A stretch of 63,965 bases of DNA, filler included, from Folioceros fuciformis (lineage: Eukaryota), in NCBI GenBank assembly GCA_049999805.1. It is 7 parts of 7 records of this genome, joined end to end, with 100 filler letters (N's around TTAATTAATTAA, not from the genome) between each part and the next. Parts side by side here need not be neighbours in the genome. Positions count along the whole stretch, not along the records: positions 20,078 to 30,481 come from JBNGIO010000896.1; 6 more parts are not named here. One strand, written 5' to 3'. Position 1 is the first letter of the stretch. The number at the start of each line of letters is the position of its first letter. The notes below the pieces were generated by a model that saw nothing but the letters and a program-made list of their open reading frames with translations, searched no databases and was not told where the DNA came from. A program made the position numbers and the translations under genes. This document shows, in pieces, positions 1 to 63,965 of the stretch.

Positions 1-2
1 CT

Positions 3-1451
3 GCTGAAAGGGGCTTTGAATCATGTGTATTTGTTGGTAACGCTTTGGTAACTATGTATGCAAAGTGTGGGAGCATCATGGATGCACAACTGGTGTTTGG
101 AAGATTGACTCAGCCAGATGTGGTATCATGGAATGCTTTGATTGCAGCATACACTCAGCAGGGTGACGGTGAGAAGGCCTTGCAGGTCTACAGGCAGGTC
201 CGAGAAGACTGTGTCTTACCAAATGCCCGCACCTTCGTGGCAGCTCTGCAAGCATGTTGTATCCTAGCCGACAATGAGGAAAGCGCGCTTGTGCATGGGC
301 ACAAGCTGAAGGTGGAGTCATTGTTGAAGGGAAAAGAGATTCATGCTGAAGCGGCTAAGTGGGGTTTTGAATGTGACGTCTTTGTGGCTAGCACTGTGGT
401 TCTCATGTATGCAAAATGTGGGAGCATCATAGATGCACAGCAGGTGTTTGACAGTTTGTCCGTGAAGGATGCGGTTTTGTCACGGGCCATGACTGCAGCA
501 TATGCTCAGCAGGGCCAAGGGGAAAAGGCTTTGCAGGTATTCAGGCAAGCGCAACATCAGAATTTTAACCTAAATGAGTCTACATTTCTTTATGTCTTAC
601 AGGCATGTAGCAACACAGGAGCATTGGATGCTTGTTTGGACACTCACAGAAGTCTCATGGACAACGGACTAGGCAGGAGTCTTGCAGTGATGACCAGTTT
701 GATACATGCTTACGGAAAATGTGGAAGCATGACAAATGCTCAATCCGTGTTTGATTCACTCTCACAGCCCGATGTTGTTTCATGGACTGCACTGATGGCT
801 GGATATGCTCGACAAGGTGATTGTAATATGACTCTGAAATGCTATGATGACATGCTTGTAGCAGGAGTGAAGCCAGACAAGGTGACGTTTCTAGCACTGC
901 TTTCTGCTTGCAGCCATTCGGGCATTGTAGACAAAGGGTTAGAGTACTTCGAAAGCATGATCAGAGACCATGGGATACCCGCTGACATGGAGCATTATGT
1001 GTGCGTTATCGATCTTGTCGGACGCGCAGGACTGCTAAGCAAGGCAGAAGACTTGCTCTTGCAGATGCCAATGCAGCCAACGTTGCCCGTCTGGTTGAGT
1101 CTGCTCGGTGCTTGCCAGAAACACAGCAATGTAGACCTAGGACGGCGTGCCTTCGATGGCGCTGTGAATACAGAGCCTGCACAAGCTTCTGCTTATCTCC
1201 TCATGTCGAACATCTATGCTCACGCTGGCATGTGGGATTGTGCGAAGGAAATAGATGACATGAGGGAGAGAGCAGGTGCATGTAAGACTGCCGGCCAGAG
1301 CTGGATCGAGCATAAGCACGAGGTGCACTGCTTTATGGCGGATGACCACATGCACCACGAAGAGTATGAGTTGGTGAAGGAGCTCAGCTCAAAGCTGAAA
1401 GATACAGGACATGATGCAGCCTATCCCACACACACCGAGCTCTGGATGTAA
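3..1451 (+). CDS. PLS-class PPR protein with E1/E2/E+ C-terminus (organellar RNA editing factor type), 5'-partial
   Basis: Open frame from base 3. Repeated 'MYAKCGS...A..VF....DVVSW.A' P/L/S motifs, E domains (EHYVCVIDLVGRAG, WLSLLGAC, AYLLMSNIYA) and PG-box-like KTAGQSWIE. Stops before any HxE/CxxC deaminase motif. Confidence 0.95.
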   Translation, partial: AERGFESCVFVGNALVTMYAKCGSIMDAQLVFGRLTQPDVVSWNALIAAYTQQGDGEKALQVYRQVREDCVLPNARTFVAALQACCILADNEESALVHGHKLKVESLLKGKEIHAEAAKWGFECDVFVASTVVLMYAKCGSIIDAQQVFDSLSVKDAVLSRAMTAAYAQQGQGEKALQVFRQAQHQNFNLNESTFLYVLQACSNTGALDACLDTHRSLMDNGLGRSLAVMTSLIHAYGKCGSMTNAQSVFDSLSQPDVVSWTALMAGYARQGDCNMTLKCYDDMLVAGVKPDKVTFLALLSACSHSGIVDKGLEYFESMIRDHGIPADMEHYVCVIDLVGRAGLLSKAEDLLLQMPMQPTLPVWLSLLGACQKHSNVDLGRRAFDGAVNTEPAQASAYLLMSNIYAHAGMWDCAKEIDDMRERAGACKTAGQSWIEHKHEVHCFMADDHMHHEEYELVKELSSKLKDTGHDAAYPTHTELWM

Positions 1452-2009
1452 GCTCCGGAGGCTTTCACCATGCCCAAGTTAGGCGAGAACGGTGGGAATA
1501 CACAACGTAAAATAGACTTGACTGTTAGGTTTAATCAAGAAGACTAATTGGCGACCGTCAGAACTGGAAATGGAGATGCCAGTCACCAGTCGAGAAGCCC
1601 CTTCCCTTCTCCAGTACTGTTGGGATCAAATTTTGCCGGGGCAAAGACACATGTCCACAAATTCTTTTAGCCACATCGAGAACAGAGCGGCTTGCTCAAA
1701 CAATCGGCTAGGGTGTAAAGCAATCAATGGACTCACTGATAAGCGGCAAAGAGCAGACTGTGAGGTCTTCACGAGGTCTTGAGAACAGCGGTCTCCAGAA
1801 GAGCTGGTGCTGTCTGCCTTGCGTTCGGACCGTGCATCGCCCCAATGCTGTTACGAGCATTCCTATACTTGATTACGAAAACACAGGTCCGTCGAAGGGT
1901 CAAGACGATCAGCAACGCTGACTAGCAAAAGGACACTCAACAAACAAAATTACAAACACGACAAAAACAATTTGGATATAATGAAGTATTTACGCCACAT
2001 GAGCTGTAA

Positions 2010-2026
2010 GCTGGAGTAGCTCAGTT

Positions 2027-2059
<33 letters not shown>

Positions 2060-2083
2060 GAGGTTCAAGCCCTCCCTCTAGCG
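2010..2083 (+). tRNA. tRNA-Asn (GTT)
   Basis: Acceptor stem GCTGGAG/CTCTAGC, D arm GCTC/GAGC, anticodon arm TGTGG-CTGTTAA-CCACA (GTT at 2044-2046), T arm GGAGG-TTCAAGC-CCTCC. A TTTT pol III terminator follows at 2087-2090. Confidence 0.97.
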
Positions 2084-2143
2084 AACTTTTGTTTCTGTCA
2101 ACCCCCACAAGGAACAATATCCGGGATTGTCATGTGCCACCAC

Positions 2144-2275
2144 AAACTTTTCTAATTTCTGAAGACTTTTCATCCTTTTCTAATTTGTAAAGATGAAACT
2201 TTTTTAATTTCTAAAGACTTTTCATCCTTTTCTAATTTGTAAAGAAACTTTTCTAAGTTTTAAAGACTTTTCATC
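2144..2275. repeat. ~50-bp AT-rich tandem repeat, ~2.5 copies
   Basis: Recurring aaacttttctaatttct(g)aagacttttcatccttttctaatttgtaaaga. Confidence 0.8.
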
Positions 2276-2448
2276 TTAGACATCATCATTGTATGGCATA
2301 CCAAACCGGAGGCATACCAAACCGGAGAGAGAGTCTCTTGGAAATCTTTGTTTTAAGGACTCGAATGGCCACTTTGGGCTTAGGCATGAAGTTTTAAGTA
2401 CTAGAAAAAATGGGCACAAAGTTTTAGGTACTAGAAAACAAAACCTAA

Positions 2449-2570
2449 ACCCACCATTTGAGCCTTTGCAAGAAAATATGGGTATGGTTTACTAAAATGT
2501 CAACACCAAAACCCACCATTTGAGCCTTTTCAAGGAAATATGCGTATGGTTTACTAAAATGTCAACAGCA
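2449..2570. repeat. ~61-bp direct tandem duplication
   Basis: acccaccatttgagccttt...tatggtttactaaaatgtcaaca occurs twice with a few mismatches. Confidence 0.85.
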
Positions 2571-3307
2571 ACCTGTTTTGGCATACTGCATGCTCCTCGT
2601 TTAGGGTTGGCAAGTCACATTGGTTTAGGGTTTAGGACTCGGCCTTGGTGGTACCACCTTGCAACTTTAGACTTAAGGTTCCTTCATTTAGGGGTTCGTG
2701 CTTAGGGTTCCTTCATTTAGGGGTTTGTGCTTAGTGGTGGACTCGTTTTCTTTTCTCTCCACCTTGTGTCTCTCCTCCACCCCCCATGCCTCCCCTGTCT
2801 CGTGTCTCTCCTCCACCCTCCATCGTCATTATCCACGCCATACGGAGGCGATCCCACTATCCGTACAAGTTGGAATGACTTTTGCTAGAATGTGTCTAGG
2901 AATGTCCCCATTTTCAGCACCCTTTGTAGATTCCACACCCGAACAAATGTTGTGAGCCCTCTTCATTGTTGGCATGAAAGCTATGTGTAGTGAGTGCACA
3001 TAGCATAGGTTTGTTGTGTCCAACTCAAGGCTGGCTTGTAGATCGTGTATATACATACCCCTTTTACAAGCAGTCTCACTTCTCCTTCAACGATCGATTC
3101 TCTGCAAACCAGGCGCACTCACCTTGTAGTTAGCATTTCCATTGAAGGCCCACTCTACTCCCCATCCTCCACATCTACCCCCTCTACTGCACGCTGATTG
3201 TGCAACCCCTTACTTGGTTGTGGATTGAGGGTCCTATGATGAAGTTGCTTCCATTCTTTTGTGGCTGTGCCATCCTGAAATCCACCTCCACCAGGTTGTG
3301 CTCTATC

Positions 3308-3430
3308 GCATAGTCCAACCTCAACCTTGGTGAGTGGCCAAATCTCTGCATAGTCCAACCTCAACCTTGGTGAGTGGCCAAATCTCTGCATAGTCCAACC
3401 TCAACCTTGGTGAGTGGCCAAATCTCTGCA
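3308..3430. repeat. 40-bp perfect tandem repeat, 3 copies
   Basis: gcatagtccaacctcaaccttggtgagtggccaaatctct three times, identical, with no spacers. Confidence 0.95.
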
Positions 3431-5991
3431 CAACCCTAATTTCCGCATCATAGATGGTTTCAACACATTTGTTGTCCGCCAACATTGTCCATGTTATATA
3501 GTAGTGTGTTGCTACATTCACCCTCATGTGGAACATATATATCAAACATATATATCTTGTCGTATGTTACACTAATGCATCGCAGTTCTTAGGTAGGTGG
3601 CAACATCAACAAGCTTAACGCATCAAGTTGCAGACACTCACATGGACAAGTATACATTGGTGTCTAATTTGAGTACGACACTCGTCGAATATGATGCGTA
3701 AAATATGAATGTAAAATGATACCGATGAGTGAATATAAAATGATATCGATGCGTGAATGTAAAATGATACCTTTTGCATGAATGTAAAATAACATTGAAC
3801 GTTTGTCAAAGAATTGTCCGGTATGATAAAATGTCCATTAAAAAAACCATCTTGAATTATATACCCGACATGAAAACCCTGAAATAGTCATGCAGTTTGG
3901 ACTCTACTTTACCCATGATTTGGAAAGTGAATCTAAGTAAAGAATAAAATCAATAATTTGCTTCATGTATCTTACAATGAGAAGGTGAGGTATCTAGATA
4001 AGGATTTAAACAACAACTGTTTATCAAAAATCTTGAGAGCGTAGACGCTCACTTTTTGAACTACTCGTAACAGAGTCACGTGAAAATAAAGCTAATACAT
4101 ATCGGGAATTTTCTCATCCGTAGCCGAAGAGTACCTAGGCCTGAGAGCTATGCGCCCGGCGCTCCGTCCGGTAGGTACTGCCAAGTTTGGTGACCTTTCT
4201 ACATGGGTACTTTCATGTAACTTGACGACCTGTACCACTGAACATTTACCCACCTCCAGGTGAGGAGAGTGTAGGCCAGCCCCCTTTGCAGCCTTACAGC
4301 GGCGTGTCCAAACCGTCCTTACAGACCTCAAGCACACGGGGATCTCGCAGCGGTGGACACAACTAGCGCATTCCGCTGCATTCGCGACCTAAGCCTTCGT
4401 GCCCGCAATGGAGAGAAGCACCGAATTTGTGACAATTCCTGGCTCTCGAACTGGAACAAATCCATGACCCCCCTATGCGCGCAAGATGCCGCTTGGCGGT
4501 CGCCGTGCCCCATACAACGGGCCGGGCTTCCACCAGCTTCAGCTTGAACTTCCATCAGAGACATGCCAGTGCTCGGGTACGCTGGTCCTCACAAACGGAT
4601 GCCTCACGAAGTACCCGAAAACCTTCCTCTTGAAGCTCAGCTTCTGATTCCTGGTAGCTCGGAAGAAGTAGTCCACCAATCCATTGGCCACGACGTCGGC
4701 TGCCCTCTCCGCTCTGCAGCAGGCCATGATAAACCTCGCCACCACCCCTGCTGCAACATAGCGTGCACGCCTGTCAGCGACCTGGAGAGAAGGATCTCCC
4801 GGGGACAAGGACTCTGCACCCCCGGCAGTGCCAGCTACCTGAGGCTCGGACACGGCCGGCTCGTTTTCCAGCGCCTGCAGTGCTCTGCCCTGCAGCGCCG
4901 ACAAAGCCGCAGCCCTCTCCAGCATTGACACGTTCAGTGCTGCAGCTTCCGCCGCTGCTGCCACCGTTTCTAGAGTCCTCCTGGCCCGGCGGCTGGATGG
5001 CTTCTGCACGCCGTGTCCTTGCCTCCGGACTTGTAGAGACGACGGTGTTGGTCGCCCTGCCCTCCGCAGCCTCCCTGAAACCCGTCTATGCTCCATCTCT
5101 CACGACAAAACGAGTCCCGGGTCGTGAAGCGAGCTGCTCGTGCTCCAGAGACCCTGACTGCTCCGAGCTCCATGAGGAGCCACTCCTTTGGACTTCCCCC
5201 GCCGCTAACCCTAGAGGGCTAGGGCAGCCAGGCCATTGCATACAGAGAACGGACGATCGGCGGCTGTCGCCATTATCCGATTCTCTGCTCCACGTTATGC
5301 ACTGGATATGCATAGCTTCTTACTGGGACCCTCTTACCTGCGCACAGTACACAGCTACAGATGCATGTGCATGCTGAGAAAGCCATGCCAAAGGACCTTT
5401 CGAGGAAACATTGTCCTGGAGATGTCGGCCCCGCACGTGCTCCTGTACCCGATAATGCCACAGCTGAGATCTCTGGGTTCATCTGAATCTGAATTGGGCG
5501 GTGCCAGCTTTTTAGGGCATCCGAGCTTCGAAGGGCGTTCTATTTTCAATACGAAAAACAGGATCGCCGAGGCCTAGAAATTATGGGTAACTTCACACGA
5601 TGATTAGTTCCTGCTGTCTACACGCGAGGCAAACGCCACTTGTGGCCTCGGGACACATCACAACAATAAGAACTTAGATACTTCGTTTCTACTCCTCTCA
5701 CGTTCCAGTGCTCGAAGTGGATGCACGATGTCTCAGCGCACGAACCAGGGAATTCAAGGCTGTCTTCAGTCTTGCACGCCCTGTCCATTGGTTTCAATGC
5801 ATGTGCATAAAAAGCTCCAGCCGCCGCATTGCCCGGATAAGAAACGGCAGCGAGGAAACGCAGCTGCCTGCGGATGCCTTGGGATCCGGGCAGCTCTGAA
5901 GCGCCCACCAGGTGGAAAACGGTGGTACAACCAACAAGGTGGCACATAACAGTACCAAAGCTGGGTGAAGTTTCGGATCCCGACAGGTGGT

Positions 5992-8117
5992 TCAAGACGA
6001 TGCAGACAATACTGCTTCCCCGGCAGATTCCTGAGACTCCTTGGCCTTCTGACTTGATAAGCCGACCTTCACTAGCAAAGCTTCCGTCTCTTCATTCGGT
6101 TTCACACCATCGGCTTCCATCCGTTCTACGAATCCAGCAGGACGCTCTCCTGCTTTGGCATAAGCTTGCAAAACTGCGTTGTAAATCCGTGTGTTGATAC
6201 GCTTGTAACTTCTCTTGAACTCCGCAAAGATCTTCTCAGCGTTCTTATAGTCCCCACTCTGCCCGAAGTTTTCAATGAGCACAGCCAGCGTCTCATACCA
6301 AGGTACAGTCTTCGACCGCATGGAACTTGTAGCAGTATGGTCCAGAACCTTCAGGGCTTTGTCTGCGTGCCCGCCTCGCAAATAGCTGGTCACAAGTATG
6401 TGGTTTGTCAGGGAGTTTCGATGAATTTGCTTTTCGGCATCCAACTTCGCCAATAGCTCCTCGGCCTTTTGCATATCATCCGGTGTCTCCTTGTACACAG
6501 ACAGTAGAGCATTGTATGCATGGATAGAGATCCCTCCCGGCTTTTCCTTCAGCTGCTCAAACAAGTTCTCTGCTTTACTCTCCAAGTTCAACTTTCCGTA
6601 GGCCTGAATCAAGGTACAAAAGCATCGTGGTGGTACCCTGGGCCCTTTCTTCACGATCTCCCACACCTTCTCCACGAACTCCACATTTCCTAAGGTCGAA
6701 AAAGACCTCAGGAGGACGTCATAAGCAACAAGCTTCCCTCGAGAAGGAGACTTGTCAAACAAATCCAACATTTCCGCAACTGTATCCCATTTTCCTGCTC
6801 TAGCATAGGCTACCATTACGACCGCAGAAGTTGAAGCATCAGCACTTACACCAGCTTCAGCCTTCATCCCTTCATGGAGCTCCTCCACTTTACTGAAATT
6901 TCCTGCCTTGCTCTCCATGTCAATCAGAATATTGTATGTGAACACGTCATATTTGATGCCTCGTTGTTTCATGTCCTCCAACACTTCCGGAACCTTCTCT
7001 GTCAACCCCGCATTCTTGTACATTATCATCATTTGGTTGAAGGGAAAGGCTGTCTTGGCGATGTCGGCTTCAACCATTTCCTTGAAAAAGGCCTCTGCCT
7101 TTTTCGTGGTACCAGCAGACACATAGGCAGCCAGAAGGGCATTGTAAGCACCAGGGGTCTTCAAGGCCTCCTCACTTTTCCTGAAAGTAACTTCCGCCAC
7201 AGCTGAATTGCGCAATTTAGAGTAGGTGTCTATCCGTATGGCGAGGAACGAGCCATCCTTCTCTTCCGGGTTCTTCTTCAGATACCAATCAAGCAGCTGC
7301 AGGAACAGGCAAACGTAACGTTACAAACCAGCTGTGCAGGTGGTTCTTGCATCCTCACAAGCTATAAACTCCTCTAACAGCGAACTACACGAAAAACGGA
7401 TGCACTCCCGGCTTTCTGACCTCCAATATCTGCGAGTACCGCTCTTGCTTTTTCATTGCCCGCACCACCGCGACCAGCTTAGGTTTGTTGAGTTTGTTCT
7501 TCTTGCTCGCGGCCTCCCATTTCTCCACTGTGCGCGAAACAATACCATTGTCGCGCCTGGGCAGCTTACTCAACATGGAAATAAGCGCCCAACCAGAGGG
7601 ACCCGCTGCTTTAATATTCCCGTCAGCATCCTCATCGCCCTCATTACCCTCAATGTCTAAATCCAGCGCAGCGCCGCCGTCATTAGACAACTCGTCAGGA
7701 CTCTTCTCGGCCTCCGACGAGAAGGCTCTCAGCCCATGATCGGGCGGAGGCACATGAGACAAGCCACACCTGGCTGCAGGCTTCCCAAGTATGCTCCCGG
7801 TCGGAAACTTCCGCGCCGAAAATTCTTTCGACGGGGCGGCCCCGCCGCCACAAGTGTACCTCCTCACATTCAGTTGGTCAGGACCAGGAGGAGGTTTACC
7901 CAGAGAATTGCCTTGGACGCTGCCAAGGAACGCACCAGTTTCCCTCCACTCCTGGGCCGGCCTGAGGTTCCAACCCACAATCAGAAGCAATGCCTAAGTA
8001 AGAGGACAGAAAGCGCCAACCCATCGGTGCACGAAGGAGCTAAATTTGCGATGCTTTGACGAAAAGGACTAACCTTCGAACGTATGCAATACGTGCTGCT
8101 CTCCACACCCTCCACAT
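5992..8117 (-). CDS. P-class PPR protein, probably mitochondrial; 3 exons (8117-8074, 7961-7421, 7296-5992)
   Basis: GT-AG introns join the exons in phase (44+541+1305 nt). N-terminus MWRVWRAARIAYVRR resembles a transit peptide. Tandem P motifs (YNALLAAY, FNQMMIMY, YNILID). Confidence 0.88.
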
Positions 8118-8215
8118 ACCTGCTGCTCTGCCAGGCAAATCCCACTTTGTCAGGTCCCAGCTGCTGAGGCTCGCCAAGCCTACCTTGAATATGAAAAAGT
8201 TCACAATACACCCCC

Positions 8216-8315
8216 NNNNNNNNNNNNNNNNNNNNNNNNNNNNNNNNNNNNNNNNNNNNTTAATTAATTAANNNNNNNNNNNNNNNNNNNNNNNNNNNNN
8301 NNNNNNNNNNNNNNN
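8216..8315. other. Artificial contig linker (N44-TTAATTAATTAA-N44)
   Basis: The same 100-bp spacer with stops in all frames also occurs at 19978-20077, 30482-30581, 43791-43890, 51990-52089 and 59978-60077. Confidence 0.98.
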
Positions 8316-8985
8316 TTCATGGTTGTGATCACCAATACCACCCTCTCTTCTCTCCTCTCCTGCACTTGCACGTAGATTGGAGTCGATCCTATTGACAGTT
8401 GTCTCACACACACTCAAATTTTAAAACATAGCTAGCAGTTCAGGGAATAGGGGGAGGGGGAACTTTAGGATGACACAACAGCGTTACGAGCAAGCTACAA
8501 ACCCACCTCGCACCAATCTTTCCGCTCTTCGTCCTTGGTCAGCGAAACTTGCTGATTCATCCCCCTCACCACCAACCGCGGAGCAACACTCTCGACCACC
8601 CCTAGGAGCTTCTTGCACACACTACCCACGTTGGCAATGCGAAGTCAACAAGGACCGGGAAGTTGTCTAAGACGTTGTTTGATTAGAGAGGCACCAACAT
8701 GCCTTTTTGTACAAAGTTTCTAGAGCTGGAGCCACAGCCCGCCATAAAGTTTGGTTTAAAAACAGTCAACGTGAAAGGTGCCCTTAATTGCAGGCGGCAT
8801 CAGGTCCAAGATAGCATCTTTACCAAATCTCATCTAAATTCTATTTTTAAGATGCAAGAACTCTTGGCCTACCTTAGCGCCGTGCCCTTCTCCTATCCGT
8901 TCTTCTAGCCCTCCTTCCTCTACAACAAATCCCTGGGCTCTCGTTCCTCGCTGCTGGTCAAGCATGTCTTCTCATAAAATCTCCT

Positions 8986-9126
8986 AATATGTCAGCAATT
9001 GCTTTAGTTGTTAACCCCGTGTTCCATGCACGCACGAAACACATAGAGATTCAATATCACTATATCCGTGATGCTGCAGAAAGGGGAATAGTAAAGGTAC
9101 AGTATGTACCGACAACACAGCAGATG
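8986..9126 (+). pseudogene. Ty1/Copia RNase H fragment
   Basis: Translates NMSAIALVVNPVFHARTKHIEIQYHYIRDAAERGIVKVQYVPT, the Copia RNase H signature. Confidence 0.85.
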
Positions 9127-9289
9127 TGTTGACTAGATCTCACTACTGACTGACCTCTCCTGGCTAGGCATAGGTGGGGTCCACCTTGGAGTCTTCTCTG
9201 CCTCCACTGATCGCCTGTTACTAAGGACCATCACAGGTTCCTTCTCCACGTAGGCCTATGCCTCTTCTTTTGTGAGCTCCTTTAGGACT

Positions 9290-12200
9290 TGTTGAAATAG
9301 CACCATAGGCCTAGAAGAACTCCATAGTTCCTTACTTATGGTGCACAGGATGCTACATATATAGCCTTCAGGCGGGGCAACCCTCGATAAGGTAAGCCTT
9401 AGTCTCTAGGGTGCAATATCCTAGTATACCATGATATATCCTGATAACACTTAGGTGATAGATAACTACGAGTTCAATATGGGATAATCTACACTATCCT
9501 AAGTGTTGTATGCTCTTAATAACAATTCAGTTAGAGCTTGATTTCTGCCACTCAAACTCAAGCTCAGACTATTTGTAACACTCCAAGTAGTTCACGAAAG
9601 TGTAAGAACTTATCTCTACCTAGCGACTTAGTAAAGACATCTGCTACCTGGTCTTCGGTCTTCACTTGCCGAAGATCTATCTTCTCAGATAATACCGCTT
9701 CCCTGATGAAATGATAATGTACTTCTATGTGCTTGGAACGAGCATGAAACACAGGATTAGTAGCCAACCTCATGCTACTCATGTTGTCACAGTAGATTGT
9801 AACTTTGCTGTTCACTATATTTCCAAGATCATGTAGCAACTTCTACAACCAAGCTGCTTCACAGGCTGCCATTGCAGCTCCTCGATACTCTGCTTATGTG
9901 CTTGACAAAGCAATTGTCGGTTGTTTCTTGCTTTGCCAGCTGATCATACTACTTCCCAGATTGAATGCATATCCACTGGTTGATCTTCTGTCATACGCAC
10001 AACCAGCCCAATCAGCATCTGTATATCCTGTCAGTTCAAGATGCTTCCTATGCTCATAGAGCAATCCAAACTCAGTAGTTCCTTTCACATATCTCATGAT
10101 TCTTCTAACTGCATCCAAGTGCGGTTTCCTTGCGTTCTGCATGAATTGACTAATCAGTCCCACTGCATAACTTAAGTCAGGACGTGTGATAGTCAAGTAG
10201 ATCAAACTTCCGACCATCTGTCGATACATAGTCACATTTTCCAGCTCAGCTCCTACATCCATTTGCAGCTTAACGTTCTGCTCCAATGGTGTATCCATCG
10301 CTTTGCAATCTGCCATGCCATACTTCTGCAACATATCCTTAGCATATTGGTTTTGGAATAGCCACATTCCTTGAGGTGTAGACAACCTCAATTCCTAAGA
10401 AGTATTTGAGTTCACCAAGATCCTTCACCTTGAACTCTTTTTGCAGATTTGCCATGACATCTGCAATACCATCTACATCATCTCCTATGATGATCAGGTC
10501 GTCAACATAAACGACAAGACACACTTGTTCTACCTTGGTCTGTTTTACAAACAGAGTGTGATCTGCGTCTCCAATCACAAACCCTCGCTCCTTCAAATAG
10601 CTTGTGATACGAGCATTCCATGCTCTAGGTGCCTGTTTGAGTCCATACAATGCCTTCTTCAGTTTGCAAACGTATGTTGGAAACTTAGGATGAACATAGC
10701 CTTCAGGCTGTTCCACGTACACTTCCTCCTGCAACTCACCATTCAAGAAGGCATTCTTGACATCCATTTGCCATAACTTCCATCCTTTAGCTGCTGCTAA
10801 TGCTTTGACTCTCCTTACATTTGTCATCTTGGCTACTGGACTAAAGGTTTCCTCATAATCAAGACCATACTGTTGTGCATATCCCTTTGCAACCAACCTG
10901 GCCTTGTAACGCTCCAGCGTTCCATCTGACTTGAACTTCAGCTTGTACACCCACTTAGAACCAATAGGAACCTTGCCATCAGGCAATTGAACCAAATCCC
11001 ACGTTCCGTTCTCAACTAATGCTGAGTATTCTTCATCCATAGCTTGACACCACTTATCATCTGTCATTGCCTCAACAAAATTGGTTGGCTCCTTACAATC
11101 TGTGATCCTTGTCATATACGCATAATGTTGCGCATTGTAGCTTGTATAGGTGTACCTGTCAATGGGTTTCCTAACCCTCTTAGATCTCCTTGGTTCCGTA
11201 GTCTTCCAGACCATGGATTCACCGTTGGTGATCCACCATTGGTCACATCCTCACTCTTTGCTGGAGTACTCTTAACAGTACTCTCCCCTATGGGTTCGTC
11301 ATAGGGTAGTGCAAATGAGTTGCTATACCAGGAGGCTAACTCACCAAATACCACATCCCTGCTTATCAGGATCTCATGTGTGGATGACACATAACACTTA
11401 TATGCCTTCCTATTTCGTGCATACCCCAGAAAAACACTCTTCACTGCTTTAGGATCCAGCTTCCTACGCTTCTCATCAGGTACATGCACATATGCAATGC
11501 ACCCAAACACTTTCAAGTGCCTAATATCCGGCTTATAGCCATACAGTCTCTCAATTGGTGTAGCATCATGGATTCCTGCCGTAGGAGTTCGATTCAGTAC
11601 ATACACAGCTGTCATCACTGCTTCTGCCCAATAATCATTAGGTAAGCACTTCTCATTCAGCATTGCCCTTGCTATTTCCATGACTACCCTATTCTTTCTC
11701 TCTGCAACACCATTCTGCTGTGGTGTGTATATGCAAGTCAGCTGTCTTCGTATACCATGATCTGCAAGATACCTGTCAAACTCATTTGAGACATATTCTC
11801 CCCTTCCATCTGATCTTAGACAAGAGATGGAGCAGCTGAATTTATTTTCAGCATGCTTTTTGAAGTCCTTGAAAGACTCGAACACTTCATCCTTATGCTT
11901 CAGTATGTACAGCCACGTGTACCTGCTGAAATCATTAATGAAGGAGACATAGTAGTGGGCTCCTTCAAACAATGCATTCTGTGAAGGACCCTATACATCA
12001 GAGTATCAATTGTAAAGGTCTCGAGCTGTTCTACACGTGTCGCACAAATGGAAACCTTGACTGTTTTCCAAATTGACATGCAGAACACACATGACCAAGA
12101 TCAGCATACTTGAACTTGGACAATCCTTCCACCACGCTTTTCTGTTGCATAGATTTCAGCTTCTCTATGTTCACATGCCTAATCCTCTTATGCCATATTT

Positions 12201-14130
12201 CAACATCACGTATGGCACTTGCATCATTCGCAAACATTGCTTGCATTTAGCTCTGGAATGGATGCATCCAAAGTGAACATCCGTCCATTCCTACTACCTT
12301 TAGCAATCAGTTTGCGCCCTCTGTCATATTCTTCAATAAAGCATCCATCTTTATTGAATCGAACCTGCAGATTTTGTTTAGCCATCTGTCCAACAGACAA
12401 CAGGTTCTTGGTAATGGTTGGAACATGCAACACATCATGCAGACTCTTCTGCTGACCATTCGGCATCCTAAGAGGAACAATTCCTCTGTGCTTTATGTCA
12501 TGTTGTGTGTCATCTCCTGTACAGACATGGCCATGGGGACTTGCATCCATCTTGTTAAACCACTCGCCATGCGGAGTCATGTGGTTTGATGCTCCTGAAT
12601 CAATGTATCATCTCTCATCATTCTGCCCATCCTGTTGAGAAACATGTTGCATGGCGAACAACCTCTCTTGGTCATTTCCAGCATTACTAGAGGAGGCATA
12701 GTTCCCATGCTGCCTTCCTTTTCCTCTCATGTCTGCTTGCTGCTTATAGCAGTCCTTAGCAATATGACCAACCTTACCATAGTAGTAACACTCCTTGTCT
12801 CTATTGGAATGGTCATGAGATTGAAAAGAACCATCTATTCCTCTTGTGGCTCTACCTGCGCCTCTAAAACTTCCAGATTCTCTCTGGTCTTGCGCATTCC
12901 TCCACGCCAATTGTCTTGCTGATTTTGCGTGTTCCGAGCATCACCCCGTCCTCGGAATGAACCACGACCTATGTGGCCTCTCCCACGCTGGTTAGAAAAC
13001 AAAACCGTGTCTCTCCCTTGAGATATACCTGAACCTGTGTTCAGACCAAGCTTAACTTCCTCATGCAGCAACAAAGCAACCAATTCATCCCAACTTGGGA
13101 ACTCAACTCTCACAGAGATTGATGTGTCCCAGGACTTGTACTCCTTGCCAAGTCCGTTCAAAGTAATTGCAACCATGTCATCTTCCGTCACACTTGCACC
13201 GATTGTAGCAAGCTGATCAGCTATGGTCTTCACCTCTGTTGTATACACGAGTATGGATCTGCTACCTCGTGACAAGTTGTTGAACTGCTTCAACTGGATT
13301 TTCCTAGCATGTGTGACATTTCCATAGTTCCTCATGAGTATGTCCCATGCATCCTTCGAAGACTCACATCTCGTGATCTGTATGACCATAGCATCTAAAA
13401 TGCTTAAGGAGAGCCAGTGTAACACTTTACATGCTCTCTCAGTCCAATGCTTGTGAGCAATCTTTTGCTCCTATAATGGAGTACGATCCATCTCTCGTGC
13501 ACTCTCATCACCTGTGTAGATGTCCCAATAGCCTCTACCTACCAAGAAGTTCTTCATCCTGAACTTCCACAAAGCAAAATTCTTGTTATCCAACTTCTCT
13601 CCCACGACCTGAGAGATATTGTCTGATCCTTGCACATTAGCCATGATTTAGGCTCCTTTACACTCCTCCTGAGTCTCTCTCCCTCTCGCGCCTCTCGCGC
13701 GCTCTTGCGCCTGTAGCGCCTGTTGCGGCTTCCTACGCCGCCTACGCTGCTGCACCTCCTGTGCCTCTCAATGTCTTGTGTTGCCAGCCACCTTCACGCT
13801 CACGGCAATAGCCTCAAACCCCCGCCATAGCTGCAATGGCTGCCGGCGCTCTCTCCCGCTCTGATACCATGTTGAAATAGCACCACAAGCCTAGAAGGAC
13901 TCCACAGTTCCTTACTTATGGTGCATAGGATGCTACATATATAGCCTTCATGCAGGGCAACCCTCGATAAGGTAAGCCTTAGTCTCTAGGGTGCAATATC
14001 CTAGCATATCCTGATATATCCTGATAACACTTAGGTGATAGATAACTATGAGTTCAATATGGGATAATCTACACTATCCTAAGTCTTGTATGCTCTTAAT
14101 AACAATTCAGTTAAAGCTTGATTTCTAACA
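9290..14130 (-). mobile_element. Full-length degenerate Ty1/Copia LTR retrotransposon (element A)
   Basis: Two 261-bp LTRs (9290-9550, 13870-14130; 15 mismatches by manual count). 5-bp TSD GGACT (9285-9289 / 14131-14135). tRNA-iMet PBS TGGTATCAGAGC at 13858-13869. Gag/zinc knuckle, protease, integrase (TPQQNGVAERKNR), RT (MDVKNAFL, YVDD) and RNase H (ADVFTK) between 13644 and 9564, with stops and frameshifts. Confidence 0.96.
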
Positions 14131-14439
14131 GGACTGCCTCCGAATAACAAGGGGTTAATCCCCATACCCGGACACAATAGATGAAGCATCCATTTCGAGT
14201 CCTCACTTGCAGATGGTAGGCCCTGGTCCCTCCTATTCCCGCACGCACATGGATAGTAAGGTTAAGTACATGATCTCCATTTACATAGAGACCAGGAATA
14301 TAAGACTCCTCATCCATGTGCTTTAATACAATTTCGCCTCCTGCTGTAGATGAGGTGCTTACCACCTCCTCTCGTGGGCTACCCCTGACTGTCTGCTCTC
14401 TGTCCACCAAGGATGTTGGACCTTGCGGTTTGGCCCTAA

Positions 14440-17400
14440 AAAGAAAGGTCTGTCAAGTTCTAGGAATGTAATAGATCGAGCTAACACCACTCGTCATTCC
14501 TCAGGATGATATAATTTGTAAGCCTTAGACTGTTCACTGTACCCAATGAAGATGAGTGCTTGGGCTCTTGGATCCAGCTTCTTTCTCTTCTCCTCTGGGA
14601 TAAGAGCAAAAGCACGGGAACCGAAGACGCGCAAGTGCATCAAACTATGTTTCCATTTCCAGTAAGCCTCATATGGAGTCTTCAAAAGGACTGAACTGGT
14701 GAAGAGTCTGTTCAAAATGTAGATTGCAGCAACAATGGCCTCAGCCCGGTATTCTTGAGACAAGTTTGCCCACAATAGCATGCTCGTGGTCATGGCCAAT
14801 AAGGTCTGATTTTTCCTTTTTGCCACGCCATTCTGTTGTGGAGTATACGGAATTGTAAGCTGGCGTTGGATCCCCCTCTCTTGTAGGAAATTATCAAACG
14901 TCGTGTTTACAAACTCTGTTCCATTGTCAGTCCGAAGGTATTTAACAGACTGACCTGTCTGCCTTTCCGTAGTCAACAGCCAATCATGGAAGAGCTCAAA
15001 AGTATCACTTTTCAGGTGCATCAGGAATGTCCAAGTGTATCGAGAATAATCATCAGTGATGCAAAGGTAATAGATAAAACCGCTTAGAGACAATACATGT
15101 ATTTTGCCTGAGATATCTGCATGCACTAACTTGAGGACGACAAAAGCTCTGTAGGATGTTGAGACTGGAAAAGGATGGGCTTTCTGCTTGGGGACAATGC
15201 AACCTTCATAAGAAGGTAAATGTTTGAAAACCTAAGGCAATGGTTCGAGGTGACATTCTTGTAGTGACATGTCTACTAGCTTTCTCTGACCAAGCCGTGC
15301 ATGCCATAGGATAGCAAGACGTTGGGACTTTGTAGAGACAAGACTAGCCTAGTGTCCAAGGGTACAAATGTTCAATCTGTAAAGATCGTGGTCTAGTGTG
15401 CCCTTGAATGCTAGCATAGAAAGCTCTAGCCTCTTGTAGAAGGGACAATTATCCTTTTTGGCTAAGTTGCATCAATTTGCTGAGGGAGACCGGATTCTTA
15501 GCCATTGACGGCACAAAAAGGATGTCATCCAAGGTAAGAATTGATCCATCATGTAGAGTAAACTTGCACGTGCCACTGCCAAGGATCTGGAGACTGGATT
15601 GGTTTTGTTCGTCTCCCAATAGCACTCTTTCAGCTATTCTGTTCTTCTGAAGCAAGTAAAATTGTTCTTTACGTTTGCAGATGTTTGAAGTGGCACCAGA
15701 ATCGAAGTACCAACCATCCTCATCACATATGGAGCGAGGAAGACAGACTGTAAGTATCTTCACTATTGGCTTGGTGTCACCTGATGTCTTCTCCTTAATT
15801 GCAATAGTTGCAGAACCTTTAGGAGTCCAATTAGGTTCCCCTGCCTTTTTCTTCTTACATTCCCTGGCTTAATGTCTAGGTATACCACACCAATTGCAGC
15901 TTCCTGGACGCTTAGATGAACCAGCGGAATCTGAATTTTGGCTAGGTTTACCTCCAGCTTTGCCTTTTCCTTTGAATGGTTTTTGACCTGCCACTAATGC
16001 CTTCTATGTTTTACTCTTAGGAGTACCCGAAGAAAACATTCTGCTATGTTCTTCCTGATACAAGGCACCTATCACCTCTTCCAAGGTGATGTTTCCAGTG
16101 CCTCCAGCAGCTACAGCAGCATTGGCAGCTCTCAAAGGGTCATTCTGACTTGTGATAAAAGACAGATATGATGGAGGGAGACTTGCAAGAAGTTCAGCTA
16201 CAACATCGACCTCTTCCATCTTTGTTCCTGATAGAGAAGCCATCTATACTCTAAGGTGACGGAATTTACTTGTGAATGCTGCCACCTTATCCCCCTCTTT
16301 CATTTTCAAAGCATAGAACTCATGCTTTACACCAACAAGGGTTAGAACATTGGTAACTTTGTATGATTTCTCTAGCTGTGTCCAGATATCAGAGGCCTTA
16401 TCAAGGAACTCCACCTCAAGCACGAGGTCAGCATGTAGTCCTTCAATCAAGAGGGATATTGCAATACTATTCTGTTCGTCCCATTGAACAATCTGATCTA
16501 CAGACGGTGGTGGAGTTGCATTTGGATTTGGTTTTGGAATAGTTCCATCGATTATCTTCCACACATGTCGGGCTAACAAAGTTGACTTCATTCAGATATG
16601 CCATACGACATATTGTGTGCTGCTGGACCGATCTTTTTCTTTCAACTCTGCCGTGTACGTGGGTTTTGTGACAATTGTGGCCATGACAGCAGGCGGATTC
16701 TGGTTTTGAATCAGGGTAGTCATTAACTGTTTGAGACTAAGTGCTTGAACTAATTATAAGCTACTTAAAGCATCTATAGGCAAGCTAGACACTGCAGACA
16801 TATAAGACTAACAAGGTAAGCAGAGCTATGGCTCTAGCGACACAGGTCAGTCTAAAAATATGCCCTTTGATCCTACACTCTCTTAATTATGTGCATAGAT
16901 TAGTGTCTGACGTAATGTGTAAAAGAGGAATGCTGACTCAGGGATGCACGGACAGAATACACATTTGTAGCTATGTGAGTCTGTTTATGCTCATTGAGTG
17001 GTTCTCCTTCCAATACTCAAACAGGTTAGCAATTCAGAAAATTGAGCGCTGACAACCTCCTGGATTTGGAGATCTTGGTGGCGCATCCTTGATTTGGTGT
17101 GCTCTAATCGTGGCTGTCATCTCAACTATGCTCCAAAGGTGATTCTTGATTTTAATATCTCGTAGATGAATTGCCCTGAGAAAACGCTGATATTTCTCTT
17201 CAAATAGAAGCCTAAGATGCCTCTGTGTTTCGAGAAGCTGATCAACTTGTGCTTGGATTTGAGTAGGTGAGGAAGTAGAGGGGTCAGATCTAGGTACGTA
17301 GACTAGATCAGGGTTTTGTCCTCTTCTTTCACAACGTTCTCTATTCAGCCCATCCACCTCCTGATTTTTTCTTGATCTAGGACATGAATTGCCTTGTGCT

Positions 17401-17814
17401 GCAAAACGCTTTAGCTAGAGGGTTGGGTAATCATGCTCATAGAGATATAACAGTGTAGCTATTGGTACACTAGCCTGTTGTCGGGATGATGCACCTCTTG
17501 TAGTTTAGTGTATAGGAGGTCCCTGAAGAAACCATCTTCTACGTGAGCCACCCTACCTCGGCATTTTCTAGCAATGTCAGCAAAGTGTAGAGCATTTCTG
17601 CTCTGATACCATGTAGATTATCGGAGCACGATCATTTGACAAAAGTGAGAAGGCTTAGACACAACACACACTTGCGTAGCCAAAACAATGAATAATGAAA
17701 TTAATTAAAAAGTATCATGTGTGTCCATTAAATACCAGATTACCCTAATATGTCAAACAATATATATATCTAAGTTAACTAGGTTAAGCCCATAAATAGC
17801 TTAACCCTTTAACA
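14440..17814 (-). mobile_element. 3'-truncated Ty1/Copia element (element B): 5' LTR, PBS, long leader, gag-PR-IN
   Basis: LTR-like segment ~17612-17814, PBS TGGTATCAGAGC at 17600-17611, gag ATG at 16684, protease WYFDSGAT, integrase TPQQNGVA. No RT or 3' LTR found. Confidence 0.88.
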
Positions 17815-18002
17815 AAGGGGGTGGCAAGCCTCAGTCGATGAATCAAAATCCATCATAGTGGTGTGAACAAGTTTCGTGCCTACAGATTATATGTGCAAAG
17901 GCACAACATCTGGTTGAAGGATATGTGTGAGCTTCTGAAGGGAAAGGCGAAGGAAATGCCAACAGTATTTCATACCTCACGCTCGCTTATCAAACCGGCA
18001 CT

Positions 18003-18080
18003 TGCCATAATTGGGGCCAGGGTGGGGTGTGGGCGCCAACCAGCCGGTGCCCACACCTCACCCTGGCCCAGATTATGGCA
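18003..18080. repeat. ~35-bp inverted repeat (hairpin) with 8-nt loop
   Basis: tgccataattggggccagggtggggtgtgggcgcc pairs with ggtgcccacacctcaccctggcccagattatggca, with few mismatches. Confidence 0.9.
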
Positions 18081-18210
18081 TGCGCCGCGACATCACATCG
18101 AGCATAGCGTGTTGTACATTGTGCTGTGTAGCCAACCTTGAAGAGTCCGTGTGTGCAACTGTGAAAGGGAAGACTACAATGGTGGAACATTTCACACATG
18201 CGGTAACCCC

Positions 18211-19977
18211 CTTGTCAGGATTTAGAACAACTTGACACAAATCATTCCCTTGGGATCAAGTCCTAGGACTACAACGACATAAAGCGTGAATGTTGACCTC
18301 CTTGTGTCCCTAGACACGAAATACCACTCCACAAAGACCTAGGAGACCTAGAAGGTCAAGGCGAAGAGCTTGCTAAGACTAACCACGGGGTGGTGGAGCA
18401 TGCTGGAAACGGAGACAGAAGCATTGTGAAGGAGAAGGTTCAAGCCAAAGGTAGTGTCGGAGGCCCCTTTCGATTACAAAAGAAGGGGCTTTATACAGAC
18501 TTCGAATCGAATGTCTGGACAACTGCCATTAAGGGCAGGCAGGTCCTACAACTCAATAAAGGCCTGATAGTCTGATGTTGTCAATTGCTAGATGCCATCC
18601 AGCGAAGCTACCTTAATGAGAAGGTAGCGGAATAGAGGGGGCGAGAATGGAGGAGGCCAATAATGGGGCAGGAGTCATCGATGAGGTGGGTCCCGGGGAA
18701 GATTCACCTCCTCCTGTCCCGATGGGCAAAGCAGTGGAGCTGTCTCATCACAAGATAATTAGAAGTGGAGTATTAGTGTCGAGGGAGGGATGACCTCGTA
18801 TCGAGACCCCTAGACTGGTAGGGGCCGATTGAGGGACTTGAAGAGGGTGTCGATGGAGCTTCTTTACCCATTATTTCCCCCACAGTTTCTCGTAGGACTC
18901 GAAGGACTTTAATGTGGAAGAAAGCGTAGCTGTCGTTCAGCTATTGGATGGCATCGCTCACCATTCTGCGGAGTGTTTGGTACTCCGGCCGCCACTGGAC
19001 CTTAGGAAGGTCGGTGTGTTGGGCCGTAGCCACCTTGATGAACCTCTAGAGTTCATCTAAGGCTGCCGACATGGTCGTCATTTCTTCCGTGAGGCGTAGG
19101 TTGATGACTGCATCCGCTTGGGCCCGGAGGAGGCCAACCTCAGTGTTGACATTCCGCGATTCATACTCTGTTAGCTTGGCCCACAGTTCTTTGCTCTCGG
19201 TCTGAAGGTTCTCCATGCGGTCCACTAGCCTTTTTCAATCTCCTTCCCATAATTGTTTGTAACTCTGCATGTTTTTGCGCAGGAGCCTGAGCTCCGTTTG
19301 TAGAGTCCGGACCTCATGCTGGGCCGTCTTCTCTTCAGCCTATACACTCTAGAGCTTACCTTGTAGCTCCTCCACTTGTTGGATCGCGTGAGTTCCTTCT
19401 CCGCTTCTAGGGCCCGATTACGCTCCCTCTAATAGCGATCTCGGTCTGTGGTGTGTTTTTTTTGGCCTCCTAGATTTCCGTCTACCATTTCAGCTAGACA
19501 TGCCATTCCTTCGCATGTGTAGCTTCCATGGCAAGGCTCTTGTGTTTTCACAGCTGGGTGTACTATGGCCTTGACTCCTTGAGCTGTCTTCCCAAGATTC
19601 CTAACTGCTCCGCGCTCTTGCTCTTCAGCTCCCTAAGCCCTCTCATGCGGCAGTCGCATTCCTCTCGGAGTTTGCCGAACACCTCTTGGAGTTCGATCGT
19701 AAGACAGACTGCCTATTCTTTGAGTGCAGTTAACTGAACTGCCAATTCAGTCATCCGTCTCTGGAGAGCGACGTTCTTGCGCTCTTTGGTAGCTACCTGC
19801 AGGAAGGTCCAGGCCAGTCCTTCAGCTACAGCTATCATGATTCCTTGTGCAGCCAGCGTCACTGCTTCTACGATGGCCCCAAAGTGAAATCGGTAATTGG
19901 GAGGCAACTGGGCCCTCTCGAAGGACATCTGAACGGCTCGTTACATGGGGCTGGAGCTAAGAAGTCCTCGGGCTTCG
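18211..19977 (-). mobile_element. Probable retroelement fragment with a degenerate coiled-coil ORF
   Basis: Begins TGTCA. Long Leu/Glu/Gln-rich coiled-coil reading frame with many TAG/TGA stops (19713-19928 and downstream). No catalytic domain recognised. Confidence 0.4.
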
Positions 19978-20077
19978 NNNNNNNNNNNNNNNNNNNNNNN
20001 NNNNNNNNNNNNNNNNNNNNNTTAATTAATTAANNNNNNNNNNNNNNNNNNNNNNNNNNNNNNNNNNNNNNNNNNNN

Positions 20078-20605
20078 CCTTCCCAATGACAATTAACATG
20101 AAGTCCAATGTGGTGAAGTAAGTGGCCTTCCCAATGACAATCAAGATGAAGTCCAATATGGTGAAGTAAGTGGCCTTCCCGATTGCATCAAAAATCTCAT
20201 CAAGTGTGGGCATCGAATATCTCTCCATGGGCGTCACTTCATTTAGAACTCTATAATCCCCACACATGCACCTGTCCTTCCACTCCCCATTCTCATCCTT
20301 CTTCATGGGTAGCAATGTGGCAGTAGCATACTGAGATGTGGACTTCCTTATTAGGCCGGCTGCTGCCAATTCCTTGCACCTTTGATCCACAATCTCTCAC
20401 TCTGTGGGACTTAGTTGAAGTCTCCGCCTAAGCACAAGTTCATCCATGCTAGTTATGATCTTGAACTTGATCCAATCATACCTGCCCAGTTCTTCCCAAT
20501 TGAAGCAAATGCATGTCGATTATCCTCCAGCATCACACGGATCTTCTGTTGGTCTTCTTCCTTCACCTCCTGACATACTTGTCAGACATGTCCTACCAAA
20601 ACGCC
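20078..20605 (-). mobile_element. Ty3/Gypsy pre-RT linker and reverse transcriptase N-terminal fragment
   Basis: EELGRY...LSPTE.EIVDQRCKELAAAGLIRKSTSQYA...KKDENGEWKDRCMCGDYR.LN...YSMPTLDEIFDAIGKATYFTILD. Confidence 0.9.
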
Positions 20606-21378
20606 ATAAAGTTGCAAGGGGGGGGAATGTTGTGCCCTCCTTGTAAGGGGGCAGACCTTTTTGACGAAAATGACACCCTTCACAAAAGGGTAAAAATTGG
20701 TGGTAAGTACTTTGTGCCAACCTTGCGCTATACCTTGTCCTAGCCACAAACCCGCTTTTTTAAACATACAAGGTGTAGGCCCCCGGTTTGCGTTTGCTAT
20801 CCATGCTATGTCTAGAACACCACAATGACAGGGGCACCGGCCTGCCGGCATCCCTCCACTCACGTGGACCATACGTCACATGCATGCTTGGCACACGGGC
20901 TGCATGAAAGTGTTCTATTTACGTTCTGAAAGGTGGGTAGTCAAACATTTGGAACAGAATTATCACAACAATTAACAATAAAGTCTTTCACCCTAATCCT
21001 ACCCTAGTCCACAAGAGGGTCTGGTGCAACCTCAAAGTCAAATACCACAACCACACTCTGCAACCACGCTTCGTTGGTGACAAAAAAGTTGTCCACTTTT
21101 TCCAAAGCTTTGTCCTCCACTCGTGAATCTTCAAGGTCATCGTGGTCCGATGTGGGTGCTTCCCATACCCTATCCATCGTTTGTTGTCTTGGGTCCAACA
21201 CATCGTTTGTTTTCCTACTCCTCCGCTTTGACGTCAAGGAAACCACTTGCGCCTGGGAGGAGTCCTTCTAGCTAATACAAACCTCCTTTGCCCAGAATTG
21301 GGATGGCCCTCGTTGATGAGGTTCGAACGTCAACTCTTCATCTGCATCTTGAAGCACCTCATCATACCCTTGGATTCA

Positions 21379-21545
21379 CTAGGGGATGTACGTTGCGCAT
21401 TGCTTATCTCCTTCAATGGCTAGGCAGTTCCGCCGAGACAGCAATGTAGTCCCGTTGCCTGAACAAGCATCAACGATCCACTCTCCCTCTCTACTGAAGC
21501 TACAAACCAACCTATCCATCAACCCTTGTAGGCAAGCGGGTGTGG
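21379..21545 (-). pseudogene. N4/N6 (amino) DNA methyltransferase C-terminal fragment (motif X-I-II region)
   Basis: LMDRLVCSFSREGEWIVDACSGNGTTL..RNCLAIEGD matches the N6_N4_Mtase pattern L..LI...S..G..VLDxFxGSGTT...gR..i.iE.d. It resembles the copy at 27716-27900. Confidence 0.7.
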
Positions 21546-22519
21546 TATCCCTACCAGGCACCTGCTTACATGTATCGTGGCCACATCAATCCCACGGTCG
21601 TTGTAGGCTTCCTTGGAATCGCTCCCCTATGAGCCTGGTCAGCTACGTCTATTGTTCCCCTACAATAGTCAACCCTCCCAACCACGTACCTGCCAAACTG
21701 GCAACACGTCCAGTCAGTAGGTAGGCACCATTCCTTCACTTGGAAGGGCCCCAGTACCTCCCCCTGCACTCATAACCTTTTCCTCACAAGACTCCCTACG
21801 ACACCTTTCTCAACCCCACAATCTAGCTGCTCGTCTCCCTACGCCCAACGAGCAACAAGTTTTCCTCTGAGCCTGCTCAGCTCCCTCCAACTGTGTTTAT
21901 CGTTCACCTATGACATTCAACCTTCCCTAGCGCATACCTTCAACACCTCCAGTCAGTAGGAAGGCACCATTCCTTCACTTAGAAAGGCCCTAGTACCTCT
22001 TCCTACTGATTTCTAACTACCTACACCGAATACCCCTTTTCCTCACAAGTCTCCTTACAACACCTTCCACAACGATCCAACTGCTCGTCTCCCCACGTTC
22101 AACGACCAACAAGTTTTTCCTTGGGCCGGTTGCTACGTGCTTGTGCATGTTAGCGAGAACTTCAAGGGAGTCTTTCTCTAGAGTCTACCCTCAAGCCAAC
22201 AGTCACACATGTATTGCCACCCACCTACAGCAGCACAACAACCATTCACAAGGGAAGCAACTTGCAGGGGTGCCCATGGAAGAATATGAGCCCTCCGCCA
22301 AGCACTTCGACCACTGCAGAAGGGAGGCAGATTCTGAAGGTTCAGCTACTGGGCCCCCCTCCATTATTGGGATTTGTCTACTTTGGATCCACGAACTTCC
22401 ACCGTACCTTCCTCTGTGTGGATCTCTTGGGATATCCCGTGACTACCACGTACAGGTTTGGTAGGGAAGGATCCACTTGTTCTTCAACTTGAGGTTCCTT
22501 CCCTACGTAGGGTGAGGAT

Positions 22520-22655
22520 GTCCCCTTCGTAGGTAGGGTCCTTGTTGCTCCCTTCGTAGGTGGGTTCCCTACCCCTCTTCTCATAGGTAGGTTCCTTACA
22601 CCTCCTCTTGTAGGTAGGTTCCTTACCCCTCCTCTCGTAGGTAGGTTCCCTACCG
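22520..22655 (-). repeat. 27-bp tandem repeat encoding (K/R)EPTYxxRG-like units, ~5 copies
   Basis: REPTYERRG KEPTYKRRC KEPTYEKRG REPTYEGSN KDPTYEG in ORF 22484-22666. Confidence 0.8.
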
Positions 22656-23175
22656 TTCCCACCCATTGTTGTAGGTAGACTGCCTACCCCATTGCCATAG
22701 GTAGGGTGTCTACCATATAAGTACCTTCCCTACCTATGTAGGTATCTTCTATTTTCCCCACATAGGTACTCTCTCTACGTATGTAGGTAGACATCCTACT
22801 ACGTAGGTATCTTCTTATTCTAACCAACCAAAATAGAACTAAAAAAATCCATAAAAACCTTCACCAGTTGCTCACTACCTACCATGGACACTTGCCCATA
22901 AACCTACCTTCCACATGTCTCCCTTCGAAATGTTCTAAACAAAAAGAAACCAAGTTAGACTTTCCTAGACTGATTACCAAACTTTTCCGTTCCACAACCC
23001 TAGTGGTCACTGAGATGGGCAAACCACCCTTTTGTAATCGAAGAGGTACACATATTTCTTCACCATCATATCATGCGCAATGATAGATTTGCCATTGTTG
23101 AAGATTCATTGTTGTTGCCTTGGCATCATTGACGTTCAAACTTTGTTAATTCCCTCCTTCACACCCCATCCAACA

Positions 23176-23937
23176 GTGGAAAGCTCACAAGGGTGGGCAA
23201 GGTCTTGCGAGGTTGACCGGGTGTATCAGTGGGATGCGAGGGTGGTCGCTCAATAGCAAGCACGGGTCTGGGCTCATAGTTTGCGTCCAATACACCTTGT
23301 AGCTGCAAGGTGGGATTCCGCTTCATGTTGCGAAGAGCAAGCTCCAAGACTGAACCAAGGATGAGGTTGGTCTAGTAGTTGCGTAGCCTATGCGCATAGC
23401 TGCCCACTTGGACAGCATCGATAAGAAAGGGAACACCAATATGGTGCTGCACAACGGCCATGTCCTCACAGACATAGTCCCTTTTGTCAAGCTGCACTAG
23501 GGTGTTCTCGAGAAGGTAGTCACCCTGTGGGTTCTCCTGCTGCACCCATGCCAAGATTTGGTGCAAGTCTAGGAACAGCCCAATGTGCTGGTCCTCCAAC
23601 CCGGCATTGCTTGTGAGAACCCTTGGCAATCCCAACCAGCAATCAGCATGTCGATGGGTCCCAAAGCCTGGATATGGCCTTGTTGGATGTACCTGACATC
23701 TAGAGGCAATGCTGCAAATGTGGCAGACAATGCTGACTCTGGCAATTGTGTGGGAAATCTGCTGCGGAGCTCCTGTAAACGATGAGTAGCCATCTATTGT
23801 GCTTCCCCACTACTGTCATAGTATATATAATGCAGAATGGGGAGGCCCGCTTTGAGCAAGGCCTCCATGCCAGTGCAAATACCTCTGAACAGTTCGACCA
23901 GAAAGAGGCCTGCACTTGGGATGGGCCAGGCAATCAC
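23176..23937 (-). pseudogene. C5-cytosine DNA methyltransferase domain inside a Gypsy pol polyprotein (degenerate)
   Basis: Motif I LVELFRGICTG, motif IV DMLIAGWDCQGFS, motif VI YLLENT and motif VIII GSYAHRLRNY*TNL occur in canonical order, followed by a PTLVSF segment. In frame with the upstream protease-linker ORF across one TAG. Confidence 0.88.
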
Positions 23938-24787
23938 CTAAGCACTAACAATATGCTCCTGTGTGGGATCCTTGAGCCCCCGCTGCAACATAGCTTGCAC
24001 CTGTTGAACATGCTCATGAGGATCCTGCAGCATGCTCTCAACTAGTGTACGGTGATTGGCAGCCTTGATAAGATCTGCCAACTTGCAGGTGATTGTGGTG
24101 TTGCTAAAATAGCTGTCATAGTGTTGCTCCTCCTGCTCAGACTCCTGGTGATCGTCATCATGCATATGGTTGCTGGCCAGCATAATTGCTCTGTTGTCCG
24201 GGCCTGCTACACATGCTTGCCGTTCCACAAGTGTCGCGGTGTCAGCCTCTGCCATGCCATACAGCCATAAGGGTAAGTGTGCTACCCTCCTTCCACCTTG
24301 CTTCCAATCTAGCCGGTAGTACGCTTGCTCTGTCCAATTGTCCACACTCAAGCCTGGTGGAAACAAAAATTCTTGACCCAACAGCACGTCAAAATTTGTG
24401 GCTGTTGTCACCAAGCATGGAAGGCTCAGTGTCATGGCATTTGGAGTGCCAGGCTTGAGTGTGATGTCCATAGGGTGGACAGTCTCTCCCGAGACTGGTT
24501 CGATGGCTCCTATGTCATCCTTATGTTCCAAGGAGAGCTCTTGAGCGCTGATCCACTGAGCTTGAGCCTTGCTGCTAAGGCTTTGCTAATTATCACTCGT
24601 TGGGCACTAGTGTCCAGCAATACCACTCTCGGAGCATACCCATTCACCGTGATGTGCCCAGCATCATTGTCAACAAGTGCATTGCCGACTCTAACTGCCA
24701 AGCGGTTAGTGGGCTGAATCCTTGGAGAGCTCATGGGTCAAGCAGGTTGTCCTCCAGCTGCTGCAGCATCAAGCATGTATGCTAGTA
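23938..24787 (-). mobile_element. Ty3/Gypsy gag C-terminus, aspartic protease and linker
   Basis: VVLLDTSAQRVII (DTG-like active site) and NFDVLLGQEFL (C-terminal retropepsin motif). One frameshift near 24520. Confidence 0.8.
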
Positions 24788-25924
24788 CACTCCAGTAGGT
24801 ATGCCTACAACCGTCCGTGGCAGTTAGGCCCCGCATTATGCATGATGGTAGAGTACTTCTACATGGACGGATTGTCCTGACTATCACTTCGGTGGCCAAG
24901 CCGGCGGGACAGAATCCAGCATGCCAAACACTTTGAAAATTTGACTCCATTGTAAATACTAATTTTTTCCAATCCACTCCGTCTCATCGAACTCCGGAAA
25001 ATATCTCCGGTGGACCATCATAGTAAGGCTCTAATAGGTATTTTTGGGGCTGACAGCAACCTACACGCCAAGTTTGAGCCAAGCACGCCAATGTTGATGA
25101 CGTTTAGGTAGCGCATGGGGTTAAAAAGTGGAAGAGAGTGCACCCCAAAGGAGAGAACAAGAGCTCTGGGAAAAGGAGGACTGCACAAGAGGCCCCACGA
25201 CGATAGGAAATCGATATGGGGAAGTCCAAACCAAAAGGAATATCAAAAGACATCGAAGCTGGGCACAAGACAACTTCGTCGACAAGGGAAGCAAGCTTTA
25301 GGCATGTTTCTAGAAGCCAGGGCTGGAACGAGACCAAGGGACAGGAAAATCTAGGTGGGGCAGCCTTGGAGATGGACCCAATGATGATCATCATGGAGGA
25401 GCTAAGTGTTCTACCAGGGATGGACTTGGAAAGCCCATTTACAAGGAAAGAGGAAAAAGCATTGTACGACATATATGTTGCCTTGCCTAAATAGGATCTC
25501 TTAGACAAGGAGTGGTGTGTCCACAAAGAGGGGCTGATTGCACCTTGCCCAACTTTGATCCCATCCCCGGTTCTTTGGGTGAATGGCTACCTTGATGCTT
25601 CCAAGACCTAGAAAATCGTTGTGAGCTACATCCTTTGGGTGTGGAAGTACAAGGTTCAAGCCCAAGTAAGAGTGAAAATGCTAATATGTCTTGTGAAGAA
25701 GAAATTCTTTCAACACAAGTCTAATGTACATTACCTCCTCACGTTGTCCACCAACAAGCTAATAACTCGCCGATGCAACAATGCGGACTTGTGAAACGGC
25801 CTAGGAAATGCGTTCACAATGGACAAGGTGAGCTTTTGGTTGAAGTTTTGCGTTGGATGCTTTCTAATCAAGTAGCACTTGGTGTCCCCAACGTCGCACC
25901 AACGACAATGCAAGGGTGCTGGTG

Positions 25925-26135
25925 TGCCCCTGGGCGCGCCAGGGAGGATGTAGAGCACTAGTGCACTCATGGGTGCGCCAGTGAGGATGTAGAGCTTCTG
26001 GTGTACTAGTGAGGATGTAGATCCACTACCTCGCCCTTGGGCCCGCTAGGGAGGAGTTAGAGCCACGGGCATGCCCTGGGTGCTCTAGAGAGGAAGGATA
26101 GCCTTTGGTGCGCCCTTGGGCATGCCATGCAGGAG
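25925..26135. repeat. Degenerate GC-rich ~38-bp tandem array
   Basis: Recurring ...gggYgcgccagNgaggatgtagagc... units. Confidence 0.6.
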
Positions 26136-26320
26136 GGATGGCCGTTTGTGCGACCGTGGTTGCCTTAGGCCATTTACTGCGGTCATGTTCAGGCTTGGGC
26201 TATTGGCTAAGAATGTAAGCCCAAACCATCCATCATCTTCTAACCTTTTTCCATGTTGTCGTGCAGACATTTGAGGCAGTACTTACCTTCATCAAGAAAG
26301 AGATCGTCATTGGATTGATC

Positions 26321-28626
26321 ATGACAAAGATGGCACACGAGGCCGAGGAAGCAAGATAGAACGTAGGAGATCACCTCAACATTCAGCGCAATCAGTTTGC
26401 GACAAGTTCTCGTGAACCGTCATTTGCAGCCGGCGAAGATGAAGTCAACCTTCGAGCATCCATGACATTGATACAAAAAAGGATATTTGTGAGGTGAAGT
26501 TGAAGAAGTATACAACGATGCTAATAGTGGGGACTAGATGAGGAGGAACCCAAAGAGAAAGATCCCAAAGACCAACCGAGCGAAGAAGACGAAGACGAAA
26601 ATGTGTTTCAAGAGATGGCTAGTGAAGGCGCATCAAAGCGGTCCTTGAACATCTCTGAAAAAGCCAGTGCAAAGACATTATTGCATAGCCTTAATGCCTT
26701 AGGGAGAAAATCATAGGCGATCCTACATGACACATTGGGTGAAGAAGAGAAGTTTGACTCGGCGTCTAAAAGCGATGATGATCTTGAACAAATTGTCGCA
26801 AACTCCCCGGTCATTCGTAAAGGGACAACGAATGTGAAGGCCAGCAAGAAGAAAAAACAAGGCAATATGAAAGAGGCTTCGACATGAAGAGTTAAAACGA
26901 AGGTTATCTTGACTGATAGCGATAGAGTTGGCAGGGCCTTGCAGCATAATGATCCTATCAATCTCGTGAGGGAGTCTGTGCATCGCAAATGATGTATTCC
27001 GCATACAGACATGGTCGCCATAAATATTTTGTGCTCAACAGATTATCTAACCAAAGATGCCCAAATAAGGCGAGTTGACAAGTCATGGGGAAAGCATGTG
27101 CTACGCGAGATAAATAAGGGGCTAGTACAGAAAGGCATTATGCCCTTGATGTGCATGATCAACCCTAAGGAGTGCCCGAGGAAACTAATAATACAGGCCA
27201 TATCCTTGTCCCATCGTTCTGTGTAGTTTCCTCTTGGCATATCCAATATGAGCAAATATTGGATATGGCCTGTATTATGATTGGCCCAATTTGCTCATAT
27301 TGGATATGCTAAGAGGAAACTACGTAGAACCATGGGACAAGGAATTTATAGCCGATGACCTGGAGGAGGTAATGGAAGGATTTTTCAAAGTCATCGAGTG
27401 CCAAACATTCAAAGTTGTATGCATGCACGGACAAGATCAGATGTAGGATGTGACAAATGTCTTGCGGAAGTGGTGTGTGAAGGGAGGTGTACAAACTATG
27501 GTACGGAAAAAAGACCTCGTCGCAAATGAGGGGCTATACAAAAACTATGAGTACATGACAATAGGATTTGGGGTTCATCCATTGAATGAAGATATTCAAA
27601 AGAGCAATGCATTGAGCAATAGTGCGGCAAAGGAGATTGGAGCAATGCTTGGGATTATCAAGCACAACGTTGTCATAAAAAACTGATCAATGTGTCGAAT
27701 GATGGCTGAGTTGTAAATCCATATTAGAAGCCACTCGAGTTGATGGTTCTTTTACGTGGGCTCTTGAGCGATGAAGGAGAATGAGTAATAGATGGATGCT
27801 ATGGGAGCAAAAGTGGTGTGCTTTTGCATTAATGGAAGGGTGGAATTGTATTGCCATTGACCAAGACCAATGACATACCATCTTCATCGAGCAAAGAATC
27901 ACGAGCCATGAAGTGTTTCGATCGTATGAGGAAGAATTGACAACGAAGCCTCGTACACGAGGGCATTCACTTTCTTTTGCTCGAGAGCTTTCTGTGGAAG
28001 GTCATTGAAACCAAGGGCGCACGTAATGCAAATGGTTGAAGGGAAGACTGCACCAATGGACCTCCAAGAACTCAATCAAACGTAAGAACATGCAAAAAAG
28101 AAGACGAAAGGAAGGGGAAGGGAATTTGATCATGCACCTGTAGAGGATTTGGGAAAGGGAGCGCCGCGACACTCCGATGACGAGACCTGGGACCTTGAGC
28201 AACTAGAAACTTTCATGTCCAACCCATCATCCATGTTTACGAAAGAAGACCACCAAGACCGTAGTTTGTTATCGGGCCACAAGCTAATGAGAGACACATA
28301 ATTGTCCCCATGACAGAGCACCAAGACTCTCCACTGCATGAAGGGTAGTTAGTGGCCGATGATAGCAATGTAGATGTGAAAGAGCTTTGGCGTGCACAAG
28401 TGTGCGCCATGAATGGCTATGATAATTGTAATACATGCTTATGTTTGATGGTAATGCCATCAGCTTGGCATGTCAAAAATCTTTGCTTCAAAGAATGTCT
28501 ACTTTGAAACCCATAGTGTACTATGTGTCTAGCGTGCCCAACCTAGAAATGACAAAACTTAGCGATCAAGGAGGGTGGGAAGAGGGGAAACCGTGTGCAC
28601 AAAACAGACCCGAATTATTTCAGTAG
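26321..28626 (+). pseudogene. Beta-class N4/N6 DNA methyltransferase gene with acidic N-terminus and putative ParB-like domain (degenerate)
   Basis: Manual translation: QIRRVDKSWGKHVLREI...PLMCMINP (~27011-27185); LLILDMLRGNYVEPWD (27291-27338, motif IV position); VVNPY*KPLELM (27710-27745, motif X); SDEGE*VIDGCYGSKSG (motif I); ALMEGWNCIAIDQD...FIEQRI (to 27900). Stops and frameshifts present. Confidence 0.8.
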
Positions 28627-28648
28627 GCCTAGTTGGCCTACTATGAAA

Positions 28649-29650
28649 TCACTCGTGTGCATTCATGTCCTTGGTTGTTACTAGCAAGTAGAACAACCAC
28701 TTGATACGCTCCTTGCTGGGAAAATGCCACATAACCTTATGAGGCACATTTTCCCTCACAAGCCTTGGCTTCCCATACTTAGCGCATGTTGTGTTCACCT
28801 TGTATGGGCCTCTATATAATATGCAGTAATTTTGGCAAGCAAATATTTATGAACCTTCATTCCCAAACTACCAGAACCTTTTTTGCGGCTTCGATGCTTG
28901 TGGGCAAACAATTGGGAGTGGGCAAAAATTCATTGAAAGCACCCCGCAGCATGTCAGTAACAACCACATTGGACATGCCATGCCTTGTTCAAAGGCCGAG
29001 TATCAGCAACATCCATGTCAACATATTTTCTTTTAAGTGCACTCATTGTCTACAACCCATAATAGAATTCTTCGCCTTAGCACGACACCAAGCATCTACC
29101 ACCTGGCCACACATGTGGTTTACATTGTCTATAAATTCTTGTGCTATGTTCCAATGGGGAAGGACATCCCTTGAATCACTAGCTTCCGTGTTCACCTCGG
29201 ATGTGCCATCGATATCACTAACATTCGAGTTTGACATATGGTTTGGATTTTCGTTTGACAAGCTGTCCATTTCATTTTCAGCACGTATGATGGCTTCCGT
29301 ACCCTCGTTTTCCAACGACAGGCTATCGTCATTTGGGTGGGTGTCATTCACCACCATATTCACATCTCTGCCAGCCTGTTACAATTAAAACCCACCGTCA
29401 TACTATGCTTTTGTTTTCATGCAAACATGTACTACGGACAAACCCATCTAATGAACCTAAAGCCATCTAAGCAAAGCATCCTCCATGTTTTGGTGAATGT
29501 AGTAACGGCAAGAGAGTGTGGTAGGATTAGCGTGGGATGGATGCAACTTCGCACATTTGCGGTATGGACACCGCATGTACAACCCCGTTCTTTGCGCTCA
29601 TGGCATGGTGGCGGGCCCATGTTCAGCAAATCCCCCACAAACCGCGTCGT
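28649..29650 (-). mobile_element. CACTA (En/Spm) TnpD-like transposase N-terminal relic
   Basis: MRCPYRKC...LDGF..W (transposase-associated domain), then RHGMSN...LPTPNCLPTSIEAAKKVL and ACQNYCILYRGPY....C....R....VPHKVMWHFP..RIKWLF, the conserved TnpD N-terminal blocks. Confidence 0.82.
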
Positions 29651-30581
29651 TCTTCAGCAAGCATACTTAGGCTTGGCCTTGCTACCTGAAATTGTGCACA
29701 TGATCAGAAGGCGAGGAATAAGCCTTAACAAATCTAGACAAGTGCGGAAGCAATGACCACATCCGAAGTCACACCCAAATTCACCCGCACTGTAGATCAT
29801 GCACAACCGGCACACCTCGTTCAGCTTGCTCAATCATGGTCGAGTTTGCGGGAAAGTGAATTCCCCATAGACAAAAACTTGTGATCTAGTCTACCAAAGC
29901 AAATCCAATGATTTGGTCTACAAGCTCTCTAGTTTCTGAAGCTTCCTGCTCACCGCCGTCGTTGTAGAGCGCGTGAACTTTGTGCTGAAGGTTGGTGGAC
30001 GTGGGCGCAATTAGCCAAATCCCCTTTTCATTGCAACTCCTCCACATGACAACTCTCATACAACAGCTAGCAACCACCACACTCTCAGCCTCAACTCCCA
30101 ACTCACTATAGAAGGTCGTGTGTATCGGAACTCCCCTCGAAATAATCAAACAACAGGGACTTGGTAGTTTTTTTTGTTTTGATCAATAGAGTGATTGAAT
30201 ACGCTATGGGCAACCTCTTTTATACCCAAAAGTCTCCTTGGCCCATGGCAGTTTCACTCTTCAGCGTGGTTTTGGCTACTAATAATAGGTCCTCGGGTCT
30301 TGACAATGGGAGAGGGCCGGACTCAAAGTCCCTTGGACATTGGCATTAGTGTTCCTTAAATATTGTTTTTTGCAATAACTCATCCTTGGCTCATGGCCTA
30401 CGAGGACGGGCTGGGCCAGGAGTTCCTTGGCTCTTGGTGGTTTGGAATAACCAGGAGCCTACATAAGAAGGAGGGGGGTATNNNNNNNNNNNNNNNNNNN
30501 NNNNNNNNNNNNNNNNNNNNNNNNNTTAATTAATTAANNNNNNNNNNNNNNNNNNNNNNNNNNNNNNNNNNNNNNNNNNNN

Positions 30582-31208
30582 CTCCAATTGTGCCCGCTGT
30601 GTCCCTAAGGTGATTGCTGTACGATGTGAGTGCTGTCTCTGCCGCTGGAGCTGGCGGATGTTTTTTGTGTTGAGTGGTTGGTCTGTGCTGTGATGGTGCA
30701 GGACAAGGCTGTGAAGCGGTTTCTTGTGCGTAACATAGTAGAGCAAGCGGCAGTTCGTGATGTGCAGGAAGCTTGTGTCTATGACCGTGGGTTCCCTACC
30801 CCCTACCCTCCGACTCCAGTCGTCTGGCATAGGTCAGGTTGCAAGTCCTCGGGATTAGGTCGTCGTTCGTATTCTCTTGATTGTTTCTCTCGTCTGTGCA
30901 GAGTATACTCTCCCCAAGCTCTATGCTAAGATGCAGTACTGCATCTCTTGTGCCATCCACTCCCATGTGGTGCGGGTGAGGTCCCGGGCTGCTCGTCGTA
31001 TTCGTGAGCCTCCTCAAAGATACAGGCGCAAGGTACAAAAGAAGGAGAAGTATTTGATGTTTCCCAGCCGCGAGGCAAGGGAGTTTCCTGGTTTCTAAAT
31101 CGTGCTGGTCTTGTTCGTGTGTGGCTTTGGCAGGAGGATGGCCCGCCTCGTCCAGCTCCAGCAGGCGGTCAAGGGGCACCCCGTCCTACAGCTGCTGGAC
31201 CGAAGTAG
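30582..31208 (+). CDS. RPS26: 40S ribosomal protein S26 (eS26), 5'-partial; exons 30582-30609, 30702-30786, 30902-31032, 31134-31208
   Basis: [29 protein letters not shown]...[28 protein letters not shown] with in-phase GT-AG introns. Confidence 0.96.
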
Positions 31209-31288
31209 CATATTCATGCTCATTTCGGGTTTTAGGAATTGAAAATTTTGCAGCACAAGGCTTTTGCGTGTGTAACGTGGGCAGACGA

Positions 31289-33811
31289 TCAATCAATTCT
31301 TTTTTGTGTTTGGAGCTCAGCGCTCTGTCTGGTTGAAATTCTAATTCTATCATCTTGGCCACTATCTGGAGCGAGAATGACATCGCTTAAATCCATATTA
31401 TGCACTTGCGACGTGAGCATGTCTACCATAGCGTAGACTTGGGAACCCTGGCTGTGGCTTTCGTCTCCTACCAGGAACATATGCATCTCTTCCGCCAACT
31501 CAACCCAACTCTGACCTGGTTGCTTCCATGCGCCTGCACGAGCCCTTCGCTGCTCGATGTCGTTCACATCGTCCCACCTTTGGGCGTAAGCATATATACT
31601 CGACATGAGCCCATATGCAGCGCAGTGTTTTGCGTCCAAGCTCACAGCTTCGTCAAAGGCGCGTCTTGCAAGCTCCACGTTGCCATGCTTCCTGCACGCC
31701 CCGAGCAATGACAGCCATATTCTTCGATCAGGCCGCATGGGCATTTTGCGAATCATCTCTTTTGCTCCGCACAAGAGTCCTGCACGTCCCAGTAGGTCAA
31801 CTATGCTCACATAATGCTCAGGTGTTGCCGGGATGCCAAACTCTTTGCCCATGCGTTCAAACAACTCCACCCCTTTATCCACCATGCCGGCATGACTGCA
31901 AGCAGACAGCAGGGACACAAATGTCACTGAATCCGGCTGATTGCCAGCTAGCTGCATTTCTTCCAGGCATTGTAGGGCCATCTCACAATCGCCTCCCCGG
32001 GCATACCCGGCAATCAGTGCTGTCCATGACACCACATTGTGTTCGGGTATGGAATCAAACAAGCGCCTTGCATCCACCATGCTGCCACATTTGCCGTAAG
32101 CATGAACCAGAGTGTTTGCCAATCGCAGGCTGGCTTGCAGACCAGTTTCAGCAACAGCCTGATGGATCCCAAAGCACATCTTCAGAGCTCCGGTGCTGCA
32201 GCAAACCTTTAGGATGCTCAGAAAGGTCGCCTCGTCAGGCCTTACCCCAGAATGTTGCATCTGGGCATATAATTGCACAGCCTTTTCATATTGGTCTTGC
32301 TCGGCATATCCTGCAAGCATGGCATTCCATGATACTAGATTTCGATGGGACAGAGAGTCGAACACATGTCGTGCATCCGCTATGCTTCCACAGGTAGCAT
32401 ACATGTGCACAAGAGTGTTACCAACGAACATATCTGAGCAACAACCAGTAGTCAAAGCTTCAGCGTGGATCCACTTGCCTGTCTGTAGGGCGTCTACTTT
32501 CAGTAGATGGTAATCTATGAGGGTCTCCTTCTCCTCACCAGCCACAAGGCCACATGCTTTTAGCGAGCTCACAAACGTCCACTCATCAGGGATGACTTTG
32601 CACTGCTGCATCTGAGAGAAAATGTGCAAAGCCTCTTCGCCCAGATTCTGCATCACGTACCCCGCAATCATTGCATTCCAGGCTGCCACGTTGCATTGGG
32701 GAAGTGTGTCAAACACATACTGTGCATCCATCATGCTTCCACACTTGGCATACATGTGAATGAGAGAAGTACCAACAAAAGCATCCAGCTGAAACCCCAT
32801 CCTGATTATGTCCCGGTGCAAAAGCTTGCCCATTCCCAGTGAGCCTGCCTTCATGTCTCGCCCATCCACAATCGTCCTCTGCTCCCCCGAAGCCAGACTT
32901 GCACAAGCCTTCAGCAAGCTCACAAAACATCTAGCCTGAGGCCTCACACCTTCTTTCTGCATTTGAGAATAGAGCTGCAGGGCTACGTCACCCTGCTCGT
33001 GCTGAGCATATCCTGCCATCATCGCAGTCCACGCTACAACGCTACGTGGGGACAAAGCATCAAACACAGCCCGAGCATTCATGATGCTTCCACATTTTGA
33101 ATACATATCTACCAACGTGTTGCTAACAAACAAGTCTGATGCATAACCCATGTCAGCTGCTTGCGCATGTATGAACTTGCCCCTTTGTAGAATGTCCACT
33201 TTGACAAAATGCCCGTCCACCAACATGCCTGTCTCCCTGGCAGCAAGGCTTGCACAAGCTTTAATTAAGCTTACAAACGTTCGGTCATTAGGCCTTATTC
33301 CGTCTTCCTGCATTTGCCCATAGAGCTCCAGAGCTTTACCAGCTTGCTCTTGTTGAACATATCCAGCAATGATGGCTGTCCATGAAACCACATCTCTCCG
33401 AGGCATGTTGTCGAACACATCTTGTGCAGCCACACTGCTCCCGCACTTGAAATACATATTTACCAACGTGTTTCCGACATACAGGTCATCTTCATACCCA
33501 TGCTTGACAATGTGCGAGTAGAGACGGTTCGCTTGCTCAAGGTCTCCTGTGCTTCCACAATCCTTGATTAGACGGACAATTGTGTACTTATTCCTGGACT
33601 CCACCCCCTGGAGCTTATGGTTCCATTCTCGAGTCTGATTCAAATGTACATTGTCCACTAGGCAAGCTGAAATTCCCACTCTTGGGAATCTGCACACTGC
33701 AGAATTTCCACTCTGGAGACTCCGCAGTGGAGAGAACACGGTTCCACAAATTCCTGCCATTTCCAATACCCACGCTTGCGGGGCTGCAAGCCAGGACTTT
33801 CCACTTGCCAT
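31289..33811 (-). CDS. PLS-class PPR protein with E1/E2/E+ C-terminus, intronless, probable transit peptide
   Basis: 840-aa ORF with five P-L-S triplets, E domains and WKQPGQSWVE PG box. No HxE/CxxC DYW core. Confidence 0.95.
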   Translation of the reverse strand: MASGKSWLAAPQAWVLEMAGICGTVFSPLRSLQSGNSAVCRFPRVGISACLVDNVHLNQTREWNHKLQGVESRNKYTIVRLIKDCGSTGDLEQANRLYSHIVKHGYEDDLYVGNTLVNMYFKCGSSVAAQDVFDNMPRRDVVSWTAIIAGYVQQEQAGKALELYGQMQEDGIRPNDRTFVSLIKACASLAARETGMLVDGHFVKVDILQRGKFIHAQAADMGYASDLFVSNTLVDMYSKCGSIMNARAVFDALSPRSVVAWTAMMAGYAQHEQGDVALQLYSQMQKEGVRPQARCFVSLLKACASLASGEQRTIVDGRDMKAGSLGMGKLLHRDIIRMGFQLDAFVGTSLIHMYAKCGSMMDAQYVFDTLPQCNVAAWNAMIAGYVMQNLGEEALHIFSQMQQCKVIPDEWTFVSSLKACGLVAGEEKETLIDYHLLKVDALQTGKWIHAEALTTGCCSDMFVGNTLVHMYATCGSIADARHVFDSLSHRNLVSWNAMLAGYAEQDQYEKAVQLYAQMQHSGVRPDEATFLSILKVCCSTGALKMCFGIHQAVAETGLQASLRLANTLVHAYGKCGSMVDARRLFDSIPEHNVVSWTALIAGYARGGDCEMALQCLEEMQLAGNQPDSVTFVSLLSACSHAGMVDKGVELFERMGKEFGIPATPEHYVSIVDLLGRAGLLCGAKEMIRKMPMRPDRRIWLSLLGACRKHGNVELARRAFDEAVSLDAKHCAAYGLMSSIYAYAQRWDDVNDIEQRRARAGAWKQPGQSWVELAEEMHMFLVGDESHSQGSQVYAMVDMLTSQVHNMDLSDVILAPDSGQDDRIRISTRQSAELQTQKRID

Positions 33812-34524
33812 TCCATCATCTCATCTTGTTGGTTCGGTCCTCAATGTCACAAAAGTCTCCGACGGTCCTACTCTTCGTGCTGAAGCTGAAGCGCTTGTCA
33901 AAAGCCAGAGAGAGCATATCAATACTCCGATGACCGAACTAGGAACCAGGAATTCTCCACTCACTGTTGAACTGTGCAACCTTCACCATAGCAGCTGCAT
34001 CCAAGGATAAACTACCGTGGAAATACGCGGGGAGCGTGCCAGGCACCAGATTGAGCTCAGTTCCATCCTCGATTTTTGCAACAGGATCTGTCAACTGCGA
34101 ACACACATAAGCATGCTGAGAAGCGGACGTATTATCCTCCACGCCTTTAACCCGGGCAGTTGAATTCAGTCTTGCAACGTTTGGTGTTTGCTGCACTGAA
34201 GAAAAAAAGGGCACGGTAAACCGCCGTATGGTTTCCGTTTCTGTTACCGGAGTGTGCACCGGAATTGAGGTTCCAGCTGAGCAGATCGTACAATGCTGGC
34301 GTGTGGTGTCACGCAGACTGGCGGCAGCCAGGTCCTAGTCGATCGGACACATAATATACTCCAAGTCAATCACATAGAGCACTGGTCTTCTCATCTTTCG
34401 GGCTCTATGGCCAAGGCATGGCTTAAGAGGCAAACGTGCCTTCGCTTGATTTCCGAGCGACAGGTCGCCATCAGATACACCAACCAGCTTCCTAGACAAC
34501 ACTCTCGATGTCCGCAATTGTTTG

Positions 34525-37500
34525 TCACGGTTCAGAAGACTGCTGAAGGTAAAGTTGCACAGCCGGTGAGCTGTCGACAGTGCCTTTGCTTACGTACGCT
34601 TGGTTGTTAGCTTCGATCTTTTCCAACCTGCACCTCCAGGAGCACATATCAGAACAATCACTAGTGCACAGGGATCAGTCCCAGTTTGGACAGTGAACAA
34701 CATCTGCATCACGCGTACCTGTATAAGTAGTTCACCATCAGGCCCGCACTGGCCTCTAACCCTTTGTTTGATGTGTCACCCATCCAGTTCAGCCTTTCGA
34801 CACACTGGAGAAACGGAAGGGATGCAGACAAGTCAGCAGCCTCCCCTCAACCTGATAATAAAAACTCGCGCTTGCAGGACTTACAGCTCCATTGCGAACG
34901 TGGAAGTTGGTCACAGGATCTAGAGCTCTTCCTCGCTTCTTCTCTTGAAGTAAATATCTGCAAAAACTCCAGTTCTTACATGAGAGGGGACAACTGCGAC
35001 CGTAAGGCAGAACGCCATGCTGCACATGACTTGCCTTGCACATAGCCTCATCAGAGGGCCCCGTAATACTTCCGTCAATGTTGGTGACTTTGACCAGCTA
35101 TGATCGGACGATGACAACAGCCCGAATAACACACTTGATGCACTCTGGTCCTTCACATCCTGTCTGCAGTGCACAAGGACTAATATGTAAATGGTCACAC
35201 TTCGGCAGAGGCTCTTGAGCTTGATTTCTCAACTAATTACCTACACATGACGTAGAATGTCTGAGACCATGGTACTTTACCCAACAGCTTCAACAATGGC
35301 CTTTTCTTCCGAAGGCAGCAAGATACTGTCTTTGTCAACAGAGTCAGCTTTGTCTTTCAGTTGAGATGCAAGCTTTGGCACCAACCATTGCATGAAATCT
35401 GGAATAGGGCTTAACGTGACAAACGTCTGCCAACCCAAGAAGCTTAAACAAGTGCTGATATTGTCTGCTGAAACAAATGTGCGCACAGTGATTCAGACTA
35501 GGTGACAAGGGTTACCTCTATGTGGGTCATCTCCTGTTGAAGTAGACGGACAACCCGTTTAATAAGGAAAGTTCCAAGCTCTATTCCTGCAAGACCTGGC
35601 TGTCATGGAGTGTCAGGAATCTGTGAGACTGCATTAGTGTTCCGTCTAGCAAATTCCGAGCAAACAGAACATGGGAAAGCTCCCTTGTGTGCTTTGTAGA
35701 GGGACCTAGAGGGGTCCCGGGAGATACCTGAGTTGAAGATATGGAATAAAACAAGGCAGTGGTTGCACCAGACTCTTCGATTGGGTTCTCATCAAAGAGA
35801 ACTTCCTACATGCAACCGACCCACATCACCTTTGGAACTGCTTGCCCTCTACATTCTGGCGAGGCTGGTGTTAGTCAGGAAGATACCTGTATAGAGCCTA
35901 CGATTTTGTCACACAGGGCCACTTCAATGAACACCAGAGGTTCACCTAAAGCAAACAGACGCTGTCAACATGGAGCATGAAGCAGAACTATCGTAAGAAG
36001 AAACATACTTTTCCCTCGGAAATGTGCAGCCGTTGCATATGTCCCCGCAGAATTACTACGTGACCGAGGAAGACTCAGAGGACGATTTCATATTTGCTGA
36101 TGATGTCACACCTGGTAATGCAGCATGGAAATAGCCAAAGCATCTGCGCCCTGCGCCAAGTCGGCGCTTTAAGTCATAGAGGTTGCTGATGGGGTGTACA
36201 GCCTGTGAACAAAAGGAACGCTCCACGCATAAGTAAAGATCAGGTAGATGGCATACGTAGCCAGTGTAATTCAAAATCACATGCCTCGTAAGCAACAATT
36301 TTTTCAAGCAACCCGGCTGGGCTGTTCCACGTGATTTGCTCCAGCTCTAGGCAGGCAGGGCCCAACCATGTCCCAAACATCCCCCTCAGATCGGTATCCA
36401 GTGCTCGCAAGGATGCCAAGTTGTGCTCCCTGTTTCAACAGATCCCACACCTAAAGTTGGCATCGGGAGTAGACAGCGGTTGACATGCAGGGTCAGCATG
36501 TCATCAATCACAATTGCAGTATCCACGTCAACTAAGCCCACCCCTAAAAAAGGGAGCAGACTGCATTCATCATGGTGGGACACACAAGGCTGACGGTCAG
36601 TGGAGCAGATTATGCTACGGGTTGCATTTAGCCACTTAAGAAAGACATCAATTACACGTCAAGGAAAGATGCAGCTGTTGAAAAGGAGGTTCAGCACAGA
36701 GGATGCAAGGAAGCGTACTTGATAGCCACTAACAAGTCTGCTCGAAGATCGACAAGGAACTTCAAGCCCCCTGCCTGGGCATTGAGCTGTTCAAAGAGTC
36801 TGGCTGATAGCGGCAAAAGTGCTGATCTCAAATCTCGCTCCACACGATATTGTGCAGCCAGTCTGCTCTCACTACCTTCTGCCTCGAGTGCATCACTTTC
36901 AATGCCATCTGCTAACTCATGGCAATGAAAGGGAAACCATCGGGACCGAGAGCAATGCACGGGGAACCTGTGAAACAAAGAAAACAACTGCAGCCCTGAC
37001 CAGCAGATAAGGTTATATAGTGGTTCATAAGATCCAGCAGCCTGTTCCTGTCGACTCCGAATTGAGTTGCAAGCACGATCAAAGCACGTCGCCGATTTTC
37101 TGTATCAAGCCGCAAATACTCCTACGCAGGGACAGTCAGAAACAAAATCCTGACCAACTCTTTCATGCTCTCGATGGCATATCTCACAACAAGGTTTGAA
37201 GGACAGGGATCCACCTCTCTCAGCTGGCCAAGAGTCGAGTCGGGCATGTCAGTGTTTCTCATATATATTGCCTCATGCATCAGCCTCTGCACCTTTTTCA
37301 GTGTCCTGATACGTAGCAGAGAACAGGAATAGTCAAAAGATGCAAGCCTTCTTGCCGCTCGTTTGTGCAGAAGAAGGGAGAATGCTGACCACACCTTTCG
37401 GAATACCCTGGTGACAGAAGCGACCGGTGAGCAGCATCAGGTACTCTTGAACTCTTCGTCCCTGCATTCACTTCTTGGCTGAGCAGCTTGTCAAGGTCAT

Positions 37501-37691
37501 CATTGCTTCGTCGTTGAGCCATCTGCGCCAGATGCACCCACGTAATTGATATGCCAGAACAAATGTAAAGAAGCAGAAATGCGTCAATGAAGTTGTCCAG
37601 TACTCACAGTCGAAGTCACAGTAGAGGCTCCTCCCGCTTTCAGCCTGACCCTCATCAACTTCCCGAGATTTCGGAAGCGAGCACCCATCAT
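34525..37691 (-). CDS. MCD: Malonyl-CoA decarboxylase, multi-exon
   Basis: Exonic peptides GGLKFLVDLRADLL, DLKRRLGAGRRCFGYFH, TLSPIPDFMQWL, LMRLCA/RYLLQEKKRGRALDPVTNFHVRNGA and LNWMGDTS.KGL.ASAGLMVNYLY. Start exon MMGARFRNLGKLMRVRL is inferred (37691-37608). Confidence 0.92.
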
Positions 37692-38663
37692 GCGCCGATA
37701 CGAAGCATCGACATGCTGACCCCTGACAACAGGAAAGCTAACCAGTCAGCTTGCACGGCAGCGGGCAGCCTCCTGCGCTGCTCCACCACTAGCTCGAAAG
37801 CCTACGAGTGCACAAGCACATGCACCCAGTGCGATGCAAAATCAATAAAATACATGGGCAGATCTTAGATTCCAAAGTGACATCGCTGGATGCGGTGAAG
37901 TTGCACATTGCTTTACAATCTGGGTATGCCCAAGTCTGTGTGAATGTGCAGTACATGCAATTGAAGCAGGCATTATGCGAGCACTAACAACTGCAATGTC
38001 GTCCGCAGCGCAAATAGTGAGAAGCTTGAATCCGTGAGGGTGTTACTGACAGATCCGGGGCGCATCGCATTGTGAGGCAGCAACACGGGCAAATAGATGT
38101 TAAGGCGGCTACAAGTAGTGTACCATCCACATATCTGTGACTTTTACAGAGGGAGAATCGTCCCTCTCGACAGACCCTAGACCTTCCTCCCGACTGAGAG
38201 GACAAAAAGTCTGCTCAGTTTCATAACCGGGGCTATAACAGCTGTTCATAGCTTAGCTGATTCATCCTTGTGCGAAAGCCTCTGCCATTCCACTCTTGAC
38301 CTTAAGTTTCAGCGCACGTCTGGCTGCTGACGGTGCAAGAAGAGGACGGCACTGTACAGAGACACTATGGACGGGATTACCAAGTGTATCAAACGCAAGT
38401 TATCTTTGGGCTGTCCCGATCTCGCCGGTTCCCGGGTCTCAAAACTGCAGCAAAAGCCAGGGGGCTGGAGATTTCACCACGAGACAAACAGCTTTTCCTG
38501 TTTTCTCGAACACCCCTTCTGTACCAGGACCTCGCGTACCTCTGATGTTGACGTCGTATAATATTGAAGGTGAGGATTACGGCTTGATAGAACCAGTCTC
38601 GCAGACCTGATTTTTACAGACCTGGATTTACAGACCTGATGAGAGCAACCATCGCATCGCACG

Positions 38664-41600
38664 TCAAGCGCCGCCCCTGTTTTGCAGTTGTACAAGTGCG
38701 TAGTAAGCACCTGCTTCGCCCTTCGCAAGAAGCTCCTTGTGGGTGCCTTTCTCCAGAATGGAACCATCTGAGATCACGGCTATCGTGTCTGCATTTTGGA
38801 TGGTTGCCAGCCTATGGGCCACCACTACTGTCGTCCTGCCGGCCATCATCTTGTCCAAGGCATCCTGCACCACCCGCTCAGACTCTGCATCCAAGGCACT
38901 TGTTGCCTCATCCAGAAGCAGAATCGATGGATTCTTGAGAATTGCTCTAGCGATGGCTATTCTTTGCTTTTGCCCTCCTGATAGCTGGAGTCCTCTCTCT
39001 CCGCAGAAAGTTTCGTAGCCATCCGGCAGACCACTGGAACAGCCAGGCACATGCTCGTTAGTGTCAACTATCAGCCACGTCCTCGTGAGGAGCCAGAATG
39101 TTTTCCGTGAAGGAGACATTACCTGATGAAGGTGTGTGCATTTGCTGCCTTAGCGGCCTCGATGATTTCCGCCTCAGTGCAGTTGTCCGTTCCGTATGAT
39201 ATGTTTTCTTTGATAGTGGTGGCAAACAGGGCGGGTTCTTGGCTTACGAGACCGATAAACTTTCTCAGAGCCATAAGGTTGTAGCTCTTGATGTCTTTGT
39301 TGTCGATCAACACTCTTCCATTCAGAGGGTCATAAAACCTCTCGATAAGCCCAATGATTGTTGACTTGCCCGAACCACTGTGTCCAACCATGGCCACTGT
39401 CTTGCCTTGCCTGATCTTCAGGTTGAACTTTTTGAAGACCATCACATACGGTCTGCTGGGGTAGGCGAAATCCACATCAATGAGCTCGATTACCCCGGCA
39501 ACCTTGGTTGGCTTCTCACCCTTCTCGTTGTCAGCGTCGATTTCAGTCTCCCTGTCCAAAATTTCGAACACAGAAGCCACTGCCTGACTTCCCCTGGCCA
39601 GATCTGGAGAGAGATTGCCCGCTTCTGCCAAAATCCGTCCAGAGGACACCAACACGAAGAAAGTCCGGAAGAAGTCTTGAAACTGCACTTGTCCTTTGCT
39701 CAGCAGCTGCCCACCGTACCAGTAGGCTAATGCCCAGGAAGAATACATGATGAAAACCGCCGCTCCAAGCCCAATTCCAGCAATCTGAGACCGCTTGTTG
39801 ATTTGCTTCTTGGGGATCTCGAGCTTCTTGTCGAAGAGAGCTAGGATTTTGTCTTGAGAAGAGTAGGCTGCCACAGTTCTGAGTTGACCAACTGCCTCCG
39901 CAGCTACCTGTCCATGAAAGGACGGCACTAGGCACTATTAGGAAAGAAGGAGGTGGCATAGGAACTTTACTGCGACAACATATCATGAGCATGGTCATAA
40001 CCAAAACCATTCATGAGGTATGTGAGATTCTCACCTGACTAGCATCTGCCTGCGCTTGAGCCGCTTCAGCAGCAAACCGTCCCAGAAAAATTTTCTTGGC
40101 AGAGTAGCAAAAGATCATCAAGGGCTGGATGGCAATAAGCACTGCAGCAAGCCGCCAGGACACGACCAGACCGATGATGAAACTGACAAGAATCGAACTG
40201 GCAGTCTGGACCAGGAGCGATATCCTATCTCCCACCAAAGAGCGGACCTGTGCACGACAAGGCACAGGAAACAGTAAGCTGTTGATCAAAGTGCCACGGT
40301 TAGGACAGGACAGGCAAAAACAAACGAGTGCAACAGTGCACAGCAAAGTCTGTAGGCATTACCTGGTTTGCATCCGTATTCAGTCTGGCACAGACAGCAC
40401 CACTAGAATTCTTGTCGAGATCGAACCATCCGACTTCGAATTGGAGCAATTTGGTCAACATCTTCGCGCGGAGCTTCTTCGTGAGCTGCTCGCCCATGGC
40501 AGCAAAATAGTAATGCTGCATGATGTTGACCAAGAGGGAGAGGAAGGTGAGACCAACGAAGACGCCGAAGTATGCCCGGACTTCTCTCCTGAGAGTATTG
40601 GAGTGCTGTTCATGAAGTTCGGGAGACTCTCCTTTTCTTGGCTTGTAGAAAGCTAGGATCATTCCTCCGATGATGTAGGCGAATATTGGCTGCACGAACC
40701 CGAAGCCCACGGCACCGATGACTCCTAGAGCACCCTCTTTCCACTCCGACCCATTGAGGGCAAGCAGCCGCCAAAAGGAGGGCTTGAGCACCTCTTCTTC
40801 CTCATCAGGCATCATGGCATCGAAGTCGATGATCAAGGTCTCGTAATCCCCATCCAGGTCATCACCGATTTTCTGCGACATACTCCTCTTGAACGACCTG
40901 GACAGACTCAACCTGCGGGAGGAATTCCTTGATGAATTCCGAGACGAGCCCCGGCTGAGATTCCTGGGGTCGAACTTGCCATCTCGCAGTGCAAAGGAGT
41001 TAGACCTGGAAGAATTGACCGAGCTGCTCCGAGAGGTGTGTGCCGAATTTTGCTCAGCCTCTTGTTCCCTCTCACGTGCGGCCTGTAGCTTTACCAGATT
41101 GGCATACGCCCCGTTCTCTCCTCTCAGAAGGAGCTCCGTGTGACGACCCATCTCCACCACCTTGCCCGCCTGGACGACGGCAATGGTGTCGGCATTCTGG
41201 ATGGTGGAGAGTCGATGTGCCACAGTCACGGTAGTTCTTCCCATGGAAGCCTTCTCCAGAGCCTCTTGCACAATGCGCTCTGACTCGGCATCCAACGCGC
41301 TCGTAGCCTCGTCAAGAAGCAGAATTGGGGGATTCTTGAGCATGGCACGGGCTATGGCAATCCGCTGCTTCTGACCTCCAGACAATTGAGCACCTCTCTC
41401 GCCAACCTGAGACGCATGATGGGCATCCCTTTGTGAGAATTGGCAGAAGCAACAACCACTCGACAGTCACGTGGGTGCATCAAATAGCCTATGACCATAA
41501 TTACCTGCGTATCGTAGCCATCAGGAGAGCTGGAGATGAAGTCGTGGGCATTAGCAGACTTTGCAGCAGCGATAATCTCATCCATAGTGGCATTCTCCTT

Positions 41601-43790
41601 GCCGTAGAGAATGTTTTCCTTAATGGAGGTTGCAAACAGAGCAGGTTCCTGGCTGACCAAGCCAATTTGCCTCCTCAGCCACTTTATCTGAAGGGACTTG
41701 ATGTTGTGGCCATCCACCAGAATGGTTCCTGCCTGTGGGTCATAAAACCTCTCGAGCAGGGCTATGACGGTTGATTTTCCAGACCCACTAGCACCAACGA
41801 GCGCCACGTTCTTGCCTGCCGACGTCACAGGACGTTAGCCCCTGTACAAACCAGTGGGGTACTTCCCGAAACTGGAGGATAAAAGAAAATTGTGGTACCA
41901 GCAGGGATGTCCAGGCTGAAATTCTGGAAGATAGGAGCTTCCGGTCGGGCAGGGTAGGTGAAATCCACGTTCCTCAGCTCCAGATGGCCTTTGATGTGGT
42001 CCAACACTTCGCCCTTGACATCATCTGGGTCGATGTCGGGCACCCGATCTATCATTGAGAACATACGATGACCGGCAACAGCTCCCTCAGAGAAGGCTCT
42101 TAGACTGGGCGCCAACTGACCGAGTGCCCTGCCAAGAGAAGACGGGACGTCCGAAACTTGCGTCAGCACGGAAACCATGGACACATATGTGCACACATGG
42201 TTGAGCTACAACAACCCAGCAACCAACTTGTGAAGACAAGAATGCCATAATGTCTGTCCGCTTACATGCCACCAATGAGGATAGCGAATCCGGTCATGAG
42301 AACTTGACCACCATTCCGCGAGCCATTGATGATGAGCACGCTACCGACCCAGGCGAGCACGCCCCAGATGATGAAGCCGAAGCCAGTGGCCCCCACGGCA
42401 AAGCCCTTGAAAAAACCTTGCTTCTTCCCCATCCTCACGGTCTCGTCCAGAGACTCAATGTAATTTCTCACCACCTCTTTCTCTCCCGCATACGAGTAGA
42501 CGGTCCTGATGGAAGAGATGGCCTGATCCGCAATCATGCTGGCCTTGTCATACGCCTTGTGACGCTTGATGGCCAGATCTGTGAGGGCGTACTTGTAGAA
42601 GAGCCCCGGGAGCAGCAGTAGAGGGGTCAAGAAAACGGCGATGACCGTAAGGATCCATGACAGGTAGAAACCCACCACATATCCTCCGACGAACTGCGTG
42701 AAGGTGGCGATGAAATTTCCAACCTGCGACACACGACAGAAAAAAAAACATAGATCACTCACCACGCACATGCTGTTCCCTGTTTACCCATCCCTGAATG
42801 CCCAATCAAAGACTGCAATTTGAAAGAAACAATGGGTCCTATCCTCTGTGGCCTGACCTTCTCACTGATTGCATCTTGCAGAACTTGACTATCCCCCGAG
42901 ATAGTGGCAACAAGTGCAGCAGTCCCCGACTCCGCTGTGTCGAAGTAGCCGATGTCCTGCCTCAAGATGGCTCTCAGGTACTTGGCCCTGATGCGAGAAG
43001 ATTGCCTCTCTCCGGTCTTCATCCAGCAACTCAATTCTGCGGAATTTTTGCATCCCACACCAGAATGGTGAGCGTCATTCCACACAGCCACAACTCTCAA
43101 ATTCAGCCCTCAATTCACACTCTCTTCATCAAAAGCAGGTGGCAGGGGCCGGGGGAACTGACCGAGGTAGGAGCCGAACCATCCACCAAGCCCGATGAAG
43201 ACCATGTACAAGACAAACTGCAAAGCAAACAGAAGGGCAACAAAACCATGAGCTCCGCAGGGCCGGCTAAAACAACCCGCAAGTCTGAGGGAAAGAAGAA
43301 GAGTGAACAGCGAAGGTGGAAAGCTTGCGCACTTTAGAAATGACGCTAGAGATCCTAGACGCGTCCGTGGCGGAGAGTGAGCCAAATTTGTTCACAAGCT
43401 GGCTCTGAATGAGGATGATGAAGGGAGACACAAGGCCATTGGCCATGGCTCCCAAGGTGCCCAAGATCATGAGCACGACATCGTAGGCGTCGGCGTACTT
43501 GAAGAGCTTGTAGAAAGGCACAGATTTGAAGGCTTGGGGGACGATGGGCTCATCCTCGGGGAAGTCTCCATCCCGATCCAGGTGCAAGCCTTCGGGAATG
43601 GGGGAGCCGGCCGGGCCGAAGTCGTCCCGGCGGGGCAGAATGTCATCCCCCTTGTAAGACTGCTGCCGCAGGGACCTGGCCCGGTATGATCTTTGGCGGA
43701 AAGACTCCCCCAGGCGTGGGAGCTCCCCGGAGCGATCCCTGTACGAGGACTGTCGGAAGGAGGCCGAGTAGAAGTAGGGATCCTTATAGC
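38664..43790 (-). CDS. ABC transporter B family (MDR/P-glycoprotein), full-size, multi-exon, 5'-partial
   Basis: Two TMD-NBD halves, Walker [10 protein letters not shown] and GHSGSGKST, signature [29 protein letters not shown] twice. Stop at 38664. Confidence 0.96.
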
Positions 43791-43890
43791 NNNNNNNNNN
43801 NNNNNNNNNNNNNNNNNNNNNNNNNNNNNNNNNNTTAATTAATTAANNNNNNNNNNNNNNNNNNNNNNNNNNNNNNNNNNNNNNNNNNNN

Positions 43891-45783
43891 ATCCTGTAAT
43901 TAATCAATGTTATGTGTTTTATAGACACGCTTCCGCGCTGTTTTCTAGCAACTACAACTCACAGAGTCTAATTTGCTAAGTAGGTGTGTTGAGAGTGCAC
44001 ATGATTGCAAGGACGAGATTGGTGGATTGCAGCTGGGAGGAGGGGGCTCCGATTGTGACAACATGGTGATCGCTGTTTGTGGGCCATGCTGGAACGGAGT
44101 TGCGGTGCCGAGGGCGTGGCGGTTCCTTTGCGAACCCTCACTTGATGTTTGCTAGCTGCGGGCTTGCACGACACGAGATGCTGAGCAAATCACGAAGCCA
44201 AGCCTGGAGCTTGTGCATGGAATCGATGTGGTGCGAGCTATGGACTAGGGTCATCGTAGAGACTCGCCGAGCTGGGGCTACGATGGTATGGTGCGAGCAA
44301 CGATGTGGTGTAAGTGCAAGCTGGGTCTAACGCTAAGTGTCCGAGCTAGGCAAGCGGCCGTGACCCTCCACTGAGGAGTTGCAGACTCAGGGCTCTTGTG
44401 GCAGCGCCAACAGATAGCGAGCTTCAGGTCGTAATTGTTGGAGATAGGAGCGGATTTGTCAGTCTGCTAGTGTTTTGAGTTGGCTGATCTAGTCGGGCTG
44501 CGTCCGTGGGTGTTGGGGAGACTGGGATTGTGCTACGATAGTTCATTGCGTGCGATTTTGCCCAAACACTGGTTTTGAATGAACGAGACACATTGGCGCT
44601 CCTTGCAATGCGATAGTGTTGCTCATGTGTGTGGATTTACTTCTGATAACTACTCTTTGAACCTTGCTACCATCAGCTTGGTGTGCTGCAGGATTTGTTG
44701 TGTGCACAAAGACCTATTTGTCCCGATTCATGGGTGTCATGGTGTGGACTTAACGTGCTACAATTTTGTGAGCTAAGGGAGTGACAAGATACTAACCTGA
44801 CTGAGTGTCTGGTGGAGGGTGGTGCATCTATCTCTGAGCTTTATGTTGGTATTCGAGCAAGGAGTTAGGGTCAAGTCAGCAAGCACAGATTTTGTGCACT
44901 CTCATACCCCCACTTTTCCTGACCTCCTGTTCATTACCGACTGTGTTGTTTCTGCATGGGCTATATATCCCATCTAACAGGAGCAATGAGGAGCCAGCCT
45001 ACCATTTGAGAAGCTGGACTGTACCATAGTAGCCTTGGGCCCCGCAACGGAGAGCACGACATCGACGGGCTGTAAGGCTTGATTCACCTGAGCTGGGATT
45101 GGTTGGGGAGCCGAGTGTCTGTCATCCTTCATCGCCTGGCCAGAGTACCACGAGCTAGAGTGGTGTTGGGGCAATGTGTAGTCCTATCGTAGCAGTAGGA
45201 ATGAGTTGGTCACCCCTGTCGACCATTGTCCAGGTCGTGAGTGGAGCTACTTGTTTTGAGGAGGAGGAGTCTGAGAAGTCTTATCCCATGGAAGGATCTG
45301 GAGCAACTGTTCACAAGTCCGAGAAGTTTTCTGGTAGACCAAGGACGCAGACTCTTGGAGATTTTAAACTGTTTTATGGCTTCTTAACAAGTCGCGTCAG
45401 GTTTAAGCATGGAGCCACCTACACCCATAGGTATATGTTTGAACCGTTGCCTAGGTATCTAAATACGAGGCCTTGGATCTGTTTGAGATTCATGCACCAA
45501 AAATGTTGGCAGTGGTAGAGAAGCCTAATGCTGCCTACACACCGGCTTTGCAAGTGGCATACAATAGTTTGCTGGCCACTGCAGTGACTGCTCATCAAGC
45601 AGGGATTGCAGCCGGCACAATTGCAGAGTCAGTTTCACCACCTACAATGGTGAACATGACTCCACAGGAGATGGCTACTGCCACAACTGGCATTCCGGAT
45701 ACGTTGGATGTGCCCAAGCATGACAACCCTGTAGAAGATTTCTTTGCAATTTTGGATAAGGCATTTTCAACCAAGACCCCTGA
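43891..45783 (+). mobile_element. Probable Gypsy 5' region and gag N-terminus, interrupted by a Copia insertion
   Basis: Frameshifted ORF from 45288 (MEGSGATVHKSEKFSGRP...NPVEDFFAILDKAF) is cut off exactly at the TG of the Copia LTR at 45784. The upstream kilobase looks LTR-like but its boundaries are unproven. Confidence 0.55.
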
Positions 45784-48700
45784 TGTTAAGGTTAATTAGT
45801 GATTAACCAGGTTTTTTTAACTTGCTTAGGTTAAAATTATATTCAAGGGTTATACCCTTTGGGGGTTGCCCATATATATGGACAAATTTTTGTTATTTAC
45901 AAAACACTAGAGATATACACATATATAGTATTGTTATACACAAAAAGTCTCAGTCTCCTGGCTCTCGCATGTTTTATGCTAAATGACTATCCTCTAATAG
46001 TTTACATGGTATCAGAGCCTAATCCCTCAAGGCCATTCAATGCAGCATCTACCACTCCGCACTTGGTCCGCTAAGATTAGCAAACATGTTGCTGCACAGA
46101 ATTTCGAGTAGCATGCTTTTGCAATCTATGAGAAAGCAGCCAAGTTGCTAAGAAAAGTGAATAAATTAAGTTCTCATTTCTTGTCTGGGAAATGAAACAC
46201 CAATAGGCACAATGCCTCAAAATTCTACAAACAAGAGTGGTAGCCCCCGAGCTAACCACCTGTTTGGACATAGACAAGATGTGAGAAGAAGAAATTCTAC
46301 ACATGTTGGATATTCAAAAATTGATTGGTAAAGAGGGATTCAGACCTCACATTGCTGTGAAAGGAGAAGAATTACACCTCCAACTTGCCCACACCAAATT
46401 CGTGAAGCGGCATACCCAACTGCACCATAAACAAGACGATCATCAGAATTGATTCTAACCAATGTGGTTTACAGACAATTGGCTGTGCTAAGGCAGGTGG
46501 AGAAAGTTCAATCTTTATTGCTACAGAGTCAAGAAGAGATTCAGAGCAATGTTGAAGATATAAGAAATTCCCTTGAGCATACAACAATTGTGGAATCAGA
46601 ACAAATAAAGGAAGATATGAAGAGCATTGTTGGTCTTCTACAAAACATGAATCTGAGAGGATCTGCCACCAATTGTGACAGATCGATTCGATGACCATTT
46701 CCTTGCTTCCGCTATTGGAGAGCCAAAGGCGCCCACACTCGGCGTTGTTGAGGGCCACAGATCTGAAGAGTCATAATCAGAGAGGTGTCCCTTGGCATTT
46801 TTGTGTCTCTCAAGATGCTACTGGTCCACCTAAAGAGACACCAAGAAGTGATAGTTAGGGTTCAGCTAAAAGAACATTTTTTTAATTAATTAATTAAGTC
46901 ATGTTTTTATGCATACCTTATGAAACGTTATTAGTCTAAATTAAGAACTAACATACGGGAAATGAAAGGGAGGATGAGTACGAAGAGGCACCTCGAATTC
47001 ATCCTTCCCCACTGATCCTAGCCTATTGTACTAGTGTTAGAACAAAAATAATAAAAAGGGAGATCTAGTGGGCTTAAGCTACTAACCTGTGTCACTAGGG
47101 CCATAGCCTCATTTACCTTGTTAAGATCTTATGTCCGCAGGTGCTGGTGCATCCATAAACGCCTTGTTTTGGTTAGTTCTAGAGCCTAAGTTCTAATACA
47201 GCCTATTGTCAACACTAATTAGCCTGTAATAATGACCACTACTACCACTAAGGCAACATACACGTTAGAACTGAAGGAGAAAGATCGCTTCAATGGGACA
47301 AGGTACCCAGTTTGGCGAATCCGAATGAAAGCTACCTTGATAGCCCGACACGTATGGAAAATTGTGGATGGGACCTTACGTAAACCAGATCCCTACAGGC
47401 ACGCTGTGGGCAGTCTCATATTTGTTGCTAATTGGACAAGGCTAGATATCCAATACGTTGTCAGCACCGTCTCATAATTCTTGGAGCGACCTGGAAATGC
47501 ACATTGGGTTGCTGTCAAGCACGTTTTCAGGTATCTGAAAGGGACAAAAATGACAGGCCTATTCTACAAGAGCAGTGGGAAGAAGAAACTTAACCTAGAA
47601 GGCTTTACGGATGTAGACTGGGCATCCGACAGCGATTCCAGGAAGAGTCTCTCAACCTATTGTTTCCTCCTCTCATCTACCATTGTCAACTGGTCTTGTA
47701 AGAAGCAATCGTCCATAGCACTCTCTTCCACGGAGGCAGAGTACAAGTCTCTCACAGACGCCTCCAAGGAAGCTGAGTGGGAGCGTAGTTTCCTCAAGGA
47801 CCTTGACCAGGAACAAATGGCACCTACAAAGCTGCATTGTGACAATATGTCAGCCCTGGCATTGGTGGCTAATCCTAGATTTCATGCACGTACTAAGCAC
47901 ATTGAAATTCAGCACCACTATGTCAGAGATGTAGTCAAGAGAGGTGTGGTCAAAGTAGACTATGTGCATACAGATGAAACCGTAGCAGACATCCTCACAA
48001 AGAGCTTGCCAAAACATAAGCACTATAAGCACCTTGAGGGACTTGGGTTATTAGATTACTTTGCCTACTTCAAGGATGGGTCTTAGGACTTATCTGGTAG
48101 GAGGGGGTGGGAACCCTGACGTTCCCTGGGTGTGGCGTGGTGTGCAAGCAATCCAATTGCCTGCATAAATAACTGCACGTAGCAGGCTTGTCAGAGGGAG
48201 AGTCCACAACACATGTTAGGTCAGTCACACATTTGACAGCACAATAGCAAGGACAGACGGGATGGATGAAGCTCACCTTAGGATGAAATTATCCCGTGTT
48301 GCCCTGATTCTCACAAGACAAGTTTCACATCCTGCGGCTCATATGAAGGCAGTGGGACTCCACCAGCAGCTAGCAGTAGTTCCAACTCCGCAATCCTGTT
48401 CATGGCCGCCCTGAGCTTGGCCGCAAGGATGGGAGCAGCGTACTCAAAATAGCGAAAGTCTGGCAGTTGCTGTTGGGGCCCCTCCTCCTGCGGAACTCTG
48501 GCAGTCCCTGGGTATGGTCTTGAGTTCACTGGCATACTGTTCACTCTCCTGACCAGTTCCTCTAGTGAGTTGCAGCTGACCCAAGGCTGCACGGGCTTCG
48601 CTTCTGCTGTTCTGGGCTCCTGCACAGGCGCACGTTCCCTTCTCTTTAGCGCTGCTTCATACAAAACTGCAGTATCGAAGGCCGCCATGATAGAGGGTTC

Positions 48701-48975
48701 TGGGTTTTACGCCTGAAGCCGCCGCGGCGCAGGGCAGCCAACAGGAGCGCTAAGGATGATCCGAGCAATGTGAACCTCCGTTATGTATACATCACTTACC
48801 TAATATGTGCTTTAGAGGGAGTGTTGGAGATAAAGCCAACCTCTAGTTAAGTAACGATCGTTAGGGTTAAGTGAAGCGTTATCTAGTCAAGTATAAAAGA
48901 CACAGCTCAAACACTTTTTGCATTCATTTTTATTTGCTTTGATGAAAGTTTATCTTGTACGCTCGTCAGCTTACA
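45784..48975 (+). mobile_element. Internally deleted or chimeric Ty1/Copia element (element C)
   Basis: LTR 45784-46006 with PBS TGGTATCAGAGCC (46007-46019). Gag N-terminus from 47232 fused directly to RT C-terminus/RNase H (YRHAVGSL...DWASD...HARTKHIEI...ADILTK, to 48086). PPT AGAGGGAG followed by a TG..CA LTR at 48822-48975. Confidence 0.85.
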
Positions 48976-51900
48976 AAAGAAACAAAGAACTATTGGCAGC
49001 TCCGCCTACAGTCGCACTAGCACATCCCACTCAGGCCTCTCTTGCCTTGGACGCGGACAGCGTGGGCCTTGCCTGGAACGGGTCATTGATGTTTTGCTGC
49101 TTAGTGAGGCGCCAACAGGCCTCTTTGTACACCTTCCTCAAGCGGGATCATAGCCACCATAAAGACTGGTCTCTGGTAGTCGGCCGCTCTTAATTACGAG
49201 CGGCATCAGGTCCAAGAAAGCATCTTCCTCAAGTCTTAACTAAATATTATTCTGCAATGAATTCAATGATATGAATGAATTCTGGCATATCCTACTGCCG
49301 TGCTCGCTTCCTACCCAGTCTCGGCGCACTCCTGCCTTGGCCACCAAATCCCCGCGCCCTCCTTCCTTGTCGTTGGTCAGGTAGGTCCTCCCATAAAACC
49401 TCCACCTCACTCCCGCTGTCACCTGACTTCTCCTATTGGGGTGCGTGCGGGACTTGCCGCAGAACCCTTCCTTCACCACCCAGCCACCTATTGCTAAGAA
49501 CCATCACCGGTTCTTGCTCCACCATGCTTGTGCTTCTTCCTCCATCACTTCCTCTAGGACTGCCTCCGAATAGTAAGGGGGCAGCCCCCACACCTGGAAG
49601 CAGTGGGAGAAACACCCCCCATGGGTCCTCAGTTGTAGGCAGTAAGCCCTGGTCCCTCCCCCTCCTCCCATGGGCTACCCCGAACTGCCTGTCTTTTGCT
49701 CTCCAGGGGCACTGGAAAATCTTCTGCTCCTCCAGTCGCCGCTGCTGTCAATCCTATCCTCCTAGCGCAGGTTGCCATCCCCACTCTTCCGGTCGCTGGC
49801 TCCTCAACCGTCATTGTTTCCTCTACCCTGGTAGGGTTGTCCCCTACCAGCGTGGATTCCCTCCGACCGGTAGCAACTTTGACTACCTCGATCGCGCACT
49901 AGCTGTTTCGTCTAGCCTTTCCCTTCCCTTTTACCTAGCTTTAGGCCTCATCCCATTCCCGTTTATACCGGTCCGCCAGCTTTTGAACCTTTTCCACTAT
50001 AGCCATCTCTTGCGCTTGTGCCCTCAACAACTCCTGTTGCATTTCCTGGTTAGCCTCGTGGACCTCCTTGACCTGGGTCAGAAGCAACTCTTGCTAATCC
50101 TTCATAGCTTGCATTTCCTCCCGAGCTCAGCGTATTTCCTCCTACGATTGTTCCTTCGCTTCACACAAGGCTTGTTGGGCCTCCTCCAGTTGTCTCCGCC
50201 TTTCTTCTACTGTAGTCAATTGGGCCTGCACCTCTTCCTCCTCCTTCCCTTGCGTGCTCAGCCAAGTTAGTGCCCGCACAGCTTGGTCCAGCATGTCCGC
50301 CTGTGCCCGGACCATGGCTGCTGTCAGACCTGGCAAATCCACCCACTAGGGTGCATCTCGAGTAGCCATTCCTTTGTCCAGGATCCCTCCCCCCAGCAGT
50401 GTGCGCACCCTAGCCAGATCTTCCTCCTGCAATCTCACCACCAAGGGAGTGGCCCTAAAAAACTCCTCCCACCTTGGAAAGTGTTCTTCCTCTGGGGCCA
50501 GCCCTAATTTTTCTGCCACCTCATCCGGTCCCTGTTTTTTTGTTGGCATTGATTCCTTGGGTTCGGCTGAAGAGGCACGTGCCTGTCCGTCTCTTACTTT
50601 TGGGACAAAATCCTGCGGCGCTAAATTCCCTGCTCCCCTAGTACGTCTGTTGACCTTTCTCCTTTTTGCAGGGGTCTTTCGCCCAACCCCTGCCTTCCTC
50701 TTCCTGTCGACTGTTCCCTCTTCATCCAAGCTTCCTGTTGCTCCGGATTCCCAGCTGTTGGACTCATCCTCCTCCTTGGGTTCCTCCGGTTTCCACTTGA
50801 CCTCCCGCACGGGTTTCCACATATGCAGCGAAGCTACTACCTCTATCTCTGGCAGGCTGTTAGCGTGGCATTATAAATGAACAAGGAAGGGGGAGATCAG
50901 AGATGGACGGGGGGTTGGTGAAACCAGATTGTCTCTCTTCGTTCAGTCGATCGAAGATGATTTTTCCCCAGTCGACCCGGCTCCCCTTGACCACTTCGTG
51001 CAGAAATAGCAGCATGTGGTCCAACAGATAATCTTGTTTCCTGTTCTGCAAAAAGCACAAAAGCCACTTAACTAGACCCATAAGCTAGACACACTCACCA
51101 TCTCTCGCGCCAGCCAACCGTTAGCCTCCATATCGATTCCAGACTTGAATAGCGCCCCTGGCGGCTACAGAGGTGCTACGCTTCCTGAGGGTCTCGATAA
51201 CGAGTCCTCCTGCTTCCTCCTGGCTCCTCCCATATTCTGTTTTGACCAGCTCAACATCCCAGTCCTGTGGTCTGTCCCTGGCCCCTTCCCCCTTGATCCT
51301 ATTCCACAACTGTTGCGCACACTCCTGCACTAAAGTGGGGGTCACGTGGTTCCACCTCTTGGTCATGAACCCGAGGCCTAGCTCTTCCACCAGCCCTCCG
51401 ACTTTGGCCTTCTAGTGGTCCATGTTGGGCCAGAGAGCCACCTCCACTTGGGGCACTAGCTCTGACACTGCTTCTCTTGAGGACGCCACCGGCGCCGAGT
51501 CCTCGATTGCCCTCTCCATTGGCGCTGCTCCATCGCCGTCCTGGTGCCACTATCTCTACCAGCTCCCACGTGCCCCCTCCTCTTTAGGTCCGCCCCAATG
51601 TCTGCCGTGCTCAAGTTCTGCCTCTGTCTCGTTTGCTTGCCTGCACCCCGCGTTTTGTTCGCCACACCTGCTCCCCGACGTCGCTCCCGTTGTGGTTGCG
51701 CTCCACTTTGAAAATACTTTAGATCCTTCAGGTCCTACCTTAGGGTTTCTGTTCGTCCGCAACACTTTGGCTCCATCACCACGCTTGGGTTCCACTACCG
51801 GTTCCACCTTCCACAACGTCAACTTGGCTTCCCCTACTGTTGCTGAGTCACAACTCCTCCTTTTTTCCGCCTAAGTCCACGACGTGTTTCTTCCCCCGTA

Positions 51901-51989
51901 GGCTACCCCTTGTTCTATAAATGTAGGGAGGGGGGCCCTTATATAGGCTCCCTAGGATTTATCCGGACACCAAGACCCAAGGACTAAGC
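48976..51989 (-). mobile_element. Unclassified repeat, probably a Gypsy accessory-ORF region, with a long degenerate helical/coiled-coil ORF
   Basis: Minus-strand TATA-like CCTATATAAGGG near 51940. Broken ORFs including VDWGKIIFDRL and a coiled coil. Homologous to 8640-8960, 9127-9289 and 14136-14430. Confidence 0.55.
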
Positions 51990-52501
51990 NNNNNNNNNNN
52001 NNNNNNNNNNNNNNNNNNNNNNNNNNNNNNNNNTTAATTAATTAANNNNNNNNNNNNNNNNNNNNNNNNNNNNNNNNNNNNNNNNNNNNTACGCCGATAC
52101 GCCGATACCGTATCTACCACCACTCTTCTCCTATGTATGTATGTGTGCATGAATATTCTCACATGCATCCCAGTGCATGCATCCCTCTCCGTCCACCTTA
52201 TTCTTATTCCATTTTCCTTTCGCCTATACACTCCGTATACTCACAGTTAATTATTATATTATTTTAAGTACAAACAATATAGTCAACCATAGATAAATGT
52301 AGTATATTTGACATCCAAAAGATTTTTAAAATATATTTTAATATGAACCCTCCAAAAATCGAGTTATCCTCGCACATCCAGACAAAAGTGTACATGTGGC
52401 CTAGACTGGACTGGGCTAGGTTGGACTCAAATGGCATGGACTGGGCTGGGTTGGATTGAAATAGAATGGAATGAAAAGGGTATCAAATATTTTGAAAGTA
52501 G

Positions 52502-52724
52502 CAACCCTTGTTCCTCCTTGTACTATTTCTTCACTCAAAATCACTTATAGCATCAACAACCTCTGGAGTCTCTACAACCCTTGTTTCTCCTTGTATTATT
52601 CCTTCACTCAAAATCACTTATAGCATCAACAACCTCTGGAGTCTCCACAACCCTTGTTCCTCCTTGTACTATTTGTTCACTCAAAATCACTCATAGCATC
52701 AACAACCAACCTCTGGAGTCTCTA
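52502..52724. repeat. 73-bp tandem repeat, 3 copies
   Basis: caacccttgttcctccttgtactattt..ttcactcaaaatcacttatagcatcaacaacctctggagtctc with a period of 73. Confidence 0.93.
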
Positions 52725-53674
52725 CACTACCACGACTTCAGCCACTGGTACATGCATACTAATCGCATTCAATATCAAGGGTACTTACCACATGCCGAAC
52801 ATTGATGGTGCGGTGGCCATATGTACATATTCATAGCAGTTCGTGACGATCGGACAATAATCCACAAGGGAACCAGATGCTATGTACAACACGTCCACTT
52901 CAAGTGGATAAGGATTTACCACATACTTATAGAATTGTACGTGTACATTTATGTACTTTTGTACAATACTCGAATGGTATTACTAGATGCAAATAGAAGC
53001 CTTGGTGGTGCAGATAATATGACACGGCACGTGTGGCGGCTGCTGGCCGGAAAGGATCCTGACTTGACGAGGTGGATTGAGATTGAACCTGCATGCACCA
53101 TGCATCTGCATCACGTGTGAATGTCACGTGTGATACCGTATTCTCATCATTTGTTTTGCTGCCAAGATCGTACTACTCTGTACACCATGAAAGTTTCAAA
53201 CAATCATTAGGTATCATTGGCTTTTCTTGTGGAGAGGTTGGATGAGTACCGTCCTTAATTTCAAATATTATTTGACTTACTACTACTTATGGCTTTAGTA
53301 GTCTTAATGAACTGCTCTGTTTATAACCCATTCTTCTTACTACTTACTGGATGTACCCAGGCGTAGCTTCTTACCAACGGTCGAGTATGCGGTCACCAAT
53401 GCTTGCGAGCAAGTTCGTTGTTAACTCGGATTGAAATCTTGGTTATAGTAATTTTAGAGACTTCATCCCGCGTTCCACGAGTCACCTGTTGGGATCTACT
53501 GGCCTAGCAAAGCTTATTGCGATTTACGAAAATGCAAGCAAGGCGTTTACGGGCGGAGAACATAACAGCCGCCAGCACCATGGCTATTTGGACGATTAAC
53601 TTATGACGTGTGTGTGGCGACACAGCTGAGCTGTGCTGTGCAGTGCAGTGCTGTGAAGTGCATGGGAGTCATCC

Positions 53675-56529
53675 ATGGCTGGTTGGCATCTGCTGCTGGC
53701 CGCTGTGCTCACAGTTTTGTTTGTGGAGTCGGTTCTCGCATTCGATGTGCGCAATCACTTGTCCAGCACCACCAGGTGCTGCACCGCCTCTCTCGAATTG
53801 GGTGAGCTGCGTGCTGCTTGGCAGGCATTATGTGAACTGCCTCTGACACGGCTATGCTCACGCTGTGCAGGTACAGCTTTCGACACAATGGTGGCAGGGG
53901 ACAGGATGTTGTCCCCACTCCTCCTGGATGCACTCCTTTTCATATCAATCTGGTGGTGAGTCGTGTTTCGCATGACACGCTCCTGCCGTATGTGTCTTGG
54001 AGCTCAGCAGCAATGGGCCGGGTTTGGTTGGGTTTTGACCCTTGCAAGGCTGCAGGCGCGGCATGGGACTCGTTCACCTACCAAGAAGAGAATGCGTGAG
54101 CTAGACCAGCTGGAGGGGTGGATTAAGGAGCAAGCCGAGGTGGCCACACTGGACACTGTGTCTGCGTGCAAGCTTCATAACTGGCTGCACAAATGGGAGT
54201 CTCCTTGGAAGGGAAGGAAGCTCGGGGGAGAGTTGGTCACGGTTGGCGAAGAGGAGATGTATGCTCTCGGTGGCAGGTTGCGCACCAGGTTTCCTCAGAT
54301 TTTCTCTGCCGACTATCATCCTGAAATCTTTCGACTGTTTGCTACACAGGTGCCAGTCACATGGACGCCTTTTCCTATGGTTCATGGTTGACTCACTGGA
54401 TTGCTGCGTCCATGGAACACTTGTTTCTCTGATGCATCCAACCAGTTGCACGTTTTGTGGGAGTGACCCCAAGTATTATGGATTCAGGTGCCCAGAGCAT
54501 CAGCTAGTGCGGTGGCATTTGGATTGGGCCTCTTTTCTGGAGCAGGTACACTTGGATCAGGTCGTCAGCGAGCGTTTGCTGTCATCTCCGAGAGTCGTGC
54601 AAATGATACACGTCTTCGCTTCCACGAGTCATGTCAGGCCTATAAGGTGTCACTCATGTATTTGTTTGTTGCCATTCACATTTGCCAGGCTACATGCATC
54701 CCGCTTTGCTTCTGCCTGTTTTTCATCATCGGCTTTTGTTACCTCTCAGGGCTTGAAGAGAGCACAAAAACCAGTTGTAGAGTCGCTCCAGGATCAGATA
54801 TACTCACATGTCGCCTCATCATTGTTGCCTCGCGTTCATCTAAATCTCAGTGGATCTGTGGTCGCCTCTCTGTGGCTTCTTTGTAAGCAGGTGAATTCCT
54901 GAAATGAAATCGTTGTGGCTCTCCAACTTGGATGAATAAACCACTAGTTTTGGACAGTCCTCGCCCGCATACTTCAACTCTGGAGTATTTTTTGTTCCTT
55001 TCTGTTGAAGGAAGCAGCGGTGCTGGACATAACACACCAAGCATGCAGCCTTTTCACCCCAGAACAAGTAAGCTTTTCCTGTGGCTTTCGCCATCGTACT
55101 TCCTTTTTTTTTCTCTCGTCATCTTTGGATGCTTCTTGGATGTAGGTGGAGCTCTTGGAGTTTGCAGATGATGTCGAACTGCACTATCTTAAAGGCTATG
55201 GACAACCTATCAACTATCTCATGGCAATTCCACTTCTCCAGGACGTCTTGCAATCTATGGAGGATGCTATAACGGCTTTTAAAGGTCCCTTACTCAGCTT
55301 TCTTTTTCGACAGATGAAGCTTGTCCTGCATAGTTCCTGTTTTTAGGTGAATGGTTTCATAGAACCGGAATGTAGGGAGAACCTTTTGTGTTCCCATCCG
55401 ATACAAAATTGAAAACAAATGCTGATGGTTGTCGTGGCTGCAGCCTCAAATTTTTGCTTCCAATCGGTCCAAGAACGAGCAAGATTGCGCTTTGCCCATG
55501 CTGAAACTCTAATACCGTTCACTTGTTTGCTAGGCCTCTTTCAAACTGAAGACACTGGTGAGTGACACTAACGGTTATAAAGCGTTACACTCGCCTGTGT
55601 AAAGCGTCAGCGCTTGCCTGGTTAAGTTGGCCAGAAGTTTTTTTGTCCTCCTGTGATGGGTAGGATCCTGTATGGCTGAGGCATGCATGAGTCCTGAATC
55701 CTTCGTTAAGTGCAAGTGCTTGCGAAAGCAGCGCATAGCTGGCTCTAATCACCTCTGCCTAGTTTTATTTTCAGACTTGTCCAAAGTGTATGATGAAGTG
55801 CCCAATGAGGTATCGTGTGACACTTGCCAAGGCAGAGTATGGAGAGGCAGCAACTTGGCGCCATTTGGCGCAAATACCGCACTAGTCCTTTTCAAGTGCG
55901 GTGGTGATCAGAGCTCTGGCAGTGATGAAAACGTGTCTCTGAACTTTTTGGTCCAAGCTTTGCACAACGAGGAACCCGTTCTTCTACCGGTCGGTGTTAT
56001 CTTTGAGTTTGTCTGCGTTAGGCTATCTGTTGGGGGGCTGTAGCCATTGGTAGGCCCCCGTCCGTTGTGTTCTGAAGTACCTGCAGCCTTTTATGTTGAG
56101 CAGTGTTCGGGTTGGTTAAGTCCTTTTTTCTTCCGACTCTCTTTGCAGGGATGTGATTCAGTCTTTTGCCCATTCCATGCTTTTAAGGTGAGAACGTTAG
56201 AGGGTGTGGCTTCTGCCGTGAGAACCGACAAGGCTTGGTCCAATCTCGTGCCAGTTTGTTGCTACCACAGCAGAGTTTTGCATGGCAGAAGGACTTACGG
56301 GTCCTACGGATTTCAACTAGGGCTGTGTAATATTTTCCGAGGTTTTGTCGATGAGAGCTGCCAATCATAACTCACGAATGTGACATCCGAACCTTGTTTC
56401 ACGCAGGAGAGGATTGTTGGACAGCACCTGATTCACCAGAATGAAGATTTGTGTTCTACCAGGAAGCAGTTACACGTCTATCAAGCGATGAATGACATTT
56501 TCAAAACATTGTGGTGGCCATGGCTTTGA
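53675..56529 (+). CDS. Multiple inositol polyphosphate phosphatase 1-like histidine acid phosphatase, multi-exon
   Basis: Signal peptide then FDVRNHLSSTTRY, catalytic ARHGTRSP, PRASASAVAFG.GL, ARLRFAHAETLIPF and APFGANTALVL. Last exon 56407-56529. Confidence 0.9.
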
Positions 56530-59500
56530 ACATGGGTGTTGAATTTTTCTCCTTGAACGGGCAGTGCCTGCCCTAGGCTAGCCTGGCCTGGGCGGCCAGA
56601 ATGGGAGAACATAGGGCAAGGCGAGGCGAGGGGAGGGGAGGGGAGGGGAGGGGGAGAAGGTTTTTTAAAACCGGATCCGTCCACAAGAGATGGATCGTGA
56701 TGTGGGCCTTGGCTGGCCGCCTAGGCCTGTCCCCAGACCTTCTAGGCCCAGAGTCCGGCCGCCATGTAAATCCTGACATGCTTGGGCTGGCTGAGTGCCT
56801 GCCTTACCAGCCCTTTCATTCCGGTCCATTCCGGCTCGCTGCGTCCGCGCGCTTTAGGACTTGGTTCCGTGGCCACACACCCAACAAAGAGATCTGCCCT
56901 TCTTCCTGCCCTTATGAAACCTACAGGTCAGAGGTTTGCCCTTCCCGCTCCTCTCAATAAAGACAGAAAAGACTTGCCTTTCCCTCTCTCCTTAACCAAC
57001 AAAGGAAGAGCGAAGAAGAAGCCGTATTGGGGAGAAAAATTGTGTTGCGTTTGCCTTTTTGCTGGCGACTCAAAGCATGTGCTAGATTCTACAATTCATG
57101 ATTTGATCTTTCAAGAATATAGGTTTAGATATTCAGAGCGATGCTATGAGATTTCTTCCCTCCCCTAGTTGTACGCAATCTCTAAATGTCCATGGTGAGA
57201 GAATTTTGTTACTCAACTTTTCTTGTATTTAGTTGCATTCATTAGCACATATGCTTATACTTATTAATTAAGAAAAAAAAAGTGATAGTGTATTACATAT
57301 TTACTTAATAATACTGATATTTTTTAATTAATAAAAAAGTTTGTGCTGATATCATGTACTTACATCACACACACATCTTGAAGATGGTGTGTGTCTAGAT
57401 CTTGAGACCATGCATCAATAACAACCTTGGCAAGGCAAGATGCTCTAGCAACTTTAGTGGTAGGTAGACCATTTTTCCTACCAAACCTTGTTCTTTTAAG
57501 TGCTATTGGTATTTATTAGGCTTTATGGGTTAGCCCTAGTGTCCCTATTACGGTTTATGGTTTATCTTCTCCCTAGGCGTAGGTTTTGCCATCTTCTTTT
57601 TCTATAATAAGTAAGAGAGTTGTGATCAATAACCTAAACCACCATAACCATGACCAAAGTCTGGATCCTGTCATCATATTCTCGCTTCCCCTAGCACAAT
57701 CTTATAATTATATACTTCTACTTTCTACTTTATTCTAGATTATTTTCTATTATTAGAAAAGAGATGGAAAATCTCATCCACTCCAAAGGTGAGTAGGAAC
57801 AACTGAAAATGGGCCAAAAGCCAAATATGGAATAGGGCATGGTGATGGGCCACAATACTTAAAGTAATCGGCACCAAGCCCTTGGCCAATTATTCAATGT
57901 TGTGTTTAAAGGTAGGCAAGAAGGGAGTTTGGAGGGGTTCGAGCAGCAACTATTAGGCAAGAGAGCAAGGGCGATATTGATGAGCAAAACGATGCCTACA
58001 TGAGTGGATCGCACCCTAGTTACATGGGGAGGAGAAGGTAGGTGGCATATGAGTCTACGAAGTGTTGCGCATTTGCAAAATCTATTGGGTACCCCTAGTG
58101 GATTTGGCAAAGCCCATTTAAGTATGTAACGTAATGCACAAGTATCGTATGGTGGTATGTCTCCACCAAATACGATGTAAAAGCGCAAGATTAACATGCC
58201 CAAATAGGTGAGCAGATAGCCTTATAAGGCATTGTCTAAATGACTAACTTCCTTATAGCGGGGCATCATCTAAATGACTAACTTTCAGGAGCGCCTTAGT
58301 CAGCAAGCTTCTAAGCGTTGTAGTGTGAGTTGCAAGTCGGAGGCTTTGTTTGTATTCCTATGACAACTAAAGCTTAGAATAGGCTTCAACACTATAGGCA
58401 ACCATGCCTTATTACTGGTAGCTTAGCAAAGAAATCCCAATACCTCCAAGGGCAGCATCGTCTTCTAGGTCATATTGCTCAATATTTTGTGGCCCCATAT
58501 TCGAGTAGACAAGGGTTTTCATGTGATTGCTTCAATTGCCTCCTCTTGTAGTTACAGCAAGGCAAATGCCAAAGTAGGTTAGGGTAGCACCTTGTCGATG
58601 GCCTTATATGTGAGCGAGAGTTTCTCACCGTAATCCACATGCAACTACAACTACATATCGCCGTTCAAACAAGGAAAGCATGCCTAATGTCAGCTTTGAG
58701 GCTAGCAAGAGGAGCCGGCCGATCGGCGCCTCCTATTGCACACCTATTCATCAAAACACCAATGACTAAGCTGTCGTGCGGGGCAAACAGCAAACGGACA
58801 AAGTCCGGTTAAGGTCCTTCCCTCTTGATTGCAGCTGATAGTAGTGTAGCAGCCCTCCAACCATGAACATCAGCTGATCTGCATGTACACATGATCAGCA
58901 GCACACAATGTGCTGAGCACAGAAGGAAGCAAGCAAAAATGTGAATCTCCCACCGACATGAAACCAGCTCACACGCAGTTTCTTAGACGTTGTAGCAATG
59001 CCACAATTGATTGGCTGCCGTTGCTGGGCAACTTGGAGTCGCGTGAGTCACACCAGAGCTGCCAATGTACACAGAAAATCCATTGGCTTTACAACACATG
59101 TCCCAAAGTGGGCTGGAAATTACAAACACAAAGCAAGCGAAATCCTTGGTGTGGGGTCATGCACTCTCCCTCGGTGCAATTTTGACGATTGTCTTCTACG
59201 GCGCCCTTCCCAGGGTTTAGCACTGGCCGCCATGGCTATCGTCAGCGACGATTTCAAGTATTAGCAGCGATCATGTCACAGCTGGGCTTACACTCTTAGT
59301 GTGAGCCCACGAGCATCCTGCAGGGCGGCTCGCGAGTAAGCTGCCCTATTTTTCATTTAATTTTTTGCTAACATTTAAGCAGCATTTTGCTAATCTAAAA
59401 AAAAAAAAAAACAAAGGCTAAACTGTTCTAGCACTTTGGTATCGTGACAAAGCTACAATGCAGTCGAGATGCTGGGTCCCTGCTGCTATTGTATTACTCA

Positions 59501-59910
59501 ATGAAAACTTTGGTCCATTCTAGCTATTTTGGCATATAACTCAATAGTGGACATGTTATCAAGCCATTGCGCTCACCATACTATGACCACACATGCTTGA
59601 ATGGTGTATGGCATAGAGCCTTTGCATGGCAAATTGATGAGTTGGGAAAAGATATTGCCTTACGTTTGGAGGCAATTCTTTAGTTTACCGGGGGGTGGGG
59701 CACAATGAGACCATGATTCGAACATAGTTTTGTATAAGAGCAACCACAATTGCAAATATGCATCCAATGTGTGGGACTCTTAGTGTTTGGTAAATCATTT
59801 ACTCTCTTAGTCTTGATTTAGCTGCTTGCAACTTTTTCGTGGTACCTTGTGCAACAATCAAAATGTGCTCCTAGATGTGTAGGATCAAGGGCTTAATTGA
59901 CATCAGTTCT

Positions 59911-59977
59911 TTCCCCCTATTAACCACTGCTGTTGTTTCCCCCTATTGACCACTACTGTTGTTTCCCCCTATTGACC
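59911..59977. repeat. 27-bp tandem repeat at contig end
   Basis: ttccccctattRaccactRctgttgtt, ~2.5 copies. Confidence 0.8.
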
Positions 59978-60622
59978 NNNNNNNNNNNNNNNNNNNNNNN
60001 NNNNNNNNNNNNNNNNNNNNNTTAATTAATTAANNNNNNNNNNNNNNNNNNNNNNNNNNNNNNNNNNNNNNNNNNNNCCTTGCTTGCCTGCCTCACAGAG
60101 CACACACATCAGCGAGAGCTTGTGGCAACCCAAGCCAAGTTTTGCCTTGCAGAGGACCATTCTGTGACAAATTTTCTCAGCTTGCTTCCAGCAGCTACCT
60201 CTTTCCCTGCCATGGTCTGCCAGCTAAGCCGGAGCTACCTTTGTTGCACCATGTGGCTATTCTGCATGGTCTGTAGCTCCATTGACTTACGATTCGGGTT
60301 TTCCCGTTTTTTTTGCCTCGAGTTCTCTGGGATGGGGTGAGGAGAGCTCGAACCGACCGTTGTAGTTCCCCTGCCCACTGACAGTGCGGCCAACCTAACT
60401 GCCGCGGCTCCTAAACCACCGCCGCGCTTTTTGGTGCTTTCGCGGCTTGCCCAGCGAAGCTTGCAATCGGATGATCCGTGTCTCCACATCTGCACCGAAG
60501 AAAAAGAGGGAAGCAAGGAAGGATGGATAAAATGGACGTTGTCGTGATGCGATTTCGGTGAAGTTGATCGGAAGGGCTGAGGAGTGTGGGGAACTGAGAG
60601 AAGCGCGGTTGCAGCGACAGCA

Positions 60623-63461
60623 ATGAATGCTCCGACAGGAGCGGCCGGGGGAGCTGCCAGGGCAGCTGTCATTGCCAGGGATCGAACGCTTGAGCTAGAG
60701 TTTAATTTCTCGCGCTTGGGTACAATATTTGTTTCCGGGGCTCCGTTCTCCCGCCGCCTGCTCGATTTGGGGACCTTGGCACTGACAGGTGGAGCCTTGT
60801 GGATGTGTGCTGTTGGGCAGGGGTGTGTGGGAAGGCTTACCATGAAGCCGCGGAGATCGAGATGGAGAGGAATCGGACCAAGATACGAGCTGCCAAGGTG
60901 GAGAACAGGCAACTCAGGGCAGCGCTGGACGCGCTGCTGTTTGCAGACAAGGCCTCCTTCCGCGTGAGCGATATGCAGAGGCACGTGGAGAGGGTCAAGT
61001 TGCTGCGGCGGGTTTCCGACGACCAGAAGAATTTGGTGTTGATCAAGCAGAGAGAGGTGGATTGAGACCTGCCAGATTTTTGTGCGTGGGGTCACCCTGA
61101 TTTGGCAAGGCACTCCTCTTGTGGCGCACTCTGTAAGAATGATGTTTCTGTTGGGTGCGCAGCTGGCCAAGCAGATCAACGACGCCAAGGCCGCGCAACT
61201 TGACCTCAGGGGCATTGTGCAGGACAGAAGTGCTCTTTACAAAATGGAGGCCCATATTGCCTTGATACAGAACAGGATACGGGCCTCCAAGGCGTTGCGG
61301 AAAAGCTACACTGCAACTGTCACCCCGATGCGTCGGGAGAGAGCTGCCTTTGACGTCATGGTATGATTTCTGGATGAGGATTCATGGGTCACACTCCTGT
61401 GTGAGCAGCAGGCACGACAAGCCTGTCGTTTGTTACACCAGTAACGATGCGGTGGCGCTGCAGATGGCGAATTACGAGAAGGTGTTGAAAACCAAAGAAA
61501 AACACCTCAAGAATCTCCGGTTTTTCTACCACGACGCTGAAAGGGCACGGACTCAATCCAAGTACGAGCTTGACGAAGTAGGTGAGTCTTGTGCTTTCTT
61601 GCCACCTTGCTTTGCTTTCCTCACCGTCGTACTGCTATTGCGAGAATGGTGCCCAGCACAGCGCTCTTCTCATGCATTGCTGCCGACATCGTTGCGTAAC
61701 AGATCCTACTAGCTGGCCGATACTCAGAAATCCGCTTCCACCACGATAAACAGGTAGATGCTTGCCTGTCATGCCCTTTTCATGTTTTGTTTTAACAGCT
61801 GTGGAGAGTGTGCAGCTGCAGCCGGTATTAAGCACTGTAGTTGGATGATTGCAGACAGCGGATTCCAAATCAGAGATGGCGGAAATGAATGTGGAGATCG
61901 CTAAGATACGAGATGTCTTCAACCAACCTACAATGAAGGAAATGTTTATGCAGCTTCTGGAACAGGAGAAGCGGACACAGTACTATGAGCAGATGTACAG
62001 GCAGATAATGGACGCGGAATGCAACACCGCCCTCACTGCCACCCAAGTAAGAAAAGACTGGTCATCTCACCCTTGAAGTTGGCTCTCCTGGGAGGTGATG
62101 GAGCCTGATCCAGTGGAACGTTGCAGAGGGCAATGTTGAGGCAAAATATCCCAGGCATTCATGTCATGAACGAGGTTCTGCACATAGAGAGCCGCAGAAG
62201 GGGGCCCTTGTTCGGCCCTACACTCATGGCAGCGGTGAAGGGGACAGGCAGGGTCATAGGTTTGCTGGATCGCATGTCTGCTCCCAGAGTGCCCAGACAT
62301 TCGGGAAACCTCATCAACATGCTCGCAGGGACAAAGCGGCTAGCTGATAAGATCATGATGGAAGACTGGGGGGTGAGTTATCCGGTTTCTTGTAGCAAGT
62401 CGTGTGATTAATCTCTCTCGGGCAGTGCATCCTGGAATGACAAGGGGAAGACTTAGTGCACCGTCAACGCAATGTTACTGCAGGAGGCGCCGGACACTCG
62501 AGCGGAGACTTTGGCCAAGTGCAAGAAAAGGCTGCTTCAACTATTGCAGGCACGTTGTCTAGTGTGTGTCGGTAGGCAGACAGAGTCATCGTAACGGGGC
62601 TAATCATGATACTACTCCATGGGCCAGGAAGTGGGCGATAAAATCAAATCTGCCAAGAAGGAGAAGGAGCTGAAGAGAGCTATAGGAGAAGACGTTGAGG
62701 ATCAGATGTACGAATGGATCACCCTGGTCGAGCAACGGCACACGGAGCGGCAGAGGGAGCTGGGCGCGTTGAGGCTAACGGATGCGTCGGTGTCCGAGCA
62801 ATCCAATCCAATTCCCGAGCCCGGCCAAAGTTTGCTAGACTTTCTCATGACTCCTGTGAGCGACGTAGCTGCTGCCGCTGCCGCTGCGACTGGCGAACAG
62901 CGTTGGGTCGGAAGACCCGAGACGCCCAAGCCACCCGTGAAAGCCAAGAAGAAGAAGAAGGCCAAGGCAGCACCCGCCCCAGAACCCCCTAAGGGACCTG
63001 ATCCCGAAGCCATTCGAAAACAGATTGAAGAGGAAGTGGAAAAGTGGATTCGGACGATAGAGCAACAGGTGGCGGAAGACCCAACAAGATCCGGACAATT
63101 TCTGGCTGGAGAGGATTTCCGGCAGGAGATAGAGGGGCTGGTGGAGAGCTGGCTAGTCCTGGTGGAGGCGCACTACCGGGAGCAGCAGGACAGAGAGAGA
63201 ATAAAGGCTGCCGCTCAGGACATTGTGGACCAAATGGAAAGCTGGATAGAGTCACGTGAGCCCACGTCCTCCTCACAAGGCGCAGCAAGCGGAGAAGAGG
63301 CACAGCCTGATCCCGCACACGACCCCGTCAGTCTGCAACAGGCCATTCAGGAGCAGATGGACGGTTGGCTGGCCACCGTGGAGAGCAGACACACTGAGCA
63401 ACTCGAGGCACTGCAGATGGAAGGAGCTGCCCAAATGCATGGAGACGAGGGTTTGGGGTAA
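60623..63461 (+). CDS. Multi-exon coiled-coil protein, CCDC151/ODA docking-complex-like N-terminal half plus Trp-containing repeats; 3' end uncertain
   Basis: Exon-like segments bounded by GT-AG: KAYHEAAEIEMERNRTKI, IQNRIRASKALRKSY, YHDAERARTQSKYELDE. Long acidic exon at ~62630-63458. Confidence 0.6.
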
Positions 63462-63965
63462 GCTCTTGCCGCAATTGAGGAGTCGGCTCCGTCTGCTTCT
63501 TCCCAGGCTCCCGATCCCGCCACCATGCTATGGTTGGCAGTTTGCCACGTTCAAGGGGGATTGTTGCAACCTCGAGCATGGATGGACACCACCCTCCAAA
63601 CCTCTTGTTAGTCATTGGGATAACTGTCGATTTGAAGTGCTCGACTACTAATAGTGCAGATGAATTGGAGATTCCCACACCCATCTGGATGCACCCAAGG
63701 ATTATGGTACGGTCTGGCCGACACCTACCTAAATCTCATGTGGGACTCAAGCGTCCATACCGTTTGCATCCAAGGAACATAGCACAAGTGAGAAAAGCGT
63801 GGCCAGCTAGCTAGAATACTTTGGCATGCACACATTTCGAAAAGATAAATTTTCTTCAACAAATTAATAAGAACATCAAGAGCAGACAAGTCTACTCAAA
63901 CTAAGGGAATAAAATTACATTAACGAGGGCATCCTGATCGGAGCTGAACCTCACCCATCTAGCAG

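What the first reader, a model, noticed from the sequence alone, without database searches (positions are those of the whole stretch)
20078..29650. Three different DNA methyltransferase relics nested within ~7 kb of one transposon cluster
Seen: an N4/N6 MTase fragment (~21380-21545, minus), a C5 MTase (23176-23937, minus) and another N4/N6 MTase (~27280-27900, plus) on a single gap-free contig, apparently from three separate elements. Inference: MTase cargo is either very common among this genome's TEs, or these elements insert preferentially into each other or a shared chromatin compartment. Either case points to a TE-encoded methylation layer.
Basis: inference. Interest (0 to 1): 0.75.

Follow-up and report, generated by a model that had tools for sequence, protein, structure and literature searches.

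The report
Plant transposons carrying DNA methyltransferases
The three broken methyltransferase genes are cargo of two abundant transposon groups in this plant genome, a Gypsy-type retrotransposon of a known kind and a Sola-like DNA transposon that carries an amino-methyltransferase gene predicted to methylate or bind DNA, and they lie together no more often than other transposons do.

Summary
The three relics are real and sit on one 10,404-bp contig, but they are two kinds, not three. The C5 gene lies between protease and RT of a Gypsy with split direct repeats, like KnitGypsy-Dnmt3 (at least 117 loci, some intact and young). The two N4/N6 relics are subfamilies of one family (at least 132 loci) carried by a DNA transposon: AAC-starting inverted ends, 4-bp target duplication, DUF7869 (Sola-like) transposase divergent from a ParB-like + beta-class amino-methyltransferase gene. 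Transposase linkage is 20 of 21 in one orientation, trees are congruent, dN/dS is 0.11-0.15, and an intact-looking copy with a DIPY motif occurs in another organism's contig. Here motif IV is DxPR. The cluster is a nest compressed by deletions, and its youngest insert is an ordinary Copia solo LTR. C5 and N4/N6 loci are not enriched near each other (2 of 117; permutation p=0.32; triple p=0.10). So 'common cargo' holds and 'preferential co-insertion' does not. A methylation layer is untested. The valuable part is the amino-methyltransferase DNA transposon, which my 9 paper searches did not find described.

The parts
20078..20597 (-). RT N-terminal fragment of a second Gypsy-DNMT family (G2); 48-nt tandem duplication at the contig edge
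   Evidence: tblastn 71% aa to RT of G000:C6046 against 49% to family G1 over 20148-20513; tandem repeat 20078-20180
20598..20629 (.). Decayed right terminal inverted repeat of the subfamily-A amino-MTase transposon, inserted just upstream of the G2 RT
   Evidence: Best local match in the contig to the TIR of full copy C6081 (score 36; shuffled-contig 95th percentile 33, maximum 40 of 200); 20599-20685 matches the ends of 3 other A copies at 81%
21223..21526 (-). Relic A, C-terminal part: motif I (DACSGNG) of a beta-class amino-MTase, with stops
   Evidence: 67-72% nt to A copies C5066, C5918, C6274, C5966
21527..22996 (.). Copia solo LTR (TG..CA) inserted in relic A; 5-bp TSD ACCCT at 21522-21526 and 22997-23001
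   Evidence: ends read; 108 matches among 40 scored of 271 candidates; two such LTRs flank a Copia integrase in C6212
22997..23184 (-). Relic A, middle part; begins abruptly at a deletion junction, so motif IV, the ParB-like part and the transposase are gone
   Evidence: query residues 93-156; junction sequences; unitig 22974-23355 spans it
23185..23925 (-). C5 (Dnmt3-type) MTase domain of Gypsy family G1, one frameshift and stops, cut at its C-terminal end
   Evidence: 88-89% nt to C5138 and C5407; 62-64% aa to the intact 2,386-aa polyprotein of C5196
24295..24788 (-). Aspartic protease of the same G1 Gypsy; gag and repeats lost beyond 24788
   Evidence: PF13975 E 1.3e-5; homology to C5138 ends at 24788
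25063..27179 (+). Internal part of the subfamily-C amino-MTase transposon (middle ORF of no Pfam family, and the start of the ParB-like gene)
   Evidence: 82-84% nt to C6281, whose DUF7869 transposase lies upstream on the other strand
27180..27287 (.). About 1.3-kb internal deletion filled with a 55-nt fold-back copy (27203-27257 inverted from 27289-27343)
   Evidence: inverted repeat I22; comparison with C6281
27288..27894 (+). Relic C: amino-MTase domain with motif IV DMLRG, stops and two frameshifts
   Evidence: 66-74% aa to C3404; clade C in the tree
27895..28622 (+). 3' part of element C, cut about 9 nt short of its AAC-type terminus
   Evidence: 83-84% nt to C6281 and C5066; ends compared
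28688..28982 (-). CACTA (EnSpm) transposase N-terminal fragment, unrelated to the MTases
   Evidence: 36% aa, E 3.6e-9 to the CACTA transposase region of C5931; 0 of 132 amino-MTase loci have a Transposase_21 hit within 10 kb

Best explanation
The contig is a pile of dead transposon pieces in which a Gypsy carrying a C5 methyltransferase and two subfamilies of a Sola-like DNA transposon carrying an amino-methyltransferase gene lie close, likely because both groups are abundant and deletions removed the DNA between them. Shown: the cargo relationships, copy numbers, ends, the split of relic A by a Copia solo LTR, the lack of genome-wide co-location. Inferred order: G2 Gypsy first; element A inserted next to its RT; the Copia LTR went into A; a deletion fused the middle of A's MTase to the G1 C5 domain. 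Inferred function of the cargo in live elements: the ParB-like + amino-MTase protein is an accessory kept by selection on the element (dN/dS 0.11-0.15) that most likely binds and marks the element's own DNA to help it escape silencing or time transposition; the DIPY form in other plants is predicted to make 6mA, while the DxPR form here lacks the aromatic residue and may be a weak enzyme or a DNA binder. The Gypsy DNMT likely methylates new cDNA copies at CG, by analogy to PMC5890265.
For: Cargo: intact gag-PR-DNMT-RT-RH-IN-PHD ORF of 2,386 aa; split direct repeats A-ORF-B-A-B at 96-97% in C6246 and 98.9% A repeats in C6012. 21 of 132 amino-MTase loci have DUF7869 within 10 kb (2.4 pairs expected, 22 seen), 20 of 21 divergent and upstream (p 1e-11). 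TIR plus exact 4-bp TSD in 4 of 29 regions scanned (CTCC, ATAA, TCAT, ACTT) and CTCT by eye in C6272. MTase and transposase trees show the same groups. Same pair of genes in 3 of 80 metagenome loci, with L170 holding perfect 26-nt TIRs, an 897-aa open transposase and DIPYG. No co-location. Junctions bridged by unitigs.
Against: A C5 locus with two amino-MTase neighbours occurs once; uniform expectation is 0.026, and only reaches 0.1-0.6 if TEs are confined to 50-20% of the genome. A second case of an amino-MTase element inserted in a Gypsy-DNMT (C5931) and a Gypsy-DNMT gag fragment inside element C6281 were seen: 2 of 21 regions, against Copia in 10 of 21 although Copia has 2,920 RT candidates. 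The census is capped and domain-based, contig lengths were not available, and the Copia control is only the 150 best hits. L170 has no TSD and L199 has the transposase downstream on the same strand. No catalytic activity was measured.
Confidence: 0.8

Rival explanations
1. MTase-bearing elements target each other (for example through the Gypsy PHD finger or a methyl mark laid by the cargo), so the cluster reflects directed insertion.
For: Four MTase-bearing elements left pieces on one 10-kb contig; two more mixed cases in 21 regions; G1 polyprotein ends in a PHD finger; amino-MTase loci cluster with each other about 3.5-4 fold over uniform.
Against: C5 and amino-MTase loci: p=0.32, 0.54 without this contig. 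Harbinger-Harbinger and C5-C5 self-clustering is of the same size (2.4-3.5 fold). Full copies are also inserted in Copia (C6333), and the youngest insert here is a Copia LTR.
Confidence: 0.1
2. The contig is a chimera: a short-read assembler joined unrelated repeats.
For: Fragmented assembly (7,240 contigs); junctions at 23184 and 24788 lack TSDs; no record spans the whole contig and none of the listed ones bridges 24788 or the high-copy LTR.
Against: Unitigs bridge four junctions with no differences at single-copy depth; the LTR has a perfect TSD and the MTase sequence resumes across it.
Confidence: 0.05
3. The amino-MTase is a passive captured fragment or a catalytically dead passenger, with no role in DNA modification.
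For: Motif IV is D-x-P-R in 25 of 36 own contexts and never D-x-P-Y; only 4 of 150 listed matches cover the whole domain without a stop; DIRS-borne amino-MTases are argued to be inactive (PMC4738411, passages).
Against: Purifying selection at or below the transposase's dN/dS and congruent trees exclude passive drift; outside relatives keep DIPY/DFPY/DLPY; the model folds at pLDDT 90. Dead-but-selected remains open for this genome's DxPR form.
Confidence: 0.3

Closest known systems
KnitGypsy-Dnmt3 of Klebsormidium nitens (PMC5890265; passages and section 9 read)
   Same: C5 MTase inside the Pol ORF of a Gypsy, intronless, purifying selection, DIRS-like repeat structure (here A-ORF-B-A-B).
   Different: Host here has PLS-class PPR genes with E motif, likely a land plant (inference); at least 117 loci in two or more families, some 98-100% alike; motif IV GWECQ (19 of 26 own loci incl. 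one with a stop; 31 of 97 outside homologs). No direct sequence comparison with the Klebsormidium element was made; named homologs were from chlorophytes and Closterium.
Sola DNA transposons (4-bp TSD from PMC3627910 and PMC3845634, passages; the founding paper was not seen, DDD-type core recalled)
   Same: TIRs, 4-bp TSD, long transposase; Sola2 elements are known to carry cargo (Fanzor1).
   Different: TSDs are not AWWT-restricted (CTCC, ATAA, TCAT, ACTT, CTCT); ends start AAC; cargo is a ParB-like + amino-MTase. The link DUF7869 = Sola rests on recall, not on a call.
Phage ParB-N6/N4 methyltransferases and beta-class M.RsrI/CcrM (PMC4738411 passages)
   Same: Permuted order with motif IV before motif I; PF01555; a full-length relative resembles phage ParB_N + N6_N4_Mtase clusters at score 0.86-0.87 (lead only).
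   Different: Eukaryotic, intron-split in L170/L180, transposon-borne; DxPR motif here. The N-terminal part has no Pfam ParB hit, so 'ParB-like' is a lead.
Marchantia DN4MT1 (bioRxiv 2021.02.12.428880, passages) and rotifer N4CMT (PMC8885841, passages)
   Same: Beta-class amino-MTases of prokaryotic type in eukaryotes.
   Different: Those are host genes with (T)SPPY making 4mC; these are multicopy transposon cargo with an Asp-type motif.

Membership tests
Gypsy-Dnmt3 retrotransposon (KnitGypsy-Dnmt3 type) | C5 MTase domain inside a Gypsy Pol ORF (PR-DNMT-RT-RH-IN) | tested here: met
Gypsy-Dnmt3 retrotransposon (KnitGypsy-Dnmt3 type) | DIRS-like repeat structure | tested here: met
   A-ORF-B-A-B in C6246; only family G1 tested, 1 complete case of 4 regions
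Gypsy-Dnmt3 retrotransposon (KnitGypsy-Dnmt3 type) | Purifying selection on the DNMT domain | tested here: met
   median dN/dS 0.25, 0.17, 0.10 at dS above 0.3 (9 pairs); 0.94 at dS below 0.3 (4 pairs); 15 of 28 pairs saturated
Gypsy-Dnmt3 retrotransposon (KnitGypsy-Dnmt3 type) | DNMT falls in the Dnmt3 clade with the Klebsormidium sequences | not tested
   no reference DNMT tree built; no Klebsormidium name among the 97 hits
Gypsy-Dnmt3 retrotransposon (KnitGypsy-Dnmt3 type) | De novo CG methylation activity | not testable with these tools
   needs an assay
Sola superfamily | TIRs and 4-bp TSD | tested here: met
   4 of 29 regions by script plus C6272; L170 has TIRs but no TSD
Sola superfamily | AWWT-type target preference (Sola1/Sola2) | tested here: not met
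   TSDs CTCC, ATAA, TCAT, ACTT, CTCT; hence 'Sola-like', not filed as Sola1 or Sola2
Sola superfamily | Transposase groups with Repbase Sola transposases | not testable with these tools
   no Repbase set; Pfam and Atlas give only DUF7869
Beta-class amino-MTase (PF01555) | Motif IV before motif I, Rossmann-type fold | tested here: met
   alignments, PDB sequence hits M.RsrI E 5e-5, model pLDDT 90; no fold search result obtained
Beta-class amino-MTase (PF01555) | Catalytic (D/N/S)PP(Y/F/W) motif | tested here: not met
   own copies D[LMVA]PRG or its CpG-decay products; outside relatives DIPY/DFPY come closer
DN4MT1 / N4CMT 4mC enzymes | SPPY motif, single-copy host gene | tested here: not met

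The most novel reading that the evidence does not exclude
A Sola-like DNA transposon lineage has carried a phage-type ParB + amino-methyltransferase gene across streptophytes (relatives in Chara braunii and Ginkgo proteins, intact-looking elements in other plants' contigs) and uses it to lay 6mA or 4mC on its own DNA; together with active Gypsy-DNMT elements this genome would hold two independent transposon-written methylation marks, and the DxPR clade would be a new catalytic variant.
Probability: 0.3. Interest if true: 0.85.

Novelty: new variant of a known kind. Interest (0 to 1): 0.58.

Why it matters
The co-location itself is ordinary. What matters is the cargo. Transposon-borne C5 MTases are known from algae and amino-MTases from DIRS retroelements and virus-borne Mariners, but a plant cut-and-paste transposon that stably keeps an amino-MTase gene under purifying selection was not found in my searches. 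If the DIPY form is active, it offers a testable source of 6mA/4mC in plant genomes and a way for transposons to write their own marks. Young intact Gypsy-DNMT copies in a likely land plant extend the Klebsormidium case and can be assayed.

Tried and rejected
Six-frame Pfam scan of the whole contig found no MTase; fragments had to be scanned, and some frames were wrong and are not used. CACTA as carrier of relic C: rejected (0 of 132 within 10 kb of 15 CACTA loci). C5 and RT as one interrupted Gypsy: rejected (different families). Query positions 1-27 are LTR sequence, so those hits were left out of the census. Tox-SGS Pfam hit at 29000-29220 is under the cut-off on a stop-ridden frame and is ignored. 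Search for longer homologs with alignment A2 found none (weak evidence). PPR search to place the host lineage gave one unnamed hit, so lineage stays an inference. No RNA holder listed; run X4 laid 0 records: no evidence on expression either way. No fold-search result was obtained. Earlier-findings look-ups returned nothing. Paper searches; none described a Sola/DUF7869 element with an MTase; the library lacks most subscription papers and Repbase, and no supplements were read (those of PMC4738411 and PMC5890265 may list such proteins).
Full report
Setting. The window is a string of small contigs joined by N-spacers. The finding lies in G000:C896, 10,404 bp, in an 87.2-Mb, 7,240-contig assembly. 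A PLS-type PPR gene with an E motif in the window points to a land plant; this is an inference, and a search to place the lineage gave nothing useful.

Observation. All three relics exist, full of stops and frameshifts. The C5 relic (23185-23925, minus) follows an aspartic protease and is 88-89% nt identical to other copies. An intact relative encodes gag-PR-DNMT-RT-RH-IN-PHD in one 2,386-aa frame. Searches gave 109 matches from 117 candidates and 127 matches from 125 scored of 178 candidates. The RT at 20078-20597 is closer to a second Gypsy-DNMT family (71% against 49% aa). Family G1 has split direct repeats A-ORF-B-A-B, the DIRS-like layout that PMC5890265 (passages and section 9 read) states for KnitGypsy-Dnmt3. 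Outside, 97 of 4,015 candidates matched the DNMT region, nearly all Gypsy polyproteins, the named ones from green algae.

The two N4/N6 relics are one family. A single query hits both halves of relic A and relic C (152 matches, 150 listed, 150 of 180 candidates scored); one search gave 98 matches of 113 candidates and one search gave 110 of 150 scored. Relic A is split by a 1,470-bp solo LTR with TG..CA ends and TSD ACCCT, which belongs to a Copia. Its upstream half starts abruptly at 23184, fused to the cut C5 domain with at most a base or two of shared sequence. Its right end lies at 20598. Relic C spans 25063-28622, 82-84% like C6281, with a 1.3-kb deletion filled by a 55-nt fold-back. A CACTA fragment follows and is unrelated.

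The carrier of the amino-MTase. Copies share sharp ends. A scan of 29 regions found inverted ends starting AAC with an exact 4-bp duplication in 4 (C6333, C6081, C3332, C5882); C6272 adds a fifth by eye. Full copies are 6-8.6 kb, with a DUF7869 gene (92 matches of 106 candidates) on the strand opposite the MTase gene. After merging hits within 800 bp and dropping by hand adjacent fragments of the same copy, LTR-only hits and one sub-cut-off DUF row, the census held 132 amino-MTase, 117 C5, 78 DUF7869, 134 Harbinger, 15 CACTA and 150 Copia loci (all lower bounds, Copia only the best 150 of 2,920). 21 of 132 amino-MTase loci have DUF7869 within 10 kb, 20 of the 21 upstream and divergent. Trees of 31 MTase and 15 transposase fragments recover matching groups, though the A and C transposases are unresolved. 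Median dN/dS of the MTase is 0.15, 0.11, 0.15 for dS 0.3-0.7, 0.7-1.5, above 1.5 (27, 15, 62 pairs), 0.39 below 0.3 (14 pairs), with 341 of 459 pairs saturated; the transposase gives 0.23-0.26. I call the element Sola-like from the 4-bp TSD (PMC3627910, PMC3845634, passages) and from recalled Sola motifs; the AWWT preference is not met.

The enzyme. It is a beta-class amino-MTase (model pLDDT 90). Motif IV in 36 own contexts is DLPRG 18, DMPRG 4, DVPRG 2, DAPRG 1, DMLRG 1, and otherwise W, H, Q or stop where CpG decay of an Arg codon would give them; so Arg replaces the usual Tyr. Relatives (50 proteins at E 1e-10 or better) include Ginkgo Gb_37443 and Chara braunii GBG86584.1 and mostly keep DIPY/DFPY/DLPY; three keep DLPR. 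A full-length relative resembles two streptophyte clusters and phage ParB-N6/N4 MTases (the latter under 0.9, a lead). Of 80 metagenome loci, many short or prokaryote-like, 3 hold DUF7869 beside the gene. L170 is a 7,594-bp element with perfect 26-nt ends starting AACAC, an open 897-aa transposase and an intron-split MTase with DIPYG, but no TSD, perhaps a collapsed multi-copy contig (inference). L199 has the transposase downstream on the same strand.

Is the cluster more than chance? 2 of 117 C5 loci have an amino-MTase neighbour within 7 or 10 kb: this contig and C5931. Controls: C5-Harbinger 0 of 117, C5-Copia 1 of 117, amino-MTase-Harbinger 7 of 132. Shuffling labels among partner positions gave mean 1.16, p=0.32; for the triple p=0.10; without C896 p=0.54. 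Against this reading: the uniform expectation of a triple is 0.026, and Gypsy-DNMT pieces occurred in 2 of 21 amino-MTase regions (about 0.36 Mb, one of them already known as a co-occurrence) against Copia in 10 of 21. The test is domain-based and lacks contig lengths, so mild targeting is not excluded. The short spacing is also made by deletion: full elements are 6-9.5 kb each, while here 1.1, 1.6 and 3.6 kb remain.

Assembly. Unitigs from run X1 bridge 20598, 23184, 27180 and 28622 without differences at depth 9-13, and X2 bridges the fold-back; 24788 and the LTR are not bridged among the 24 listed of 1,088 pieces. These runs are one sample, probably the assembly's own.

Function. The relics are dead. 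Intact, near-identical Gypsy-DNMT copies exist in both families, so element-encoded CG methylation is plausible by analogy to PMC5890265 (abstract shows de novo CG activity for retrotransposon DNMTs). For the amino-MTase only 4 of 150 listed matches span the domain without a stop, so it is largely a fossil here. I infer that it served the element, most likely by marking or binding its own DNA; substrate and activity are untested.

Verdict. Observation partly confirmed, co-insertion not supported, cargo abundance supported. The amino-MTase DNA transposon is a new variant of a known kind (TE-borne MTases: PMC5890265, PMC4738411, PMC3627910, PMC12344493; passages read), not found in 9 paper searches, with Repbase and supplements unseen. 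PMC10952607 (passages) added nothing on it.

Noticed in passing
G000:C5931:227757-236061 (L098-L099): A subfamily-B amino-MTase element is inserted directly after the RT of a third Gypsy-DNMT lineage: the only other close C5/amino-MTase pair.
   Followed up: partly
G000:C5066:47-9810 and C3897:1443-3143: Three and two amino-MTase copies of subfamilies A and C nested or abutting; same-family clustering is about as strong as for Harbinger.
   Followed up: partly
G000:C6225:11424-11700, C5931:231388-231917, C2463:10798-11047: Subfamily-B elements carry an array of short palindromic repeats between the ParB-like part and the MTase part (possibly an intron or a nested foldback).
   Followed up: no
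G000:C6046, C25, C6226, C6056, C1012, C3393: Second Gypsy-DNMT family with 98-100% identical DNMT domains: likely recently active.
   Followed up: partly
window 25192-25860 (+): A middle ORF of the transposon between transposase and MTase gene, conserved within subfamilies, no Pfam family; similarity between subfamilies C and B is faint (18%, E 0.033).
   Followed up: partly
window 24789-25062: Unassigned 270 bp between the Gypsy and element C; no match in any fetched locus.
   Followed up: partly
window 28615-28650: Short hairpin at the junction where element C is cut and the CACTA fragment begins.
   Followed up: no
window 31289-33820 (-) and 3-547: PLS-class PPR genes with an unusually regular 351-nt (117-aa) repeat and an E motif.
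   Followed up: no
window 38664-43842 (-): Intron-containing full-size ABCB-type transporter gene.
   Followed up: no
window 9290-17620: Two nested Copia elements; 257-nt direct repeats at 9290 and 13870 (95%).
   Followed up: no

What the first reader, a model, noticed from the sequence alone, without database searches (positions are those of the whole stretch)
23176..24787. Gypsy retrotransposon with a C5-cytosine methyltransferase fused between protease and RT in a land plant
Seen: the protease-linker ORF continues in frame through one TAG into LVELFRGICTG, IAGWDCQGFS, YLLENT and AHRLRNY*TNL. A Gypsy RT lies downstream on the same strand (20078-20605). The catalytic PC dipeptide is replaced by DC. 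Known: DNMT-carrying retrotransposons have been reported in dinoflagellates and the charophyte Klebsormidium, whereas standard angiosperm Gypsy pol lacks such a domain. Inference: this lineage persisted into a bryophyte-grade genome and may methylate its own cDNA or new insertions.
Basis: partly seen in the sequence, partly recalled or inferred. Interest (0 to 1): 0.85.

Follow-up and report, generated by a model that had tools for sequence, protein, structure and literature searches.

The report
Dead Gypsy retrotransposon carrying a DNMT3 domain
This is a broken, truncated copy of a plant jumping gene that once carried its own DNA cytosine methyltransferase, a kind already described in a streptophyte alga and, as public protein records show, also present in liverwort and peat moss.

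Summary
On the minus strand of one contig (20078-30481) lie an aspartic protease, a DNMT3-like C5-cytosine methyltransferase stretch (motifs I to VIII) and the start of a Gypsy-type reverse transcriptase. They are collinear with natural polyproteins ordered gag-PR-DNMT-RT-RH-IN-PHD.

Pfam does not see PF00145 in the window's own translation. The two window fragments match a profile of the family at E 2e-32 and 3e-30. That profile matches DNMT3A at E 5e-24. A modelled relative folds like DNMT3A/B/C.

The copy is dead. It has four in-frame stops and two frameshifts, no gag and no motifs IX-X. A 2.67-kb unrelated block holding a very high-copy repeat separates DNMT from RT.

"DC instead of PC" is true but is not a lesion. 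In this family the residue before the catalytic Cys is E in 103, P in 66, S in 6, D in 3 and C in 1 of 179 sequences.

Named relatives are Klebsormidium, Closterium, nine Marchantia polymorpha proteins and one Sphagnum protein. This is therefore a new member of the known streptophyte Gypsy-DNMT3 kind. The host looks like a land plant, but the relic's own contig carries no host gene.

The parts
24519..24731 (-). Aspartic protease, N-terminal part, with the active-site triad read as D-T-S
   Evidence: tblastn maps P0156 residues 471-541 to 24731-24519 at 45% identity. Weak Pfam PF13975/PF13650 hits, below gathering.
23941..24510 (-). Protease C-terminal part and the PR-DNMT linker (215-aa open stretch). 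It is reached from the previous part only through a frameshift near 24511-24519.
   Evidence: tblastn maps P0156 residues 545-833 to 24510-23599 at 36% identity. ORF list.
23599..23937 (-). DNMT3-like domain, motifs I-IV (LFRGICTG ... GWDCQGFS). Entered through the TAG at 23938-23940 and broken by the TAG at 23794-23796.
   Evidence: hhalign against family alignment A1: 99.9%, E 2.4e-32. phmmer against PDB: 29 of 30 listed hits are DNMT3A/3B/3C, best E 0.0027.
23177..23602 (-). DNMT3-like domain, motifs V-VIII and part of the target-recognition region (ENT, AHRLRNY*TN ... PTLVSFP). It lies in another frame because of a frameshift near 23599-23605. TAG at 23372-23374.
   Evidence: hhalign against A1: 99.8%, E 2.9e-30. 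tblastn maps P0156 residues 835-976 at 48% identity. phmmer against PDB: 0 hits.
20508..23176 (.). 2.67-kb block with no likeness to the family, standing where relatives have about 214 residues (motifs IX-X and linker). It holds a very high-copy repeat (21394-23085), 27-nt tandem repeats (22530-22660) and a roughly 250-nt duplication (21626-22117).
   Evidence: tblastn gap. Repeats. Summed contig depth is 500-4650 here against 78-245 over PR-DNMT in run X1. No Pfam hit in 3 frames.
20148..20513 (-). Reverse transcriptase N-terminal part, with a TGA at 20397-20399. Cut by the contig end at 20078.
   Evidence: tblastn with P0156 (47.5%), P0119/P0162 (38%) and P0002 (32%).
20078..20180 (.). 48-nt tandem duplication (2.1 copies) inside the RT at the very end of the contig
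   Evidence: Tandem Repeats Finder and the repeat finder. Sequence view.
45321..45784 (+). Separate relic in another contig: gag N-terminal piece of the same family
   Evidence: tblastn maps P0001 residues 11-160, 37-39% identity, E 1.8e-22.

Best explanation
The interval is a decayed, 5'-truncated and internally disrupted copy of a Ty3/Gypsy-type retrotransposon of the streptophyte 'Gypsy-DNMT3' kind.

In intact relatives one polyprotein reads gag(CCHC)-protease-DNMT3-like methyltransferase-RT-RNase H-integrase(-PHD). In relatives the element is bounded by split direct repeats (A1 ... B1-A2-B2).

Shown: the homology, the domain order and the decay of this copy.

Inferred: in active family members the DNMT3 domain is made as part of Pol. 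Its most likely substrate is the element's own newly made cDNA or its new insertion. This window copy does nothing. It has lost gag, motifs IX-X and its reading frame, and an unrelated high-copy repeat block sits between DNMT and RT.
For: Homology and order:
- The window is collinear with natural protein P0156. PR maps to 24731-24519, PR-linker-DNMT to 24510-23599, DNMT to 23602-23177 and RT to 20507-20148, at 36-48% identity.
- The family search gave 552 cluster representatives at E<=1e-3 and 202 at E<=1e-10.
- PF00145 was at or above its gathering score in 16 of 27 long relatives scanned and in 12 of 15 scanned.
- The full order CCHC-PR-DNMT-RT-RH-IN is seen in P0119, P0162 and P0314. In L004 one frame (6936-12419), broken by 3 stops, carries DNMT-RT-RH-IN-PHD.

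DNMT3 class:
- The family profile matches DNMT3A at E 5.4e-24 and DNMT3B at about 4e-20. DRM (3e-11) and M.HhaI (3e-10) are far weaker.
- The AlphaFold model of relative P0128 has pLDDT 88.8. Its best PDB folds are all DNMT3A/B/C, E 1e-18, TM 0.69/0.78.
- The window fragments match the family profile at E 2.4e-32 and 2.9e-30.

Placement:
- In the DNMT tree of 140 rows the window joins the P0156 group (SH-aLRT 99).
- It lies inside a 46-row set (SH-aLRT 97) that holds every PR-DNMT-RT type row, all 9 Marchantia rows, 4 Closterium rows and the Klebsormidium and Sphagnum rows. None of the 68 RT-RH-DNMT-IN rows is in that set.

Decay:
- Four stops, two frameshifts and the missing part.
- CpG observed/expected is 0.36 in PR-DNMT and 0.27 in RT, against 0.58 for the window.

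Constraint in relatives: DNMT pieces of the metagenome loci give a median dN/dS of 0.47 over 55 pairs. The three loci with an unbroken domain give 0.25-0.35.
Against: - PF00145 gives no hit on any frame of the window itself at E<=1.
- phmmer of the second fragment against PDB finds nothing.
- No LTR or split repeat, gag, RNase H or integrase of this copy is in the window. 'Gypsy' rests on relatives and on a 120-residue RT piece.
- The contig holding the relic has no recognisable host gene. Its assignment to the land plant rests on the other contigs of the record and on the run labels.
- Methylation of cDNA is not shown for any Gypsy-DNMT3. The K. nitens domain was inactive in yeast, a result called inconclusive (PMC5890265, section 10 read).
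- dN/dS is at least 1 in 4 of the 55 pairs. The three-pair estimate is tiny, and choosing open pieces favours low values.
Confidence: 0.9

Rival explanations
1. A pseudogene of the host's own DNMT3 gene that happens to lie between unrelated retrotransposon fragments.
For: Non-flowering plants keep a host DNMT3 (PMC6453930, passages read). The family profile's best solved relatives are DNMT3A/B.
Against: PR, DNMT and RT are collinear with single natural polyproteins at similar identity. Host plant DNMT3 carries DUF3444, and nothing of that kind was found here by Pfam. The domain clusters with domains of retrotransposon polyproteins. No host DNMT3 was in that tree, so this last point is weaker.
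Confidence: 0.03
2. A working or domesticated methyltransferase gene, or an active element, at this locus.
For: The catalytic Cys, the E-N of motif VI and the R-x-R of motif VIII are still readable. Other copies exist in the same organism's reads.
Against: Three stops and a frameshift lie inside the domain. Motifs IX-X are absent, there is no gag, and the RT is separated by 2.67 kb of unrelated repeat. No RNA holder was listed, but that is not evidence either way.
Confidence: 0.02
3. The contig is not from the land plant but from an associated streptophyte alga, as contamination. The 'land plant' setting would then be wrong.
For: The window is a chain of separate contigs. The relic's contig has no Pfam-recognisable host gene. 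Named algal relatives exist.
Against: Two DNA runs labelled with the same organism hold 0.73-0.75 of the stretch's words, together with many diverged paralogous contigs. GC content resembles that of the neighbouring contigs. Marchantia and Sphagnum show that land plants do carry the family.
Confidence: 0.07
4. Chance resemblance of short motifs to C5-MTase motifs.
For: No PF00145 hit on the window's own translation.
Against: E 2.4e-32 and 2.9e-30 against the family profile. 48% identity over 142 residues to P0156.
Confidence: 0.01

Closest known systems
KnitGypsy-Dnmt3 of Klebsormidium nitens (de Mendoza et al. 2018, PMC5890265; passages and sections 10 and 11 read)
   Same: A DNMT3-like domain sits inside the pol polyprotein of a Gypsy-type element. 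A K. nitens polyprotein (GAQ93235.1 = P0089: CCHC, PR, PF00145 at 58.4 bits) is a hit of the window query (E 2.5e-13) and lies in the same 46-row clade. Relatives of the window copy show the DIRS-like split-repeat layout that the paper's figure legend describes.
   Different: The window copy belongs to another sub-lineage (the P0156 group). Its motif IV reads D-C-Q where K. nitens reads P-C-Q. It apparently sits in a land plant, and it is a dead fragment.
Unnamed Marchantia polymorpha and Sphagnum fallax polyproteins in public records (for example Mp_4g09160 = P0301, Mp_8g17980 = P0304, MARPO_0091s0058 = P0308; BDL97_09G086500 = P0353)
   Same: Land-plant members with PR-DNMT(-RT-RH) order. 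The P0156 domain is 37-43% identical to the Marchantia proteins and 28% to the Sphagnum protein.
   Different: They form their own clade (SH-aLRT 100) apart from the window's group. The 8 Marchantia rows in which the pattern was found read P-C-Q; it was not found in P0309. I found no paper that describes them as DNMT-bearing retrotransposons.
Chlorophyte Gypsy elements with RT-RH-DNMT-IN-PHD order (Haematococcus lacustris P0062 and P0332; Monoraphidium neglectum P0125)
   Same: Homologous DNMT3-like domain with the same GW(E/P)CQ, ENT/ENV and AHRLRN-WTN signatures.
   Different: The domain sits between RNase H and integrase, not between protease and RT. These rows lie on the other side of the tree.
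Mammalian DNMT3A/3B/3C catalytic domain and host plant DNMT3
   Same: Best solved relatives by profile (E 5.4e-24) and by fold (E 1e-18, TM 0.69/0.78). The motif order is not rearranged.
   Different: No PWWP/ADD or DUF3444 companion domains. The domain is embedded in a retrotransposon polyprotein. The Pro of the P-C dipeptide is replaced in 113 of 179 family sequences.
SymbioDIRS-Dnmt3 / SymbioLINE-Dnmt (dinoflagellates) and EpiLTRs (DAM + DNMT4-like + chromodomain; preprint 10.64898/2026.05.21.726589, section 8 read)
   Same: Retrotransposons that carry a cytosine methyltransferase.
   Different: Different element classes or a different DNMT clade. They are treated in those papers as independent captures.

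Membership tests
C5 cytosine DNA methyltransferase (PF00145), DNMT3 class | Profile match to PF00145 at or above the gathering score | tested here: not met
   0 of 3 frames of 23159-24787 hit PF00145 at E<=1. Relatives do hit: P0001 28.5 bits, P0119 46.1, P0089 58.4, against a cut-off of 22. The window is linked to them at E about 1e-30.
C5 cytosine DNA methyltransferase (PF00145), DNMT3 class | Motif I (F-x-G-x-G, AdoMet binding) | tested here: met
   LFRGICTG aligns with the family's LFGGxxxG. The nearly invariant Gly is kept.
C5 cytosine DNA methyltransferase (PF00145), DNMT3 class | Motif IV P-C-Q with the catalytic Cys | tested here: inconclusive
   Cys and Gln are present and are invariant in A1. 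Pro is replaced by Asp. Across the family the position is E 103, P 66, S 6, D 3, C 1 of 179. Whether E/D-C-Q enzymes are active is untested.
C5 cytosine DNA methyltransferase (PF00145), DNMT3 class | Motif VI E-N-V and motif VIII R-x-R | tested here: met
   ENT is present, with E and N invariant in A1. AHRLRNY is present but is followed by an in-frame stop.
C5 cytosine DNA methyltransferase (PF00145), DNMT3 class | Motifs IX and X (C-terminal part of the fold) | tested here: not met
   Homology ends at 23177. P0156 residues 977-1190 have no counterpart. Relatives carry ERERAMGF ... LLG-x-MD.
C5 cytosine DNA methyltransferase (PF00145), DNMT3 class | DNMT3-type fold and closest solved relatives | tested here: met
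   Met for the family, not for the window copy itself. The A1 profile matches DNMT3A at E 5.4e-24. The P0128 model has pLDDT 88.8 and its top folds are DNMT3A/B/C. Window fragment A alone: 29 of 30 PDB hits are DNMT3, best E 0.0027.
Ty3/Gypsy LTR retrotransposon | Pol order PR-RT-RH-IN | tested here: inconclusive
   The window holds only PR and the first 120 or so RT residues in that order. Relatives have the full order.
Ty3/Gypsy LTR retrotransposon | Terminal repeats and gag | tested here: not met
   No long direct repeat flanks the relic and no gag lies upstream of 24731. Relatives L004, L015 and L054 have A1 ... B1-A2-B2 split repeats, not plain LTRs.
Streptophyte Gypsy-DNMT3 (KnitGypsy-Dnmt3 kind) | DNMT3-like domain in the pol frame between PR and RT, homologous to the K. 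nitens element's domain | tested here: met
   Collinearity. P0089 of K. nitens is among the hits. Shared clade with SH-aLRT 97.
Streptophyte Gypsy-DNMT3 (KnitGypsy-Dnmt3 kind) | [quoted passage not shown] | tested here: inconclusive
   Relatives only. Median dN/dS is 0.47 over 55 pairs from 17 open pieces, and 0.25-0.35 for 3 pairs of unbroken domains. The window copy is a pseudogene.

The most novel reading that the evidence does not exclude
Land plants, this one included, still hold transposition-competent Gypsy-DNMT3 elements. On this reading their DNMT3 domain, mostly with E or D instead of P before the catalytic Cys, is an active de novo methyltransferase that marks the element's own cDNA or insertion. 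A retrotransposon-borne DNMT3 lineage would then have run alongside the host DNMT3 through land-plant evolution.

The evidence leaves this open. Several paralogous copies exist in the same organism, and some of this copy's breaks are private to it. Long open polyproteins exist in unnamed records (P0119 and P0162). The domain shows constraint in relatives.
Probability: 0.2. Interest if true: 0.65.

Novelty: new member of a known kind. Interest (0 to 1): 0.4.

Why it matters
Retrotransposons that carry the host's own silencing enzyme are rare. In print they are tied to dinoflagellates and one streptophyte alga.

This relic, together with the named Marchantia and Sphagnum proteins, shows that the PR-DNMT-RT Gypsy lineage reaches into land plants in more than one sub-lineage.

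The catalytic-loop proline, long treated as near-universal in C5-methyltransferases, is replaced by Glu, Asp or Ser in most family members. That gives a concrete test: are E-C-Q domains active, and on what substrate?

The locus itself has no function.

Tried and rejected
- Own-genome search: no genome is held.
- Pfam on the window's frames found no PF00145.
- phmmer of fragment B against PDB found 0 hits.
- Expression: no RNA holder was listed. The run guessed to be RNA (X4) laid only 3 partial contigs. This says nothing about expression.
- Looking for motifs IX-X in the 2.67-kb block: tblastn with relaxed settings and 3-frame Pfam found nothing.
- A second methyltransferase (DAM-like) as part of the element: only a 28-residue PF01555 match, E 0.016 and below the gathering score, with an Atlas score of 0.91. 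It is absent from relatives and from the metagenome loci, and it lies in the high-copy block. It is kept as a lead only.
- Host gene on the relic's contig: six-frame Pfam of 24788-30481 found nothing.
- DNA likeness of the window copy to the 80 metagenome loci: only about 118 nt (24301-24418) at 70-74% identity. Those loci come from a different host lineage and cannot date this copy.
- Intact copies among the 80 loci: none. The longest plus-strand ORF is 847 aa.

Full report
**Setting.** The 63,965-base window is not one stretch of chromosome. Six pairs of 44-N runs, each pair around TTAATTAATTAA, divide it into contigs. The finding lies on the minus strand of contig 20078-30481. Other contigs carry three PPR ORFs, two of them with E motifs, an intron-split ABC transporter and Copia elements. 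The 843-aa PPR ORF finds only land-plant names among the named hits of the 120 listed: Cryptomeria, Diphasiastrum, Adiantum, Selaginella, Ceratopteris and Ginkgo-style ids, at 33-48% identity. The record therefore looks like a land plant with no close sequenced relative. 'Bryophyte-grade' is not shown. The relic's own contig has no Pfam-recognisable host gene in six frames. No whole genome is held.

**Observation.** All quoted strings are present. The frame is more broken than described:
- TAG at 23938-23940, before motif I.
- TAG at 23794-23796, before motif IV.
- A frameshift near 23599-23605, before motif VI.
- TAG at 23372-23374, inside motif VIII.
- A frameshift near 24511-24519, in the protease.
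- TGA at 20397-20399, in the RT piece.

Pfam on the three minus frames gives only weak protease hits below gathering and no PF00145.

**What it is.** A word-based search with the second fragment found three long proteins. One was P0001 (1,214 aa, gag-PR-DNMT, 48% identical, PF00145 at 28.5 bits against a cut-off of 22). An exhaustive phmmer search with the PR-linker-motif I-IV read-through gave 552 cluster representatives at E<=1e-3 and 202 at E<=1e-10. Most matched the motif I-IV part.

Of 27 long hits scanned, 16 carry PF00145 at or above gathering, and two architectures appear:
- (a) CCHC-PR-DNMT-RT-RH-IN, for example P0119 of 2,188 aa.
- (b) RT-RH-DNMT-IN-PHD.

P0156, a member of P0001's 90% cluster, has a complete domain followed by the RT start. 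The window aligns to it piece by piece:
- Residues 471-541 (45% identity).
- Residues 545-833 (36%).
- Residues 835-976 (48%).
- Then, 2.67 kb further on, residues 1191-1310 (47.5%).
- Residues 977-1190 (motifs IX-X and linker) and residues 1-470 (gag) have no counterpart.

**DNMT3 class.** A 26-sequence alignment of the domain (A1) has an invariant G, C, Q, S, A and G around motif IV and an invariant E-N in motif VI. Its profile hits DNMT3A at E 5.4e-24, DNMT3B at about 4e-20 and DNMT3C, far ahead of tobacco DRM (3e-11) and M.HhaI (3e-10). The window's two fragments match A1 at 99.9% (E 2.4e-32) and 99.8% (E 2.9e-30). Alone against PDB, fragment A finds DNMT3A at E 0.0027, and 29 of its 30 listed hits are DNMT3 proteins. 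Fragment B finds nothing. The AlphaFold model of relative P0128 (pLDDT 88.8, pTM 0.89) has DNMT3A/B/C as its best folds (E 1e-18; TM 0.69 by query and 0.78 by target). The Atlas places the P0156 domain next to PF00145 clusters, the first of them eukaryotic and mostly Streptophyta.

**DC instead of PC.** Among the 216 collected sequences with a hit to the domain HMM, 179 matched the motif IV pattern. The residue before the Cys is E in 103, P in 66, S in 6, D in 3 (the window included) and C in 1. The Cys is invariant. The window's Asp is therefore a conservative variant of the family's commonest state, not a lesion. Whether E/D-C-Q enzymes work is untested.

**Who carries it.** Named members are:
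- Klebsormidium nitens GAQ93235.1 (P0089).
- Closterium spp. (P0010, P0022, P0334, P0348, P0350).
- Nine Marchantia polymorpha proteins and one Sphagnum fallax protein.
- The chlorophytes Haematococcus lacustris and Monoraphidium neglectum.

By order of domains, all named streptophyte rows with a second domain are type (a). The chlorophyte rows with a second domain are type (b); P0349 shows the methyltransferase alone. Marchantia P0308 reads DNMT, then RVT_1, then RNase H.

A maximum-likelihood tree of 140 domain rows was built from the rows with at least 75% HMM cover, so 76 of the 216 were left out. The window sits with the P0156 group (SH-aLRT 99), inside a 46-row set (97). That set holds the type (a) rows and all named streptophytes and none of the 68 type (b) rows. 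Marchantia plus Sphagnum form a separate clade (100). The tree has no host DNMT3 and is rooted at the midpoint only.

**Anatomy of close relatives.** A scan of metagenome contigs with P0156 gave 301 encoding stretches among 344 pattern matches, and 80 loci were kept. None is intact. The longest plus-strand ORF is 847 aa. L004 has one frame (6936-12419) broken by three stops that carries DNMT-RT-RNase H and then integrase-PHD. L004, L015 and L054 each show one repeat at the left (A1) and the arrangement B1-A2-B2 at the right. This is the DIRS-like layout that the 2018 paper's figure legend notes for the K. nitens elements. These loci resemble the window's DNA only over about 118 nt at 70-74% identity, so they belong to another host lineage.

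DNMT pieces that are open in these loci give:
- dN/dS of 0.25-0.35 for the 3 pairs of unbroken domains (3 of 80 loci).
- A median of 0.47 over 55 pairs from 17 pieces, with 4 pairs at or above 1.

This is a mixed signal of past constraint and later neutral decay.

**The copy in its genome.** Two DNA runs of the coded organism hold 0.73-0.75 of the stretch's words. Contigs were laid at 80% likeness or more. In run X1, individual exact contigs have depth 6-12, while the summed depth is 78-245 over PR-DNMT and 14-37 over RT. It is 500-4,650 over 21394-23085 in X1 and up to 7,545 in X2. The tool warns that this is no copy number. Even so, diverged contigs (for example 399 nt with 43 differences) show that several paralogous copies exist. 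They also show that the middle block is a separate, very abundant repeat. The first in-frame stop and the frameshift near 24511 are not shared by the 4-5 and 2-3 paralogous contigs that cover them (tables 3 and 4). CpG observed/expected is 0.36 in PR-DNMT and 0.27 in RT, against 0.58 for the window. That fits deamination of a methylated repeat, which is an inference.

**Mechanism.** Shown: homology, domain order and decay. Inferred for active members: the DNMT3 domain is translated within Pol and acts on the element's cDNA or new insertion. The 2018 authors favoured this idea for DIRS-type elements and left it open for Gypsy. Their K. nitens domain produced no methylation in yeast, which they call inconclusive (PMC5890265, sections 10 and 11 read). 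This copy has no activity.

**Known or new.** The kind is in print: KnitGypsy-Dnmt3 (2018). A 2026 preprint lists 'streptophytes (Gypsy-DNMT3)' among described cases (section 8 read). A 2025 paper repeats 'streptophytes and dinoflagellates' (passages read). Six full-text searches and passages of five further papers gave no report of such elements in land plants. The 2018 paper does not mention Marchantia (0 occurrences). Supplements were not read and might list more taxa. The Marchantia and Sphagnum proteins are public but carry only automatic names.

**Verdict.** This is a new member of a known kind. The locus itself is a relic. The wider pattern has moderate interest: land-plant lineages, Glu as the commonest residue before the catalytic Cys, and a second insertion site in chlorophytes.

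Noticed in passing
window 21382-21585 (-): A 68-aa open stretch between the DNMT and RT pieces, on the same strand, resembles the C-terminal AdoMet-binding part of N6/N4 DNA methylases. PF01555 gives E 0.016 at 15.6 bits, below the cut-off of 26.7, with 28 residues matched. The Atlas's top clusters are PF01555 at 0.91. It lies in the very high-copy block and is absent from relatives. It may be chance or a remnant of another element.
   Followed up: partly
window 21394-23085: A very abundant repeat in the organism's reads: summed contig depth is 500-4,650 in X1 and up to 7,545 in X2, against 6-12 for single exact contigs. It has 27-nt tandem units (22530-22660) and a roughly 250-nt internal duplication. 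Its kind is not identified.
   Followed up: partly
window 8216-8315, 19978-20077, 30482-30581, 43791-43890, 51990-52089, 59978-60077: Paired 44-N runs around TTAATTAATTAA. The record is a chain of contigs joined by six-frame stop linkers, so neighbouring contigs need not be neighbours in the genome.
   Followed up: yes
window 45321-45784 (+): A second relic of the same family in another contig: the gag N-terminus only (P0001 residues 11-160, 37-39% identity).
   Followed up: partly
run X3 laid on window 20078-25700: Differences in this run are dominated by C>T (156) and G>A (225), unlike X1 and X2 of the same sample. It looks like a bisulfite or enzymatic-conversion library, which could give the methylation state of these copies.
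   Followed up: no
proteins P0002, P0032, P0033, P0062, P0332 and others (not in the window): A large group of Gypsy polyproteins with the DNMT3-like domain between RNase H and integrase, ending in a PHD finger. Named members are from the chlorophytes Haematococcus and Monoraphidium. The papers I read do not list chlorophyte DNMT3-Gypsy elements of this order.
   Followed up: partly
window 9290-9546 and 13870-14126; 9894-16591 (-): Two Copia-type elements or fragments lie in tandem on the minus strand (gag, Pol_BBD, rve, SH3, RVT_2), with a 257-nt direct repeat pair at 95% identity.
   Followed up: no
window 20078-20180: A 48-nt tandem duplication inside the RT piece, exactly at the contig end. 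It may be an assembly artefact.
   Followed up: no

Follow-up and report, generated by a model that had tools for sequence, protein, structure and literature searches.

Decayed copies of a bacterial-type amino-methyltransferase module, one of them among retrotransposon domains, in Folioceros fuciformis

Retrotransposons that encode a DNA methyltransferase are known from a charophyte alga, dinoflagellates, chlorophytes, Euglena and others. KnitGypsy-Dnmt3 of the streptophyte alga Klebsormidium nitens holds a DNMT3-type C5 domain inside a Ty3/Gypsy Pol (de Mendoza et al., 2018; PMC5890265), and the EpiLTRs or DAM-LTRs, as outlined in their preprint, are LTR retrotransposons with adenine and cytosine methyltransferases, the DAM-LTRs being stated there to be absent from Streptophyta (Fernandez-Moreno et al., 2026; bioRxiv 10.64898/2026.05.21.726589). 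Among host genes, the bdelloid N4CMT also bears a PF01555 domain (PMC8885841), and MpDN4MT1a/b are described as beta-class N4 cytosine methyltransferase homologs (bioRxiv 10.1101/2021.02.12.428880).

Here we describe a stretch of 63,965 nucleotides, filler included, from Folioceros fuciformis (GCA_049999805.1), hereafter the window, in which positions 20,078-30,481 come from JBNGIO010000896.1. It holds two anciently diverged copies of a module homologous to phage PF01555 enzymes; the second is split by a solo LTR and neighbours a retrotransposon protease, a DNMT3-type domain with motifs I and IV, and a reverse transcriptase (Table 1). A first-pass annotation had reported a decayed bacterial-type amino-methyltransferase associated with mobile DNA, and to this extent the homology of the module and its retroelement neighbours bear it out. 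Our preferred reading, with a probability of roughly 0.55, is that both copies are the dead remains of Ty3/Gypsy-like retrotransposons with methyltransferase domains in Pol, for which KnitGypsy-Dnmt3 and the EpiLTRs are the nearest published parallels. No part of this material is functional today.

Table 1. Features of the locus, in positions of the window.
Feature	Position	Strand	Remarks
Ty3/Gypsy-type reverse transcriptase, N-terminal part	20078..20581	-	PDB; ends at N spacer 19978-20077
Copy 2 module, remainder and shared tail	21268..21526	-	LMDRLVCSFSREGEWIVDACSGNGTT..RRNCLAIEGD
Solo LTR	21527..22996		1470 bp, TG…CA ends, high-copy family, inserted inside copy 2
Copy 2 module, start	22997..23105	-	…KKYVYLFDYKRVVCPSQ*P…; upstream of solo LTR
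DNMT3-type C5 cytosine methyltransferase relic	23372..23937	-	motif I LFRGICTG; motif IV IDMLIAGWDCQGFS
Retrotransposon aspartic protease	23938..24737	-	Pfam
Claimed ParB/Srx-like stretch	26888..27229	+	no Pfam, PDB or HMM signal
Local inverted duplication	27203..27343		arms 27203-27257 / 27289-27343, 55 nt, 93% complementary, 31 nt spacing
Claimed motif IV and TRD frame	27252..27686	+	145 codons; no methyltransferase profile match
Copy 1 module, part 1	27665..27817	+	strand before HPxQKP-like loop, motif X helix, motif I loop
Copy 1 module, part 2	27823..27903	+	ALMEGWNCIAIDQDQ*HTIFIEQRI, frame shifted by one; strand and helix past motif I
Tail common to copies 1 and 2	27904..27996	+	about 30 codons, EVFRSYEEELTTKPRTRGHSLSFARELSV, outside methyltransferase profile
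CACTA TnpD-like N-terminal relic	28649..29378	-	by eye; ends abruptly near 28650

The locus resembles KnitGypsy-Dnmt3 in that a DNMT3-type domain, here with motifs I and IV, follows in frame after the protease; it differs in that the copy is dead, the host looks like a land plant by its PLS-E-type PPR genes, and a PF01555-type module follows the DNMT3-like part, a module not mentioned in the passages of the 2018 paper on that element (PMC5890265). With the EpiLTRs, in the outline that their preprint gives, it would share the joining in Pol of a prokaryotic-type amino (adenine) methyltransferase with a C5 DNMT. Their amino-methyltransferase is a DIRS-derived 'DAM' domain with an Asn-Pro-Pro pocket, whereas the one here is of the PF01555 type (HPxQKP ... 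DxFxGSG) and is detectable as its cofactor-binding half only; their DNMT is sister to DNMT4, whereas ours is DNMT3-like; and the chromodomains reported for them are not seen here (bioRxiv 10.64898/2026.05.21.726589).

Two peptides that the first-pass annotation had read from copy 1 are present. The longer, VVNPY*KPLELM...SDEGE*VIDGCYGSKSG (asterisks mark stops), lies in a single frame at 27710-27832, where stops occupy 27725-27727, 27782-27784 and 27830-27832, and the shorter, ALMEGWNCIAIDQDQ*, lies in a different frame at 27823-27873. The HPxQKP-like loop reads NPY*KP, the motif X helix LELMVLLRGLL and the motif I loop VIDGCYGSKSG. The coding sequence at 27665-27903 is disrupted by at least four stops, three of them in part 1 (27707-09, 27725-27 and 27782-84), and by two frameshifts; what stands at 27.67-28.0 kb is no gene but a dead fragment.

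A tblastn search with the read-through of 27683-27832 (50 residues) matched 246 phage records at E<=10, the best at E 1e-2. All of the best 15 of these 246 coincide with genes whose annotation is DNA methylase or methyltransferase, as do 51 of 60 rows sampled along the ranking; the other nine are hypothetical or unannotated, and none has a different named function. Three of the matched phage proteins belong to PF01555 (E 1e-30 to 5e-34). When these were searched back against the window they matched copy 1 at 27656-27903 (E 3.6e-5) and copy 2 (E 2e-4); in the match to the methyltransferase of Mycobacterium phage Tote, 27823-27903 is the second segment, with 44% over 25 residues (joint E 3.6e-5). 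A custom HMM was built from 15 phage PF01555 enzymes chosen among the matches to the copy 1 piece, so that its scores for copy 1 are inflated and those for copy 2 are not. It aligns to 27665-27817 over profile positions 158-210 with 22.6 bits and gives the 50-residue piece 31.2 bits, a score equalled by none of 1000 shuffles; across the six frames of the window it matches at two places only, copy 1 and copy 2. Comparison with the same enzymes by hhalign gave 97.1% for copy 1. With Pfam, all copy 1 pieces remained without a match even at E<=10, and the PF01555 gathering score (26.7 bits) is thus not reached.

For copy 2 the best Pfam family is PF01555 itself (E 0.016; 15.6 bits, under the 26.7-bit cut-off), and its ORF is the sole one in the whole window matched by the phage HMM (E 9.6e-7). 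The HMM score is 25.0 bits without 22997-23105 and 35.9 bits when the sequence is read across the LTR, where the alignment covers profile positions 152-233 and spans the junction; no shuffle of 1000 equals either score, and hhalign gave 96.6%. In both copies hhalign and the HMM recover the HPxQKP-type loop, the motif X helix and motif I (DxFxGSG). By sequence similarity, these searches identify 27665-27903 (+) as encoding the AdoMet-binding C-terminal portion of an enzyme of the PF01555 (N6_N4_Mtase) type.

The C-terminal ~90 profile positions of phage and bacterial PF01555 enzymes, such as those of Vibrio phage 1.007.O, Enterobacter phage Phc and Mycobacterium phage Tote, align with both copies at 30-45% identity. 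The aligned part takes in the helix of motif X and the loop of motif I, together with the strand that precedes HPTQKP and the R-x-x-I-G-I-E strand. Where HPTQKP has its invariant H, copy 1 has N and copy 2 has C. Unlike these enzymes, the sequence here lies in a eukaryotic nuclear repeat and is broken by stops and frameshifts, and the DPPY catalytic motif and the N-terminal half are undetectable. The host genes MpDN4MT1a/b and N4CMT, which are intact and, in the case of MpDN4MT1, are stated to have a catalytic motif of the TSPPY type, likewise differ from the copies here, which have neither catalytic half nor intact frame and lie in a transposable-element context (bioRxiv 10.1101/2021.02.12.428880; PMC8885841). 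We saw no significant similarity to either: chains named DNA cytosine-N4 methyltransferase are touched by the copy 2 ORF at a non-significant E of 1.7-2 only.

That contact, the phage enzymes as closest detectable relatives and the presence of bacterial-type N4 methyltransferase genes in liverwort and rotifers (bioRxiv 10.1101/2021.02.12.428880; PMC8885841) are what one would expect if the module were a viral-insertion relic, from a relative of giant viruses or another DNA virus, or a host gene of the DN4MT1/N4CMT kind, gained by horizontal transfer, that was duplicated and then decayed. We consider this origin improbable, as a six-frame Pfam scan of 19-31 kb found no other viral hallmark gene, both copies comprise only half a domain, and the neighbours of the module are retroelement domains.

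The first-pass annotation had further proposed a complete beta-class enzyme in the motif order IV-TRD-X-I; in both copies only the X-I-(II) part is detectable. Profile positions 1-150, the N-terminal half, have no HMM match anywhere in the six frames of the window, and a catalytic half with motif IV, (D/S)PP(Y/F/W), was found in neither copy by HMM or hhalign. The frame put forward for motif IV and the TRD has no match in Pfam, in the PDB or by phage tblastn at E<=10; hhalign gave 0.09% against the phage PF01555 profile, the HMM score of -2.4 bits is reached or exceeded by 844 of 1000 shuffles, and the lone match among 1.84 billion protein representatives is a spurious tandem-repeat protein. 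The peptide LLILDM(L/P)RGNYVEPWD does occur at 27289-27343 (+), with its P variant on the minus strand; its assignment as a methyltransferase motif is not confirmed. The L and P versions are the two arms of the inverted duplication, on opposite strands, and the aromatic position of motif IV is R in both. The minus-strand arm gives a marginal signal against a sub-profile of eight phage enzymes (2.4 bits, 1 of 1000 shuffles as high or higher) and against the 15-sequence profile (equalled by 30 of 1000), and pairs at E 4.6 with LILCDLPYGTTRNKWD from one phage enzyme. The ancestral module protein may never have been active as an amino-methyltransferase.

A ParB fusion was also claimed; ParBc (PF02195) has no Pfam match at E<=10 in 26888-27229 or in the three frames of 26321-28122, and the PDB gave no match. 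This stretch does contain RVGRALQHND, which agrees in 7 of 10 residues with RVGNALVDND of copy 2 (pairwise E 0.026), a peptide situated immediately before the active site of the copy 2 protease. The ten-residue match is the sole retroelement hint near copy 1, on whose strand Pfam and PDB searches detected no protease, DNMT3 or reverse transcriptase.

In the original proposal, a CACTA (En/Spm) family would carry this ParB-fused beta-class N4/N6 methyltransferase as cargo, convergent with TnpD. That a plant DNA transposon should encode a 4mC/6mA writer of its own would be striking, if true; the evidence does not support it. The physical adjacency is real, with an exact contig (28205-29859) bridging the junction of the copy 1 unit and the TnpD-like relic, and the marginal motif IV-like signal of the inverted arm would also fit. 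The transposase identity is unsupported by any tool: Pfam found no Transposase_21-type domain in the minus-strand frames of 19-31 kb or in three relic ORFs, and the peptide at 28649-28988 (-) appears by eye to resemble the conserved region upstream of that domain in plant CACTA transposases. Within 20078-30481 no convincing CACTA terminal inverted repeat pair with matching 3-bp duplications encloses both genes; five CACTA/TAGTG pairs reach at least 12/20, against a shuffle mean of 2.6 (maximum 7; 50 shuffles), and none of the five has equal 3-bp flanks. The TnpD-like piece is truncated at the junction. Summed contig depth, a rough proxy and not a copy number, is 11.9, or one contig, over its body (28753-29793) and 25-67 over the methyltransferase unit (26324-28752), a 2-5 fold excess that points to a few paralogs; the match of a paralogous contig of this unit ends at 28460. 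The one other copy seen in the window has no CACTA link, lying among retrotransposon domains and away from any CACTA gene; further copies unlinked to CACTA were the outcome that the original proposal had itself named as refuting it. With the ParB signal and the N-terminal methyltransferase half also missing, we regard CACTA cargo as highly improbable.

The two copies are colinear by tblastx (E 4.5e-4), with a joint E of 4.7e-8 once the solo LTR is read across and the alignment crosses the junction. Their shared tail matches at 41% over 29 residues (27910-27996 vs 21360-21274), and DNA alignment too links the copies, tail included. They have only ~350 bp in common, at ~35-40% identity, and nothing upstream or downstream aligns. 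The shared module, as predicted from sequence, comprises ~115 residues: a strand, the HPxQKP-like loop, the motif X helix, the motif I loop and the next strand and helix, plus the short tail. The retention of motifs at this identity implies that a replicating lineage kept the module under purifying selection, as coding sequence, for a long time. Searches of protein collections found no homolog of any piece of the window, the module included; metagenome scans returned just two contigs, prokaryotic- or phage-looking, and no intact copy of the module was found in the window.

The solo LTR is flanked by a 5-bp target-site duplication, ACCCT, at 21522-21526 and 22997-23001, and holds tandem repeats of ~240 bp (21626-22117). 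Summed contig depth is 900-5300 across it and about 10-30 alongside, and runs X1 and X2 each yield one contig with the insertion-free junction 21522 -> 22998. The LTR is a later insertion that broke the copy 2 module in two.

The copy 2 protease is matched by gag-asp_proteas (E 5.4e-6) and Asp_protease_2 (E 2.5e-5; 25.3 bits, above the 24.3-bit cut-off). For the DNMT3-type relic, 29 of 30 PDB phmmer matches of 23569-23937 at E<=10 are DNMT3A, 3B or 3C (best E 1e-3), with motifs I and IV aligned, and Pfam PF00145 gives E 0.055. Beyond these motifs, phmmer and Pfam gave no match for motifs VI, VIII or IX; by eye, ENT and AHRLRNY look like motifs VI and VIII of DNMT3A. The second half of the protease and DNMT3 motifs I-IV share one frame (24585-23569) with two stops over 339 codons. 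The reverse transcriptase matches Ty3 RT 4ol8 (E 5.5e-4) and Ty3 Gag-Pol 7q5b (E 2.2e-3). The scores of all three domains are weak because the copy has decayed. Protease, DNMT3-type domain, module, ~230 codons and Ty3-type reverse transcriptase follow one another on the minus strand with few frame changes, so that protease, DNMT3-type domain and Ty3-type reverse transcriptase occur together on one strand, as in a Gypsy-DNMT3 element. At 20077 the N spacer cuts the element short, and RH/INT and the 3' LTR are therefore missing; no flanking LTR pair was found within the window. The surrounding block is a dense patchwork of transposable-element debris.

Summed contig depth is 140-300 over the protease and DNMT3 part (23201-24935) and 10-33 over the module and reverse transcriptase (20078-21465). 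With this break the parts may belong to different families, as a recombinant element or a juxtaposition and not one Pol. The module could then come from another repeat of low copy number, for instance a non-autonomous element, a piece of a captured gene, or an old pseudogene of a bacterial-type methyltransferase of the host, with the 21-23 kb fragment lodged by chance between pieces of one or two Gypsy elements and the 27.7 kb fragment beside a CACTA piece. The small extent of sequence common to the copies, the want of a retroelement domain at copy 1 and the patchwork of debris would agree with such a juxtaposition; we nevertheless consider it somewhat unlikely, as the copy 2 module lies on the same strand and in the expected order, with protease and DNMT3 upstream, reverse transcriptase downstream and few frame changes, and as the conserved motifs imply selection in a replicating lineage.

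We therefore favor the retrotransposon reading, in which protease, DNMT3, module and reverse transcriptase would formerly have been one polyprotein, a Ty3/Gypsy-like Pol running from protease through the DNMT3-type C5-methyltransferase, the module and ~230 codons to the reverse transcriptase. Since copy 2 lies in a decayed retrotransposon beside a DNMT3-like domain, copy 1 is more readily seen as retrotransposon debris than as CACTA cargo; it would derive from a related retroelement, as a truncated piece abutting a truncated CACTA-like transposase fragment by chance. The ancestral protein would have methylated the element's own DNA copy or its insertion site.

A more specific form of this reading, which we offer tentatively and hold to be doubtful, is that a land plant had a Ty3/Gypsy-like lineage with a composite methyltransferase placed after the protease and ahead of the reverse transcriptase, running in frame from a DNMT3-type C5 core into the cofactor-binding X-I-(II) half of an amino-methyltransferase of the beta class. 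Copies only ~35-40% identical have in common the junction segment immediately ahead of the HPxQKP-like loop, so the arrangement would be old and once under selection. Such a composite would be the streptophyte counterpart of the EpiLTRs, built from another amino-methyltransferase family, and could be a natural hybrid of two permuted methyltransferase topologies.

With both copies dead and only half of the amino-methyltransferase visible, the value of this locus is as a pointer to a family worth seeking in the full genome and in relatives. If the retrotransposon reading is true, land-plant relics of DNMT3-bearing Gypsy elements joined to a PF01555-type module would widen the host range of such elements, and the module would represent a third methyltransferase family acquired by retroelements.

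At the level of sequence comparison, the likeness of the C-terminal part of copy 1, a decayed PF01555-type fragment, to DNA methyltransferases is a true similarity, beyond chance. The peptides quoted in the first-pass annotation were found in the sequence, and a tblastn search with a 50-residue read-through of positions 27683-27832 matched 246 phage records at E<=10 (best E 1e-2). Annotated DNA methylases lay under all of the 15 best phage rows and under 51 of 60 rows sampled across the ranking; the other nine were hypothetical or unannotated, and none had another named function. Three matched phage proteins belong to PF01555 at E 1e-30 or better, and a back-search of the phage proteins against the window gave a match at E 3.6e-5, spread over two frames of 27656-27903, and a second match at 21525-21346 (-). 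When all 63,965 bases were translated in six frames and searched with a profile HMM built from 15 phage enzymes, drawn from the matches to the copy-1 piece, these two places were recognized and no others. The copy-1 scores, including 97.1% in hhalign, are flattered, since the profile sequences were picked through this same piece.

Other searches with copy 1 returned little. Pfam gave no match for the raw frames or for any copy-1 piece, PDB phmmer gave none for a 50-aa piece, and a 504-aa read-through of 26321-27832 had no true match among proteins of 277-882 aa. A first metagenome scan found no match; a second found two loci, one with a phage- or bacterial-looking methyltransferase beside an ATPase-like gene (ORFs judged by eye) and one with a short match within a bacterial-looking contig. 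Neither scan yielded a eukaryotic relative. A relic of a virus or of a host gene is one way to read such fragments, and in our judgment an improbable one.

Independent support for the family assignment comes from copy 2, a diverged relic of the same module, which was not used in choosing the profile sequences. Its ORF is the only one in the window matched by the profile (E 9.6e-7), and hhalign gave it 96.6%. The best Pfam family is PF01555, at E 0.016 and with a score that falls short of the cut-off, and PDB phmmer returned non-significant rows only, with a WD40 coatomer on top and methylases at E 0.34-2. The two copies are colinear as protein (E 4.5e-4, ~34% identity over the core), while their DNA can be aligned across roughly 300 bp only. 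Reading copy 2 across the solo LTR that splits it adds KKYVYLFDYKRVVCPSQ*P ahead of LGLMDRLV; the match then covers profile positions 152-233 and rises from 25.0 to 35.9 bits, and the alignment with copy 1, now at E 4.7e-8, is stronger and spans the junction. These alignments across the LTR indicate that both copies share one unit of ~115 residues. Judged by its alignment, this unit is the last ~90 positions of the PF01555 domain with a short tail; the first 150 positions were not detected by the profile in either copy.

Two other identities for the module were rejected. A DIRS-type 'Dam' domain was set aside in view of the HPxQKP and DxxxGSG-type motifs of PF01555, which we take, partly on the word of a 2026 preprint, to be unlike those of the NPP-pocket 'Dam' family; DNMT3 motifs IX-X were dismissed because alignment to PF01555 extends much further and alone has tool support. 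Within 27.68-27.9 kb, copy 1 is interrupted by no fewer than four in-frame stops and changes frame twice; copy 2 is broken by stops as well as by an LTR, so neither can be active.

The claimed methyltransferase similarity holds for the C-terminal part of copy 1 (phage tblastn, profile and hhalign) and does not extend to the parts upstream. The 145-codon frame, to which motif IV and the TRD had been assigned, was unmatched in Pfam, in phage records and in the PDB: phage tblastn was negative, longer proteins gave no true match, and HMMER against 1.84 billion representatives returned a single tandem-repeat protein with junk Pfam matches. The frame reached 0.09% in hhalign and -2.4 bits against the profile, a score equaled or exceeded by 844 of 1000 shuffles. 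Its peptide LLILDM(L/P)RGNY..WD sits in a 55-nt inverted duplication and for this reason appears on both strands; the minus-strand arm has a marginal score, reached by 1/1000 shuffles with a sub-profile and by 30/1000 with the full profile. Pairwise comparison of LLILDML... with the protease motif ILGMDWL gave no match. The 'ParB-like' stretch likewise matched nothing in Pfam, the PDB or the profile.

The surroundings of copy 2 are those of a retroelement. From high to low coordinates on its strand lie a protease (PR), a DNMT3-type stretch, the module, ~230 codons and a Ty3-type reverse transcriptase (RT). The first is a retrotransposon aspartic protease (Asp_protease_2, 25.3 bits, over the cut-off), and the DNMT3-type stretch shares its frame, with two stops in 339 codons. 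PDB matches of this stretch are to DNMT3A/3B/3C in 29 of 30 cases (best E 1e-3, motifs I and IV aligned); against longer proteins the DNMT-like ORF had no true match. Comparison by eye with DNMT3A suggests that the interval separating DNMT3 motif IV from the module may hold motifs VI and VIII along with part of the TRD; these were detected by no tool, and PDB phmmer gave no match for the ORF of motifs VI-VIII. The start of the RT matches 4ol8 (E 5.5e-4) and is cut by an N spacer.

We propose that both copies would be debris of Ty3/Gypsy-like elements carrying methyltransferase domains in Pol, a reading to which we assign a probability of about 0.55. The main doubt is a break in depth: the PR-DNMT3 part belongs to a repeat family with a summed contig depth of 140-300, against ~12 in unique sequence, while the stretch from module to RT has 10-33. 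Such a break is equally compatible with a recombinant element, a juxtaposition or one element; chance juxtaposition, as a rival reading, we hold to be rather unlikely.

The insert that interrupts copy 2 is 1470 bp long, and its TG...CA ends and the 5-bp duplication ACCCT on both flanks identify it as a solo LTR. One contig in run X1 and one in run X2 join 21522 straight to 22998 without it; the insertion may therefore be polymorphic, or a paralog uninterrupted. Public contigs reach a depth of 900-5300 across 21466-23200, and the solo-LTR family is very abundant (summed depth up to ~5300).

No PR, DNMT or RT was detected on the copy-1 strand. The one hint of a tie is a 7/10 match of the 'ParB-like' stretch to the segment ahead of the protease active site in the copy-2 element (E 0.026 as a single comparison). 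The copy-1 unit ends downstream near 28.5-28.75 kb; the match of a paralogous contig stops at 28460, and depth falls from 25-67 across 26324-28752 to 11.9 across 28753-29793. The low-depth part is a putatively TnpD-like relic, by its likeness to plant CACTA transposases, and is itself cut off at ~28650. The adjacency of the methyltransferase unit and the TnpD-like relic is real, being covered by an exact contig (28205-29859); the joint CACTA element built on it, with the methyltransferase as cargo, gained no support, and no CACTA terminal repeats carrying matching 3-bp flanks were detected. The adjacency looks like two truncated fragments meeting, and we regard the cargo model as very improbable.

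The window DNA is eukaryotic and nuclear. Around the patch of transposable elements lie host genes, namely several long intronless PPR genes, an ABCB-type transporter and ribosomal protein S26e; the E-type ends of PPR genes suggest a land plant. Six identical spacers split the window into a chain of blocks, so contiguity is valid only inside a block; the module copies and the retroelement parts beside copy 2 all lie in block 20078-30481. Of the differences between run X3 and this block, nearly every one is C>T (433) or G>A (368), as would be expected from a bisulfite- or enzyme-converted library. Run X4, RNA by guess, has three matching contigs, in repeat parts only, and is uninformative on expression.

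Coordinates of features in the window
Feature	Position (strand)	Remarks
Copy 1	27665-27996 (+)	
Copy 2	23105-22997 + 21526-21268 (-)	
145-codon frame	27252-27686 (+)	
'ParB-like' stretch	26888-27229 (+)	
TnpD-like relic	28649-29378 (-)	
Protease + DNMT3-type relic	23372-24737 (-)	one reading frame
Solo LTR	21527-22996	
Tandem repeats inside solo LTR	21626-22117	~240 bp
Tandem repeats directly upstream of copy-1 unit	25879-26142	~39-bp unit, six copies, consensus around GGTGCGCCAGGGAGGATGTAGAGC
Copia-type element	9290-14126 (-)	apparently full-length; long integrase/RT/RNase H frames between LTRs
Copia-type LTRs	9290-9546 + 13870-14126	257 bp each, 95% identical
PPR genes	3-1451, 5992-7320, 31289-33820	two with E-type C-termini
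ABCB-type transporter	38664-43842	with introns
Ribosomal protein S26e gene	30630-31000	Pfam E 3e-12
Spacers	8216-8315, 19978-20077, 30482-30581, 43791-43890, 51990-52089, 59978-60077	each 44 N + TTAATTAATTAA + 44 N

Methyltransferases in LTR elements have precedents. The main text on Klebsormidium places DNMT3 inside Gypsy Pol (PMC5890265), and the PR-DNMT3 family is possibly a land-plant relative of those elements. The 2026 preprint describes DAM-LTRs, whose adenine methyltransferase derives from DIRS elements, states that they are absent from Streptophyta, and defines EpiLTRs as the subset adding DNMT and a chromodomain (10.64898/2026.05.21.726589). No retroelement with a PF01555-type domain was found in the passages compared from these two texts, nor in those from one further paper returned by a full-text literature search. 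Read from decayed relics, a PF01555-type module in a retroelement context would be a variation on the methyltransferase-bearing elements already known.
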